NCBI RefSeq assembly: GCF_030719035.1
Contig: NZ_CP132203.1
Coordinates: 1,454,579-1,494,578 of the forward strand
Reading direction: 5' to 3'
Length of the DNA: 40,000 nucleotides
Origin: Hahella sp. HNIBRBA332
GTDB taxonomy: Bacteria > Pseudomonadota > Gammaproteobacteria > Pseudomonadales > Oleiphilaceae
Within the stretch, counting starts at the first letter, position 1. Every line of letters begins with the position of its first letter. Positions 1 through 40,000 of the stretch are shown piece by piece. Below the pieces are notes generated by a model. It had not been told where the DNA came from. It was given only the letters and a program-made list of their open reading frames with translations, and ran no database searches. The position numbers and the translations under genes are program-made.

Positions 1-100
1 GGGCGGGGCTCGGAAACCCGGCTGAAACGTGCTCCAAAAACAACGGGAGTAAACGCCTGCGCATCCTTGCACCGCTGCGACCAAGTAGCGATACGCGCAT
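1..100 (-). CDS. umuD: UmuD-like SOS mutagenesis protein (LexA/S24 peptidase family), first 33 codons only; gene runs off the left edge
   Basis: Own minus-strand translation from ATG at 100-98: MRVSLLGRSGARMRRRLLPLFLEHVSAGFPSPA. The PLF...GFPSPA block matches the conserved UmuD N-terminus (E. coli ...FPLFSDLVQCGFPSPAADY, recalled from memory). GAGG at 109-106; LexA box 25 nt upstream. Absent from the ORF track because the window truncates it. Confidence 0.6.
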   Translation of the reverse strand, partial: MRVSLLGRSGARMRRRLLPLFLEHVSAGFPSPA

Positions 101-124
101 TGTGACCTCTAAAATGACAAAATA

Positions 125-144
125 TACTGTATAAAAATACAGTA
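125..144. promoter_or_regulatory. LexA (SOS) operator
   Basis: TACTGTATAAAAATACAGTA: palindromic CTGT-N8-ACAG matching the gammaproteobacterial SOS-box consensus. It overlaps the -10 of the leftward promoter. Confidence 0.85.
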
Positions 145-161
145 TCCCTCTGACGTGTCAA
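134..161 (-). promoter_or_regulatory. sigma70-type promoter of the umuD-like gene
   Basis: Minus strand reads TTGACA (161-156), 16-nt spacer, TATTTT (139-134). The -10 lies inside the LexA box. Confidence 0.5.
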
Positions 162-185
162 GAAACTCTCACGGCTTGCAGAATC

Positions 186-401
186 AAGTGGCATGGTTTA
201 ACGATGGTTCAATAATCTAGTGGCTATACTTAAGGTGGTAATGAGATCGCATACGAATTTGCATATGAACACTCAATGTTACTCGTGACTCAGGTTGTTT
301 GGATTTTTTGGGCTTTTTTAAATGGAATCAATAGATTGGAGGAAGTGACTTCGGAGTTGTGAGCTTAATAAACGCGCATGCGGGATATACAAATGTTAAG
401 T
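186..401 (+). repeat. L-repeat copy 1 (modular non-coding upstream repeat) ending in GTTAAGT
   Basis: 221-268 aligns to 5459-5505 (GGCTATACTT..TAATGAG.T..ATACGAATNTGCATA). 300-390 aligns to 25775-25856 (TGGAATCA..TGGAGG..CTTCG.AGT..AACGCGCATGCGNGATATA). Similarity to copy 3 stops at the GTT of GTTAAGT (395-401). Confidence 0.6.
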
Positions 402-445
402 TTCTCAATAAAGAATGATCCTGCCCACAAAGATTAGACACGTCA

Positions 446-1312
446 TTAAGCGACTTTCGATGCTTCATAACTCTCTGGGCTGAGATAGCCATTTGCGCTA
501 TGAAGGCGGATTCGATTGTAATCCACTTCGATATACTCAAACACGGCTTCACGCATTTCTTGTCGGGTTGCGTACCGCTCTCCGTGAATCGCTTCCACTT
601 TCAGGGAGTGAAAGAAGCTTTCCACACAGGCATTGTCATAGCAATTGCCTTTGCCGCTCATGCTGCAACGAAGCCCATGCGCCTGAATCAACGTCTGATA
701 GGCTTCTGAGCAATATTGGGAACCTCGATCTGAATGGACGATCACCCCTTTGGGCTGACGTCGACGCCACAACGCCATGCGCAAGGCGTCGCAGACCAGC
801 TCCGATTTCATTCGCTTGCTCATCGCCCAGCCTATGACTTTACGGCTGAACAGGTCCAGCACGACGGCTAGATACAGCCAACCTTCTTCCGTCCACAAAT
901 AGGTGATGTCACCCGCCCATTTTTGATTTATCTCCGTTGCATTAAAGTCCTGCTGAAGAAGGTTTTCCGCCACAGGCAGGCTATGCCTGGAGTGAGTGGT
1001 GGCCTTAAACTTTCTGGCGGCTTTCGCTCTCAAGCCCAAGCGTTGCATGCTTCTGGCCACCGTTTTACGGTTAGCCTGGACTCCCTGTTGCGCCAAGTCT
1101 TTGGTCAGCCGGGGCGCCCCATTACGCTTTTTAGCTTTATCAAAAGCGGCCCCAACTTGGATGTCCAGGGATTGCTGACGCTGTCGTCGCAGAGAAGGGG
1201 CTTTCTGTCGATGGAGCCAAACGTAGTAGCCGCTTCTTGAGACCTGAAGCGCTCTCGCCATGCAAGTGACGCGGAAAAGGCTCGTGTGAGAGTGCATAAA
1301 GGCGTACCTCAC
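446..1312 (-). CDS. IS3-family transposase OrfB (DDE integrase core), presumably expressed as an OrfAB frameshift fusion
   Basis: 288 aa with the rve-type motifs [17 protein letters not shown] and [11 protein letters not shown]. It lies in the -1 frame relative to orfA. Confidence 0.9.
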   Translation of the reverse strand: MRYAFMHSHTSLFRVTCMARALQVSRSGYYVWLHRQKAPSLRRQRQQSLDIQVGAAFDKAKKRNGAPRLTKDLAQQGVQANRKTVARSMQRLGLRAKAARKFKATTHSRHSLPVAENLLQQDFNATEINQKWAGDITYLWTEEGWLYLAVVLDLFSRKVIGWAMSKRMKSELVCDALRMALWRRRQPKGVIVHSDRGSQYCSEAYQTLIQAHGLRCSMSGKGNCYDNACVESFFHSLKVEAIHGERYATRQEMREAVFEYIEVDYNRIRLHSANGYLSPESYEASKVA

Positions 1313-1608
1313 TTCACACTTTTGGCGAAGTACGCCGCCGCTTTTTTTAACACGGCAAGCTCTTCCGCCTGTTCAGCCAACTGACGCTTCAGGCGGGCGT
1401 TTTCCTGGGCCAGTTGCTGTTCCGTTTCGCCACGATCCTGCGCCAGTCGGGCTTTACTGCGCCAATTGTAAAGTTGTGACTCGTGCAGACCCAATTGCCT
1501 TGCGGCGTCGCTCACGCCGATACGTTGAGCTAGCGCCAGGGCTTCCGCCTTGTACTCGTCGGAATAACGTTGGCGAGATTTGGAATTTGATGTTTTCTGT
1601 TTGGTCAT
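1309..1608 (-). CDS. IS3-family transposase OrfA (HTH)
   Basis: 99 aa. Typical IS3 OrfA: HTH then leucine-zipper-like ...ENARLKRQLAEQAEELAVLKKAAAYFAK. It overlaps orfB. Confidence 0.9.
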   Translation of the reverse strand: MTKQKTSNSKSRQRYSDEYKAEALALAQRIGVSDAARQLGLHESQLYNWRSKARLAQDRGETEQQLAQENARLKRQLAEQAEELAVLKKAAAYFAKSVK

Positions 1609-1695
1609 AGTTCACCTCTGTAGCGTAGTTTACTCGCTTAACGGGGTGTCTATCATTGGTGGGTAGGATCAGAAGCACTCAATTTAGGAGCGAAC

Positions 1696-1911
1696 ATGTC
1701 AGAAGTGAATGTATATGAGCAGGCTCTAGTAGCCGTATTAAACGAAGCCAAGTCGATGGGTGTTGAAATAGATAAGTTGTTTGAGAATGTAAGTGCTGGA
1801 ATTATGGGGAATAAACCATACGTGTTGGTTGATTCTACGCATAAAGCAGACGTTATAGATGTTCTTAGAAAAGCAGTCAATAAGCTTGAGTCACGCCACG
1901 CAGAAACTTAA
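1696..1911 (+). CDS. hypothetical small protein (71 aa)
   Basis: ORF track. GGAG 8 nt upstream of the ATG. AT-rich. The IS copy sits in its upstream region. Confidence 0.5.
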   Translation: MSEVNVYEQALVAVLNEAKSMGVEIDKLFENVSAGIMGNKPYVLVDSTHKADVIDVLRKAVNKLESRHAET

Positions 1912-2017
1912 AAGTTGATACTATTTTCGCTGCGTAGTGTGGAGCTATTTTCCACAGGGTTGCACTTTAGCCCTAAAGAAAGGCGTTACATATACTAATG
2001 GATAAGGTGGATATTAT

Positions 2018-3325
2018 ATGGACTGGGAAAAGCTACTCTCTACTAGAAGACAACAAAGCTCACATAAGGGAGATGAGGTGCGGAGTGAATATAATAAAGA
2101 CTACGATAAGATAGTTTTTTCGTCTGCATTTAGGCGTTTAGGAAGGAAGACACAGGTCCACCCTTTAGCGCATCACGATCACGTTCACACTCGTTTAACT
2201 CATTCTTTAGAAGTCGGAAGTGTTGGAAGAAGCTTGGGGCTTAGAGTAGGGAATTTTTTATCAAAAAAAGATGTTCTTCCTCAAGGTGTATGCTCACCAG
2301 AAATTGGTGCAATTGTTCATGCAGCTTGTTTGGCGCATGACATAGGTAATCCTCCATTTGGGCACGCAGGCGAATTTGCTATTCGTCATTGGTTTAAGGA
2401 AAATAGCCACAAACTTTGTTTAAGAAGCCGAAGCGAACGAAATGATTTTGAAATATTTGAAGGCAATGCTCAGGGATTTAGGATCGTATCAAAAATAGAA
2501 AATAATTATAACGATGGAGGTCTGCGATTAACATATGCGACATTGGGGACTTTGGTGAAATATCCATGGTTTTCTAATCACTGTATCGCTGAATCCAAGG
2601 GGAAATTTAACTTTTTTCAGTCAGAGAAGGAGTTTGTAGAAGAAGTAATGGAGGAATTGGGTTTAAGTAGTGGTAACAGCGTCCAGTTTGCTAGGCACCC
2701 TTTATCATTCTTAATGGAAGCCGCTGATGATATTTGTTACATAATACTGGATATAGAAGATGCACTTGAACTAAACATTCTGAGAATTAGAGATACTTAT
2801 GATATATTTGAGAAGCTTTCTGGGGATAATGTTTCAGATGGTAGCTCTTATGATCTGCATCATACAAATCGACGGCTGGTAGCTCCCCTAAGAGCCCGTG
2901 CCATTGAAAACCTGATAATAAAATGTGCAAGTATATTTGAAGAGAATTATGATAAAATAATGTCAGGTGATTTTAATGGAGATCTTATTGGTCATATTAA
3001 AGGGGCCGAAAGCGAAGGTTTGGAAGAGGCTAAAAATGTCACTGAAAAAGATATTTTTATAACCAGAATAAAGGTAGAGCTTGAGATCGGTTCTTACTCT
3101 ATTCTTGAAACAATTTTATCGGCATATATAGACGCCGTTAACGAGTTTAAGGTAGGTAAGTTATCGTTTAAATCAAAACGCGTATTAGCCCTTATGGGTG
3201 CAAATAAGTTAGATGATAATGCTTCTTATCATCAATGTTATCTTCGAGTAACGGATCTGGTTTCAGGAATGACTGATAATCATGCGGCTTATGTGGCGGC
3301 ACAATTATCAGGTCATGTTGGCTGA
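2018..3325 (+). CDS. dgt: dGTPase-family deoxynucleoside triphosphate triphosphohydrolase (HD domain)
   Basis: 435 aa. N-terminal YxxDYDKIVFSSAFRRLGRKTQV, HD-domain metal ligands HTRLTHSLEV and AACLAHDIGNPPFGHAGE, and C-terminal MTDNHA. All are hallmarks of Dgt-like dNTPases. Confidence 0.85.
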   Translation: MDWEKLLSTRRQQSSHKGDEVRSEYNKDYDKIVFSSAFRRLGRKTQVHPLAHHDHVHTRLTHSLEVGSVGRSLGLRVGNFLSKKDVLPQGVCSPEIGAIVHAACLAHDIGNPPFGHAGEFAIRHWFKENSHKLCLRSRSERNDFEIFEGNAQGFRIVSKIENNYNDGGLRLTYATLGTLVKYPWFSNHCIAESKGKFNFFQSEKEFVEEVMEELGLSSGNSVQFARHPLSFLMEAADDICYIILDIEDALELNILRIRDTYDIFEKLSGDNVSDGSSYDLHHTNRRLVAPLRARAIENLIIKCASIFEENYDKIMSGDFNGDLIGHIKGAESEGLEEAKNVTEKDIFITRIKVELEIGSYSILETILSAYIDAVNEFKVGKLSFKSKRVLALMGANKLDDNASYHQCYLRVTDLVSGMTDNHAAYVAAQLSGHVG

Positions 3326-3380
3326 TGTAATAAATTAAATCCTAATGATGCCTGGCGGCGAACGTATTTTAGTGTTTAGT

Positions 3381-3440
3381 ACGGTTTTTCGTGAATGAGA
3401 TAGTTCGAGCCTTTAGGGTTTGTACACTGGAATCATTAAA
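3381..3440 (+). repeat. L-repeat copy 2 (short form)
   Basis: ACGGTTTTTCGTGAATGAGATAGTT...GGGTTTGTACACTGGAATCA aligns to 25743-25797. It lies directly upstream of the lipoprotein ORF. Confidence 0.55.
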
Positions 3441-3445
3441 TCGAT

Positions 3446-3751
3446 ATGAAAACAAAAATAGCCCCAATTTTTCTAATTGTCATGCTCGCTGTGCTTCTTT
3501 ATGGATGTGGCGATAAATGTAGCAGCTATTCAGATTTCTCCTGTAGTGAAATAGAAAACGCTACATATAACGCTTTCTTCTATTTTCCAAACAATAATGA
3601 ATATTATCTTGGTGTGGCACACGGCCTTAGTCAGTGTGGTTCTATGGCGCATAGTTTTGCTTCATCTAAAAACCTTACTGGTAATCGAGAGTGGGGCTAT
3701 ATTTGTTGTATGAAAGTAAAAGGATCAGAATGCTACGAAAAGCACAGGTAA
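3446..3751 (+). CDS. Cys-rich putative lipoprotein (101 aa)
   Basis: Signal peptide plus lipobox (LLYGC). Eight further cysteines in the mature part. Confidence 0.6.
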   Translation: MKTKIAPIFLIVMLAVLLYGCGDKCSSYSDFSCSEIENATYNAFFYFPNNNEYYLGVAHGLSQCGSMAHSFASSKNLTGNREWGYICCMKVKGSECYEKHR

Positions 3752-3755
3752 ATTC

Positions 3756-3968
3756 ATGGATGTAATACTACTAATATTGGGTGTGGCTGCTCTATTTCTA
3801 ATTACTCAAAGATGGTTTTGGGTTTTAGTATTTGGGCTTGGAACTTTGGCAAGTGCCTTCACTGTTATCGCAAGTGTTATCCACTTCCAAATATTAGGGG
3901 CTGTAGGTTTTACAGTTCTGACCTTCATATTATGGGCTATTACAGTCATGATTCTTGGAAGCGACTAA
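3756..3968 (+). CDS. small integral membrane protein (70 aa)
   Basis: Almost entirely hydrophobic, with 2-3 predicted TM helices. It starts 5 nt after the lipoprotein stop. Confidence 0.5.
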   Translation: MDVILLILGVAALFLITQRWFWVLVFGLGTLASAFTVIASVIHFQILGAVGFTVLTFILWAITVMILGSD

Positions 3969-4477
3969 CTCAGTAGCGCTCCGCAGATGTCATACGATGC
4001 ATTGGAGTTTGTAAAGAAAGCGGTTCATCGGAAGTGGCCGTGCCCATAAGTCGATCTCAGGTTTATCAAGAAAGCACGTGTTCGCAGTGAAGCCGCCTTG
4101 ATGACCCTTTCTTATCCTTAGAGACATTTATAAATACTGGCGAACCAATATGATATCCCCCCACCTAGTAGTATAAGCAGGAGAAAGCTTCCTTAATATA
4201 AAAACAGGCGAGACTTATAAGTATGGAATAAGCGGGTATGGTTTGGATCAAAATGGACAGTCAAAAAGGGCTCAGGCTCAGGTGAATAGGCTAAATTGAA
4301 AGGCCGGTTATACACAATAAGTTTCAAAGCTGAAAGCTGCGAATAACTTGCCTCGGATGGATGCGATTAATACAGAAAAGAATTTAACAAGAGGGTATGT
4401 TAAGAATTTTAGAAAATTGCCTCCAGGAATGAAGTATCCAGTGATTAGGCTTCCTTTGCGTAATAGGAGATGATTTC

Positions 4478-5116
4478 ATGTTGATTGATATTGCTGTAAC
4501 AGCAGCCGATTCATATGAAAGAAAGTCGGAGTTTAATGGTACTACAAATTGTGTGTCCGCCATGTTTCTACTGGAGCTGCCCAAACACTATGATGCTGGA
4601 AAGATAGAGAAAATTATTATTGAGCTTGGTCTAGACGAGTCACGGTATTATCTCGATGATGACATTTTGGTATGTTGTAAGCCGTTTGATTTTGAGGCCT
4701 ATTGGAGGCTGAATGACTTTGAGGCAAAAGAGCTTATATTTGAAATAATATACAACACGCTATTTGCGCTGGCTGCTGAGTTTGGCTGGAGAAAGGAGCC
4801 GCTTGAAAATGCGTTGGCAGCCAATAAAGAGAAGGGGTACTCATTAACCTACGGTATTGTGAAAAAGAAAAGTCCAGATAAGGAAAATACTGCAATGCTT
4901 AGTATTGACTTTGGACGATTCGATGCTCGTGTATATGTCAGGTTTGAGTCTGTTAATGATGGGTGTCATGGAGAAGTTGATATAGTGAAAACGCTACCTC
5001 ACACAATATTCTTTGATGATTACCTTGGCAAGATTAAATGGATTGATAATAAAACTGTTGAAGTAATACCATCAGGGAGTGATGCTCCGAAACAATCCAT
5101 AGTCATGCCATACTAA
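4478..5116 (+). CDS. hypothetical protein (212 aa)
   Basis: ORF track. GGAG 8 nt upstream. AT-rich. No motif recognised. Confidence 0.55.
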   Translation: MLIDIAVTAADSYERKSEFNGTTNCVSAMFLLELPKHYDAGKIEKIIIELGLDESRYYLDDDILVCCKPFDFEAYWRLNDFEAKELIFEIIYNTLFALAAEFGWRKEPLENALAANKEKGYSLTYGIVKKKSPDKENTAMLSIDFGRFDARVYVRFESVNDGCHGEVDIVKTLPHTIFFDDYLGKIKWIDNKTVEVIPSGSDAPKQSIVMPY

Positions 5117-5192
5117 AATATCGCCACACTCATTGAGAGTCTATCCGGGAGTTTATTGTTCTAAAATATGGATCAATACTGATTATTTATCG

Positions 5193-5219
5193 CTATTGTT
5201 GACAATTAATGAACAATAG
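5193..5219. promoter_or_regulatory. inverted repeat overlapping a TTGACA box (candidate operator/promoter)
   Basis: CTATTGTT-N11-AACAATAG perfect 8-bp inverted repeat. TTGACA at 5199-5204 sits inside it. Confidence 0.3.
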
Positions 5220-5250
5220 GGTAGGCTTTACCCTACATTCTGCACTATTG

Positions 5251-5276
5251 CGCCCTGACAACTCTCAGGGCGTTTT
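5251..5276 (+). terminator. rho-independent terminator
   Basis: CGCCCTGA-caactc-TCAGGGCG followed by TTTT. Confidence 0.6.
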
Positions 5277-5286
5277 CATATAGAGA

Positions 5287-5314
5287 CCCGGTATCCGAAA
5301 GGAACCGGGTTTTT
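5287..5314 (+). terminator. rho-independent terminator (copy A of a duplicated element)
   Basis: CCCGGT-atccgaaagga-ACCGGG followed by TTTTT. The surrounding 45 bp is repeated at 6198-6240. Confidence 0.6.
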
Positions 5315-5458
5315 GTGTTTTAGAGGGCCGCTCGCCGTTGCATGGAGAGGGGGTAACTCGGCCCATTCAGGAAGGATCATGACACCAGAACACGTAGTAC
5401 CTACACCGGGAGTTCAACTTCACTTATCTGATCGCTCTATGCTTTAGCATCAATATAG

Positions 5459-5505
5459 AGGCTATACTTTTGTGATAATGAGGTGTATACGAATGTGCAT
5501 ACGGG
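5459..5505 (+). repeat. L-repeat partial copy (5' module only)
   Basis: GGCTATACTTTTGTGATAATGAGGTGTATACGAATGTGCATAC aligns to 221-266. It contains an extended -10-like TGTGATAAT and lies 30 nt upstream of ORF 5537. Confidence 0.5.
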
Positions 5506-5536
5506 TATGTGAAAAATAGAAGGGTGAGGTGTCATC

Positions 5537-6067
5537 ATGGGGCCAAGTGCATTCATTATATTTGAAAATAAGCCATCGAGTGAGAATTCGTCACAGTTGG
5601 AAGAAGCTCTGATCGAACTAGGGCATGACATCGAATTTGGATTTATCTATCCGGGCGATGAATATTGGTGTTACGAGGAAGACGAGCTTGAATTGATTAA
5701 AGAAAAAACTTCCATGTCTGTATGTGGAGTATTTGAAATATCTTGCCCAAGCAATTCTGCTAGTTCTCATCGAGATTTGGGGCAAGCTGCACTCATCGCT
5801 TGCGAATACCTCTCTGGTCTAGTTGATTTTAATGGGGCTATTATCCCTGAGCTGCCTCGCATAATGTATAAAGGTATGTGGCTTTGGGAAAAAGCTAATT
5901 GGGCAGATGTTGAACCTTATTTTTTAGAAATGGTTAAAGAAATTAGTGGTAAGGTCTACACAATCGAATATGAAACTGCAAATAATAGAATCTGGGCTCA
6001 TCACATTTGTGACAAGGAATTTATGGCTAATTGGCTTAAGCATCCCATGTTTAGAATGATAAAATGA
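5537..6067 (+). CDS. hypothetical protein (176 aa)
   Basis: ORF track. GGTGAGG upstream of the ATG. AT-rich module lying between the duplicated terminator elements. Confidence 0.55.
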   Translation: MGPSAFIIFENKPSSENSSQLEEALIELGHDIEFGFIYPGDEYWCYEEDELELIKEKTSMSVCGVFEISCPSNSASSHRDLGQAALIACEYLSGLVDFNGAIIPELPRIMYKGMWLWEKANWADVEPYFLEMVKEISGKVYTIEYETANNRIWAHHICDKEFMANWLKHPMFRMIK

Positions 6068-6202
6068 GCCTGTATTTAGATAAGCTTCGGTTCCTTTCAG
6101 GATTAGCCTGGTTATCATCCTTCAAGCGTAGCAAGCAAACTATGAAAAGAATGGTACTCATTTCTTTCCTGGTTTAATAAGCGCGCAACCTCACAATTAG
6201 AG

Positions 6203-6232
6203 GCCCGGTATCCGCAAGGAGCCGGGTTTTTT
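6203..6232 (+). terminator. rho-independent terminator (copy B of the duplicated element)
   Basis: GCCCGG-tatccgcaaggag-CCGGG followed by TTTTTT. Confidence 0.6.
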
Positions 6233-6242
6233 GCTTTCTAGA

Positions 6243-6265
6243 GCCTCGCTTACGCGGGGCTTTTT
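6243..6265 (+). terminator. second hairpin plus T-run immediately upstream of the endolysin gene
   Basis: GCCTCGC-ttac-GCGGGGC followed by TTTTT. Confidence 0.5.
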
Positions 6266-6277
6266 CGTTTCTGGGTT

Positions 6278-6670
6278 ATGCAAAACATGAGCTTCTACTT
6301 AGGAAAGCGCTCCAAGTCGCGCTTGGTTGGCCTGCATCCTGACCTTGTGAAAGTAATAGAGAGAGCGATTCAGATCAGCCCTATCGATTTCACTGTGCTG
6401 GAAGGCCTGAGAACTATCGAGCGCCAAAAGGAACTGTATAAGGCTAGCAAATCAAAGACGATGCGCAGCCGCCATTTAACGGGGCATGCGGTGGATCTGG
6501 GTGTTTTGATTAACGGGGCGATCACCTGGGAAACCCGCTATTACCAGATACTCGCCGACGCTGTTAAGCAAGCCGCCGAAGGGCTGGGCATTCCCATAGA
6601 GTGGGGCGGCGACTTCAACGGCTTTTTCGACGGACCTCATTATCAACTGCCGTGGAAAGAATACCCATGA
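6278..6670 (+). CDS. phage endolysin, peptidase M15 family (zinc D,D- or L-Ala-D-Glu peptidase type)
   Basis: 130 aa. Zn-ligand motifs SRHLTGHAVD and DGPHYQ. First gene of the lysis cassette. Confidence 0.8.
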   Translation: MQNMSFYLGKRSKSRLVGLHPDLVKVIERAIQISPIDFTVLEGLRTIERQKELYKASKSKTMRSRHLTGHAVDLGVLINGAITWETRYYQILADAVKQAAEGLGIPIEWGGDFNGFFDGPHYQLPWKEYP

Positions 6671-7071
6671 GCGCCTGGGCTTCAATTCTGAACCTGTTTA
6701 AACCCGTCGCAGATCTGATAGACAACGTCCACACCAGCGACGAAGAGCGCCTGCAGATACAGGCACAGCTATTTCAGATTCAGGCCGAGCTAACCCAGCG
6801 AGTGATGGAATACGAAACCAAGCTGCTGGAGGCGAAGGCCAGAACGATCCAAGCGGAAGCGCAAGGCCAAAGCATCCTACAGCGCAACTGGCGCCCGCTA
6901 ACCATGCTGTGTTTTCTGGCGCTGGTCGTGTGTGACTCCTTTGGCCTGCTGACGTTCCGGCTAAGCGTGGAAGCCTGGGATCTGCTGCAAATAGGCTTAG
7001 GTGGATATGTCGCCGGCAGATCGCTGGAGAAGATCGCCCCCAAGGTAACCGACGTGATGAGTAAGAAATAA
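6667..7071 (+). CDS. holin, 3TM type (GTA_holin_3TM-like)
   Basis: ATGA start/stop overlap with the endolysin at 6667-6670 (track start 6601 trimmed). HTSDEER motif, coiled segment, then WRP plus C-terminal TM helices, as recalled for that family. Confidence 0.65.
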   Translation: MSAWASILNLFKPVADLIDNVHTSDEERLQIQAQLFQIQAELTQRVMEYETKLLEAKARTIQAEAQGQSILQRNWRPLTMLCFLALVVCDSFGLLTFRLSVEAWDLLQIGLGGYVAGRSLEKIAPKVTDVMSKK

Positions 7072-7349
7072 TGGAAGAGAACCAAACCACCCGGAGGCAC
7101 TGGCACTTGGACAAAACCATCAGTGTGGGCCACCTGATCAGCACGCTGGTAATCGCCATTTCCGTGATCACCTGGGCGGGCTCCATAGATCGCCGTGTGG
7201 AGCAAAACGCGCTGGCGGTTAAGTACCTGAATGAAGAGCAAGTGCAACAGCGTCAGCGTATCGACTCCGTCCGCAATGAGATTAAAACCGACCTGCGAGC
7301 CATCAACGACAAGCTAGACCGCCTGATCGAGCGGCAGAGTGAACGGTAA
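7071..7349 (+). CDS. lysis-cassette membrane protein (N-terminal TM plus coiled coil; spanin-like by position)
   Basis: 92 aa. One TM (LISTLVIAISVITWAG) followed by a heptad-like region. Start overlaps the holin stop. Confidence 0.35.
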   Translation: MEENQTTRRHWHLDKTISVGHLISTLVIAISVITWAGSIDRRVEQNALAVKYLNEEQVQQRQRIDSVRNEIKTDLRAINDKLDRLIERQSER

Positions 7350-7774
7350 TGCCCAAGGCATCGCTAAGGCCCTGCAAAGATAAGGGCTGTCCCAATACGA
7401 CCCGGCACAAATCCCGATACTGTGAGAACCACGCAGACAAACGGGAGGCGACACGCTGGGGAGTCTGGCAACAACTGAAGGGCAGCGACACCCAACGCGG
7501 TTATGGTTGGCAATGGCGCAAGATTAGAGCGCGGATATTGCGGCGGGATAACTACCTGTGTCAGGTGTGTTTAAAGGCGGGGCGAACAAGTGCGGCCACA
7601 GAGGTGGATCACATCAAGCCCAAGGCGAAAGGAGGAGGTGACCGGGAGGAAAATTTGCAGGGAATTTGTAGGGCTTGTCATCTCTTGAAATCTGTAAGCC
7701 AGATCTTGATAGCCGTTATTTCTCAAACTGTAAGCCTGACCACATGGAAATCGATGAGGGTAAAGCGAGCCTAA
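7349..7774 (+). CDS. phage HNH endonuclease with a replaced 3' end
   Basis: EVDHIKPKAKGG...NLQGICRACH is the HNH core. After codon His at 7679-7681 the sequence turns AT-rich and the tail (LLKSVSQILIAV...) is not HNH-like. The expected tail is found at 9376-9408. Confidence 0.75.
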   Translation: MPKASLRPCKDKGCPNTTRHKSRYCENHADKREATRWGVWQQLKGSDTQRGYGWQWRKIRARILRRDNYLCQVCLKAGRTSAATEVDHIKPKAKGGGDREENLQGICRACHLLKSVSQILIAVISQTVSLTTWKSMRVKRA

Positions 7775-7807
7775 AATCCGACTCTACGCATATTCCTCAG
7801 TATATAG

Positions 7808-7861
7808 GTAAGCAATAGGGCCGTAGGAGCACTGGTAAAGCCATGCTTTTTTGCGTTATTT
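7808..7861 (+). repeat. attC-like hairpin upstream of the ABC permease gene
   Basis: GTAAGCAA...TTGCGTTATTT. TAAGCAA (7809-7815) pairs with TTGC(G)TTA (7851-7858) leaving one bulged G. The 3' end resembles the ..GGCGTTATATTTT ends of attC sites in the array. Confidence 0.3.
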
Positions 7862-7873
7862 TAAAGTCCACGG

Positions 7874-8635
7874 ATGTTACAGGATGAGAAAAAATTGAAG
7901 AAATGGATAACGAATAACTACAGGCTAAGTCGTTTATTTATCCTCGAACAGGTGCGTGAGCCTCTTACACTATTCTGGACTCTAATAGCTCCGCCGTTGC
8001 TATTTGTGTTTCTTAACCTTGATCCTCTTGTCTCCGGCGCAGCTACCACCGGATGGTATGAAGAACAAGCCTCTTGGTATCTAAGTTATTTGGCTCTCTC
8101 GGTCTCCTTGTTTGGGTTCGCATTGTACTTTGTAGGGAGGCGTGAAAGTGGATTTATAAAGTCATTCATTCAGGGTAAGGAAGCCAAGGCCCTTTTTTTA
8201 TCAGCGCAAATCAGCGCGTCTCTTCTGCTTTCGTGCTTTTGTTTTATTGTTTTCATAGTGATAACAACAGTTGCTTTTGGGGTGAGTCCCTTAGATGCTC
8301 TGACAAGGTTTGCGATACCATTCCTGATTATTATGGTTACATTCGTGTGGAGCGCTCTATTTATCTCGGTACTCCCATTAACTTTTATGAATGCTAATTC
8401 TGGCATCTCAATTTTTTTTATGGCATTGCTGATGTTCAGTATCGCTGGCTTCAAGGCAAATATACCGGCGCTTTCTTATCTCAACCTTTTCAATCCTCTG
8501 TCAATTGCAACTCAATTTATGGCAAGTGGCGGCCTACACAGCGTAGAGTCAATAGGAACCATTGCACTTATGACTGCCTTAGGTGGAGTTGGCTTAGTCC
8601 GTATGAAAACAAGCCCAACATGGAGCCGACAATGA
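7874..8635 (+). CDS. ABC-2 type transporter permease
   Basis: 253 aa with about 6 hydrophobic helices in an ABC-2 exporter-like layout. Stop overlaps the ATPase start (ATGA). Confidence 0.7.
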   Translation: MLQDEKKLKKWITNNYRLSRLFILEQVREPLTLFWTLIAPPLLFVFLNLDPLVSGAATTGWYEEQASWYLSYLALSVSLFGFALYFVGRRESGFIKSFIQGKEAKALFLSAQISASLLLSCFCFIVFIVITTVAFGVSPLDALTRFAIPFLIIMVTFVWSALFISVLPLTFMNANSGISIFFMALLMFSIAGFKANIPALSYLNLFNPLSIATQFMASGGLHSVESIGTIALMTALGGVGLVRMKTSPTWSRQ

Positions 8636-9354
8636 CCTCCACTGTAATTAGCGGGAACAATCTCACGTTCAAGTATTCGAAAAAGAGTGTTTTCAATAAT
8701 ATTTCATTTTCTTTCGAGAGTGGTTATGTGATTGGCCTGCTGGGTGAAAATGGCGCAGGAAAGACCACCCTGTTTGATTTGGTAAGTAGAGAGCTTGTCC
8801 CAACTAGCGGTGAGCTGACTTTTAATGTCGAGGCAGAAGCTATCGCCTATTTGCCCCAGATTGTTACGCTGCCCCCTTCGTTGCGAATAAAAGAAGTCCT
8901 GGAGATGATATCTTGCTTCCAGAACCGCGATATGGATCAGTCTGCGTCTGACATGGCTCGGTTATGGCCTGATCATATGCAACAGCGTTACAACGAGATT
9001 AAGGACCATCGTGCTGGCGTCTGTAGCTACGGAGAGAAGCGGTGGTTTGTGACCGCAGCAATGCTAGCTATATGTCAAAAGTCGATCTTTATTCTTGATG
9101 AGCCGACTGCAGGTGTAGATGTTCAATACCGCTATCTCATCTGGCAGCTCATTAAGGAGATGAAAAGAAGAGGATGCTCGATAATCGTTTCCTCGCACAT
9201 ACTGGACGAAATTGGCGCAAACACGGATTATTTTTATTTTCTCCAAAAGACGGGCATTCATAAGTTTAATGGCATGAAGGACTTCTTGGAGCGATTCAAC
9301 GCAAGTACTCCCGATGAAGCTTTCATAAAGGCGACTGTGCTTGAGGCAGGCTGA
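8632..9354 (+). CDS. ABC transporter ATP-binding protein
   Basis: Walker A GENGAGKTT, Q-loop YLPQ, degenerate signature SYGEKRW, Walker B FILDEPTAGVD, H-loop SSHIL. Start set at the ATG overlapping the permease stop (track start 8620 is also possible). Confidence 0.85.
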   Translation: MTSTVISGNNLTFKYSKKSVFNNISFSFESGYVIGLLGENGAGKTTLFDLVSRELVPTSGELTFNVEAEAIAYLPQIVTLPPSLRIKEVLEMISCFQNRDMDQSASDMARLWPDHMQQRYNEIKDHRAGVCSYGEKRWFVTAAMLAICQKSIFILDEPTAGVDVQYRYLIWQLIKEMKRRGCSIIVSSHILDEIGANTDYFYFLQKTGIHKFNGMKDFLERFNASTPDEAFIKATVLEAG

Positions 9355-9366
9355 TCGCTTGGTCAA

Positions 9367-9408
9367 GCTTTCCATCGAGACAAGACGTTGCTGGATGGCT
9401 CCAGATAA
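9367..9408 (+). pseudogene. displaced 3' end of the HNH gene
   Basis: Reads AFHRDKTLLDGSR-stop. Joining 7681 to 9376 gives ...CRACHRDKTLLDGSR-stop, a canonical CHxxKT HNH ending. The GC-rich phage composition resumes here. Confidence 0.55.
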
Positions 9409-9608
9409 CTGGCGTGTCAGTCTTAGGGGTAGTACCGAACGCACCATAGGGCACGCCACAGTGGCTAGGGTGTGGCAGATCAAAAAATGATCAAATATCG
9501 AAAATTGGAAGGGGCGGGGCGGGTCAAATTTCTGATATCTGAGCCACCAACACCGCACCCCTAAGTCTTTTTTTATACCCGCGAAATTAAAAATTTCAGG
9601 TTAACGCA

Positions 9609-10085
9609 ATGAGTGGAACCGCAACCAGAGCTGGAAGGGGGCGGAAGCCCAAGCCCGTTGCGCAAAAGCTCCTGGCCGGCAACCCCGGAAAGCGTCAACT
9701 TAACACCCACGAACCCCAGTTTTCCCAGATCACTAACATCGACTGCCCGGACTGGCTGGGCGATGACGCACGCCGCATGTGGGAGCTGATCGCCCCGGAG
9801 CTATGCGCGCAAAAGATCATCGCCATTACAGACGTGCATAACCTGGAAGCCTTCTGCGCCGCCTATGGTCGCTGGCGTCAGGCGGAAAGAGAACTGGCGC
9901 AATATGGCATCACTATTACGGACGCAAACGGCGGCCTGAAGAAAAACCCGGCGGCCACCGTCGCCAATGAATCCTTAAAACAACTGGCGACCTTCGGGGC
10001 GCTCCTGGGCCTGGACCCATCCAGTCGCCAACGTCTGACCGGCGGCGGCAACCACGACACGTCAAACCCCTTCGATAAATTCTGA
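9609..10085 (+). CDS. terS: phage terminase small subunit, P27 family
   Basis: 158 aa. [24 protein letters not shown]-terminus and ..[10 protein letters not shown].. are typical of P27-family TerS. Located between HNH and terL. Confidence 0.85.
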
Positions 10086-10099
10086 TTTTCGGTTATTCC

Positions 10100-11818
10100 A
10101 TGGCTGCTAAATATCCTCATGTCGAGGCGGCGACGCGGTACGCCCGCGCCGTGCTGGACGGGTCTATCCCTGCGTATCGGTACACGCGCTTGGCGTGCCA
10201 GCGTTACCTGGACGATCTCGCCCAGGAGAGCGACCCGGACTATCCGTATTACTTCGACAAGGCGGAGGCCGAGCGAGTGTGCGAGTTCGTCGAACTACTA
10301 CCGCACACCAAAGGCGAGTGGGCGTTCAAGCGTCAGCTTATCAAGCTGGAGCCCTGGCAGGTGTTCGGCTTCGTCAACATCTTCGGATGGAAGAGCAAGG
10401 CCGACGACCTGCGCCGCTTCCGCGAAGTCTATTGGTGCGTCCCGCGTAAGAACGGCAAGTCGATCATCGCCGCCGGCGTGGGGCTGTATATGTTCGCCTG
10501 CGATAACGAGTTTGGCGCCGAGGTCTACAGCGGCGCCACCAACGAGCGCCAAGCCTGGGAGGTATTCAGACCGGCCAAGCTGATGGTCTCCCGCACGCCT
10601 CTACTTCAGAAAGCAAAAGGGATCGCGGTCAATGCAAAGAACTTAAATCGCCCGGCGGATGAAGCGCGCTTTGAGCCGGTCATCGGTAAGCCCGGCGATG
10701 GCGCGAGTCCGTCCTGTGCGCTGATCGATGAGTACCACGAACACGACGCCCCCGACTTATACGAGACCATGGTGACGGGGCAGGGCGCACGCCGGCAGCC
10801 GCTGACGTTTATTATCACCACCGCCGGTAACAACATCGAAGGCCCTTGCTACGACAAGCAGACCGAGGCGCAAGAGATGCTGGACGGCGTCGCACCGAAT
10901 GACGAGCTGTTCGCGCTGATGTATGGCGTGGATGATCCGGAGCGCTGGGCGGACCCGGACGTATTGGCGATGGCCAATCCGAATCTGGGCGTCAGTGTGT
11001 ACAAAAAATACCTGGAGAGCCAGCAACAGAAGGCGATTCGCAGCGCCCGCTTTCAGAACATATTCAAAATTAAACACCTGAATATATGGGTTACCGCCCG
11101 CAGCGCCTTTTTCAATATGGAACAGTGGGGCAAATGCTTTGACCCCAGCATGAGCGTGGAAGACTTCGAAGGCCAAGAGTGTATCGGCGGCCTCGACTTG
11201 GCCGGCAAACTCGACCTTAACGCTTTCATCAAGCTGTTCTACCGCGACCTGATGGACGAGGACGGAAGAACCCGCCGGCATTACTACTGCCTCTCGCCCG
11301 TGTTCTGGGCGCCCGAGGATACGGTTAACAACCCGGACAACCGCAAGCTATCCAGTCGCTATCAGAAGTGGGTCAACCTGGGGGCGCTCACCGCCACCGA
11401 TGGCGCGGAAGTGGACTATCTGGAAGTGTTGGCGGAAGTCACCGACACCAACCAACGCCATCCTATTGCGGAGATCGGCATCGATCCACACGGCGCGCTG
11501 AACCTGTCGCACCGCCTGGACGACGAGAACCTGAACCCGGTGCAGATCACGCAGAACTATTCCGGTATGTCCGCCGGCATGAAAGAGCTTGAAGCGGCCA
11601 TCGCGGCCGGGCGTTTTCATCATGACGGCCATCCGATTTTAACCTGGTGTATGGGCAACGTAGTCGGACGCTACATGGGCGGCGCCGATGACGACATCGT
11701 TCGCCCAACCAAGGAACACAAAGACAAAAAAATCGACGGCGCGGTTGCGCTCATCATGGCCGTGGGCCGCGCTATGTTGGCGGCGGAAACCACCGGCCCC
11801 AGCATAAGGTTTGCCTGA
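10100..11818 (+). CDS. terL: phage terminase large subunit
   Basis: 572 aa. Walker A-like [14 protein letters not shown] (Walker B), and a C-terminal nuclease region with DGAVALIMA. Synteny. Confidence 0.9.
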
Positions 11819-13023
11819 TGTTCTCCATTTTCAAACGTAAGAACGCCGCCGTCATCGACAGCTCGGCCAAGCTCGCGGAGTTGCTGGGCGCATGGTATGA
11901 CGCCGACGCCGGCGTACAGATCACTCCTGGCAACGCTCCAGAGATCAGCGCCGTGTTTTCCTGCATCAAAGTCCTAACCGAGTCTATCGGCATGCTGCCG
12001 CTGAACCTCTTCAAAGAGCTGCCCGGCGGCGGTTCGGAAAAGGCGTCTAACCACCCGCTGCAGGCGCTGTTAAAGCACGGACCGAACGACTATCTGACCG
12101 ATCAGGAATTTAAAGAACTGATCGTCGCGCACCTGTGCTTACGCGGTAACCATTACAGCTACATCAACCGCACGGCGTCGGGCCGGGTGCTGGAGTTGCT
12201 GCCGATGGCGCCGGATGCGGTGACGCCGAAACTTTCCAACGACTACGAACTGACCTATGACGTGCAGTTTAAAAGCGGCCCTGTGCGCACGCTGCCGGCG
12301 GAGGAGGTGTTGCATATCCGCTTATGGAGCCAGGACGGTTTAACAGGACTGAACCCGATTCAATACAACCGCCACTGCCTGGGGCTGGCCAAGGCGACGG
12401 AAAAGCACGGCTCCACGCTGTTCGCCCATGGCGCGAAACCCTCCGGCGTGCTCTCCACTGATCACGCGCTGACAGACAAGCAATACGAGCGGCTGAAACA
12501 GGAGATGGAGCTGCACCGCGGCGTCGCCAATCAGAACCGCGAGATGATCCTCGATGGCGGCTTGAAGTGGCTGCAGGTCTCCATGACGGCGGAAGACAGC
12601 CAGTTTTTAGAAACCCGCAAGTTTCAGCGCTCCGAGATCGCCGGCTTTTTCCGGGTGCCGCCGCACATGATCGGCGACCTGGAGCGGGCGACGTTTTCGA
12701 ATATCGAACATCAGGACTTGGCGTTTGTCCGGCACACACTGATTCCGTATTGCACACGCATCGAGAAGCGTATCAACAAGGCGCTGCTTACCGATAAAGA
12801 GCGCGCCAATTATTTCTCCAAGTTTGTAGTGAATGCCCTTATGCGCGGAGACATGAAGACCCGCAGCGAGTACTACACCGCCATGATTCAAAACGGCGTC
12901 ATGAGTCCGAACGAGGTCCGCATCCTGGAGGACATGAACCCCAGGGAAGGCGGCGATACCTATCTGACGCCGCTCAATATGGCGGTTAACGGCCAGCCTG
13001 CCGACGAGACGGAAACGAATTAA
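11818..13023 (+). CDS. phage portal protein, HK97 family
   Basis: 401 aa. Position after terL, and HK97-portal-like conserved stretches (EIAGFFRVPPHMIGD). Confidence 0.9.
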   Translation: MFSIFKRKNAAVIDSSAKLAELLGAWYDADAGVQITPGNAPEISAVFSCIKVLTESIGMLPLNLFKELPGGGSEKASNHPLQALLKHGPNDYLTDQEFKELIVAHLCLRGNHYSYINRTASGRVLELLPMAPDAVTPKLSNDYELTYDVQFKSGPVRTLPAEEVLHIRLWSQDGLTGLNPIQYNRHCLGLAKATEKHGSTLFAHGAKPSGVLSTDHALTDKQYERLKQEMELHRGVANQNREMILDGGLKWLQVSMTAEDSQFLETRKFQRSEIAGFFRVPPHMIGDLERATFSNIEHQDLAFVRHTLIPYCTRIEKRINKALLTDKERANYFSKFVVNALMRGDMKTRSEYYTAMIQNGVMSPNEVRILEDMNPREGGDTYLTPLNMAVNGQPADETETN

Positions 13024-13042
13024 GCAGCCATACGAGGCACGC

Positions 13043-13600
13043 ATGCACACCAAGCAAAAACTGGATATCCCATTAAAGATCAAGTCCCTGTCCGACACCG
13101 GTGAGTTCGAGGGGTACGGCTCCGTATTCGGGGTTAAAGACTCGTACAGCGACATTGTCGTCAAGGGCGCGTTTAACGCCTCTTTGGATCGCTGGAAACA
13201 ACAAGGCCGCCTGCCGGCGCTGTTATGGCAGCACCGCATGGACGAACCCATTGGCGTCTATACCGCCATGGAGGAAGACGAGCACGGCCTCAAGCTGTCC
13301 GGGCGTCTGCTGGTTGACGATGACCCGTTAGCCAGGCGCGCTTACGGGCACCTAAAAGCCGGCTCTATTTCCGGCCTCTCTATCGGGTATTCCGTCCCCA
13401 GTCATGGCGTGGAATACGACAGCGCCAAAGAGGCGTTCTTAATCAAAGAAATCGACTTGTGGGAAGTGTCCCTGGTGACCTTTCCCGCCAATGACGAGGC
13501 GCGCATTGCGCAAGTCAAACACCGCCAACGAAACGCCGAGCACGCACAAGCCCTGGCCGCTATTTCATCCCTAAAACATATATTCACCACAAGGAACTAA
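13043..13600 (+). CDS. prohead protease, HK97 family
   Basis: 185 aa. GEFEGYGSVFGVKDSYSDIVVKGAF and SIGY...EVSLVTFPAN motifs. Synteny. Confidence 0.85.
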   Translation: MHTKQKLDIPLKIKSLSDTGEFEGYGSVFGVKDSYSDIVVKGAFNASLDRWKQQGRLPALLWQHRMDEPIGVYTAMEEDEHGLKLSGRLLVDDDPLARRAYGHLKAGSISGLSIGYSVPSHGVEYDSAKEAFLIKEIDLWEVSLVTFPANDEARIAQVKHRQRNAEHAQALAAISSLKHIFTTRN

Positions 13601-13605
13601 CCCTG

Positions 13606-14799
13606 ATGCCAGTCGAATTAAAAGACATCCAAGACGTAGCGGAAGAACTGTCTAGCCGCTTCACGGAATTTAAATCAGCCAATGACTCCTCTATGGAGGC
13701 CACCCGCGCAGAGGTAATCAAGCTCACCGAAAAAACCGACAAGCTCAACGCCCAGCTTAGCGAACTGGAGGCCCTGAAAAAGGAGCTGGACGGCCTTTAT
13801 AAAAAGCAGAACCGCCCCGGAACGGTGGAAGGGGATGCGGAATACCGCAAACACTTTATCGACCAGTGGATGCGCAAGAACAACGCCGCCGGCATTGAAG
13901 CCAAGGCCGTCAACCTGGGCGCGAATCAGGACGGCGGCTTTGGCGTGCCGGAAGAGCTGGACCGTCAGATTTTGGAATTAGAGCGCGAGCTGTCTCCCAT
14001 GCGGGCGCTGTGCCGAAATATCCAGGTGTCCACGGATGGCTACAAGCGTCTCGTTAATCTGGGCGGCGCCGGTTCCGGCTGGGTGGGCGAGACCGACGCC
14101 CGCCCGGAAACCAACACACCCAAGCTGGCGCAGATTGAAGCCTTCATGGGGGAGATCTACGCCAACCCGGCCACGACCCAAAAGGCGCTGGACGATGTGT
14201 ATTTCAACGTCGAGCAGTGGATCGCCGACGAGGTGGCGCAAGAGTTCGTCGACCGTGAAGCCGACGCCTTTCTAAATGGCGATGGCGTGGGCAAACCGAA
14301 AGGCATCCTGGCTTACGCCATGGACACCGCCCCGGACGCCTCCCGCGAGTTCGGCAAGCTGCAACGAGTGATCAGCGGCAAGGCGGGCGACTTCACCGCG
14401 GATAACCTGCTAAGCGTGATCTACCGTCTCAAGAAAGCGTTTCGCCGCAACGCCAGCTGGATGATGACCGGAACCACGGTGGAGAAGGTGCGCAAGTTCA
14501 AGGACGCGGACGGTAACTACATGTGGCGTCCCGGCATCGAGGCGGGTCAGCCTTCGTTGCTGTTGGGCTACGGCATCGAGGAAAACGAGGACATGCCGGA
14601 AGTGGCGGCGGATGCTAACGCCATCTTGTTCGGCGACTTCATGCGCGGGTATTCGATTGTGGACCGCATCGGCGCACGCATGCTGCGCGATCCCTACACG
14701 CACAAACCCTTCGTTCACTTCTACACCACCAAGCGGGTGGGCGGCATGCTAGTAGACTCCAACGCAATCAAGGTGCTGACATTGAGTAAGGGGGCGTAA
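13606..14799 (+). CDS. major capsid protein, HK97 family
   Basis: 397 aa. N-terminal coiled delta-domain, then an HK97-fold-like region. Follows the protease. Confidence 0.9.
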   Translation: MPVELKDIQDVAEELSSRFTEFKSANDSSMEATRAEVIKLTEKTDKLNAQLSELEALKKELDGLYKKQNRPGTVEGDAEYRKHFIDQWMRKNNAAGIEAKAVNLGANQDGGFGVPEELDRQILELERELSPMRALCRNIQVSTDGYKRLVNLGGAGSGWVGETDARPETNTPKLAQIEAFMGEIYANPATTQKALDDVYFNVEQWIADEVAQEFVDREADAFLNGDGVGKPKGILAYAMDTAPDASREFGKLQRVISGKAGDFTADNLLSVIYRLKKAFRRNASWMMTGTTVEKVRKFKDADGNYMWRPGIEAGQPSLLLGYGIEENEDMPEVAADANAILFGDFMRGYSIVDRIGARMLRDPYTHKPFVHFYTTKRVGGMLVDSNAIKVLTLSKGA

Positions 14800-15086
14800 T
14801 GGCCCCCATCACCTTAGAGGAAGCCAAGCAGCATCTACGGGTTGAACACGAGGAAGAAGACGCCTACATCGAAACCCTGATCGCCGTAGCGCGCAATCTG
14901 GCGGAGGAATATTCCGGGCTTTCCCTGGAGGAGGGCGAGAGCATTCCCGAGCTGGCCAAACACGCCATAAAAATGATCATCGCTACCCTGTACGAACAAC
15001 GGGAGGACCAGACGGCGGCGACGGTCTCACAGGTGCCGCTGTGCTCCAAAGCGCTGCTGGACCTGCTGCGGATTCGGCGGCTATGA
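14799..15086 (+). CDS. head-tail connector / DNA-packaging (gp6-like) protein
   Basis: 95 aa. ITLEEAKQHLRV..ED..I..LI.AAR motif typical of this family. Synteny. Confidence 0.7.
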   Translation: MAPITLEEAKQHLRVEHEEEDAYIETLIAVARNLAEEYSGLSLEEGESIPELAKHAIKMIIATLYEQREDQTAATVSQVPLCSKALLDLLRIRRL

Positions 15087-15421
15087 GAGCGGGACGGTTA
15101 CGGCGGAGGGTGACGATTCAGGTTAATGACACGACTCAGGATGAATACGGCGAAACCGTGCAAGGCTGGCGAGATGTCGCTACGCGTTGGGCGGGCGTGG
15201 AGCCGCTGTCCGGTCGGGAGTTCCTGGCCGCCAGCGGCCCCCGCGCCGAGCTGACCACCCGCATTGTGCTGCGCTGGGAACCGGCGCTGGCTGGGCTCAC
15301 GTCCCAGGATCACCGGGCGATCTATCAGGGGCGCGTCTACGACATCCATTCCGCTATCAACACCCGCGAGGAAAACAAAGAGTGGGTGCTGATGTGCGCG
15401 GATACAGGGGGCTCATCATGA
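15083..15421 (+). CDS. head-tail adaptor (head closure) protein
   Basis: ATGA overlap with the upstream stop (track start 15041 trimmed). RVTIQ...DEYGE...W..V...WA.VEPLSGRE pattern of the SPP1 gp16/HK97 gp9-like family. Confidence 0.7.
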   Translation: MRAGRLRRRVTIQVNDTTQDEYGETVQGWRDVATRWAGVEPLSGREFLAASGPRAELTTRIVLRWEPALAGLTSQDHRAIYQGRVYDIHSAINTREENKEWVLMCADTGGSS

Positions 15422-15918
15422 GTAGCGGCGTTAAGATCAGCGGTTTGCGCGAGCTGCACCAAGCCTTACAGCAACTCGGCAAACAGGCGGCCAACAAGGC
15501 GGCGCGTGACGGGCTGGCCGAGGCGGCCAAAACGTTTAGGAAAGAGATCCGCCAAGGCGCGCCAGTTAAAAGCGGCCACCTGCGTAAGCACATCCGCTAC
15601 AAGCTTCGCAGGGATCGCAGTGGTCGCGGCTACACCGGTCGCGTGGGCGTGCATCCCAAAGCCTACTACGCCCGCTTTATTGAGTTTGGCGCGGCTCCGC
15701 ACGCCATCCCCAACCCGACTACCGGGCGCGGAAGAAACAAACGCAAAAACAAAAAGCGTCTGCGCATCGGTTCGCAGGTAGTGTCTGGCGTTAACCATCC
15801 CGGCATTGCCCCGCGTCCTTTCCTGCGCCCGGCTTTTCTGCGCGCCAAGGATGCGGCGGTCAAAGCCGCCGGCAAACGCATGTGGCATTCCATCATTCAA
15901 GCGAGGGCGCGCCGATGA
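15418..15918 (+). CDS. HK97 gp10-family tail-attachment protein
   Basis: ATGA overlap start (track start 15187 trimmed). ..PVKSGHLR.. and YYARFIEFG...PRPFLRPAF motifs. Confidence 0.7.
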   Translation: MSSGVKISGLRELHQALQQLGKQAANKAARDGLAEAAKTFRKEIRQGAPVKSGHLRKHIRYKLRRDRSGRGYTGRVGVHPKAYYARFIEFGAAPHAIPNPTTGRGRNKRKNKKRLRIGSQVVSGVNHPGIAPRPFLRPAFLRAKDAAVKAAGKRMWHSIIQARARR

Positions 15919-16289
15919 TTATCCCGCGATTGCTGAAGCGACTGCGTAAGGCGGATCAGGTTAGGGCGCTGATTCCGCCGTCGGCGATTCACGGACGCTT
16001 TCTACCGCCCCACGCAGCAACGCCGGCGCTATCTCTGCTGTATGTCGGCGACGATCCCGTCAACGACCTGGGGGGAGAGGATAACAGTCGCCGCGAACGG
16101 GCGCAGATCGACGCCTGGGCGCCGACGCTCAAGCAGGCGGACCAGTTAGCAAAGGCTGCGACGGCTGCATTGGCCCCACGCGGCCAAGACTTAATCGCCG
16201 TGCGCAACGGCAAAACTTACGAGTACGACGACGCGGCCCAGCTCCACCGGCTGATGCTGGATTATTCATTCACATTTTACGAGGACTGA
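15915..16289 (+). CDS. tail completion/terminator-like protein (DUF3168-like by position)
   Basis: ATGA overlap start (track start 15882 trimmed). 124 aa, located between gp10-like and tail tube genes. Confidence 0.45.
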   Translation: MIIPRLLKRLRKADQVRALIPPSAIHGRFLPPHAATPALSLLYVGDDPVNDLGGEDNSRRERAQIDAWAPTLKQADQLAKAATAALAPRGQDLIAVRNGKTYEYDDAAQLHRLMLDYSFTFYED

Positions 16290-16291
16290 CC

Positions 16292-16708
16292 ATGGCGAAA
16301 ATGCCCGCCGACGGAACCAAAATTGAAATCGACGGTACGACCGCTGGCGCGCCCGACATTGAGGTGACCGGAGTTAAATCCTTCTCTGGCTTTGACGGCG
16401 AACGTCCCGAAATCGACAACACGGACTTAAGCAGCGAGGCGTCCGAGTTCTTTCTCGGCAAGCGCGACTGGGGGAGCTTTAGCCTGGACTGGTTCATTAA
16501 CTATGGCGATCCCGGCCAGAACGAAGTCCGCGCCGCTGAGTTATCCGGGGCGCTGAAGACCGTCAAGATTACTTTTCCAGATTTAACCACCGCCACATTC
16601 AAGGCTTACGTCAAAAACGCAACCAGCCTTTCCGGCGGGATCAGCGGCATGCTGGAAGGCTCCGCCGCGCTACGCATCACCGGTAAACCTTCTTTCGCGA
16701 AACCCTAA
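16292..16708 (+). CDS. major tail (tube) protein
   Basis: 138 aa. Position immediately before the G/GT chaperone pair, and a beta-rich composition typical of small siphovirus tube proteins. Confidence 0.7.
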   Translation: MAKMPADGTKIEIDGTTAGAPDIEVTGVKSFSGFDGERPEIDNTDLSSEASEFFLGKRDWGSFSLDWFINYGDPGQNEVRAAELSGALKTVKITFPDLTTATFKAYVKNATSLSGGISGMLEGSAALRITGKPSFAKP

Positions 16709-16721
16709 ACGAGGAACCTTT

Positions 16722-17087
16722 ATGAGTTATTTAAACAAAGCCCAGATCCTGTCGGCGCAAGATATCGAATGCGTAGACGTAGACGTGCCGGAGTGGGGCG
16801 GGACCGTGCGAGTCGCCCTGATGAGCGGAGCCGCCCGCGATGATTACGAGGGCTCCCTGATTCGCTTGGCCGCGGATGGAACGGCGCAACGGGATCTGAC
16901 CAACATCCGCGCCAAGCTGGTGGCGGTCTGTCTGGTGGATGACAACGGCGAGCGCTTATTCAGCGAGAGCGACGTTAAAGCCCTGGGCGCGAAATCCTGC
17001 GCCGCCCTGGATCGCGTTTATCATGTCGCCGCCCGACTCAATCGCCTGACCCAAGGCGAAGTGGAGGACGCCGCAAAAAACTCCTAA
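16722..17087 (+). CDS. tail assembly chaperone G
   Basis: 121 aa. Precedes the tape measure gene and ends just after an A AAA AAC slippery heptamer. Confidence 0.75.
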   Translation: MSYLNKAQILSAQDIECVDVDVPEWGGTVRVALMSGAARDDYEGSLIRLAADGTAQRDLTNIRAKLVAVCLVDDNGERLFSESDVKALGAKSCAALDRVYHVAARLNRLTQGEVEDAAKNS

Positions 17088-17308
17088 GCCGGCCCGAGCG
17101 CCGGTTTTACTTCTACCTCGCCGCCAAGTTGGGCAAGACGGTTAAGGCCCTGCTGCAGGAGATCGACTCCGCCGAGCTGGCTGAGTGGATGGCTTACGAA
17201 TCCCTGGACGCCTACGCCGAGCAATTCGAACGTGAGCGCCAGAGCAGCGCAGAGCGGTCGGACGCACTTAAAAACCTCTTGTTCGGCGACGCCTGGCGCG
17301 ACGCCTAA
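16722..17308 (+). CDS. tail assembly chaperone GT (programmed -1 frameshift product)
   Basis: The -1 frame from 17081 is open to TAA at 17306-17308. It encodes ...RRFYFYLAAKLGKTVKALLQEIDSAELAEWMAY..., a gpT-like sequence. Confidence 0.65.
17075..17081 (+). promoter_or_regulatory. -1 ribosomal frameshift slippery site A AAA AAC
   Basis: X XXY YYZ heptamer in the zero frame of G (GCA AAA AAC), 4 nt before the G stop. Confidence 0.65.
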
Positions 17309-17341
17309 CCCTTCTATTTCATAATTCCTACAGGTTGGCAA

Positions 17342-19207
17342 ATGAGCCAAGAAATGATTGGCGCGTTGTCTATCGATCTGCGCCTTGCGACGGCCAAGAT
17401 CGAGGACGGGCTAAAAAGCGTCAACACCCATCTGGAGCGCACGGCGTCAGCGGCCAACAATGCCGGCAAGATGTTTTCTGTGCTGACCACTATCGCCACG
17501 GCGGGCGTGTTTGGCGGGGTCATCAAAGGCAGTCTGGACGCGGCCAATCACCTGGGCGACTTAAGCGTGCGCCTGGGCGTGAGCGTGGAAGGGTTGAGCC
17601 GTCTCGCCTACGCAGCGGAATTGTCGGGCGTATCCGCCGGCACGCTGGAAACCGGCCTGCAGCGCATGACGCGACGCATCGCCGAGGCGGCCGCCGGCAG
17701 CGGTGAAGCCATCGGCGCGATCAAAGCGCTGGGACTGTCCGCGCAGAAGCTCCAGCAACTGCGACCAGAACAGCAATTTGAAGTGCTGGCGGATGCTCTG
17801 GCGGAAGTGCCGGCGAAGTCGGACCGGGTCCGCCTCGCCATGAAACTGTTGGACTCCGAAGGTGTTGCACTATTACAGACGATGGAAGGCGGCAGCGCCG
17901 CTATTCGGGCCATGGGCGAAGAGTCCGACCGCATCGGCAATACCATCAGCACAAGCTTTGCGACCCAGGCCACCGCCGCCAATGCCGCCATAATCAAAAT
18001 GAACGCGGCGCTGACGGGCATGACCAACAACATGGCCGTGGCGTTGGGGCCGACCATCGAGCAAGTCGCCCACTTCATGGGGGATGTGCTCCCCGAGGCG
18101 GCCAAGCTGGGCGGGCAGGCGGTGCGGCTGCTCGCCGCCGGCGCGCTGGAGGTCAGCGCCAGCGTGATCGAGTTTATCCGGGTTGGAACCTACTACCTGG
18201 GCAAGCTCTCCGATGATGTGGCGAAAGTGGACGCTGAGCTTTACGCCATGCAGGAGAACCTACGCGGCGCCACGGGCGACATTTTCGCGGAGATGGAGGG
18301 GGCGAACAGGGAGACGGAAAAGTTCAAGGTGACGCTGGGCGAGAGCGTCGTCACCCTGCAGGACTACCAAGGCGTGACCGCCACCGTGGCGGACAACCTG
18401 CAACGCGTGAAGGCGGCCCAGGAGGAAGCCAACGCCGCATTGCAGCGTCAGAACGAAATACGCGGCAACGTCGAAAGCATCCGTGAATCCCTGCTGACCG
18501 AAGAGGAGGCGGAGCGGGAGTCGTACGAACGCCGACGGGACATGCTGCAGGAGGCGTTGGACGAAAGCCTGTTAACCCAAACGCAGCATATGGAGCTGTT
18601 GGGCGAACTGTCCGCGCAGCATCAAGCCACGCTCACAGCCATAGAGGAAAGAGAGAAGGGCAAGCGTAAAGCCCTGGCGGAGGCGGAGCATCAGGAGCGG
18701 GTGTCAGTCATGACCGGCATGCTGGGCAACCTCTCAACGCTCATGGATACCAAATCCAAGAAGCTGTTCGAGATCGGCAAAAAGGCGGCCATCGCCAACG
18801 CCTTAGTCTCTGGCTATGAAGCGGCGGTGCATTCCTATAACAAAGGCGCGCAAATTGGTGGCCCGATTGTGGGCGCGGCGTTCGCCGCCACGTCTGTAGT
18901 TGCTACGGCCGTGCAAATTCAAAAACTGAAGTCGCAGAAGTTTGGCGGAGGCGGAACCGTCAGCGCCGGCGGAGGAGGAGCGCCGCCCAACACCTACCAG
19001 CCGCCACAACCCACGATCCCCAGCGGGCCCGCCAGCGGCAAAGGCGAGGGCGCGCAGATCATTTTTCAGTTTAACGGCCCCGTGAATGGCGACCCCTACC
19101 TGATCGCCGACGCCATCGCGCCGCACCTGCGGGACATTGTCAGCAAGAAAGACATCGTTATTGTGGAAGCGAACAGCCGCAACGGCCAACAACTAAGAGG
19201 ACTGTAA
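17342..19207 (+). CDS. tail tape measure protein
   Basis: 621 aa. Ala/Gly-rich helical protein with a TMP-like N-terminal region. Follows G/GT. Confidence 0.9.
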   Translation: MSQEMIGALSIDLRLATAKIEDGLKSVNTHLERTASAANNAGKMFSVLTTIATAGVFGGVIKGSLDAANHLGDLSVRLGVSVEGLSRLAYAAELSGVSAGTLETGLQRMTRRIAEAAAGSGEAIGAIKALGLSAQKLQQLRPEQQFEVLADALAEVPAKSDRVRLAMKLLDSEGVALLQTMEGGSAAIRAMGEESDRIGNTISTSFATQATAANAAIIKMNAALTGMTNNMAVALGPTIEQVAHFMGDVLPEAAKLGGQAVRLLAAGALEVSASVIEFIRVGTYYLGKLSDDVAKVDAELYAMQENLRGATGDIFAEMEGANRETEKFKVTLGESVVTLQDYQGVTATVADNLQRVKAAQEEANAALQRQNEIRGNVESIRESLLTEEEAERESYERRRDMLQEALDESLLTQTQHMELLGELSAQHQATLTAIEEREKGKRKALAEAEHQERVSVMTGMLGNLSTLMDTKSKKLFEIGKKAAIANALVSGYEAAVHSYNKGAQIGGPIVGAAFAATSVVATAVQIQKLKSQKFGGGGTVSAGGGGAPPNTYQPPQPTIPSGPASGKGEGAQIIFQFNGPVNGDPYLIADAIAPHLRDIVSKKDIVIVEANSRNGQQLRGL

Positions 19208-19599
19208 TGTATATCGAGTATGTCGCGAGACGCTTTATCGCGCCCGGCCATGTCGCGGGCGGTAATTACTGGATCGATGTAAAGCTGACGCGCTGTGATT
19301 TCGATCCGCAGATTGAAGCGCAGACGACCACGGCGCTCAGTGGTAAATCGAAAACCTTGCTCCACCGTATCGATCAGACTTATGACATCGCTACGGTGTA
19401 TATGAACAAAGCGGAAGAACTGGCGGAAATGCGGGAGTTTCTGGGGTCCGTTAGCGGTGGCGAAAGCTTTATGGTTAACCTGCATGGCGACAGAGCGAGC
19501 CCGCTACAACCCGCTATGCTGGACCCGATTACCTGGAAGGAGGAGCGCTACGGCACGACGGACTATGTCCGGTATACATTTAAGCTGTGCTTGATGTAA
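19207..19599 (+). CDS. tail-associated protein of unknown role (130 aa)
   Basis: ATG overlaps the TMP stop. GC-rich phage composition. Assigned by position only. Confidence 0.4.
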   Translation: MYIEYVARRFIAPGHVAGGNYWIDVKLTRCDFDPQIEAQTTTALSGKSKTLLHRIDQTYDIATVYMNKAEELAEMREFLGSVSGGESFMVNLHGDRASPLQPAMLDPITWKEERYGTTDYVRYTFKLCLM

Positions 19600-19699
19600 G
19601 GGGGGTGTAATCTGGCAGTGTCAATGTGTGGCGTCTATATTTGTCACTTATCTACGCTGTTATGCGGAACTTTGTTTTAAATATTTGGGAGTAGAAGTA

Positions 19700-20152
19700 A
19701 TGGGCGGAGTATCAAATGTGATTTATTTTGAGCATGACAACCCTGCAGTTGCAGAGGTGCTTACCAGGATACTCGATTGGAGATTTAACGGGGATAATTC
19801 AGAAATTGAGGAAATGTTGGGCGAGTTTAACCCGAAGATCATTGATCTGATCAGGGCTCCTCATTATGGCCATAAGAACTTGGAATGGCTTGATGACTTT
19901 CCCGCCATAAAAAAGTTCGCGGATTACGAACTAAATTTTGATGAGTTGGATAAGGACTTTCGGCTTTGGCTGGATGATTTCTATAGCTACAGCGATGCGC
20001 TTGGAAATGGCAGCGTTACCAAGAAAAGGAATGGATATGAAATATTCGTAGAAAGTAATCTGTATGTTGGTCCTTTTCTGGTCGCGATTCTAAAGTTGGC
20101 TGGCGCAACTAAAGCGAAACTAAAACAAGACTCGCTTGACTGGCATGGCTAA
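19700..20152 (+). CDS. hypothetical acidic protein (150 aa) on an AT-rich moron
   Basis: Start trimmed to the ATG at 19700, which has GGGAG upstream (track start 19628 is a non-ATG extension). AT-rich, unlike its neighbours. Confidence 0.55.
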   Translation: MGGVSNVIYFEHDNPAVAEVLTRILDWRFNGDNSEIEEMLGEFNPKIIDLIRAPHYGHKNLEWLDDFPAIKKFADYELNFDELDKDFRLWLDDFYSYSDALGNGSVTKKRNGYEIFVESNLYVGPFLVAILKLAGATKAKLKQDSLDWHG

Positions 20153-20300
20153 ACGGTAGCGTTTCCAGTCGTTGATTGTCGCCTGAGCCACTCATAGTTT
20201 AATTCTCTGGATGCTGCCTTGGATGCCCTGTCCAAGGCGCCCCTCTTCATTTTCCCTCTCTTTATTCCATCTCTATATTTTGTAAGCAGGCATCTTTTCG

Positions 20301-23300
20301 ATGAGAGCAAATAATAGCGAATTCGCCTCCGCCTGGAGCGGCGAGAGCGTGTCGCCCGTCTATGTCGTCGAGCTGTCGTTCGACCGATCCAACGAGGATG
20401 TGGTGCATCTGACCAGCGGTCCCGTTTCCGGTCTGTCTGGTGTGGTCTATGATGGCGTGCTGAACGCCCGCACCTTGTCCGGCACATCGCAAAAAATCCA
20501 GCCTGATAAAGGTTTGGCGTCTATCGGCAGCCTGGAATTTGAGGCGCTGGACCACAATCTGAGCGCGCTGCAAAAAGCCAAGCTGGATGATGGCAAGGGC
20601 CTACGCGGCAAACGCGTGCGCGTCTTGGTCGGCGAGCGTGGTTTGCAGTGGCAGGACTTTGTGCTGGTGGCCACGCAGATCATCGAGGACGCCGAGTTCC
20701 TGGACGGGGTTTATTCTTTTAGTTGCGCCGATGTGCAACGCACACTGCGTAAGGATATTTTCGACGTTAAAAAAGTCGGCTTGGCGGTGTCTGCTGTGGG
20801 CAATCACGATGTGATACAAGTGTATTCCACGGAAGGGTTTGCGCCCGTCTACCAGCCGCGTGGCAGTGGCATTACCGATGCGCCTAACCAGACCGTCGGT
20901 TATCTCAAAATGCCCAACGGCTGCATCGTGCGTTACAAATACACCACCGCTACGGCCTTCTGGGGCTGCGAGTGGGGCGCGCTGGGAACCAAGCATCTGG
21001 TCGCAACCGTCAACAAATCCGAGGACACCAACGCCGACAACGCGCCGCAGGTGGAAGAATACGTCTACATCGAGCAGCCCGCGCCCATGCTGCTGTATGG
21101 ATTGCTGACCGGCTATATCTACGGCTATCCCGGCAAGCGCTACCCCGATCACTGGCACCTGGGCGTTGATCCGCAATATGTGCGCACGTCGGACTTTATC
21201 AATATTGGTTCAGACCTTTGGGATGTGACCGACGCGGATAAGGGCTTGCCGGCGGTGGTGCGCGGACAAACCAAGATCGACGGCAAGAAGTTCATCGAAG
21301 AGCAACTGCTGTTGATGATGGGCGCCTTTTCGCCCATCTACGCCAATGGGGAAATGGGGCTGCGTCGCCGCACGGCGATCATGTCCAGCGGCGCTTACGT
21401 CAGAGAACTGAACGCCAGCAACCTGTTAAAGGTGGACGCGCTACGCCACGACATGGGCGCGATCATCAATCAGATCGCTATCCACTGGCATTATGACCCG
21501 GATAAGAAGGAATACCGCCGCGCCAACGTATTGGTGGACCCGGATTCCATCGCTACCCACGGCGCGTCAGACCTGAAAGAACTGAAGTTTAAAACCCTGC
21601 ATAGCTCCAGACATGCCTATTCCGCCATCAAGCATCAGTTCGACGCTTTGCGCGACGCCTACGCCGGTCCGCCTTTGCTCCTCGATGTCGTGGCCGATAT
21701 GGACAACCACGATCTGGAAGTGGGCGACATTGTCCGCGTTAACCTGGAGCATGTGCAGGATTACACCGGATCGATGGCGGACGGACGCCTGGATCGTAAC
21801 TTCGAAATCCAGCAGATCACCACGGACTGGGTGACGGGGCGGGTTAAGCTTGCCTTGCTGGGCTCCTCGCAACCGGCGGGCGCCTTGCCGCCGGATCAGA
21901 ATGGCGCGGCGCTGCCTGACGCGTGGTACAGCTCCGCCGGCGTGGCGATCAACGCCGCCAGCTTCCCGGGCAAAGTGCTGGTCACCGATACGCAGGTGCG
22001 CATCGTTGGCGACATTAGCCTGACTGGCGGGGTGGACCTGCATCAGTCCGTTTACTACTGCGACCGGGATTTAACCGTGGACGCGGGTGTGACGGTGGTT
22101 CTGTCCGGCAACGTGCAACTGCGGGTCAAAGGCTTTCTACAGATTAATGGAATGGTGGACGGCAAAGGCCGAGGCATCGAGGGAGTCGCTGGCGGACAGT
22201 CTGTGGCGCTAACCGGTATCGGCTCCACGGTGGCGGGGGACGGGATTGTCTTCGGCCTGGGGACGGGAGACCGCCGCCGCTTTGAGTCCGCCAACAACCG
22301 AGGCGGGATCAACGCCCGCGCCGCTCGGGATAACGTCGCTTACCTTAACCTGACCGTAAATGCGCAAGGTCAACTGCAGGGCTTGCCGTCTGATATTCGC
22401 GGCAACGGCGGCCATGGCGGCGGCGCAGCCATCAACCGCTACGGCGGCAATACCGGCGAAACACCCGGCGGACGCGGTGGCGCAGGCGGCGCCGGATTGC
22501 TGGTGGTGGCGCGAGGGATCGTCCTGGGCGCCAATGGACGGGTGGACACCAGCGGCGTGGATGGCGAACTGGGCAGCCCGCGTCAGATCGGCGGGAACAT
22601 GGACCCAAAAGCCTATCTCAAATCCGGCAGCGGCGCAGGCGGCGCGCCTGGAGCGGTGTATTACCTCGTTGACGGCAAGTACAACCCGCCCAACGTCACG
22701 GTGGGCAACAGCGCGGCGCGCTATGGCCTGAGCCCGGTGCAAGACGGCGTCTACTTTATCCAGGGCCGCAAGCATCAAAATGATACCGTGGGCGCAAGCT
22801 GGGATCCGTCCTTTGAAGGTATTACTAAAGCGGTCGCCTCCGCCTACGTGGGAAACTATCTTGGTCCTGAACGCGAGAACGCCGTACGCGGTTTTCTGAC
22901 CAAGGCGACCGGGCAAGCGCCCAATATGGCGGAGTCCTGGCATCGCGTGCAGATCCTGTCCGGCTATCAACCGCCCGTTGTTATGGAAGAGGTGGCCAAT
23001 AAGCCGCTGCGAATCACTGTCACGGAGTCAGTGAACACGCCGCGCACGCCGGACGGCAATATCTCCACCCTGGAATTGAGCGCGGTCCCGCCGGACGATC
23101 CCAACTATAGCCACGCCTTTTTCCAGTATCGCCCGGCGGACGGCGCAGGCTGGACGGATTTGGGATCGGCGGCGCCGGAGCTGACGCTGCAACTGGTGAG
23201 CGATGGCAAGAAGTATTACTTCCGCGCCTTCGGTGTGAGCAAGTCGGGCAAACGCTCCGCTAACTACGCCGCCACGTCAGCCGCAGTGTCACGCATTGAG

Positions 23301-25571
23301 ATCGGCTCGCCTGACATACGCGAGGCCTTGCCCCTGGTGACGCCCAAAGTGATGTTGGTGGACCGTGGACAGGAAGCCAATCACTATCTGGGAAGAGATG
23401 CGCACTTTTATATCTACTATGGCTCTGGCTACCAAGAGCCCCCGCACTTCGCTTTCTATGAGATAACGGTTTACCACAAAGGCCTGCAGGTGCGCCGGGA
23501 GTACATACCCGGCAGGAGTTACACCTACACCAGCGAGATGAACCTGGAGGACGGCAACAGCCGAGAGATTGGCTTAAGCGTGCGCCCTTGGGGGAAACAG
23601 AACCAGACCGGGCAAGCGGCTGTTATCAGCGTGTCCAACCCGGCGCCCAAGGTCACCGTCAACAATACCGTGGCGGGGATCAGCACGGCGCGCACTTATC
23701 TGACCGACATCACTGACCCGGATTTCAAATCCATCAAGGTCTACCGGTCAACGGTGAAAGGCTTTACGCCCAGCCCGGATAACCTGGTGTATGACGGCTA
23801 CACCAACCCGGTTATCCATGAAGGCTTGCAGCCGGACACCACCTACTATTTCCGGTTGCTGGGCGCGGATGAGTTCGGCGATGGCGAACTGACGCCTGAG
23901 TTCAGCTTCAAGACGCAGCCGTTTAATCTGGCGGGCGAGCTGAGCGACGGCGACAACCTGATCGTGCGCGGCAATGTCGTTAGCGAATATAGCGGCTCAA
24001 AAGTGATCCTGGGACCGCTCAAGCGCGACGGTTATTTCAATGTGCTGGAAGCCAGCGCGGCGAATGCGCCCATATTCGAGGTCAGGGAAAACGGCGACCT
24101 TTTGCTTGGCAGCGAGCAAAGCGGCTCTTATGCAATCTGGGATCAGTCCGAAAAAGCGTTCAAGGTGTTCGGTCAGATCAACATCGCGGCGGGGAGCAAG
24201 GGCTATTCCGCCCTGCAGGATCGCCCCAGTTCGTTGTCAGCGATCAACGCAGCGGAAGCCGGTAAGTTGCAAGGCATTCAGGACGGCGCCACCAAAGGCG
24301 CGGACTGGGGGCAGGTGTCGGGCATTCCGCAACGGTTTTCCGATAGCGCTACGCCCGGTCTCAACCTGACGGCGGACTACCTTGGCTTTCATAATGGCAG
24401 CCGATTCACCACCTACATGGACCGAAACGGCCACTTCGCCCTGAACGCTGGCGCGGCGAATAACTGCCTAAGCTGGAATGGCTCCGTGCTGTCCGTGCGT
24501 GGGGATGTGTTGGCCACCAGCGTCGCGGCGAGCGTCAGTCTGAGCGCGCCGACTATTAGCGGCGGCACGATCCAAGGAACGCACATCACGGGAACCACCA
24601 TTAATGGCGGCGCTATCAACGGAACCAGTATCACCGGCGCCACGGTGACGGGCTCCACTATGCAGACCGCCAGCAGCGGCAAGCGGATGATCTTGTCCTC
24701 GGCTTCTAATGAGTTAGAGTTCTATGGAGATCGTGGCGATGGCCAAATTGCCAAGCTTGCAACGATAGGGATTAGTCAAAGAGACAGTGATCGATACATA
24801 GGAAATTTTGGAGGTATCGATGCTGGATACTCTGCAATAGGTGTTCTGGCAACCTCATACAGTAATAACGGCCTATCCGCGGCTTCAATTAAGGGGACAG
24901 GAGGCGAATTTTCATCAAGAGAAAGAACGGCTGTTAGGGGATTAACCTGGGGAGTGAATCAAGTTGGAGTTGAAGGGGCAACGCAAGGCGGGGGAGCCTC
25001 TTCAATTGGTGTGAGAGGGTATTCAACAACTGGTAGAGGTGTTCAGGGACATGGCGCGACCTATGACTTCTATGCCTCGGGTGTCGGATCAAACTACGGA
25101 CCCTTTACTGGCGGGCATGATTGCCTTATCGATAAGGCGGAGATAACAAGACAAGGCCAAGTCCTGATATATGACCGGGTTGTCGCACGAGCGAATGTCT
25201 CAAACGTTCTGCATACCGTTAGGCTGTCATCGGAACCTATGCAAAAAGGAAAAGCCGGAGTGCTTGTCTCCCGAACTGCTATGAGCAATGACGAGAAACC
25301 TGCGGCACTATTGGAGTTGAATGGGTTGGAGACTAAGTACGACATGGGGGTAATGAACGCCTTGGGCGAAGGTCAGGTTCTGGTCTGCGCAGAGCGCGGC
25401 GACATTGAGATAGGCGACTACATCGTCACCTCAAACCGACCCGGCATTGGCATGCGCCAGGATGATGACGTGCTGCGTAGCTACACCATCGCGGAGGCAC
25501 GCGAGGCGGTTAACTGGACAGAGGAGGAAAGCGACGAGAGGTTGATCTCGTGTAAGTATCTTTGTGGTTGA
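20301..25571 (+). CDS. giant tail tip / host-specificity / fibre protein (1756 aa)
   Basis: Last structural gene after the TMP. Gly-rich beta-helix-like segments, repeated Fn3-like modules, and the short repeat run GGTIQGTHITGTTINGGAINGTSITGATVTGS. The C-terminal region is compositionally distinct. Confidence 0.8.
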   Translation: MRANNSEFASAWSGESVSPVYVVELSFDRSNEDVVHLTSGPVSGLSGVVYDGVLNARTLSGTSQKIQPDKGLASIGSLEFEALDHNLSALQKAKLDDGKGLRGKRVRVLVGERGLQWQDFVLVATQIIEDAEFLDGVYSFSCADVQRTLRKDIFDVKKVGLAVSAVGNHDVIQVYSTEGFAPVYQPRGSGITDAPNQTVGYLKMPNGCIVRYKYTTATAFWGCEWGALGTKHLVATVNKSEDTNADNAPQVEEYVYIEQPAPMLLYGLLTGYIYGYPGKRYPDHWHLGVDPQYVRTSDFINIGSDLWDVTDADKGLPAVVRGQTKIDGKKFIEEQLLLMMGAFSPIYANGEMGLRRRTAIMSSGAYVRELNASNLLKVDALRHDMGAIINQIAIHWHYDPDKKEYRRANVLVDPDSIATHGASDLKELKFKTLHSSRHAYSAIKHQFDALRDAYAGPPLLLDVVADMDNHDLEVGDIVRVNLEHVQDYTGSMADGRLDRNFEIQQITTDWVTGRVKLALLGSSQPAGALPPDQNGAALPDAWYSSAGVAINAASFPGKVLVTDTQVRIVGDISLTGGVDLHQSVYYCDRDLTVDAGVTVVLSGNVQLRVKGFLQINGMVDGKGRGIEGVAGGQSVALTGIGSTVAGDGIVFGLGTGDRRRFESANNRGGINARAARDNVAYLNLTVNAQGQLQGLPSDIRGNGGHGGGAAINRYGGNTGETPGGRGGAGGAGLLVVARGIVLGANGRVDTSGVDGELGSPRQIGGNMDPKAYLKSGSGAGGAPGAVYYLVDGKYNPPNVTVGNSAARYGLSPVQDGVYFIQGRKHQNDTVGASWDPSFEGITKAVASAYVGNYLGPERENAVRGFLTKATGQAPNMAESWHRVQILSGYQPPVVMEEVANKPLRITVTESVNTPRTPDGNISTLELSAVPPDDPNYSHAFFQYRPADGAGWTDLGSAAPELTLQLVSDGKKYYFRAFGVSKSGKRSANYAATSAAVSRIEIGSPDIREALPLVTPKVMLVDRGQEANHYLGRDAHFYIYYGSGYQEPPHFAFYEITVYHKGLQVRREYIPGRSYTYTSEMNLEDGNSREIGLSVRPWGKQNQTGQAAVISVSNPAPKVTVNNTVAGISTARTYLTDITDPDFKSIKVYRSTVKGFTPSPDNLVYDGYTNPVIHEGLQPDTTYYFRLLGADEFGDGELTPEFSFKTQPFNLAGELSDGDNLIVRGNVVSEYSGSKVILGPLKRDGYFNVLEASAANAPIFEVRENGDLLLGSEQSGSYAIWDQSEKAFKVFGQINIAAGSKGYSALQDRPSSLSAINAAEAGKLQGIQDGATKGADWGQVSGIPQRFSDSATPGLNLTADYLGFHNGSRFTTYMDRNGHFALNAGAANNCLSWNGSVLSVRGDVLATSVAASVSLSAPTISGGTIQGTHITGTTINGGAINGTSITGATVTGSTMQTASSGKRMILSSASNELEFYGDRGDGQIAKLATIGISQRDSDRYIGNFGGIDAGYSAIGVLATSYSNNGLSAASIKGTGGEFSSRERTAVRGLTWGVNQVGVEGATQGGGASSIGVRGYSTTGRGVQGHGATYDFYASGVGSNYGPFTGGHDCLIDKAEITRQGQVLIYDRVVARANVSNVLHTVRLSSEPMQKGKAGVLVSRTAMSNDEKPAALLELNGLETKYDMGVMNALGEGQVLVCAERGDIEIGDYIVTSNRPGIGMRQDDDVLRSYTIAEAREAVNWTEEESDERLISCKYLCG

Positions 25572-25667
25572 GGAGGGCACTCCTCCCCACCTCTGCGCAG
25601 TTTGAGTAAATGCCGAGTTTGTGAAATTGGGGTTAGGCTCTCAGCTTCAATGGAAACTGGTTCTGGA

Positions 25668-25856
25668 AAGTGCTTTGATTCAATAAGTTGGGATCTGGCT
25701 TGTTGTGATAACGAGCCCCCAAGAAAGTGTATATGCGCACGCACGGTTTTTAGAAAATGAGATGGTTTTACTTTTCGGGGTTTTTACACTGGAATCAGTG
25801 AGCTGGAGGGGGTATCTTCGAAGTCTTGAAATTGAAGAACGCGCATGCGCGATATA
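25668..25856 (+). repeat. L-repeat copy 3, abutted by the IS; continues as GTTAGGG at 28944-28950
   Basis: Aligns to 186-390 with indels (TTCAATAA.., ACGGTTTTT..AATGAGAT.., TGGAATCA..TGGAGG..AACGCGCATGCGCGATATA). Confidence 0.6.
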
Positions 25857-25919
25857 TGATCCTACCCACCAATGATAGACACCCTGTTAAGCGAGTACAC
25901 TACGCTACAGAGGTGAACT

Positions 25920-26219
25920 ATGACCAAACAGAAAACAACAAATTCCAAATCTCGCCAACGTTATTCCGACGAGTACAAGGCGGAAGCCCTGACGCTAGCT
26001 CAACGTATCGGCGTGAGCGCCGCCGCAAGGCAATTGGGTCTGCACGAGTCACAACTTTACAATTGGCGCAGTAAAGCCCGACTGGCGCAGGATCGTGGCG
26101 AAACGGAACAGCAACTGGCCCAGGAAAACGCCCGCCTGAAGCGTCAGTTGGCTGAACAGGCGGAAGAGCTTGCCGTGTTAAAAAAAGCGGCGGCGTACTT
26201 CGCCAAAAGTGTGAAGTGA
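25920..26219 (+). CDS. IS3-family transposase OrfA
   Basis: 99 aa, 3 substitutions relative to copy 1. A7 slippery run at 26180-26186. Confidence 0.9.
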   Translation: MTKQKTTNSKSRQRYSDEYKAEALTLAQRIGVSAAARQLGLHESQLYNWRSKARLAQDRGETEQQLAQENARLKRQLAEQAEELAVLKKAAAYFAKSVK

Positions 26220-26624
26220 GGTACGCCTTTATGCACTCTCACACGAGCCTTTTCCGCGTCACTTGCATGGCGAGAGCGCTTCAGGTCTCAAGAAGCGGCT
26301 ACTACGTTTGGCTCCATCGACAGAAAGCCCCTTCTCTGCGACGACAGCGTCAGCAATCCCTGGACATCCAAGTTGGGGCCGCTTTTGATAAAGCTAAAAA
26401 GCGTAATGGGGCGCCCCGGCTGACCAAAGACTTGGCGCAACAGGGAGTCCAGGCTAACCGTAAAACGGTGGCCAGAAGCATGCAACGCTTGGGCTTGAGA
26501 GCGAAAGCCGCCAGAAAGTTTAAGGCCACCACTCACTCCAGGCATAGCCTGCCTGTGGCGGAAAACCTTCTTCAGCAGGACTTTAATGCAACGGAGATAA
26601 ATCAAAAATGGGCGGGTGACATCA
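26216..26624 (+). pseudogene. IS3 orfB, 5' exon (interrupted by the intron)
   Basis: Identical to the copy 1 OrfB protein through ...NQKWAGDI. The reading frame then runs into intron sequence. Confidence 0.85.
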
Positions 26625-28455
26625 GTGTGCCGCAGCAAGCTGCGGGAGAGATGAGGGATTGTGACCCCTCGTCATCGGCATACAGGTGCTGATGACAAAC
26701 CACCTTATGCGGCGATGGCCAAAAGCCGTGGTCGTGAGCGATAAGGAAAAGGCGCCAATAAGGCGTCAGGTGTGAAACAGGAAGACGAACAACCGTGAAC
26801 CGCCGTTCAATTGTCGAAACCACTCAGATGATACCAAAACCGGGGAGTGATGTTGCTCCGGGATCAGTGCGGACAGTGCCTGTTGATGGGCCGCATGGTA
26901 TCCGGCAGAGAGGCGGCGTGATCCTGTTTTGGGCTCTCTCATGGAACTGCGGGAACCTTCGATGGCAATGCCAAGGGAAAAGCACAAGCTCACAAGGCGA
27001 GGCCGATAGTACCGATGTGTCATCAAGGGGCGGAGCCGCTCGTAGTAGCATTGAAGGGGCTGTAATGGCCGTGGAGCGAAGGGGCGGCGTCATTCAGCCG
27101 AGCTTGTTGGTCAACTGCGCGAGCAGGATGAACTGATGAGTAAGGCAAAGCCATTTGTGATTGAGAAGTCTCTAGTTTGGGAGGCGTTCAAAGATGTTAG
27201 AGCGAACCGAGGAGTAGCGGGAGTCGATGGACAGTCGCTGCAGCAGTTTGAGCAGCGTTTGGGGCCGAACCTTTATCGGATCTGGAATCGCCTGTCGTCG
27301 GGGAGCTATTTTCCTCCGGCGGTCAGGGGTGTCGCGATCCCAAAGAAGAGCGGCGGCGAGCGTGTTCTGGGTATCCCGACGGTATCGGATCGTATCGCGC
27401 AGACAGTGGCGAAGAAGATTTTTGAACCCCTGGTAGAGCCGATCTTCCATGAAAACTCCTACGGCTATAGGCCCAATCGTTCAGCGCATGATGCGCTGAC
27501 GACGGTGCGGCGGCGATGCTGGGAGTATGATTGGGTGATTGAGTTTGATATCAAAGGGTTGTTCGATAATATCGACCATGACCTGCTGATGCGTGCGGTG
27601 AGACGCCACTGTCAGATACCTTGGGTGGCGCTCTACATTGAGCGCTGGTTAAAAGCGCCGATGGTAGGTCCAGATGGGCAAGAACAGCAACGCGATCGGG
27701 GTACCCCTCAAGGGGGTGTGATCAGTCCGGTGCTAGCCAACCTGTTTCTGCACTACGCACTGGATCGTTGGATCAAAGAGCGCTGTCGAAGCGTGCGATT
27801 GTGTCGCTATGCGGATGATGGTGTGATCCACTGCAAAAGCCAGCGTCAAGCTGAATGGGTGCTTGCCCAAGTCAGTCGGCGATTGGTTGACTGTGGCTTG
27901 CAGATCCATCCGGGGAAAACGCGCATTGTGTATTGTAAGGATGTCAATCGTACGACCAATCACGAGAGCATTGAGTTCAGCTTTCTGGGTTACAGTTTTC
28001 GTCCTCGAAAAGCAGTGGACAAATACGGGCGCGTTTACGTCAACTTCTTACCGGCAGTCAGTCCAGCAGCCTTGAAAGACATGCGGCGGAAAATCCGTAG
28101 TTGGCGCTTGCAGTTAAAGAACGACAAGTCGCTGATGGATTTATCACGTATGTTTAACCCTGTACTGAGAGGGTGGTGGCAATACTATGGACGGTTCTAT
28201 CGTTCAAAGCTGGAGGCTGTTGGTAAGGGCTTCGATGGATATCTGGTTCGGTGGCTAATGCGCAAGTTCAAATCCTTCGCAAGGCGCAAAACCAGAGCAT
28301 GGCGATACCTTGATACACTGAAACAACGTTACCCGCATGCCTTCGTGCACTGGAGTAACCAAGCAAAAGGCCGAATGATGGGAGCCGTATGACGCGAGAG
28401 TGTCATGTACGGTTCTGCGAGGGGCTGGCGGTGAGAGTCCGCCGGCCTACTCACC
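26625..28455 (+). mobile_element. group II intron (same orientation as orfB)
   Basis: 5' GTGTGC (GUGYG). Domain V-like hairpin GAGCCGTATGAC-GCGAGAG-TGTCATGTACGGTTC at 28382-28415. RT/maturase ORF in the domain IV position. Boundaries come from alignment with intact copy 1; the 3' end is +/-1 nt because the AC dinucleotide is at 28453-28454. Confidence 0.85.
27136..28392 (+). CDS. group II intron reverse transcriptase/maturase (no recognisable endonuclease domain)
   Basis: 418 aa. RT blocks including [23 protein letters not shown] and [10 protein letters not shown] (YADD). Maturase X region [11 protein letters not shown]. Ends without an HNH motif. Confidence 0.9.
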
Positions 28456-28913
28456 CCTATTTGTGGACGGAAGAAGGTTGGCTGTATCTAGCCGTCGTGC
28501 TGGACCTGTTCAGCCGTAAAGTCATAGGCTGGGCGATGAGCGAGCGAATGAAATCGGAGCTGGTCTGTGACGCTTTGCGCATGGCGTTGTGGCGTCGACG
28601 TCAACCCAAAGGGGTGATCGTCCATTCAGATCGAGGTTCCCAATATTGCTCAGAAGCCTATCAGACGTTGATTCAGGCGCATGGGCTTCGTTGCAGCATG
28701 AGCGGCAAAGGCAATTGCTATGACAATGCCTGTGTGGAAAGCTTCTTTCACTCCCTGAAAGTGGAAGCGATTCACGGAGAGCGGTACGCAACCCGACAAG
28801 AAATGCGTGAAGCCGTGTTTGAGTATATCGAAGTGGATTACAATCGAATCCGCCTTCATAGCGCAAATGGCTATCTCAGCCCAGAGAGTTATGAAGCATC
28901 GAAAGTCGCTTAA
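28456..28913 (+). pseudogene. IS3 orfB, 3' exon
   Basis: (T)[14 protein letters not shown]... to the end matches copy 1 OrfB with one substitution (K to E). Track ORF 28389-28913 is an artefactual extension into the intron. Confidence 0.85.
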
Positions 28914-28962
28914 TGACGTGTCTAATCTTTGTGGGCAGGATCAGTTAGGGCTAAAATAGATC

Positions 28963-29178
28963 ATGCTCAAGAATCCAAATGATTGGAAGAAAGCTGCGGA
29001 TAGACTGGGAGAGCTTTTAAATTCTGAAGTTGAACTTGGAGATGCTCTTCGCAGTATGCGTGAGATCGAAGGGTTTTCAGCCCTAGATTTAATAAAGTCT
29101 GTGTCTGAAGTCTGTAACCTGGAATCTTCTGACGCAGCAAGAATTGTGGCGCGAGAAGTTACGATGAGATCAAGTTAA
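28963..29178 (+). CDS. integron cassette ORF, hypothetical (71 aa)
   Basis: ORF track. First ORF after GTTAGGG at 28944. AT-rich. Confidence 0.5.
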   Translation: MLKNPNDWKKAADRLGELLNSEVELGDALRSMREIEGFSALDLIKSVSEVCNLESSDAARIVAREVTMRSS

Positions 29179-29273
29179 GATGATATTCAAATCGTCCATA
29201 TTTTTGGTGCGGCGATATATGCATGTGAGCATTTTTTTATATTGTTCATAAAAAATGGCTATTGCATAGTGTC

Positions 29274-29327
29274 TTTAAACAGGTTGTTGGTGTTGTCGCA
29301 GGTTGCCCACTGATGCGGGCGTTATAG
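29274..29327 (+). repeat. attC site 1 (short, weaker)
   Basis: R''-like TTTAAAC ... GGTGTTGTCGC core shared with attC 2/10/15 ... R' GTTATAG. Confidence 0.5.
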
Positions 29328-29337
29328 GTAAATCAGA

Positions 29338-29712
29338 ATGAGCTTTACTGTTGATTTGATTCTTACGGACATTCCTGAAAACAATAAGGATGCATGGTCG
29401 TTTATAGAGCAGTTACGAGAGGAATATTATGAAGACAAATCTGGCGCCCATTCTAAATTACAAGAATTCAACGAAGATTTGACAAAGAAGTACCCTTGTC
29501 TTTGCAGCTTCGCTGATGACGATCCTGAAATGGAAAATAGCCCATGGGCTGATGGCCCCATGATGGAAAATTTCGCAAGCAAAATGGGAATGGTGGCAAT
29601 AGTTTGGTCTAGAGCTGATGAAGTATTCCCATTTGTTTTAGATAGCGCACTAGCATTGGACATAATCGTTGCTGATGGGCAAAGTGAAAAAATCTACCGC
29701 CCTGGTATGTGA
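29338..29712 (+). CDS. integron cassette ORF, acidic hypothetical protein (124 aa)
   Basis: ORF track. Starts 11 nt after the attC 1 R' box. Confidence 0.6.
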   Translation: MSFTVDLILTDIPENNKDAWSFIEQLREEYYEDKSGAHSKLQEFNEDLTKKYPCLCSFADDDPEMENSPWADGPMMENFASKMGMVAIVWSRADEVFPFVLDSALALDIIVADGQSEKIYRPGM

Positions 29713-29755
29713 ACAGAAGCTCAGAATAAACCATGGTGGATAATTTGGTAACAAC

Positions 29756-29839
29756 CTATAACAAGGCGGTGTTGTCGCCTTCGGCTGGGACTGCCATTCC
29801 GCTGGCGCTCCATGTCAGCCCCAAACCACGGCGTTATAC
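29756..29839 (+). repeat. attC site 2
   Basis: R'' CTATAAC, AAGGCGGTGTTGTCGCCTTCGGCTGGGAC..., R' GTTATAC. Near-identical to attC 15. Confidence 0.85.
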
Positions 29840-29842
29840 GCT

Positions 29843-30337
29843 ATGAAAAAATTCACCATCGTACTATTAATGATCATCGCAGGATGTAGTGATTCTAAAA
29901 TGGATGCACCATTACTCAAAGATATGACGTCTATCAATTACACTAGGCATGAATTCTATCATCCACCTGAAAATGTGAATGGAGATCTTCTGACCTTAGT
30001 CTATGACATTCCTTATTTTGGGGCCTGTGGCGTATTTCCACCTTTACATATTGCTAATCAAACATTTTCTAGCGGTGGAGGTGATGGAGGAATGAGTCCG
30101 GGGGCATCTTGGAATCCATTTACGATAAGCCAAAACCAATATGATATTTTGCTAAATCAAGTTTTAGAAACACCAACGAGTGAATTAGAAGGGAAGTCGA
30201 GATTTAACGATGTAAAATTTATTCGTGATGATTCATTTGATAACATTCAAGATCAATTTGATTGGCTAGAGGCAGTTTGCGTTAAACATCGTGAACGCTA
30301 CAGATTGGAAAATGAAAAGTATCAAAAAGGCGTATAG
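29843..30337 (+). CDS. integron cassette ORF, putative lipoprotein (164 aa)
   Basis: Signal peptide with lipobox IIAGC. Confidence 0.65.
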   Translation: MKKFTIVLLMIIAGCSDSKMDAPLLKDMTSINYTRHEFYHPPENVNGDLLTLVYDIPYFGACGVFPPLHIANQTFSSGGGDGGMSPGASWNPFTISQNQYDILLNQVLETPTSELEGKSRFNDVKFIRDDSFDNIQDQFDWLEAVCVKHRERYRLENEKYQKGV

Positions 30338-30382
30338 CAAGGCGCTGCAACCGACCTCCGGCGGCTGAGCGCGGCGTTAAAT
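30332..30382 (+). repeat. attC site 3 (short; degenerate R'')
   Basis: GTATAGC AAGGCGCTGC...GAGCGCGGC GTTAAAT. Confidence 0.6.
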
Positions 30383-30397
30383 GCTAAGAGAGATTGC

Positions 30398-30715
30398 ATG
30401 AAGTTTACATATCCGCTTCCTACTCACAAGACTGGTGGCTTCTATCCTCCCACTGGGAAATGCGGTTATTGTGGCAATTCGAATGAAGGCAACTTTGTAG
30501 TTATTTCGCAAAGTGCTATGGAAAAAATTCCAGGAACCAATTCATACGCGCCAGCCGACGTGATTACAAGCTTTTCACTACTTGATCATGGTGTAACAAA
30601 AACTGGTCAAGGTATAACAATTTTTGAAAATACTAATGATGCGTTTTTTTGCTCAACTGAATGCCTTCGTAACTTTCTTAACGCCATAGTCGATGATTTT
30701 GAGGCGGGCAAGTAA
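30398..30715 (+). CDS. integron cassette ORF, Cys4 zinc-ribbon-like protein (105 aa)
   Basis: CGYCG near the N-terminus and CSTEC near the C-terminus. Confidence 0.6.
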   Translation: MKFTYPLPTHKTGGFYPPTGKCGYCGNSNEGNFVVISQSAMEKIPGTNSYAPADVITSFSLLDHGVTKTGQGITIFENTNDAFFCSTECLRNFLNAIVDDFEAGK

Positions 30716-30719
30716 ATGC

Positions 30720-30792
30720 ATTTAACAAACAAAGGCAGCATCGCCCTGCGGGCTGGACGCGCCAACGCGCGCCGCTGCTTTGGACGTTAAAT
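30720..30792 (+). repeat. attC site 4
   Basis: R'' ATTTAAC and R' GTTAAAT are exact complements. GC-rich imperfect palindrome between them. Confidence 0.85.
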
Positions 30793-30808
30793 TTCTCCAG
30801 GTATCGAG

Positions 30809-31160
30809 ATGAAGTGTTATAAACACCAAGATATAGATGCAATCGGATTGTGCAAAAGCTGCCACAAGGGAGTATGTCCCGAGTGTTCGGCGCTAGTAGG
30901 CGGGTCTGTGGCGTGTGCAGAATCTTGCCGCCCTCAATTACATGGTTGAGCGTGGCAAGAAAGTTTATAAGAATCTGGGTAAGCAATGGGGTCCTTCCGT
31001 AATCCTAAACGGTGTTGGTGGTGTATTCTTCCTGGGCTTCGGCCTATACAATTTTGGCCGATCTTCATCTTGGCTTCTAATCGGCCTTGGTGCAATTATG
31101 ATTGTTGGCGGTATTATGAGTGCAGTTCAAGGAAAGCGCATAGGCGAGCAAAAAAATTAA
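30809..31160 (+). pseudogene. cassette gene for a zinc-ribbon plus 2-TM membrane protein, frameshifted
   Basis: ATG 30809 gives MKCYKHQDIDAIGLCKSCHKGVCPECSALVGGSVACAESC, then a stop at 30947-30949. The +1 frame (track ORF 30915-31160) continues ..AALNYMVERGKK.. into two TM helices. Skipping one C near 30929-30933 joins them. Confidence 0.6.
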
Positions 31161-31247
31161 CAAGTCAATGAATATCACCCCTTCGGGGCTGGACCTACAC
31201 TCCGCGGCTTCGTCGCTGTGTTCCGGCCTTTTATTGAGGCGTTATGT
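31155..31247 (+). repeat. attC site 5
   Basis: R'' AATTAAC (contains the ORF stop TAA) ... R' GTTATGT. Confidence 0.8.
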
Positions 31248-31271
31248 CAATAAGGTGACTATTACATATAT

Positions 31272-31721
31272 ATGGGTAAGAAAAATTTCCATTTAATTAC
31301 AGAAGAGCGAACTCAAAGTTGTTTTTCTGCGCGAAGCTTTATATTGGAGCATCAAGAAAATCTATTTTTCTTAGTAGACTACTTCAGAGTACGTTTAAAT
31401 ACTGGAGCCAGTTTTTATGGAAATGCCGATACTGAGCCTGTTAAGAGCCAGTCGCATATCTATGGCTGTTCCAGTTGTGAGCGCTGGTTAAACAACGAAG
31501 TACCAAGAAAGTACACTGCAAGGCCATTCGCGATGGCACATTATTGTTGTAGCGGGATGTATGTGGCTGTAGAGGAAAATGAGCAATGCATGAATAGTAT
31601 CGTTAAATTTGATGAGTTTGCTACTTCTGATGGTGGCCAATGGCGTATTGGAAACTTGTTTATTTCATTTTGCCCATGGTGCGGAATAAGATTGCCTTAT
31701 AAGTCATTTAGGGATTGTTAG
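31272..31721 (+). CDS. integron cassette ORF, Cys-rich hypothetical protein (149 aa)
   Basis: ORF track. CSSC and CPWC pairs suggest a zinc ribbon. Confidence 0.6.
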   Translation: MGKKNFHLITEERTQSCFSARSFILEHQENLFFLVDYFRVRLNTGASFYGNADTEPVKSQSHIYGCSSCERWLNNEVPRKYTARPFAMAHYCCSGMYVAVEENEQCMNSIVKFDEFATSDGGQWRIGNLFISFCPWCGIRLPYKSFRDC

Positions 31722-31802
31722 TCTTTTAAATGCGCAATTTGGAAATGAGAAGTTATCGGTTTCGTGTAATTTAGACTTAACAAAAAGCTCAAAAGGACAA
31801 AT

Positions 31803-32093
31803 ATGGATAGAGAGTCTTTCAAAAAATCTATAGTTGATGACCTTTTGTCTTATAAAGATTACTGGGCTGAATATTCGGATACTGTTGATCCTCTGAGGGT
31901 TATAAACTGGATCTCCTCGGAGAATGAAGATGGCTACTATGAATATTTCCTGTGTGTAATTGACCAGGTTGCAGCAAGAAAAGGGCGAGAAATAGAGAAA
32001 GTGTTAACCCATGCAGGTGCTGAGTCTCTTTACCCTTTGGCAAAAATAAAAGTAAATTCGGCTTCGCAAAAAATGGAAGTTAAAGGTATATGA
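31803..32093 (+). CDS. integron cassette ORF, acidic hypothetical protein (96 aa)
   Basis: ORF track. Preceded by an attC 5' remnant (ACTTAAC at 31775-31781) with no R' box. Confidence 0.6.
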   Translation: MDRESFKKSIVDDLLSYKDYWAEYSDTVDPLRVINWISSENEDGYYEYFLCVIDQVAARKGREIEKVLTHAGAESLYPLAKIKVNSASQKMEVKGI

Positions 32094-32109
32094 AAGCGAC
32101 TGTATCAAA

Positions 32110-32155
32110 ACCTAACAAGCGGCATCAGTCTGACAGCCAGTGCCGGGCGTTAACT
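32110..32155 (+). repeat. attC site 6 (short)
   Basis: R'' ACCTAAC AAGCGGCATCAG...CAGTGCCGGGC R' GTTAACT. Confidence 0.7.
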
Positions 32156-32160
32156 GTCAT

Positions 32161-32451
32161 ATGAGCTTCAGAGAAAAATTAGAGAAGAAGTGGAAGATTA
32201 CTATCGCCTTGTTAAGCGAGGCTCGCGTAGTTCTTTGTGAATGTCAGGGTGTTGGCAAATATATCGCCGAGTACGATGAATACCTTGATCACAACGAGCT
32301 AGAACTAGCTCTGGACATGCTAGAAGAAGCTGCACTTGAGGCAACGAGTAAGCCACCAAAAGAGATTTGGGCAAAGCTCAAAGAGGCTGCGAAGTCTATG
32401 GGATTAGAGGATCGCTGTGAATTCTACAATCAGCAAATACAAAACAGTTAA
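32161..32451 (+). CDS. integron cassette ORF, MafI-like immunity protein candidate (96 aa)
   Basis: Start trimmed to the ATG after attC 6. The helical ..EYDEYLDHNELELALDMLEE.. plus ..KEAAKSMGLED.. pattern resembles what I recall of MafI-family immunity proteins (unverified). Confidence 0.55.
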   Translation: MSFREKLEKKWKITIALLSEARVVLCECQGVGKYIAEYDEYLDHNELELALDMLEEAALEATSKPPKEIWAKLKEAAKSMGLEDRCEFYNQQIQNS

Positions 32452-32523
32452 CAAAGCCAAGCAGCATCGCGCACTACGTGCGCTGGACCTCGCTACGCTC
32501 GGCCGCTGTTGGCGGCGTTAATC
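32446..32523 (+). repeat. attC site 7
   Basis: R'' AGTTAAC (contains the stop TAA) ... R' GTTAATC. Close relative of attC 18. Confidence 0.85.
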
Positions 32524-32526
32524 AGT

Positions 32527-32814
32527 ATGCATAGCCAACAGATACAAAAATTGATTGATGCTGTAAGGAAAGAGTTTGGAGAAATTCATTACTTTGGATC
32601 TTCCAAAGAAGAGAGACACGGAGTTGGATTCGCGATTTCCGATGTCAAAGCTACGTTTGCTATCTCTACATTGGGTGGTGACCTAAAGAGCAGTTACGAT
32701 ATTCAAGTAGAAGGTATACCCGCTGGTGAGTATATTTTTACTAATGAAGTTTCACTGGATGAATTTTTGAATCTCGTGAAGATATTTAGAGGTCCTGAGA
32801 GTGAGTGGCCATGA
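32527..32814 (+). CDS. integron cassette ORF, hypothetical (95 aa)
   Basis: Start trimmed to the first ATG after the attC 7 R' box. Confidence 0.6.
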   Translation: MHSQQIQKLIDAVRKEFGEIHYFGSSKEERHGVGFAISDVKATFAISTLGGDLKSSYDIQVEGIPAGEYIFTNEVSLDEFLNLVKIFRGPESEWP

Positions 32815-32818
32815 ATAC

Positions 32819-32892
32819 ACCTAACAAGTCAAACCAGCAAGGGCCCTTCGGGCCGGGACGCGCTTGCGCGCCACCTGTTCGAGGCGTTAAGT
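32819..32892 (+). repeat. attC site 8
   Basis: R'' ACCTAAC ... GGGCCCTTCGGGCC hairpin ... R' GTTAAGT. Confidence 0.85.
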
Positions 32893-32910
32893 TAAGTGTC
32901 AGGCGTAACG

Positions 32911-33189
32911 ATGAAAATTATTAGACCAAAAACAGAGATCTTGTGGTTAGGAACAGTGGATGATGGAAAGAAGCTACTTATTAATTCCGAAATCGAAGGG
33001 GTTTCCTATGACCTGATTACTGTTACCGCCGATGATGAGGATGAGTCGCTTTGGTTTGAAATTGTAGTGAACGATTACGTGGTGCAGATACCTATGTCAG
33101 TTGTACAAAAGGCAATCGAATCTGCATCTGATGAAGTTCATTCGGAATCTTGGTATGAGAAAAATGTATACACAAACAACGACACTTAA
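32911..33189 (+). CDS. integron cassette ORF, acidic hypothetical (92 aa)
   Basis: Start trimmed to the ATG at 32911. Confidence 0.6.
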   Translation: MKIIRPKTEILWLGTVDDGKKLLINSEIEGVSYDLITVTADDEDESLWFEIVVNDYVVQIPMSVVQKAIESASDEVHSESWYEKNVYTNNDT

Positions 33190-33240
33190 CAAACGCAAGC
33201 AGCCGATTCGCTACGCTCTCGGCTGTTGCTGGCGTTATAG
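33184..33240 (+). repeat. attC site 9
   Basis: R'' ACTTAAC (contains the stop TAA) ... R' GTTATAG. 57 bp. Confidence 0.8.
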
Positions 33241-33249
33241 GTAATCGAA

Positions 33250-33489
33250 TTGGATAAAGAAATCAAAAATTTATTAGGAAAGTTGTGCGTAGACTTGGGG
33301 TTCTGTTTACCGCCTATAGAGCAAGATCGCATCGCATCTCTTGGAGTTTGGAGGGCGGACGAATTTGCGAGGGATGTTATTTCTAGTGAAGGGCTTAATC
33401 CAGAGTATGAGAATAAATGGTTCCGAGAAATTCGAAATCGATTTGTTGCTCATTTTGGTAGTAACGAGTATGAAAGCAAAAATTCATAA
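33250..33489 (+). CDS. integron cassette ORF, hypothetical (79 aa), TTG start
   Basis: ORF track. No in-frame ATG exists in the cassette. Confidence 0.45.
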   Translation: MDKEIKNLLGKLCVDLGFCLPPIEQDRIASLGVWRADEFARDVISSEGLNPEYENKWFREIRNRFVAHFGSNEYESKNS

Positions 33490-33561
33490 CTAGGCGTGGG
33501 GTTGTCGCCTTCGGCTGGGACGGCGCATAAAAGCGCGCCACCCCAACACTTGGCGTTATAT
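33484..33561 (+). repeat. attC site 10
   Basis: R'' TCATAAC (contains the stop TAA), GGGGTTGTCGCCTTCGGCTGGGAC core, R' GTTATAT. Confidence 0.85.
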
Positions 33562-33581
33562 TTTCTTGAGAATGATTTGAG

Positions 33582-33869
33582 ATGGATTTTCACCTTACTT
33601 TGATGCTTCTTCCATATTGGTTAATACTGCTTTCCTTTCTGATTTGGGGTGGGAAGGGTAGCGATTCTGAGCTGTTAGTAACAGACCGTTTAGCCCTATC
33701 TTTGAAGTTCATTGGTGGTACTTGTGCAATAACTTTTATCTTGACGTTCATAGGTGGTACAACACTTGAGTTTTATGTGCCAGACTCATTTAAGCTGGGC
33801 GTTAGTTACTTGTTACCCATGGTTTTCTGTGGTCGAATATTGGAAAAATATAAGCGGTCTAAAAAATAA
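33582..33869 (+). CDS. integron cassette ORF, membrane protein (95 aa, about 3 TM)
   Basis: ORF track. Hydrophobic helices. Confidence 0.6.
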   Translation: MDFHLTLMLLPYWLILLSFLIWGGKGSDSELLVTDRLALSLKFIGGTCAITFILTFIGGTTLEFYVPDSFKLGVSYLLPMVFCGRILEKYKRSKK

Positions 33870-33985
33870 TATAACAAGCCGTTCAATCCGAAGCCCAACC
33901 TACGCTTCGTTTCGCCCATGTGCTGCGCACATTCTATGGGCTACACTACGCTCTCGGTTAGGCTCGGGTTAACGGAGCGTTATGT
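33869..33985 (+). repeat. attC site 11 (long)
   Basis: R'' ATATAAC ... R' GTTATGT. 117 bp. Confidence 0.75.
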
Positions 33986-34055
33986 GGAATAGCGAGTTTA
34001 AGCTAAGGAGTTCATTATCAATTGTAATCTTCATGGCAAAACGCAGCCTGCAATT

Positions 34056-34277
34056 TTGTGTTCTCATTTAGCGCAAGAAGGCCGCACCAAGCAAGTAGGT
34101 TGGATTCAAGCAGAGTACGATATTAACTCTAGAGAGCCTGGAGACTTGATGGCTTGGTGTGATGAATGTGATAAAACTTATGAAGCAGATAATGGTTGGA
34201 ATGATGAAAACGATTCTCACTTTAAGGTAGTCTGTTCTTCTTGTTTTGAAGAAATATGTGAAATTCAATCCGTTTGA
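34056..34277 (+). CDS. integron cassette ORF, Cys-rich protein, paralogue of 39530-39805; true start uncertain
   Basis: The frame is open from 34002. Upstream in-frame codons read ..NCNLHGKTQPAILCSHL.., aligning with ..DCEKHGRGIAATVCCHL.. of the paralogue. There is no ATG; AAGGAG at 34005-34010 is followed by ATT/ATC codons. Confidence 0.5.
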   Translation: MCSHLAQEGRTKQVGWIQAEYDINSREPGDLMAWCDECDKTYEADNGWNDENDSHFKVVCSSCFEEICEIQSV

Positions 34278-34282
34278 ATTCC

Positions 34283-34376
34283 ACATAACCAGTTGCAGCT
34301 GCAGATGTCGCTAGCTGTCACAAATTTTGTTCCAAAATTTTCGCCAGCCGCGCCGCGGCTGTGCAAAGCGTTAGGC
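34283..34376 (+). repeat. attC site 12
   Basis: R'' ACATAAC ... R' GTTAGGC. Confidence 0.8.
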
Positions 34377-34382
34377 AACAAT

Positions 34383-34676
34383 ATGAATGACTTCCCAATA
34401 AAAGAAAACGCTGATGAACGAGTATTAATTTGTTGCCATTTGATGGATGGTGCTGAATTACATTGGGTACATCATCTACCAGAAGAACAGTGTGTATGGA
34501 ACTTCATGTGTGCGAAAGAGCATGAACGATCTGATATGGTTCAAAAAACGTTGGAAGAAGCATGTCGGTTATTTCCAGAAATCGGAGAGCTAGCAGACGT
34601 GCCTCACGATATGGATGTATCGTTTAAAAAGGGTAAAAACACAGGTAAATGGTATGATTTTCACCGCAGTAACTAG
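34383..34676 (+). CDS. integron cassette ORF, hypothetical (97 aa)
   Basis: Start trimmed to the ATG at 34383, after attC 12 (track start 34293 lies inside the attC). Confidence 0.6.
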   Translation: MNDFPIKENADERVLICCHLMDGAELHWVHHLPEEQCVWNFMCAKEHERSDMVQKTLEEACRLFPEIGELADVPHDMDVSFKKGKNTGKWYDFHRSN

Positions 34677-34679
34677 CAT

Positions 34680-34778
34680 GCCTAACAAAGCGCTAAAATT
34701 CGTTCCGGCCGCAAAAAGCACGGCCTCCACCAGATAGTCTACGCGCTGCTTCGCCTGCCGTTTAGCTTTGCGTTAGGC
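34680..34778 (+). repeat. attC site 13
   Basis: R'' GCCTAAC and R' GTTAGGC are exact complements. 99 bp. Confidence 0.9.
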
Positions 34779-35063
34779 TCAAGAAGGAGCAAGAATGGAA
34801 TTAAGAGTTAACGAAAACGGTTTGCCAATTCTTGATCAATTTAGCGAAGAAGGGTTTGTTGACTGCGTATTAAAAATCGTTGACCTCGATGAGAGAGAGG
34901 ATTCATATAAATTTAATCTTCGTGCTTCTTATAGTGGAGTTGATTTGGGATTCAGGGTTGAGGTTGTGAAAGGTATTAAAGGCGGTTTTGATTCTGTGTA
35001 GTGGTCTAATAGTCCCGGACACATTAATAAGAGACAATACCCGTCAACGATTAAGGTGTCAGC

Positions 35064-35354
35064 ATGAGTCAGAAAAGGTCGTATAAGCAGTATCCAAAAG
35101 AGTTTAAAGAAGAGGCCGTTTCCCTGGTGCGCGATCAAGGTTATTCCGTCCCAGAAGCGGCTAAATCCCTCGGCATTAGCGCCAATATGCTCTACAAGTG
35201 GAAGGAAAAAATTGAAGCTCAGCTTGAAAACCAGGTTCTGGCTGAAGACGAGCGCGCCGAGTTAAAACGGCTTCGCAAAGAAAACAAAGAACTACGCATG
35301 GAAAAGGAAATCCTAAAAAAGGCTTCGGCCTTCTTCGCGAAAGAAATGAAATAA
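35064..35354 (+). CDS. IS3-family transposase OrfA
   Basis: 96 aa with HTH plus leucine zipper. A AAA AAG slippery site at 35315-35321. Confidence 0.9.
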   Translation: MSQKRSYKQYPKEFKEEAVSLVRDQGYSVPEAAKSLGISANMLYKWKEKIEAQLENQVLAEDERAELKRLRKENKELRMEKEILKKASAFFAKEMK

Positions 35355-35392
35355 AGTTCGCCTTCATTCAAGCAGAGTCGAGTCGCTTCCCA

Positions 35393-36223
35393 GTGAAAGT
35401 GCTTTGCCGGGCTCTGCGTGCAAGTCGATCAGCCTACTATGCCTGGCGTCGGCGCCGCGCGCCGGTGATCCGGTTTGATGAACTTCATCTGCATCGGCGA
35501 ATGAAGCGACTGTTTAACGCTTCTCGAAGCAGTCTGGGCAGTCGAGAGATGATGAAGAAGCTACGCGAAGAAGGCTTTCAGATAGGGCGTTATCGGGTTC
35601 GCAAGCTCATGAAGAGGTTGGGTCTTCAGGTCACTCAACGCGTTGCTTACAAGGCCACGACAAGGCGCAAGCATCATCATGCGGTTGCAGATAACTTGTT
35701 GAATCAGAATTTTAATCCTACTGCGCCCAATCAGGTTTGGGCTGGCGATGTGACCTATCTAAAAACAGGAGAAGGCTGGATGTATCTGGCCATTGTCATG
35801 GATTTATATTCCCGGAGGATTGTCGGCTGGCGCATCGACAAGCGCATGACGACGAGTCTGGTCAGTCAGGCGCTGATCAAGGCGTACAACTTGCGGAAGC
35901 CGGCCAAGGGCGTGGTATTCCATAGTGACCGTGGTTCACAGTACACCAGCGGACATTATCGAAAGCTGCTGGAAAAGTATGAAATCAGGGCGAGTATGGG
36001 TGATGTGGGAGCCTGTTGGGACAATGCGGTGGTTGAGCGCTTTTTTGGCAGCCTTAAGCATGACTGGATATTAAAAATCCCTCAGCCTACCCGGGAGCAC
36101 ATGGAACAGGATGTGGCAGCTTACATGAGATATTACAACCTCGAAAGACTACATACGGCGAACAATGATATGTCGCCGGTTAATTATGAAAACTCTCTAA
36201 AGAAAGTGTCCGGTGGGATTTGA
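35393..36223 (+). CDS. IS3-family transposase OrfB (DDE), -1 frame
   Basis: [17 protein letters not shown] and CWDNAVVERFF motifs. Confidence 0.9.
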   Translation: MKVLCRALRASRSAYYAWRRRRAPVIRFDELHLHRRMKRLFNASRSSLGSREMMKKLREEGFQIGRYRVRKLMKRLGLQVTQRVAYKATTRRKHHHAVADNLLNQNFNPTAPNQVWAGDVTYLKTGEGWMYLAIVMDLYSRRIVGWRIDKRMTTSLVSQALIKAYNLRKPAKGVVFHSDRGSQYTSGHYRKLLEKYEIRASMGDVGACWDNAVVERFFGSLKHDWILKIPQPTREHMEQDVAAYMRYYNLERLHTANNDMSPVNYENSLKKVSGGI

Positions 36224-36586
36224 CCAGAACACTGAGATGTCACTTATTCAAGACCATGTATATAAAAAAGGCGTAAGGTTTTTCCGTACAGGCCTAGAAA
36301 GCGACTCCCTGTTAAAAGTTCTTGCTCGTCTTTATGGCCTCGATGAGGCCTCAGCTCAAATGACTAACGAGGAAACATTTACGGCGATTGCTCTGCATCA
36401 AGGTGAGATTGATATGGCTTCTGAGTCCATAAAGATCAAGATTTTTGGTAAAGATCAGGACGAAGATTTGGAAGAAAACTACTATGAATCCTTTTTCAAT
36501 CTCGACTTAAAAAATGGCTTTGTATTTTGGAATGAAAAAGATCAAGAATATAGGGAGCCGTTGATTCGTGGTTTGTCAGCATAAAA

Positions 36587-36656
36587 GCCTAACAAGTGGC
36601 TGTTGTCGGACGTGTCTACGCTGCGCTTCGTCACGCCGCAAAGCCAAGCGTTAAGT
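36587..36656 (+). repeat. attC site 14
   Basis: R'' GCCTAAC ... R' GTTAAGT. Confidence 0.85.
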
Positions 36657-36658
36657 AT

Positions 36659-36943
36659 ATGAGAAAGATTTTCGAAGTTACGGATGGAGTACAGCTAGTA
36701 GTTCTTCTTTGGTTTGGCGCTGCATTGCTCCCAATTCTCATTCTTCATGGAAATGGTGAAGTTTGGGCTCAATCTTTAGGGGGGCTTATATTATTTTGCT
36801 CCGGTTTCTTTGTGTCAGAGTTTAGACGGTATAAAAAATCCAAATGCGAATGGTATATATCAGACTTCTCCGTTTACATTGCAGTACCGTTGATTTTATT
36901 TGGATTTATATTCTATGCGTCATTGTCTGGAAGTAATACTTAA
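36659..36943 (+). CDS. integron cassette ORF, membrane protein (94 aa)
   Basis: Start trimmed to the ATG at 36659, after attC 14. About 3 TM helices. Confidence 0.6.
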   Translation: MRKIFEVTDGVQLVVLLWFGAALLPILILHGNGEVWAQSLGGLILFCSGFFVSEFRRYKKSKCEWYISDFSVYIAVPLILFGFIFYASLSGSNT

Positions 36944-37020
36944 CAAGGCGGTGTTGTCGCCTTCGGCTGGGACTGCCATTCGCTGGCGCTTTATGTTAGC
37001 CCCAAACCGCGGCGTTATGC
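36938..37020 (+). repeat. attC site 15
   Basis: R'' ACTTAAC (contains the stop TAA) ... R' GTTATGC. Near-identical to attC 2. Confidence 0.85.
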
Positions 37021-37355
37021 ATAATCGAGAGTTTATCTATGGATGCTAAGGCAATAATAGAGGGTATTGAATCTGGTGATATCCTTCCAAAAGACCTAAT
37101 TTTAAATATTGATATCGATGCATACTTAGATAAACGTGATAGCGATGAAGCATTTGAAAGAAAACTATTGGCGGCCTTTGATGATGTTGCTGATATAGAT
37201 AACGATCAAATAGATGGTTATCAAGAGCTGACCTTGAAGATATTCAATTGTATCGATTCTTTAGTGGGAGTGTCAGAGTTGTCTTGTTATGTTGCTGAAG
37301 ACTTTGAAGTAATATTGAAAGGCATTTATAAAGGGCTCAGTAATGAGTGTTCTGG

Positions 37356-38186
37356 TCAAATCCCACCGGACACTTTCTTTAGAGAGTTTTCATAATTAAC
37401 CGGCGACATATCATTGTTCGCCGTATGCAGTCTTTCGAGATTGTAATATCTCATGTAGGCTGCCACATCCTGCTTCATGTGTTCCCGGGTGGGCTGGGGG
37501 ATTTTTAATATCCAGTCATGTTTAAGACTACCAAAAAAGCGTTCAACCACTGCATTGTCCCAACAGGCTCCCACATCACCCATACTTGCCCTGATTTCAT
37601 ACTTTTCCAGCAGTTTTCGATAATGTCCGCTGGTGTACTGTGAGCCCCTGTCGCTATGGAATACCACGCCCTTGGCCGGCTTCCGCAAGTTGTACGCCTT
37701 GATCAGCGCCTGACTGACCAGACTCGTCGTCATGCGCTTGTCGATGCGCCAGCCGACAATCCTCCGGGAATATAAATCCATGACAATGGCCAGATACATC
37801 CAGCCTTCTCCTGTTTTTAGATAGGTCACATCGCCAGCCCAAACCTGATTGGGCGCAGTAGGATTAAAATTCTGATTCAACAAGTTATCTGCAACCGCAT
37901 GATGATGCTTACGCCTTGTCGTGGCCTTGTAAGCAACGCGTTGAGTGACCTGAAGACCCAACCACTTCATGAGCTTGCGAACCCGATAACGCCCTATCTG
38001 AAAGCCTTCTTCGCGTAGCTTCTTCATCATCTCTCGACTGCCCAGACTGCTTCGAGAAGCGTTAAACAGTCGCTTCATTCGCCGATGCAGATGAAGTTCA
38101 TCAAACCGGATCACCGGCGCGCGGCGCCGACGCCAGGCATAGTAGGCTGATCGACTTGCACGCAGAGCCCGGCAAAGCACTTTCAC
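37356..38186 (-). CDS. IS3-family transposase OrfB (DDE), -1 frame
   Basis: 276-aa frame segment, 2 substitutions relative to copy A. Confidence 0.9.
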   Translation of the reverse strand: MKVLCRALRASRSAYYAWRRRRAPVIRFDELHLHRRMKRLFNASRSSLGSREMMKKLREEGFQIGRYRVRKLMKWLGLQVTQRVAYKATTRRKHHHAVADNLLNQNFNPTAPNQVWAGDVTYLKTGEGWMYLAIVMDLYSRRIVGWRIDKRMTTSLVSQALIKAYNLRKPAKGVVFHSDRGSQYTSGHYRKLLEKYEIRASMGDVGACWDNAVVERFFGSLKHDWILKIPQPTREHMKQDVAAYMRYYNLERLHTANNDMSPVNYENSLKKVSGGI

Positions 38187-38224
38187 TGGGAAGCGATTCG
38201 ACTCTGCTTGAATGAAGGCGAACT

Positions 38225-38515
38225 TTATTTCATTTCTTTCGCGAAGAAGGCCGAAGCCTTTTTTAGAATTTCCTTTTCCATGCGCAGCTCTTTGTTTTCT
38301 TTGCGAAGCCGTTTTAACTCGGCGCGCTCGTCTTCAGCCAGAACCTGGTTTTCAAGCTGAGCTTCAATTTTTTCCTTCCACTTGTAGAGCATATTGGCGC
38401 TAATGCCGAGGGATTTAGCCGCTTCTGGGAAGGAATAACCTTGGTCGCGCACCAAGGAAACGGCCTCTTCTTTAAACTCTTTTGTATACTGTTTATACGA
38501 CCTTTTCTGACTCAT
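38225..38515 (-). CDS. IS3-family transposase OrfA
   Basis: 96 aa, 2 substitutions relative to copy A. Confidence 0.9.
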   Translation of the reverse strand: MSQKRSYKQYTKEFKEEAVSLVRDQGYSFPEAAKSLGISANMLYKWKEKIEAQLENQVLAEDERAELKRLRKENKELRMEKEILKKASAFFAKEMK

Positions 38516-39023
38516 GCTGACACCTTAATCGTTGACGGGTATTGTCTCTTATTAACGTGTCCGGGACTATTAGACCACTACAGATCTTGCGTCTAATCTC
38601 ACGAGTGAGAAAAAGCGGAATAATCGAATACAAAAACTCGGCGAGCTATGGCGGGGTAATGAAGGTGGAGGGTGTAGGTGCCCAATAGGTGAGCCATCAC
38701 CAAAATTTGAACGTGTTCAGCCAACGAAAGAAGCAATAGCCATTTTAAATAAAATATTTTTATCGGCACCCGAGGAAACTCAAATTGTAATAGTTAGAGC
38801 TCTGGTTAGACCCGAGCCATTCGTTGATGATGCCATGAAGATTCTACTAGCGGCTATAAAAAGCGAACGAGTAAAAGTTAGAATAAATGCCGTGCGCACC
38901 ATTCGTGATATTGGCTCAAGCACAAAGCCATATTTAAACGATGTGCTTTTTCTTAAAAATGATCCAATATTTGCGGTTAAATCGGAAATTGAAGGTTTAG
39001 AGGCATATCTAAATGAAGTCGGC

Positions 39024-39140
39024 ACATAACAAACGGCTCCACGCAGACGTCCAAACCAGCGCGGTTTTTGTGGTTTCGGTGCGCTACACCTTAACACAAA
39101 AACCACTCCGGTTTGGCCGCTGGTGAGCCGGGCGTTAACT
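39024..39140 (+). repeat. attC site 16 (long)
   Basis: R'' ACATAAC (contains the stop TAA) ... R' GTTAACT. 117 bp. Confidence 0.8.
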
Positions 39141-39155
39141 GAACAGAGAAAATTT

Positions 39156-39410
39156 GTGGTTACTGATATCAATGGCAAGGAAGTAATAGTTGGGTCAAGG
39201 GTAAAAGTCTTAGAAATCGACATGTCTGTCACTGAGGGGCTATCGGAAAATGAAGTCATAGATATTAAATCAATGCTGGATGATGTTCTCGAAGTCTACG
39301 AAGTGGATGAATATGGTAGAGCATGGGTTGAGAAATGGTGGGATAGAGGTGACGGTCGAAGTGAAAGTCACAGTCTTGCTCTAGAGTCTAAGCAAATGGA
39401 GGTTGTTTAA
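39156..39410 (+). CDS. integron cassette ORF, hypothetical (about 84 aa), GTG start
   Basis: The frame is open from 39123 (inside attC 16). The first start codon downstream of R' is GTG at 39156; there is no in-frame ATG near the 5' end. Confidence 0.45.
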   Translation: MVTDINGKEVIVGSRVKVLEIDMSVTEGLSENEVIDIKSMLDDVLEVYEVDEYGRAWVEKWWDRGDGRSESHSLALESKQMEVV

Positions 39411-39416
39411 AATGTC

Positions 39417-39521
39417 AGTTAACAAAGTGTTCAATCGGATTTGGGTAAGCTGTCGCCATTTTTGCAAAAAAGCCGCAAAATTATCGCCATCTCACCCAAA
39501 CCAATTAACACGGCGTTAAGT
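39417..39521 (+). repeat. attC site 17
   Basis: R'' AGTTAAC ... R' GTTAAGT. 105 bp, relatively AT-rich interior. Confidence 0.75.
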
Positions 39522-39529
39522 GCCCAATA

Positions 39530-39805
39530 ATGGAAGTCGACGAATTGAACATAGATTGCGAGAAACATGGTAGGGGTATAGCTGCTACGGTCTGCTGTCA
39601 TTTGGTAAGGAATAATAGTGCTCCTTTAGGCTTTATCGAAAATAGTTCTGAGCCAGGCGATCTTCAAGGCTGGTGTTACGCCTGTGAGCACATGTTCTTG
39701 CAAGAAGAAGATAAAACGGAGCGCTTTCGTAAATTCTGCGACTTTTCAGTTGTTTGCGAAGAGTGCTACAAAAGCATTAAGGCACATCATGAGTCGAACA
39801 CTTAA
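39530..39805 (+). CDS. integron cassette ORF, Cys-rich protein (91 aa), paralogue of 34056-34277
   Basis: Shared pattern C-x-x-H-G...C-C/S-H-L...EPGDL.(G/A)WC..C...(V)VC..C with the other copy. Confidence 0.65.
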   Translation: MEVDELNIDCEKHGRGIAATVCCHLVRNNSAPLGFIENSSEPGDLQGWCYACEHMFLQEEDKTERFRKFCDFSVVCEECYKSIKAHHESNT

Positions 39806-39877
39806 CAAGGCCAAGCACCATCGCGCACCGCGTGCGCTGGACCTCGCTACGCTCGGCCGGTGTTGGCGGCGTTGCGT
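39800..39877 (+). repeat. attC site 18 (non-canonical R')
   Basis: R'' ACTTAAC (contains the stop TAA). The interior closely matches attC 7. R' reads GTTGCGT rather than GTTRRRY. Confidence 0.75.
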
Positions 39878-40000
39878 TTCAAGGGGAACACTTGAGTAGA
39901 ATCGAGCACATACGATCAGCGGGAAGTTTAGAAGTAAGAATAAAGCCTGGAAATGAGGGTGAATTTCAAACTTACTTTTTGGGGGTTTGGTTAGTTGCTT

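Follow-up and report, generated by a model that had tools for sequence, protein, structure and literature searches.

Minimal attI cores have been published for attI1 (AAACAAAGTTRRRY) and attI2 (AATAAAATGTTRRRY).(PMC12901181) In Vibrio cholerae, a single chromosomal platform with an active integrase has an intI promoter overlaid by an SOS box, and a regulatory spacer of a few hundred nucleotides between intI and attI that includes the cassette promoter Pc (Cambray et al. 2011, PMC3108266; Krin et al. 2014, PMC3948777). Partial attI sites with the 3' core, located away from the array head and downstream of ORFs, occur in the Delta-attI-type cassettes, of which the examples from mobile integrons keep 14–18 nt (244 nt in one type) and have been shown to recombine (PMC12901181). 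Clusters of attC sites lacking an integron integrase are referred to as CALINs and are defined without attI. As attI is unknown for most (chromosomal) integrons, software cannot search for it (Cury et al. 2016, PMC4889954). While this remains so, the origin of CALINs is left open.

Here, we describe a repeat of Hahella sp. HNIBRBA332 that very probably represents the platform of a chromosomal integron, i. e. the DNA between intI and the first cassette, which has been multiplied to about 14 copies per genome and orphaned by loss of intI. The copies are best understood as orphan attI heads of integrase-less cassette arrays and thus of CALINs. The analyzed stretch of 40,000 nt, in the following referred to as the window (G000:C1:1454579-1494578), is part of a host genome that consists of a single contig of 7.16 Mb. 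Judged by titles and abstract openings, a literature search for Hahella and integron retrieved no paper on a Hahella integron.

Like attI1 and attI2, the Hahella element lies between a divergent intI and the first cassette, ends at the G|TT of a GTTRRRY core and needs no hairpin. The corresponding Hahella sequence is ATACAAATGTTA, the last 14 nt of which, ATACAAATGTTRRRY, resemble the published minimal cores (PMC12901181); the likeness to the attI1 simple site, which a sequence-only reading of this DNA had pointed out, agrees with these cores. The sequence upstream of the simple site is unrelated, however. Instead of the direct repeats DR1/DR2, the Hahella element has a palindrome (CGCGCATGCGCG) and a distant inverted copy of the L-box region, and its roughly 14 copies per genome contrast with the lack of a functional cognate integrase in the genome. 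The V. cholerae platform is similar in its chromosomal location, the SOS box over the intI promoter and the length of the regulatory spacer. Yet, it is single and accompanied by an active integrase, whereas the Hahella platform is multiplied and orphaned. The arrays headed by Hahella copies, including the one at 28944-40000 of the window, have no nearby intI and resemble CALINs in this respect, but an attI and Pint region survives in recognizable form. Delta-attI-like are the 5'-truncated copies g2810191, g5721913, g3700673 and g52915. In contrast to the mobile-integron examples, these putative sites retain 75–160 nt, and some of them may be plain deletions. With the VCR-type attC families, the repeat shares its conservation, its restriction to one genus, its association with cassette arrays and the terminal GTTA. 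Unlike these, it lacks the covarying arms of an imperfect palindrome, does not occur between successive cassettes of the window array and continues into intI on its 5' side.

Anatomy of the repeat and its GTT junction

A profile HMM of the repeat built from 22 copies gave 19 matches in the 7.16-Mb genome, 14 of which reach the 3' end. Using BLAST, four to nine matches per genome were found in six of seven congeneric genomes, while 34 other genera sampled from the same family and order yielded none. Further copies in this genome and in relatives, which the sequence-only reading had proposed to look for, are thus plentiful. The four related non-coding segments that it had described in the window are all present, albeit with unequal support. 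Copy 1 (w1) is matched at 202-400 (E=1e-39) and copy 4 (w4) on the plus strand at 25661-25856 (E=4e-59). An internal platform fragment at 3380-3437 (plus strand, profile positions 84-141, E=2e-7) immediately precedes the ORF at 3446-3751, and a marginal fragment of the platform 5' part at 5448-5507 (plus strand, profile positions 22-81, E=0.2 genome-wide and weak alone), which specifically resembles the w1 variant, is located upstream of the ORF at 5537-6067 (DUF6368). The latter two segments (3381-3440 and 5459-5505) had been listed among the related segments; they turned out to be internal fragments that contain neither the 3' core nor a GTT junction. Directly in front of the fragment at 3380, the sequence at 3326-3371 (cctaaTgatgcctggcggcgaacgtAtttt) resembles a short attC whose two core boxes are mutated, from TAAC to TAAT and from GTTA to GTAT. 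Several copies are 5'-truncated and preceded by same-strand ORFs, and not all of them are classical 'head of array' sites.

In an alignment of 36 copies, nearly all finish with ...AACGCGCATGCGCGATATACAAATGTTA and then diverge. For the 28 copies from seven genomes that could be anchored on GTT, pairwise identity amounts to 81% at positions −20 to −1, 97% over GTTA and 30% at +4 to +24, with G, T and T being invariant. This confirms the abrupt loss of similarity right after GTT that had drawn attention to the repeat, and shows that it is not due to chance. The 26-nt 3' core, CGCGCATGCGCGATATACAAATGTTA, can be read as a candidate attI simple site consisting of an L box (GATATAC), a spacer (AAAT) and an R box (GTTRRRY); in its sequence, GATATAC-AAAT-GTTA fits the L-spacer-R pattern that two inversely oriented integrase-binding boxes would display. 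In copy 1, a divergent variant that extends on the plus strand from the Pint region at 143 to the G of the crossover G|TT (143-397), the corresponding core AACGCGCATGCGGGATATACAAATGTTA spans 371-398 with a putative L box GATATAC, spacer AAAT and R box GTTA(AGT). The GTT occupies 395-397, and the crossover is predicted to fall between G395 and T396.

Toward the cassettes, the platform is composed of a LexA box over the −10 element of the leftward intI promoter (Pint), a spacer of about 85 nt, a conserved stretch of about 200 nt and the core. Conservation among paralogues is uneven, as the conserved stretch holds three blocks with 82–88% identity that are separated by sequence with 69–75% identity. 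These blocks correspond to the shared modules from which the sequence-only reading had seen the segments assembled. A consensus promoter facing the cassettes (Pc) was sought in the platform and none matched. The core includes the above palindrome, which is perfect over 12 bp. Moreover, the L-box region has an inverted counterpart about 107 nt further upstream (GTGTATATGCGCA), the two regions being located at element positions ~62-80 and 180-200 (window 25722-25740 and 25840-25856). The inverted copy may be an accessory site for the integrase or for a regulator.

Mechanistically, an integron integrase would bind the double-stranded core site and recombine it, by strand exchange between G and TT, with a circular cassette whose attC is folded. 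The DNA left of the G would stay constant, while the right side would be whichever cassette was captured, and this proposed mechanism would explain the different DNA behind each copy. We infer binding of IntI by the core, past recombination at the copies and a cassette promoter Pc on the platform.

Integrase remnants in Hahella and intact integrases elsewhere

Using the integron-integrase model TIGR02249 (cut-off 265 bits), no intact intI was found in this genome, the best match scoring 87 bits; intI fragments immediately adjoin three of its platform copies. A working intI was found in none of the eight genomes of the genus examined. None exceeds the cut-off in G001, G003, G005, G006 and G007, the gene of G004 reaches 348 bits and contains a stop codon and a frameshift, and that of G002 is internally deleted. 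The latter two belong to a second, more distant lineage that is inactivated and not linked to the element. As none of these eight genomes yielded a working intI, present-day activity is doubtful.

At g58003, a divergent IntI of 81 amino acids has suffered an in-frame internal deletion that joined MDSPFLESVRREICLRGYSIRTEKTYF to RHSFATHLL...IYTHV, so that the N-terminal 27 amino acids are fused to box II with the region of the catalytic Tyr. This remnant begins about 115 nt upstream of the element behind the LexA box CTGTATAAAAATACAG and is transcribed away from the element; a leftward promoter that matches the consensus (TTGACT-16-TATTTT) points at it. The N-terminal intI remnants at G007:C89 and G005:C151 display the same geometry, and seven paralogous platform copies carry the same LexA box 83–85 nt upstream of element position 1. 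The remnants, their geometry and the LexA box beside the element therefore identify the latter as the intI-attI intergenic region.

Most Hahella platform copies have lost intI entirely. In addition to the in-frame internal deletion at g58003, the routes include frameshift and truncation (G007:C89), retention of nothing but C-terminal fragments (g6003711 and g6000474) and deletion of the ORF with retention of the LexA box (L048, L051, L053, L054, L056 and L057). Furthermore, intI was deleted together with Pint and the box at an 11-nt microhomology (GTTCTGGAAAG/GTTCTGAAAAG) in copy 4 of the window and in G003. Judging from these structures, intI was destroyed in at least five different ways, repeatedly and independently, while the attI heads were retained and rose in number to about 14 per genome. 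The recognizable attI and Pint module thus marks the CALINs of one genus as decapitated integrons.

On the left of several copies, there is an additional conserved segment of about 150 nt, the usual place of which is behind the stop codon of intI. In copy 4, this segment (25578-25670, plus strand) is fused straight to the platform and has a sharp left end (CACTCCTCCCCAC) after the stop of a phage tail gene at 25571. Further copies are located at 58558-58706, 6001208-6001355, 6004112-6004259 and 18978-19005 of the genome, and the left end (TCACTCCTCCCCACGCCTGCG) is likewise sharp with unrelated flanks in five copies. It may mark a copied unit; an inverted partner of the left end of this unit, TCACTCCTCCCCAC, was sought in the genome and none was found. 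Apart from the platforms, an intI-like N-terminal fragment with one in-frame stop (model positions 2-94) is present at G000:C1:5184044-5184322. It is conserved in G001, G003 and G006 and has no adjoining platform copy.

A species-level genome collection was searched with a degenerate pattern that represents the final 24 nt of the core. The pattern identified 39 loci, beyond Hahella in Porticoccus, Porticoccaceae, Gilvimarinus, Marinimicrobium, Cellvibrio, Idiomarina and others, and in nearly all of them similarity again ends after GTTA. Two matches (Eubacteriales and Gracilibacteria) look like chance. The core is found 272–334 nt upstream of a divergent full-length IntI in a member of the Porticoccaceae (L156), in Pseudomonadales AC1.3 (L148) and in Marinimicrobium (L128). 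Here, the TIGR02249 scores are 406 bits for L156 and 393 bits for L148, while the L128 integrase rests on an uninterrupted tblastn match of 313 amino acids. A fourth locus (L151) carries a partial IntI. The Hahella intI remnants share 60–90% amino acid identity with the integrases of these core-bearing genomes, which are their closest relatives, and 34–66% with ten IntI sampled from their own GTDB family. Upstream of these ten, seven lack an attI-like match, two have weak GTT motifs and one has a partial core. From the identity pattern and the distribution of the core, it follows that core and integrase clade travel together, as expected of a cognate attI.

With up to two mismatches, the core occurs in 14 of 301 genomes of the order, which represent 12 genera and harbor one or two copies each versus eight in this genome; the reversed pattern, searched as a control in the same 301 genomes, gave no match. 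Within the sampled part of the order, the 26-nt core is common to a single IntI clade in at least seven GTDB families; it lends itself to use in searches and as the substrate of recombination assays. Most of the non-Hahella core loci (L119-L157) have no intI within the surrounding 8 kb, and several genomes possess two or three copies. Orphan attI heads may therefore be common beyond Hahella. In the Porticoccaceae copies, a hairpin (GCCGAAT...ATTCGGC) is located just upstream of the core.

Cassettes behind the platforms and alternative explanations

A scan for attC-like motif pairs, for which the background was measured genome-wide, gave a total of 18 same-orientation matches in the 2.5-kb stretches behind the 14 core-bearing copies, compared with about three expected. 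At least one such match follows nine of the 14 copies, usually right behind the first ORF; the remaining five, including w1, have no recognizable attC within this distance. The stretch at 28944-40000 of the window contains more than 12 canonical attC sites and no intI, and qualifies as a CALIN. A first cassette is common to orthologous copies in two cases, i. e. w1 (G000 and G001) as well as g4406363 and its G001 counterpart. In contrast, heads of G001 and G003 that agree in their left flank are followed by different first cassettes and display differing intI deletions. The different cassettes on the same left flank therefore indicate some turnover after the platform was in place, whereas the shared first cassettes and the drifted w1 core in G001 both fit the status of relics. 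The attC sites seemingly upstream of g4406363 proved to be inside a fragment of an IS3-type transposase, and they do not place this copy in the middle of an array. With intI remnants adjoining the element, its core upstream of intact IntI elsewhere and attC-like cassettes behind it, the initial suspicion of an integron-type crossover and of attI-like sites has held up.

Three other identities have to be weighed against the orphaned platform. The sequence-only reading had considered an unusual long attC class, in which case the element would be a site of about 165 nt with R'' TAAC at element position ~50 and R' GTTA at its end that folds as single-stranded DNA and forms the 3' end of the preceding cassette. 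Some 5'-truncated copies indeed come after same-strand ORFs, and an imperfect 11-bp inverted repeat (GTATATGCGCA / TGCGC(G)ATATAC) together with TAAC/GTTA allows standard pairs in 92% of the cells across 22 copies. This complementarity is not accompanied by covariation above shuffles, however (0.126 versus 0.120, a value reached by 133 of 500 shuffles), and the RNAalifold consensus fold of the 22 copies is weak (−9.45 kcal/mol over 226 columns) and leaves TAAC unpaired with GTTA. Covariation and folding, proposed at the outset as a check, thus speak against such a site. Moreover, the R-L spacing differs between the arms (19 versus 8 nt), which is unlike attC, similarity runs past TAAC in the 5' direction and reaches the LexA box, Pint and the start of intI instead of meeting a cassette boundary at R'', and the canonical attC sites of the same arrays belong to a different family. 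A long attC is hence the least probable identity of the element. Hardly more credible is the view of the element as a mobile promoter or, at the RNA level, as a structured 5' leader that would spread before genes independently of integron recombination, as had also been contemplated. It would be in line with the invariable location upstream of an ORF that starts 10–25 nt after GTTA, with the internal fragments directly 5' of the ORFs at 3446 and 5537 and with the blocks of higher conservation. Yet, Rfam matches in the window are confined to two group II intron models with none for the element, and neither a conserved fold nor covariation nor a consensus promoter facing the cassettes was found. 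The sharp G|TT end, the linkage to intI and the downstream attC-like sites would not be expected of a leader either, and any promoter for the cassettes would belong to the platform and would not constitute a rival explanation.

Finally, the repeat could be the terminal part of another mobile element, such as a transposon, a phage end or an integrative element, with the ends ...CAAATGTTA and TCACTCCTCCCCAC... and intI as cargo. The sharp left boundary of the unit, beyond which five copies have unrelated flanks, the phage tail gene that abuts copy 4 and its orthologues, and the clustering of IS elements around the copies would be compatible with this proposal, which we consider improbable, if slightly less so than a leader. 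Neither an inverted nor a direct partner of the left end was found, and no transposase is linked to the unit. The supposed right end is an integron core site followed by attC-bearing cassettes, and the same core stands in single or double copy beside an intact intI in other families. Such an element could nevertheless account for the multiplication of the platform, leaving the identity of the repeat unchanged.

If the repeat is a multiplied and orphaned integron platform, as we favor, a further question is whether the copies have a role. It seems unlikely, though far from absurd, that they serve as distributed landing and expression sites for cassettes, a 'many-headed integron' retained because an integrase of the same clade on incoming DNA can supply it in trans. 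This proposal would include a new use of the bidirectional promoter region with its SOS box, for which the fusion of umuDC and platform at 127-161 is an example. If true, it would explain why conservation among paralogues is higher in the 3' core than around it, why the core is identical across several families and why the first cassettes behind orthologous heads differ between G001 and G003 despite differing intI deletions. Either way, the Hahella platforms extend the integron paradigm and do not change it.

The two platform copies of the window

At the left edge of the window, copy 1 is preceded by the 5' end of umuD (minus strand), the full protein of which scores 154 bits against the UmuD model NF007621. 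The LexA (SOS) box CTGTATAAAAATACAG at 127-142 separates the umuDC unit on the left from the integron platform on the right. A leftward sigma-70-like promoter, TTGACA-16 nt-TATTTT at 134-161 (minus strand, 10 of 12 consensus matches), is predicted to be the homologue of Pint with its −10 element in the SOS box, here driving umuD. The similarity of umuD paralogues to the window ends at 145, shortly behind the SOS box, while platform paralogues match from 143, just after the box, including the −35 element TTGACA at 156-161. As the umuD-side and platform-side matches meet at the SOS box, copy 1 is a chimera in which umuDC replaced intI at the LexA box, and thus exemplifies how SOS-regulated modules are swapped. 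The sequence-only reading had placed copy 1 behind the umuD promoter. An SOS box is indeed located there; this box is, however, shared with the Pint region of the platform. The −35 element of the umuD promoter lies within platform-derived DNA. The fusion (window 1-161) is common to G001 (G001:2719409-2719817).

The GTTAAG junction of copy 1 is genuine, as the IS3-family insertion sequence at 416-1669 (minus strand; orfA 1309-1608, orfB 446-1312) begins 15 nt further on, inside the leader of the first cassette. GAA is duplicated on its two sides (413-415 and 1670-1672). The orthologue of copy 1 in G001, which is 90% identical, is free of this insertion and reads on through the same first cassette with 86% identity over 844 nt; its core has drifted. 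The first ORF after copy 1 (1696-1911, plus strand) encodes 71 amino acids without family match, and its position is kept in G001. Behind the insertion, about 4.4 kb are occupied by AT-rich ORFs with few or no family matches. A phage late-gene block at 6278-25571, which encodes an endolysin, the terminase TerL, a portal protein, a capsid protein and a tail protein of 1756 amino acids ending at 25571, sits between the two platform copies. Their orthologues in G001 are separated by only about 9.9 kb, with a tail-gene remnant alone between them.

The similarity of copy 4 ends at 25856, where a second IS3-family element copy (25857-28943, plus strand) is inserted directly after GATATA; this element contains a group II intron (26625-28455) with a reverse transcriptase ORF (27136-28392). 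The break of copy 4, previously attributed to a crossover, is accordingly caused by the insertion at 25857, which leaves the core without its final 9 nt (CAAATGTTA). The cassette array with canonical attC sites (TAACAA...GGCGTTA; 28944-40000, plus strand) begins with GTTAGGG at 28944, its first ORF being located at 28963-29178. A continuation of 25856 at 28944 is plausible and not seamless, as the join lacks the CAAAT of the other copies as well as a target-site duplication. An inversion between the two inverted IS copies was considered as a possible source of this junction; the flanks give no matching duplications. The first cassette of the array had no match in five relatives.

The same IS3-family element is present in or beside three platform copies (window 416-1669 and 25857-28943; genome ~1499941), and another insertion interrupts the copies L045 and L047 of relatives at CAAAT. 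The repeated insertions may reflect a target preference or merely a tolerant region. At 1499826-1499941 of the genome, 5 kb past the end of the window, an inverted, IS-truncated platform copy heads an array of one cassette that runs head-on into the array of the window, which suggests an inversion or an IS-mediated rearrangement.

Follow-up and report, generated by a model that had tools for sequence, protein, structure and literature searches.

An orphan McbE/McbF-type transporter pair, probably a microcin B immunity pump, in the packaging region of a Hahella aquimaris prophage

How does a two-gene ABC transporter cassette come to lie within the 3′ end of a phage endonuclease gene, and what could it do there? 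This question is raised by a prophage of Hahella aquimaris, whose 7.2-Mb genome was analyzed here over a window of 40 kb, the whole stretch of DNA considered. All features described below lie on the plus strand and are numbered from the first nucleotide of the window. The neighborhood is rich in IS elements and contains a group II intron. Homology of the encoded proteins and their relatives suggests, as the probable answer, that the insert is an orphan McbE/McbF immunity pump which originated in a microcin B (mcb) operon and is carried as a moron by this HK97-like prophage.

The HNH reading frame spans 7349-7774 and encodes 141 amino acids. Its conserved part (7349-7681), a packaging-type HNH endonuclease gene, ends at the catalytic His codon (7679-7681). 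The Pfam HNH profile matches residues 71-115 over profile positions 1-45 of 47 (E = 3.8e-13), so the HNH/zinc motif is complete, and the HNH endonuclease of PDB 5H0M aligns with residues 1-115 (E = 1e-18). At the nucleotide level, this part is 89-91% identical to the genes of the related prophages L003, L105 and L106, and all three alignments stop at 7680-7682. As the original prediction had stated, the frame is canonical up to GICRACH at the His codon and then runs into an unrelated tail, LLKSVSQILIAVISQTVSLTTWKSMRVKRA, before its stop. This new C-terminal tail of 30 codons (7682-7774; LLKSVSQ...KRA) has a GC content of 0.43, and a search of 5.8 billion proteins, in which matches covered at most 84% of the query, yielded no homologue of it. 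Because no HNH protein carries a homologous tail, the frame seems to have been read on into foreign DNA, with the tail of a donor HNH gene as an alternative source. The ending CHxxKT was present in 12/12 HNH relatives and fragments, none sharing a long tail in its place; the present protein reads CHLLKS, keeping Lys at +3 and replacing Thr with Ser at +4, followed by 26 unrelated residues. All catalytic residues were retained after the insertion, and the enzyme may continue to function.

The displaced original end of the gene lies at 9364-9408 (QAFHRDKTLLDGSR and a stop), where the frame 9367-9408, 1.7 kb downstream of the His codon, reads AFHRDKTLLDGSR and a stop. The earlier proposal that joining the two parts restores a CHxxKT-type ending finds independent support from related phages. 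The rejoined protein of 120 amino acids is equal in length to the HNH protein of Vibrio anguillarum H20-like phages (ending in CHKEKTAKESRR and a stop), and the two can be aligned over their whole lengths. Prophage L003 contains, as the third of its HNH fragments, a 3′ piece that reads PKTQGGDVR-stop-ANLRGICQACH-stop-DKTLLDGS (E = 2e-9), the DKTLLDGS tail of which is the same as that of the remnant in the window; 30/36 nucleotides are identical by hand count from the displayed sequences. Deletion of the insert in silico places the HNH stop 200 nt upstream of terS, and the corresponding distance is an estimated 6-300 nt in seven uninterrupted distant relatives.

Base composition changes at the same codon. 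GC content is 0.56 in the conserved HNH part (7349-7681), 0.43 in 7682-7873, 0.43 and 0.46 in the two ABC genes, and 0.59 in terS-terL. This flip from 56% to 43% past the His codon bears out the original description of an AT-rich, foreign two-gene ABC cassette inside the 3′ end of a phage HNH gene. The left junction segment (7682-7784), in which 7689-7703 and 7725-7739 form an imperfect direct repeat of 15 nt, showed no similarity to any relative, to the Hahella locus L011 or to mcb genes. The 10-bp imperfect direct repeat reported at both junctions was also recovered: GCTTGTCATC (7673-7682) and GCTTTCCATC (9367-9376) match at 8/10 positions. By a hand estimate, such a match arises by chance about 4e-4 times per position, or in a few percent of 100-nt searches, and taken alone it is weak evidence. 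The repeat is no more than a second copy of the Ala-Cys-His codons, a duplicated piece of HNH coding sequence. Insertion as an integron cassette or transposon was considered and rejected: the cassette borders have no attC sites, attC-like repeats occurring only at 29.7-39.9 kb of the window, the cassette has no terminal inverted repeats, and the 8/10 repeat is accounted for as an HNH duplicate.

Related prophages place the insertion in a broader pattern. The start of the HK97-like structural module (9609-11818) comprises terS (9609-10085) and terL (10100-11818), identified by Pfam Terminase_4, TerL_ATPase and TerL_nuclease; TerL is 63% identical to its counterpart in Vibrio H20-like phages. 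Upstream of terS, a conserved noncoding block (9469-9608) forms the right border of a variable region, and homology resumes at 9469 in L003, 9483 in L001 and 9510 in L106. A G-rich run within it, GGGGCGGGGCGGG (9511-9523), may represent the cos site; in that case, the packaged genome would have the cargo interval at its right end. On the left, the break falls within 2 nt of the His codon (7680-7682) in L003, L105 and L106 as well as in the window, and the cargo differs in all four. Each of these loci is homologous again by the conserved G-rich block ahead of terS. Since three close relatives lose homology at the same codon and carry unrelated genes, the insertion site is a recurrent cargo hotspot directly after the HNH His codon. 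Five different cargoes occupy the HNH-terS interval among Hahella prophages, those of the relatives measuring 1.5-2.5 kb and including toxin-antitoxin and signaling genes. With variable, compositionally foreign content between conserved flanks, the interval is a moron hotspot. The McbE/McbF cassette itself, foreign in composition, was absent from every relative examined and is therefore not a core gene of this lineage. A near-identity DNA search of GenBank phages with 6200-11000 returned no match.

These comparisons modify two parts of the original prediction. Interference of the insert with packaging had been suggested, of which there is no sign, as the conserved block upstream of terS is intact and the relatives tolerate cargo in the same place. 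A one-off, microhomology-mediated capture had also been proposed. That a single illegitimate insertion of 1.7 kb, guided by 9-10 bp of microhomology and independent of any hotspot process, produced the present arrangement is possible, though doubtful. In its favor, the repeat lies exactly at both junctions and the new tail resembles read-through into foreign DNA; however, the breakpoint is reused to within 2 nt by unrelated cargo in three close relatives, L003 carries three stacked HNH 3′ ends, and the repeat coincides with duplicated Ala-Cys-His codons. Recurrence of the breakpoint thus speaks against a single event. The two views are compatible, and a microhomology join may be the way in which the hotspot works.

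The cargo is, by homology, McbE/McbF, the export and immunity pump type of microcin B17-type operons. The mcbE-like permease gene (7874-8635) encodes 253 amino acids from ATG 7874, or 246 if TTG 7895 is the start. Its product is 30% identical to E. coli McbE over 237 amino acids, gap-free and full length (E = 2e-40), and 56% identical to the protein in the McbE position of locus L018. The crude Kyte-Doolittle method yields six to seven hydrophobic segments of 19 residues. The Pfam ABC2_membrane profile (PF01061) scores 19.0 bits (E = 1e-3), below its gathering cut-off of 26.9, and the assignment to ABC-2 permeases follows from homology to McbE, itself of the ABC2 type in the literature (PMC6722960). 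The McbE family is small, with merely 80 clusters among 1.84 billion representatives, and the permease has no sequence relative among solved structures. The adjacent mcbF-like ATPase gene (8620-9354) starts at ATG 8620 or ATG 8632; the form called by NCBI has 240 amino acids, compared with 244 from the upstream ATG. The ATPase is 40% identical to McbF from an E. coli plasmid over 239 amino acids, full length (E = 7e-69), 66-72% identical to proteins in the McbF position of Pseudomonas-type operons, and 100% identical to one Hahella aquimaris protein. The mcbE stop and ATG 8632 overlap as ATGA (8632-8635), in agreement with the translationally coupled permease and ATPase first described, and the generic exporter label given to them is replaced by McbE/McbF specifically. 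General profile collections do not make this distinction: NCBIfam has no McbE/McbF model and returned generic ABC matches alone, far below cut-offs, and in PHROGs the ATPase matched generic 'ABC transporter' moron families and the permease matched nothing.

The ATPase has kept the motifs of its family: Walker A (GENGAGKT), the Q-loop, a signature that reads CSYGEKRW and not LSGGQ, Walker B (ILDEPT) and the H-loop. In an alignment of 24 family members, S136, G138, E139, D160, E161, P162 and T163 are invariant, and conservation is 90% or higher at Y137, K140, R141, the Trp of the signature and H193. The signature had been called degenerate, a description that does not hold: conservation of CSYGEKRW extends to every one of the 24 aligned proteins, among them E. 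coli McbF, and the motif is not a product of decay. Compared with a second orphan copy in Hahella, dN/dS is 0.085 for McbE and 0.071 for McbF at dS of about 1. The pair is under strong purifying selection, which points to a maintained function.

The pair was excised from an mcb operon, as indicated by a decayed fragment of mcbD, the YcaO gene, directly upstream of mcbE. Homology to the cassette of Hahella sp. NBU794 begins at 7785, and the segment 7785-7873, which also holds the 5′ leader of mcbE, translates as EHW-stop-SHAFLRYFK (ELWPSFAFLSYFK in L011), matching McbD residues ~248-279 of three mcb operons. A hand count gives ~79% nucleotide identity between L011 and the mcbD of L014 over ~39 nt of alignment. 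This remnant is common to the window and NBU794. Homologues of the pair from six lineages, at 34-72% identity, lie within McbA-McbB-McbC-YcaO-McbE-McbF(-pentapeptide) operons. Among plasmids, three Pseudomonas amygdali copies match best (72%), followed by E. coli plasmids, in which the match lies beside an annotated mcbE. In metagenomes, McbB/C/D are adjacent to McbF in 40/47 loci with enough flanking sequence, and the other 7/47 hold orphan pairs, whose scanned neighbors are housekeeping genes. mcb operons are everywhere AT-rich relative to their flanks, at 35-48% GC, and the composition of the insert matches. Apart from the mcbD scrap of ~90 nt, no similarity to McbA-D or McbG was detected in the 40-kb window, and blastx of the junctions for McbG or additional McbD remnants recovered nothing past this single scrap. 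A search of a protein database containing Hahella proteomes found no Hahella label on any of 34 McbD-type YcaO proteins. Within the window and this database, the copy is therefore an orphan descendant, outside any producer operon.

A scrap of mcbD could also mean that the cassette has no function and only hitch-hikes, as a leftover of a degraded mcb operon that was trapped at a recombination hotspot and is still undecayed. The disrupted HNH tail and a neighborhood rich in IS elements and with a group II intron would suit such an origin. This reading is nevertheless highly improbable, as both reading frames are intact with all ATPase motifs present, the ATGA coupling is kept, and dN/dS is 0.07-0.09 at dS of about 1.

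An orphan immunity pump, the probable reading, would have arisen by excision of the cassette from an mcb operon, with loss of mcbA-D except for the short mcbD scrap and without mcbG. Recombination at the hotspot after the His codon would then have brought it into the phage and moved the former HNH tail to its place 1.7 kb downstream. In the proposed mechanism, McbE dimers form a membrane channel, and McbF dimers, produced by ATGA-coupled translation, hydrolyze ATP to return any microcin B-like peptide taken up by the cell to the outside. Expulsion of the peptide would make the lysogen tolerant of the toxin of a competitor, and the prophage would be spared toxin-caused DNA damage (SOS). Resistance of the lysogen to a competitor's DNA-gyrase poison is accordingly the role proposed as most likely, and the immunity to a toxin or peptide listed among the original candidate roles pointed in the right direction. 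In microcin B17-type operons, the pair is an inner-membrane ABC exporter through which the azole-containing gyrase poison leaves the cell, with partial self-immunity as the outcome; in E. coli, protection by McbEF alone is only partial. McbEF keeps the intracellular level of MccB17 low and confers partial resistance (PMC6722960). McbEF may suffice where mcbG is missing, as in Pseudomonas mcb clusters (PMC12858515), and for orphan mcbF/mcbG genes of E. coli a correlation with resistance to MccB17 has been found (PMC10926693).

Identity to the studied E. coli proteins is just 30-40%, so substrate specificity could differ. The pair might thus be merely McbEF-descended and serve a broader efflux of drugs or peptides, for instance quinolone-like gyrase poisons or another RiPP. 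E. coli mcbEFG raised quinolone resistance 2- to 8-fold (PMC6722960), and the orphan pairs in ordinary chromosomal neighborhoods suggest a use independent of a nearby toxin cluster. A different substrate is nonetheless unlikely, given that nearly all non-orphan members of this small family are tied to McbBCD and that the attached mcbD scrap marks recent descent from an mcb operon. It counts against the immunity reading itself that no producer of a microcin B-like peptide is known from the habitat of Hahella.

The timing of expression bears on a further explanation. A crude consensus scan limited to sigma-70-type sites found no promoter upstream of mcbE, and no terminator was found on either side, so transcription may be limited to the late operon during lytic growth. 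Co-transcription with late genes is therefore plausible, and the cassette might serve the phage itself, by keeping gyrase usable for phage replication in lytic growth, by excluding other phages or through an unrecognized defense function, the last two of which the original prediction had also suggested. Toxin-antitoxin and signaling genes occupy the same hotspot in relatives, and PADLOC gave partial matches to the ATPase. These matches, however, are generic ABC-ATPase segments and the permease matched nothing, on which grounds an anti-phage defense system was rejected and the suggestion of a defense function finds no support. In IMG/VR, neither the ATPase protein nor the back-translated CSYGEKRW motif retrieved a relative from 2.9 million viral contigs, which argues against a recurrent phage function. 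Service to the phage in lytic growth or superinfection is hence quite improbable.

If the pump works as suggested here, this prophage would be a case of lysogenic conversion in which a pump of the microcin B17 system provides bacteriocin resistance, and would hint at a role for gyrase poisons of the microcin B type in the sea. Plasmids, chromosomes and transposons are the locations described to date for microcin B17-type pumps; phages are not among them. None of 66 metagenomic McbF loci carried a homologue of the HNH, TerS or TerL of this phage. The Hahella prophages also offer a natural series for the entry of morons, with one shared intragenic breakpoint, five cargoes and fossil HNH ends. 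A bolder reading, speculative and improbable, holds that the HNH-cos interval is a dedicated cargo-capture site with a readable stack of acquisitions, and that with this cassette a microcin B immunity pump is for the first time known from a virus, one that spreads gyrase-poison resistance among marine bacteria. DNA would be joined repeatedly after the His codon, perhaps through recombinogenic ends left by HNH/terminase cutting near cos, and each event would shift the earlier HNH tail and cargo outward.

The locus resembles several known systems and departs from each. HK97-like phages have packaging-associated HNH endonucleases, for example gp74 of HK97. The present gene shares with them a length of ~120 amino acids, the CxxC...CxxCH zinc/HNH motif and a position directly upstream of terS-terL-portal; here, however, 30 unrelated residues stand in for the C-terminal 10, with CHLLKS where the others have CHxxKT, and 1.8 kb lie between the gene and terS. 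Temperate phages have variable cargo hotspots, and morons occur in the lysis-to-cos interval, such as bor of lambda. As with bor-type morons, compositionally foreign genes lie between conserved landmarks of the late region and their content differs in sister phages. In the Hahella prophage, by contrast, the left border falls inside a gene, after the last catalytic HNH codon, former HNH 3′ ends persist as a stack, and the cargo has no evident promoter or terminator of its own.

In E. coli, McbE and McbF belong to the microcin B17 operon of plasmid pMccB17 (Garrido et al., 1988, as cited in PMC6722960). The Hahella pair has the same two-gene layout, similar sizes (~241-253 and 243-244 amino acids), the 4-nt ATGA overlap, full-length collinear homology, the unusual SYGEKRW signature and an ABC-2-type permease with ~6 TM segments. 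It differs in its 30% and 40% identity, in being unaccompanied by mcbA-D or mcbG, and in its setting, a prophage of a marine Oceanospirillales host rather than an enterobacterial conjugative plasmid. The nearest relatives are found in clusters of Pseudomonas syringae, P. amygdali and P. fluorescens (McbF 66-72%, McbE 56%), which are low-GC islands in genomes of higher GC. Many of these microcin B-like clusters have no mcbG, and McbEF alone may be protective (Metelev, 2013, as cited in PMC6722960; PMC12858515). The majority form a full producer operon, whereas a scrap of mcbD is all that the Hahella copies retain besides the pump genes; an exception is the P. amygdali plasmid copy, for which an incomplete gene table lists only McbF and McbG. 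A further parallel exists in MccB17-resistant E. coli, where an orphan mcbF orthologue and mcbG are flanked by transposases (PMC10926693). In both cases mcb immunity genes reside on mobile DNA without biosynthetic genes; mcbF and mcbG are bounded by transposons in E. coli, whereas mcbE and mcbF, without mcbG, are carried by a prophage in Hahella.

The window carries the late region of an HK97-like prophage. An M15 endolysin (6278-6670) and a 3-TM holin (6601-7071) are followed by a 92-aa ORF, the HNH gene (7349-7774), terS (9609-10085) and terL (10100-11818); beyond these lie portal-, protease- and capsid-sized ORFs and then tail-sized ORFs, assigned by synteny with L106, a prophage locus of Hahella sp. 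HN01. Among named phages, the Vibrio anguillarum H20-like prophages come closest (TerL 63%, HNH 50% identity). A low-GC block (0.38-0.41) at 2018-6067, with an IS on one side and the lysis genes on the other, encodes a 435-aa HD-domain protein, a DUF6368 protein, and 101- and 212-aa ORFs without Pfam match, and may be a second moron region. It is partly overlapped by 1673-3326, which shares 88% identity with a prophage remnant of Hahella sp. NBU794. Directly 3′ of a 1756-aa tail-fibre-like gene is an IS3-family element (25920-28913), whose orfA spans 25920-26219 and whose orfB is in two pieces, 26216-26692 and 28389-28913. A group II intron interrupts the element; it matches Rfam RF01999 at 26653-26771 and RF00029 at 28380-28455, and the RT/maturase ORF is at 27136-28392. 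In the related Hahella locus L003, too, a group II intron RT lies at the start, immediately before the endolysin.

Sequence comparison indicates that the HNH gene is truly interrupted, on evidence independent of the reconstruction itself. As originally predicted, the gene is canonical to the His codon at 7679-7681, after which GC drops from 0.56 to 0.43 and 30 unrelated codons follow, and the displaced end is read at 9367-9408 (AFHRDKTLLDGSR, then a stop); these coordinates and translations are correct. The present ORF ends in CHLLKS plus 26 foreign residues, and CHxxKT occurs at 12 of the 12 homologous HNH ends examined. With the insert removed, the window HNH is 120 aa long, and its full length (100%) aligns to that of Vibrio phage Her, also 120 aa, which has the C-terminus CHKEKTAKESRR before its stop and terS starting 6 nt downstream. 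Removal leaves 200 nt between HNH and terS; for six IMG/VR relatives that are more distant, the spacing from the end of the HNH match to terS is estimated at 120-300 nt, where the cargo would not fit. The insertion reading is right. L003, whose terS is 97% identical to that of the window, has an HNH 3′ fragment (PKTQGGDVR*ANLRGICQACH*DKTLLDGS; asterisks, stops) with the same tail as the window remnant.

The cargo can be named precisely from its homologues: it is McbE (7874-8635, +) and McbF (8620-9354, +). In Pfam, the ATPase matches only ABC_tran and the permease reaches ABC2_membrane below threshold; the genomic contexts of the ATPase homologues are decisive. Homologues at 70%, 66%, 53%, 45%, 47% and 34% identity all lie within operons ordered as a small ORF, McbB (PF27891), a nitroreductase-type dehydrogenase, YcaO, a 246-aa permease, the ATPase and often a pentapeptide-repeat protein, which is how mcbABCDEFG of microcin B17 (MccB17) is arranged. 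On E. coli plasmids, the ATPase matches the gene adjoining annotated mcbE. Pairwise alignments to the E. coli proteins are end-to-end for both the permease (McbE; 30% identity, no gaps, E 2e-40) and the ATPase (McbF; 40%, E 7e-69). The ATPase family is small and sharply set apart, with about 31 clusters before E-values leap from 1e-36 to 1e-22 (generic ABC proteins), and the permease family comprises only 80 clusters in 1.84 billion representatives. The window ATPase is 100% identical to a Hahella aquimaris protein. An ATGA overlap joins the end of mcbE to the start of mcbF, and the E. coli genes too share a 4-nt overlap. A signature motif earlier called degenerate, CSYGEKRW, is in fact conserved family-wide, E. 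coli included. McbEF exports MccB17 and confers partial immunity, with McbG contributing target protection (PMC6722960); mcbG is absent from many Pseudomonas clusters (PMC12858515).

Cargo insertion at this hotspot is recurrent and not the single capture event first proposed: relatives have the same HNH breakpoint and different cargo. The window was compared by blastn with four related Hahella prophage loci (L001, L003, L105 and L106). Across the lysis genes and HNH, homology is 89-91%; it breaks at 7680-7682 in the three loci containing HNH, L001 being a 2.5-kb contig that starts within the cargo. It restarts at 9469 (L003), 9483 (L001) and 9510 (L106), positions that coincide with or slightly precede GGGGCGGGGCGGG, about 100 nt 5′ of terS. 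Between these shared borders every locus differs: mcbEF in the window, a 496-aa PAS histidine kinase in L106, ParE and a 219-aa protein in L001 (a second HN01 prophage), and a GNAT-like gene, an RHH/ParE pair and 220- and 95-aa ORFs in L003. In L105, from NBU794, HNH is followed by GCV_H, transglutaminase-core and other genes. This remnant (CP192738.1 2717254-2731631) retains intact lysis genes and HNH; the terS-to-tail module is deleted, since the only matches after the cargo are to the 3′ end of the window tail-fibre gene (25353-25856). The L106 sensor kinase has PAS, HisKA and HATPase domains, and this sister prophage also carries two SBP_bac_3 solute-binding genes with antiterminator Q on one side and a DNA methylase on the other (these L106 features lie in 2228-3948 and 7250-8740). 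SBP_bac_3 genes flank the NBU794 mcbEF as well.

After CH, the tail differs from one HNH to the next (RMKT..., RSKT..., SHKT...). L003 holds three consecutive HNH 3′ ends, with separate cargo after every one (the full gene, a 5′-truncated copy ending CHRRKTSQS*, and a ...CH*DKTLLDGSI fragment), and the window holds two layers. Such layering is the pattern expected if new DNA were repeatedly joined right after the last catalytic codon. Such joining could occur by homologous exchange inside the conserved NLQxICxxCH-coding sequence, or illegitimately with selection for joints that leave HNH intact, and both would push older HNH tails towards cos. The 10-bp repeat noted in the original prediction corresponds to Ala-Cys-His codons in both layers; it is compatible with a microhomology joint but does not represent a target-site duplication. 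The cassette borders showed no attC sites, inverted repeats or transposase. The putative packaging signals appear untouched by the insert. A 12-nt inverted repeat at 9419-9430 and 9557-9568 (AGTCTTAGGGGT / ACCCCTAAGTCT, 92% complementary) brackets a conserved G-rich block 5′ of terS and may belong to the cos/terminase recognition region or be due to chance.

No similarity to McbA-D or McbG was found across the 40-kb window. Directly 5′ of mcbE lies a decayed mcbD remnant (EHW*SHAFLRYFK; ELWPSFAFLSYFK in NBU794) matching McbD residues ~248-279 of three operons, with ~79% DNA identity over ~39 nt by hand count between L011, the NBU794 locus, and the mcbD of operon locus L014. This remnant shows that the cassette descends by deletion from a complete operon; none of the 34 family members returned by the McbD search is labelled Hahella. 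Since mcb operons are AT-rich islands wherever found (GC 0.35-0.48 against 0.48-0.62 in flanks), the low GC of the insert is accounted for. In L018 (GCA_027942505.1), a complete mcbA-G operon at 2252-11419 lies beside a Tn3-family transposase and resolvase, and another in L103 has integrases, IS elements and a relaxase around it; these neighbourhoods show the mobility of mcb clusters.

The sole other close copy, in NBU794 (87% protein and 81.5% DNA identity, homology confined to 7785-9344), is likewise orphan, with a decayed copy of this prophage situated ~20 kb upstream of it. That the genes are a functionless relic is very improbable, being contradicted by dN/dS between the two copies of 0.085 (McbE) and 0.071 (McbF) at dS ~1; by this measure both have long been maintained as working genes without toxin genes. 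Metagenomic pairs are orphan at 7 of the 47 loci having enough flank, as is the P0027 lineage, and the genes beside orphan pairs, where scanned or annotated, are housekeeping. Homologues of this phage's HNH, TerS or TerL occur in none of 66 metagenomic McbF loci, and the McbF-type motif in no IMG/VR contig.

The region at 29700-39900 is of low GC (0.40-0.45), with many small same-strand ORFs without Pfam match. Four attC/VCR-like repeats (TAACAARGC...GGCGTT, 71-77 nt; 29759, 32449, 36941 and 39803; chance expectation 0.02) separate them. A chromosomal integron cassette array is the probable identity of the region, and NBU794 has a 97%-identical stretch (L011 1363-3399) ~6 kb before the orphan mcbEF. 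Three more IS3-family copies with orfA and orfB lie at 446-1608 (-), 35064-36223 (+) and 37356-38515 (-), the last two inverted and bracketing 36213-37395 like a composite transposon.

The best-supported reading of these homologies is an orphan immunity pump that would cut the intracellular level of competitors' microcin B-type gyrase poison. Counting against it, no promoter or terminator was detected next to the cassette, mcbG is missing, the studied proteins share only 30-40% identity with it, and no producer is known in the habitat. A pump now acting on a shifted substrate is unlikely, and a lytic-phase or anti-phage role is less likely still. An immunity pump would also spare the prophage untimely induction, because MccB17 breaks DNA and induces the SOS response. 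MccB17 is a gyrase poison, with double-strand breaks as the result (PMC12858515).

The stacked record of HNH tails is modestly novel, as is McbEF on a phage, the first instance found in these searches. The system otherwise combines known parts, namely phage morons, orphan immunity genes and an immunity pump from a bacteriocin system already described.

Follow-up and report, generated by a model that had tools for sequence, protein, structure and literature searches.

How an array of gene cassettes comes to stand in a chromosome with no integrase beside it is the question raised by a 40,000-nt stretch of the genome of Hahella sp. HNIBRBA332 (NZ_CP132203.1:1454579-1494578; herein referred to as the window). 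Clusters of attC sites that lack an integrase are common, and their origin is usually untraceable. The window holds 18 attC sites at 29274-39877, each of 46-117 bp and all of a single polarity, and four more follow out to ~4.2 kb past its end, for a co-oriented total of 22. Such a cluster, with attC sites but no integron-integrase, is a CALIN by the IntegronFinder definition, and integrase loss from a once complete integron is one proposed origin (PMC4889954); 95% of the CALINs surveyed there lay more than 10 kb from any recognisable intI pseudogene (PMC4889954). Judged by the CALIN thresholds (two or more attC sites spaced by under 4 kb, with intI absent over the same distance), the Hahella array belongs to this class, its largest gap between attC sites being ~2.7 kb, including a 1.24-kb insertion sequence (IS). 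A literature search combining Hahella and integron returned incidental mentions only. We argue below that the array is very probably that of a chromosomal integron which has decayed at a locus passed down within the genus, its intI deleted in place and its attI split by an IS.

Cassettes and attC sites

The bottom strand of an attC site can fold into a hairpin of R box, spacer and L box, and it is this hairpin that integron integrases recognise. The 18 window sites have the corresponding architecture (imperfect palindromes with ends of the R'' (RYYYAAC) and R' (GTTRRRY) type, paired L box, unpaired spacer and extrahelical bases). When their bottom strands are aligned, 88.9% of cells are paired versus 65.5% in shuffles (0/500 as high), all five of the L-box base pairs have changed on both sides, and pairing drops to 27-53% when the partner is slid by 1-3 columns. 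Folded individually, many sites give an R box, a 2-3 nt unpaired spacer and an L box, and a base bulges from the 3' arm; at several sites the canonical hairpin is not the minimum-energy fold and z-scores are weak. The original prediction, made from the sequence of the window alone, had placed all 18 sites where we find them, with the same polarity and size range, whereas the terminal motifs that it ascribed to every site hold for most: 16 of the 18 begin with TAAC (exceptions being site 1, TAAAC, and site 3, TAGC) and 16 end with GCGTTA (exceptions being site 4, GACGTTA, and site 18, GCGTTG). With lengths of 46-117 bp, a mean column identity of 36% and few near-identical pairs (sites 2/15 and 7/18), they do not form a species-specific, homogeneous repeat family.

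Two covariance models were used to score the sites. R1 was trained on the 18 window sites; applied around intact intI genes of three other genera, it placed 40 of 40 matches on the expected side and strand and none in 60 kb on the opposite side of those genes. R2 was built solely from foreign attC sites adjoining intact intI in three other genera; these training sites were chosen by R1, and their independent validation is their position next to intact intI genes. R2 finds 16 of the 18 window sites again, each with the same borders (E<=0.004), misses the two weakest (29274-29327 and 33484-33561) and has no match in window positions 1-28943. An attC-like sequence at 1915-1990, or any attC in window positions 1-9600, found no support from R1 or from R2 with filters off. 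At the scale of the whole genome, a crude regex and pairing scan was too noisy to use (576 hits), and a covariance-model scan scored 150 of 2582 candidates. The array reads as follows (coordinates are those of the window).

28944-29327 (+): cassette 1; begins GTTAGGG; 71-aa ORF at 28963-29178
29274-29327 (+): attC 1, the weakest site; R1 25.6 bits, missed by R2
29756-29839 (+): attC 2; R1 52.0, R2 29.2 bits
30332-30382 (+): attC 3; R'' is TAGC, not TAAC; R1 41.7, R2 21.6 bits
30720-30792 (+): attC 4; R1 59.7, R2 34.6 bits; canonical minimum-energy fold, z -3.6
31155-31247 (+): attC 5; R1 47.5, R2 39.1 bits
31272-31721 and 31803-32093: ORFs of the two-ORF cassette ended by attC 6
32110-32155 (+): attC 6, the shortest, 46 bp; R1 36.2, R2 28.8 bits
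32446-32523 (+): attC 7; R1 63.7, R2 52.9 bits; array breakpoint in the relative G001
32819-32892 (+): attC 8; R1 52.8, R2 33.4 bits
33184-33240 (+): attC 9; R1 39.3, R2 19.7 bits
33484-33561 (+): attC 10; R1 40.7 bits, missed by R2
33869-33985 (+): attC 11, 117 bp; R1 43.5, R2 27.3 bits; canonical fold, z -3.9
34283-34376 (+): attC 12; R1 44.8, R2 31.9 bits
34680-34778 (+): attC 13; R1 38.8, R2 32.1 bits
36587-36656 (+): attC 14; R1 51.2, R2 43.0 bits
36938-37020 (+): attC 15; R1 51.6, R2 30.3 bits; 93.7% identical to attC 2
39024-39140 (+): attC 16, 117 bp; R1 38.9, R2 30.8 bits; fold z -6.9
39417-39521 (+): attC 17; R1 41.7, R2 28.0 bits; fold z -6.0
39800-39877 (+): attC 18; R' is GTTGCGT, non-canonical; 92% identical to attC 7; R1 60.1, R2 47.5 bits
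39878-40000 (+): start of cassette 19; the array runs on past the window
40417-40485, 43234-43281, 43525-43599, 44115-44167 (window-equivalent): four attC sites beyond the window
~44881-45349 (window-equivalent): convergent mini-array of one cassette, with an inverted attI copy of its own, meeting the far end of the array

A cassette usually consists of one small, AT-rich ORF and its closing attC, and the array has a GC content of 38-45% versus 53.8% for the genome. The cassette closed by attC 10 has a whole-length paralogue (94%) immediately beyond the window end. As had been anticipated from the sequence, no cassette product can be confidently recognised: none of 20 cassette proteins reached a curated cut-off in Pfam and NCBIfam scans, and one resembles, below threshold, a MafI-type immunity protein. 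The array is a pool of ~22 small genes without assigned function, which could become mobile again if an integrase entered the cell.

The platform and its missing intI

An attI and intI were expected at lower coordinates, and a platform is indeed found there. What had been described as a non-coding repeat is an integron platform without intI, as indicated by its homology to a remnant at 58 kb in the same genome and by the junction in the related species G003. Of the two readings originally offered, a severed interior piece or a CALIN, the second stands and the severance does not, the platform being directly upstream. The features concerned, together with the ISs in and around the array, are these.

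25578-25856 (+): integron platform without intI, directly upstream of the array and in the same orientation
25578-25670 (+): sequence normally past the intI stop codon; 93.5% identical to genome 58705-58613
25660-25856 (+): attI/Pc region, by comparison; ends ...GCGCGATATA, 5 bp before the GTT core; 92.9% identical to genome 58199-58003
25857-28943 (+): IS3-family element in attI; ends TGATCC...GGATCA; transposase gene split by a group II intron
26625-28455 (+): group II intron inside this IS; Rfam RF01999 102 bits, RF00029 62 bits
27136-28392 (+): reverse transcriptase/maturase ORF of the intron; RVT_1 and GIIM
417-1673 (inverted relative to 25857-28943): left copy of the attI-type IS3 element; intact 3-bp target duplication GAA
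34996-36231 (+): second IS3-family element, copy 1; 3-bp duplication CTG; simple insertion between two ORFs of cassette 14
37348-38582 (-): second IS3-family element, copy 2, inverted; splits the cassette 16 ORF; 97.5% identical to copy 1

The two blocks of the platform correspond to the two sides of the deleted-intI remnant at 58 kb (coordinates are from local BLAST; a global MAFFT alignment with the 58-kb unit misplaced the 5' block). On comparative grounds, we assign the end of the platform to attI: it stands at the integrase-proximal end of the array, its crossover would fall between G and TT, and cassette 1 starts at GTT (28944). In the 58-kb unit, the corresponding sequence lies with the intI remnant on one side and the first cassette on the other. 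The orthologue in G003 has the same tail-gene end, the same endpoints of the intI deletion and an uninterrupted attI (…GATATACAAATGTTAAGC). As read from these junctions, intI was excised in situ between short direct repeats (GTTCTGGAAAG / GTTCTGAAAAATG). A search for a Pc promoter returned one consensus-type match (TTGAAG-17-TATGAT), the -10 of which spans the IS junction.

The IS in attI has eight other copies in the genome by BLAST, with rve and HTH_Tnp_1 domains in an intron-less copy, and the group II intron has five genome copies at 99.8-100% identity. The IS lacks a target duplication (its flanks are ATA and GTT) and 5 bp of attI (CAAAT) are missing; recombination between two IS copies may have deleted some of the first cassettes. 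Removal in silico of the IS at 37348-38582 restores a single open frame of ~245 aa.

As originally predicted, no tyrosine recombinase is detected in the window by PF00589 and TIGR02249 scans, and none lies within 40 kb downstream of a phage integrase gene at -14 kb. It had been proposed to ask whether the sequence next to any intI/attI joins position 28944 or 401; the genome has no intact intI to be joined, and the left IS copy carries its GAA duplication. Across the single-contig assembly (7.16 Mb, 100% complete), the best TIGR02249 match scores 87 bits against a cut-off of 265. No intI adjoins an array as in a complete integron, and the genome has remnants only, which bear different deletions: at 58.3 kb the N-terminal 25 aa are joined to the C-terminal ~60 aa, and the remnants at 6.000 and 6.004 Mb retain no more than the C-terminal ~100 aa. 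The platform at 58 kb retains a LexA box and four cassettes in the canonical divergent layout. intI is likewise absent from five relatives, and a near-complete copy occurs in one of seven other Hahella genomes (G004, 348 bits); in the family, an intI scoring above the TIGR02249 cut-off is found in 12 of 18 genomes. The G004 platform was considered as a homologue of the window platform and rejected, there being no DNA-level homology.

The locus, which runs from tRNA-Gly/Cys/Leu through a prophage and the platform to the array, is chromosomal and is found at the same place in related species. G001 and G006 share the tRNA-Gly/Cys/Leu neighbourhood and G003 shares the junction of tail gene and platform; at this locus G001 has a platform and 13 attC sites, and in G006 the array is fused, at the same tRNA-Leu, to a truncated phage integrase gene. 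Cassettes are held in common with four other Hahella genomes at 93-98% identity, in a different order and with breakpoints inside attC. No convincing prophage attR came to light when repeats of the 3' end of tRNA-Leu were sought to tell whether the platform lies inside the prophage.

Probable decay in place and its alternatives

We propose that Hahella inherited a chromosomal integron at a fixed locus, from which recombination between direct repeats removed intI, fusing the sequence downstream of intI to the attI/Pc region (25578-25856). Later, an IS3-family element with its group II intron entered attI 5 bp before the GTT crossover, putting 3.1 kb between the platform, with any Pc, and the first cassette, and two copies of another IS3 element afterwards inserted within cassettes. 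At present, excision or capture of cassettes would be feasible only with an integrase supplied in trans. Since the genome has no intact intI, the array is presumably now recombinationally frozen, and most cassettes are probably silent unless they carry promoters of their own. This applies to the present genome only: the arrays of G000 and G003 differ downstream of an identical intI deletion, which suggests that cassettes were exchanged after the local loss of intI.

That difference in cassette order between species with the same deletion is also what would be expected if the array were still active through an integrase in trans, whether that enzyme was encoded on a plasmid missing from the assembly, arrived with a mobile integron or was a recombinase too diverged to match the IntI profile. 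The attC sites are structurally intact (88.9% pairing), the IS insertions look recent and 5-13 attI copies per genome are retained across the genus, all in keeping with continued activity. However, a complete, single-contig assembly contains no IntI above 87 bits, five relatives are missing intI too, and the differences between species can date from a time when other genomic copies of intI were intact; we consider continued activity improbable.

It is very unlikely that an IS-mediated inversion or translocation separated the array, as an interior piece, from an intI/attI platform that remains functional elsewhere in the genome. The presence of IS copies that flank and interrupt the array, the missing target duplication of the attI IS and the existence, 1.4 Mb away (56-58 kb), of another platform that has lost intI and is accompanied by a paralogue of cassette 8 would all fit such a rearrangement, but a correctly oriented platform copy stands immediately upstream, the first cassette opens at GTT, the junction is uninterrupted in the G003 orthologue and no intact intI exists genome-wide. 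An inversion between the IS copies at 417-1673 and 25857-28943 was rejected because the left copy keeps its GAA duplication, and BLAST of the genome finds no copy of the attI-type IS at the 55.9-kb end of the other array. A large inversion (55.9 kb to 1.4835 Mb) that would rejoin the array to the 58-kb platform was dropped, as the window has its own platform. Finally, the idea that the palindromes are other intergenic repeats (REP-like elements or terminators) between small ORFs, to which the sites with weak z-scores and without a canonical minimum-energy hairpin lend some colour, has a negligible likelihood given covariation exactly in the L box, a single polarity with borders marked by GTT, models that match only the cassette side of intact intI in other genera, between-species differences that break at these sites, and co-occurrence with intI remnants and attI copies.

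Decay in place also sets the array among known systems. It resembles CALINs in having IS elements inside and beside it and cassettes without assigned function; unlike the usual CALIN, it keeps both flanks of the lost intI and its attI in place, and sister platforms in the same genome keep intI remnants. The array documents the "integrase loss" route to orphan arrays, each step being readable: intI was excised, attI was kept and then received an IS, and the sister platforms have decayed through deletions that differ among them.

Sedentary chromosomal integrons include the Vibrio cholerae superintegron and the Xanthomonas integrons with decayed intI. The Hahella array shares with them a chromosomal position at a locus fixed in the genus, a long array (22 attC), cassettes that are more AT-rich than the host and encode small proteins without assigned function, and a LexA box before the intI remnant of the 58-kb sister copy. 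It differs from them in that its attC sites are heterogeneous and do not make up a single homogeneous repeat family, intI is missing altogether and not just mutated, and attI occurs 13 times in the genome, not once. Intact integrons of other Hahellaceae/Oceanospirillales (G011, G014, G018 and others) have attC sites that fit the same covariance models; their arrays diverge from an intI that is kept above the TIGR02249 cut-off, unlike here.

The multi-copy attI family

The array itself is of a known type, and the unusual part is the multi-copy attI family. The genome has 13 copies of the attI platform, the one in the window included, conserved through ...ATACAAATGTT and unrelated right after GTT, of which nine have a correctly oriented attC within ~1.2 kb; platforms number 5-13 per genome in seven of eight Hahella species. 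Aligned, the 13 copies allow the attI of a non-clinical integron lineage to be defined by comparison alone, which is rarely possible. One tentative and rather doubtful interpretation is that Hahella has, rather than one integron per genome, a genome-wide network of attI sites served in trans by the last intact or an incoming integrase, with platforms perhaps spread by temperate phages or as giant, attC-bounded "cassettes". It draws on several observations: most platform copies lead into small cassette arrays of their own; intI is deleted or broken in all its copies, by a lesion that differs from copy to copy; species that share a single intI deletion differ by whole cassettes in the arrays downstream of it; and two attI-like ends lie within accessory regions of prophages.

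The remaining observations concern prophages. Two of the 13 platform copies lie inside prophages beside umuD and carry variable cargo without attC, which suggests that the module may also serve another function, such as that of a promoter. A LexA box at window positions 125-145 might have marked a second platform, by being the promoter of its intI, but this was rejected; the leftward ORF there reads ...PLFLEHVSAGFPSPA, which we take, by eye, to be a UmuD-type N-terminus, and another prophage carries the segment at 95% identity.

The cassette array and its attC sites

The genome of Hahella sp. HNIBRBA332 is a single contig of 7.16 Mb with 53.8% GC, in which the window spans positions 1454579–1494578, and its resident prophage terminase shares 98% identity with that of Hahella sp. 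NBU794, of the same genus. From position 28944 to the end of the window, AT-rich segments (38–45% GC), each with a single small ORF, are separated by imperfect palindromes rich in GC, a pattern of which the original prediction made an integron cassette array with 18 attC sites. These sites (46–117 bp) share a single polarity, in the order ORF, ...TAAC..., ...GCGTTA, and their bottom strands align well at the two ends only. When a structure consisting of a 5-bp R box, an unpaired spacer of 3 nt and a 5-bp L box was imposed on this alignment, paired cells amounted to 88.9%, against 65.5% in shuffles (none of 500 as high); all five L-box pairs vary on both sides, and shifting the partner columns by 1–3 lowers the pairing to 27–53%. 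The minimum-energy DNA fold is the R/spacer/L hairpin, with a bulged base in its 3′ arm, in approximately half of the sites, and the others fold differently alone. It is common for attC sites to fold otherwise when alone, as protein is needed to hold the shape.

Two covariance models were built and used in place of the IntegronFinder attC model. The first (R1), trained on the 18 window sites, was applied as a control to 20 kb on either side of intact intI genes in three genera other than Hahella within its family. Its 40 matches all lie upstream of intI and on the strand that divergent cassettes would occupy, with none in the 60 kb on the opposite side. The second (R2), trained on 39 of these 40 foreign matches (E ≤ 0.01) and on no window site, placed 16 of the 18 sites at exactly the same borders (E ≤ 0.004) and also recovered four sites past the window end; the two that it missed (29274–29327 and 33484–33561) are the weakest of the set. 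R2 had no match in 1–28943, including with filters off over 1–9600. A genome-wide scan for attC scored 150 of 2582 candidates. Because a model built from foreign sites recovers most of those in the window, the array is confirmed. The sites remain structurally sound, and an integrase provided in trans could mobilize them.

The cassettes were predicted to encode nothing recognizable with confidence and, indeed, none of 20 predicted products reached a curated cut-off in Pfam or NCBIfam. Below threshold, the product of cassette 7 (32161–32448; cassettes are numbered by the attC site that closes them) matches a MafI-family immunity protein (24 bits, cut-off 31), that of 31272–31718 matches DUF6980, and the product of an IS-split ORF matches HEAT repeats. 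A number of the cassette proteins combine small size with acidity, as is often the case for orphan immunity proteins.

Integrase loss and the platform

The window has no match to PF00589, which bears out the earlier statement that it contains no tyrosine recombinase. Genome-wide, PF00589 matches XerC/D, phage integrases and intI remnants that differ in their lesions, and the best TIGR02249 match is at most 87 bits (cut-off 265).

Remnants of intI in the genome
58.3 kb: internal deletion
6.000 and 6.004 Mb, in tandem units: only the C-terminal ~100 residues; one also broken by an IS630-type fragment
5.18 Mb: N-terminal 94 residues with a stop, common to three relatives

Of the other Hahella genomes, five are without intI above E 1e-30, and the gene is split in a sixth and near-complete in a seventh. 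An intact intI survives in 12 of the 18 genomes that represent other genera of the family; integrase decay is therefore a feature of the genus Hahella.

Three features had been noted upstream of the array by the original prediction: an IS3 copy that carries a group II intron, a non-coding repeat, and the terminus of a phage tail gene. Each of them is real, but the repeat is, by homology, an integron platform. Window 25578–25670 shares 93.5% identity with genome positions 58705–58613, and window 25660–25856 shares 92.9% identity with 58199–58003; at 58 kb, the homologues of these two blocks flank an integron integrase remnant. That remnant is an open frame that fuses MDSPFLESVRREICLRGYSIRTEKTY to a C-terminal stretch, corresponding to the first ~25 and last ~60 residues of IntI. 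A LexA box precedes it, and four cassettes bounded by attC diverge from it in canonical arrangement. The two blocks of the window abut directly at a short repeat (GTTCTGGAAAG / GTTCTGAAAAATG in the 58 kb copy), and hence intI has been lost cleanly together with its promoter, with the flanks kept.

A profile search of the genome found the attI-side block 13 times. In an alignment of these copies, conservation extends to ...ACGCGCATGCGCGATATACAAATGTT and stops there, the following bases being unrelated (GTTAGGC, GTTAAGT, GTTATAC, GTTAACC, etc.). Such a pattern is attI-like, with the IntI crossover falling between G and TT; 9 of the 13 have a correctly oriented attC within ~1.2 kb downstream. The putative attI of the window, assigned by this comparison, ends at ...GCGCGATATA, where an IS3-family element begins, and the sequence resumes beyond the element with GTTAGGG at 28944, the predicted start of the array. 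Five bases (CAAAT) are absent from this attI, and the element has no target duplication. At the orthologous locus of a related Hahella genome (G003), the tail gene has the same end (TTGTGGTTGAGGAGGGC...), the intI deletion has the same endpoints, and attI is uninterrupted (...GATATACAAATGTTAAGC), with a first cassette that differs from that of the window.

IS elements and the group II intron in the window
417–1673: first IS3-family element, copy without intron, GAA target duplication
25857–28943: first IS3-family element in attI, ends TGATCC...GGATCA, eight other copies in the genome
26625–28455: group II intron within it, Rfam RF01999 and RF00029 matches, encodes an RT/maturase
34996–36231: second IS3-family element, CTG duplication, between two ORFs of one cassette
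37348–38582: second IS3-family element, inverted, splits an ORF that reads through as ~245 aa with the IS removed

The original prediction had left two options, an array cut off from its platform by rearrangement or a CALIN. The first is not supported: the platform lies directly upstream and the G003 junction is uninterrupted, while the GAA duplication at 417–1673 excludes an inversion between that copy and the one in attI. Between the two copies of the second element, both attC sites keep the array polarity, which excludes an inversion there. Taken together, the platform homology, the GTT at 28944 and the G003 junction argue that the array is still attached to its own platform, its integrase lost in situ and an IS inserted in its attI. 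Lacking an intact intI, the array is a CALIN by IntegronFinder's definition (PMC4889954); biologically, it appears to be a decayed chromosomal integron with its platform in place. The array is most likely inert at present, as its cognate integrase is absent and any Pc promoter is displaced 3.1 kb by the IS and intron.

The intron is present in five copies at 99.8–100% identity (within window 25857–28943 and within genome 1623236–1626322, 2571798–2574884, 2900962–2904048 and 5968101–5969942), four of which interrupt the IS3 transposase gene at one and the same point. Target duplications are absent from all four IS copies that bear the intron and present in both of the intact intron-less copies checked (417–1673; genome 3245301–3246556), and CTAAC/GTTAG adjoins two of the intron-bearing copies. 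A promoter-like match at 25832–25860 (TTGAAG, 17 nt, TATGAT; a match to consensus only) takes its −35 from the attI platform, gains its −10 at the IS junction, and points into the IS.

History of the locus in Hahella

In a second relative (G006), the tRNA-Gly/Cys/Leu cluster of this same locus leads into a truncated phage integrase gene, which is joined to the second ORF of cassette 6 halfway along that ORF, and cassettes 7–10 come next at 98% identity; in a third (G001), the platform and 13 attC sites lie ~26 kb beyond the same tRNA locus. The order tRNA-Leu, prophage, platform, array is therefore older than these species. The G006 fusion (locus L101, 190–1300; G006 3184300–3194300) is a deletion in which prophage and platform were lost along with cassettes 1–5. 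Cassettes common to the relatives share 93–98% identity in a different arrangement, and G001 is without cassettes 8 and 9, its junction falling in the 3′ half common to attC 7 and attC 9. Such differences are the signature of integrase-mediated gain and loss during diversification of the genus.

Past the window, the array reaches ~44.2 kb in window coordinates. Its continuation carries a further 1244-bp IS (window-equivalent 41068–42311; L010 1068–2311), with five other copies whose 99.9–100% identity probably reflects recent transposition. A convergent mini-array closes the main one (window-equivalent 44881–45565; L010 4881–5565), comprising a single cassette with its attC and an attI copy, both sites inverted; a 215-bp piece of the first IS3-family element interrupts its platform.

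The platform family

Integrons of this kind are already known, and this array is another case. What is less usual is the family of platforms, which includes short attI-like ends beside umuD in two prophages; the cassette differences past one shared intI deletion add to this. The family members here are 90–240 bp long, with varying 5′ truncation, and their sequences agree as far as ...ATACAAATGTT but are unrelated beyond that point. Between 5 and 13 copies occur in seven of eight Hahella genomes, and none of these seven has an intact intI.

Copies of the attI/Pc platform (genome coordinates)
18478–18714; 52906–53067; 57985–58230; 1454786–1454978 (window 208–400)
1480222–1480436 (window 25644–25858); 1499825–1499926; 2506239; 2810178
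3700661; 4406354; 5721754; 6000463; 6003697

Two related prophages each have a umuD-adjacent attI-like end (window 186–400, and ~430–475 of locus L104, genome 1204400–1208000; …GATATACAAATGTTAAGT / …GTTAGAT), immediately past the promoter of umuD and a LexA box. The cargo that follows is AT-rich, unrelated, and without attC by R2 with filters off. In phages, the attI-like module may also act as a moron promoter or a point of exchange. A genome-wide attI network serviced in trans is possible but unproven. The AT-rich cargo of the window prophage encodes a 435-aa HD-domain protein (2018–3325), dGTPase-like by eye and a candidate anti-phage dNTP-depleting enzyme.

At another locus (L015 9850–14300; genome 5990000–6009999), two head-to-tail units each comprise post-intI sequence, a C-terminal intI remnant, attI and cassettes, and GFA/CENP-V-like paralogues occur among the cassettes of both (MIKGSCCCGAVQFEL...). 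Of the two, the downstream one lies ~260 bp past an attC, as if the whole platform lay inside a cassette-like unit.
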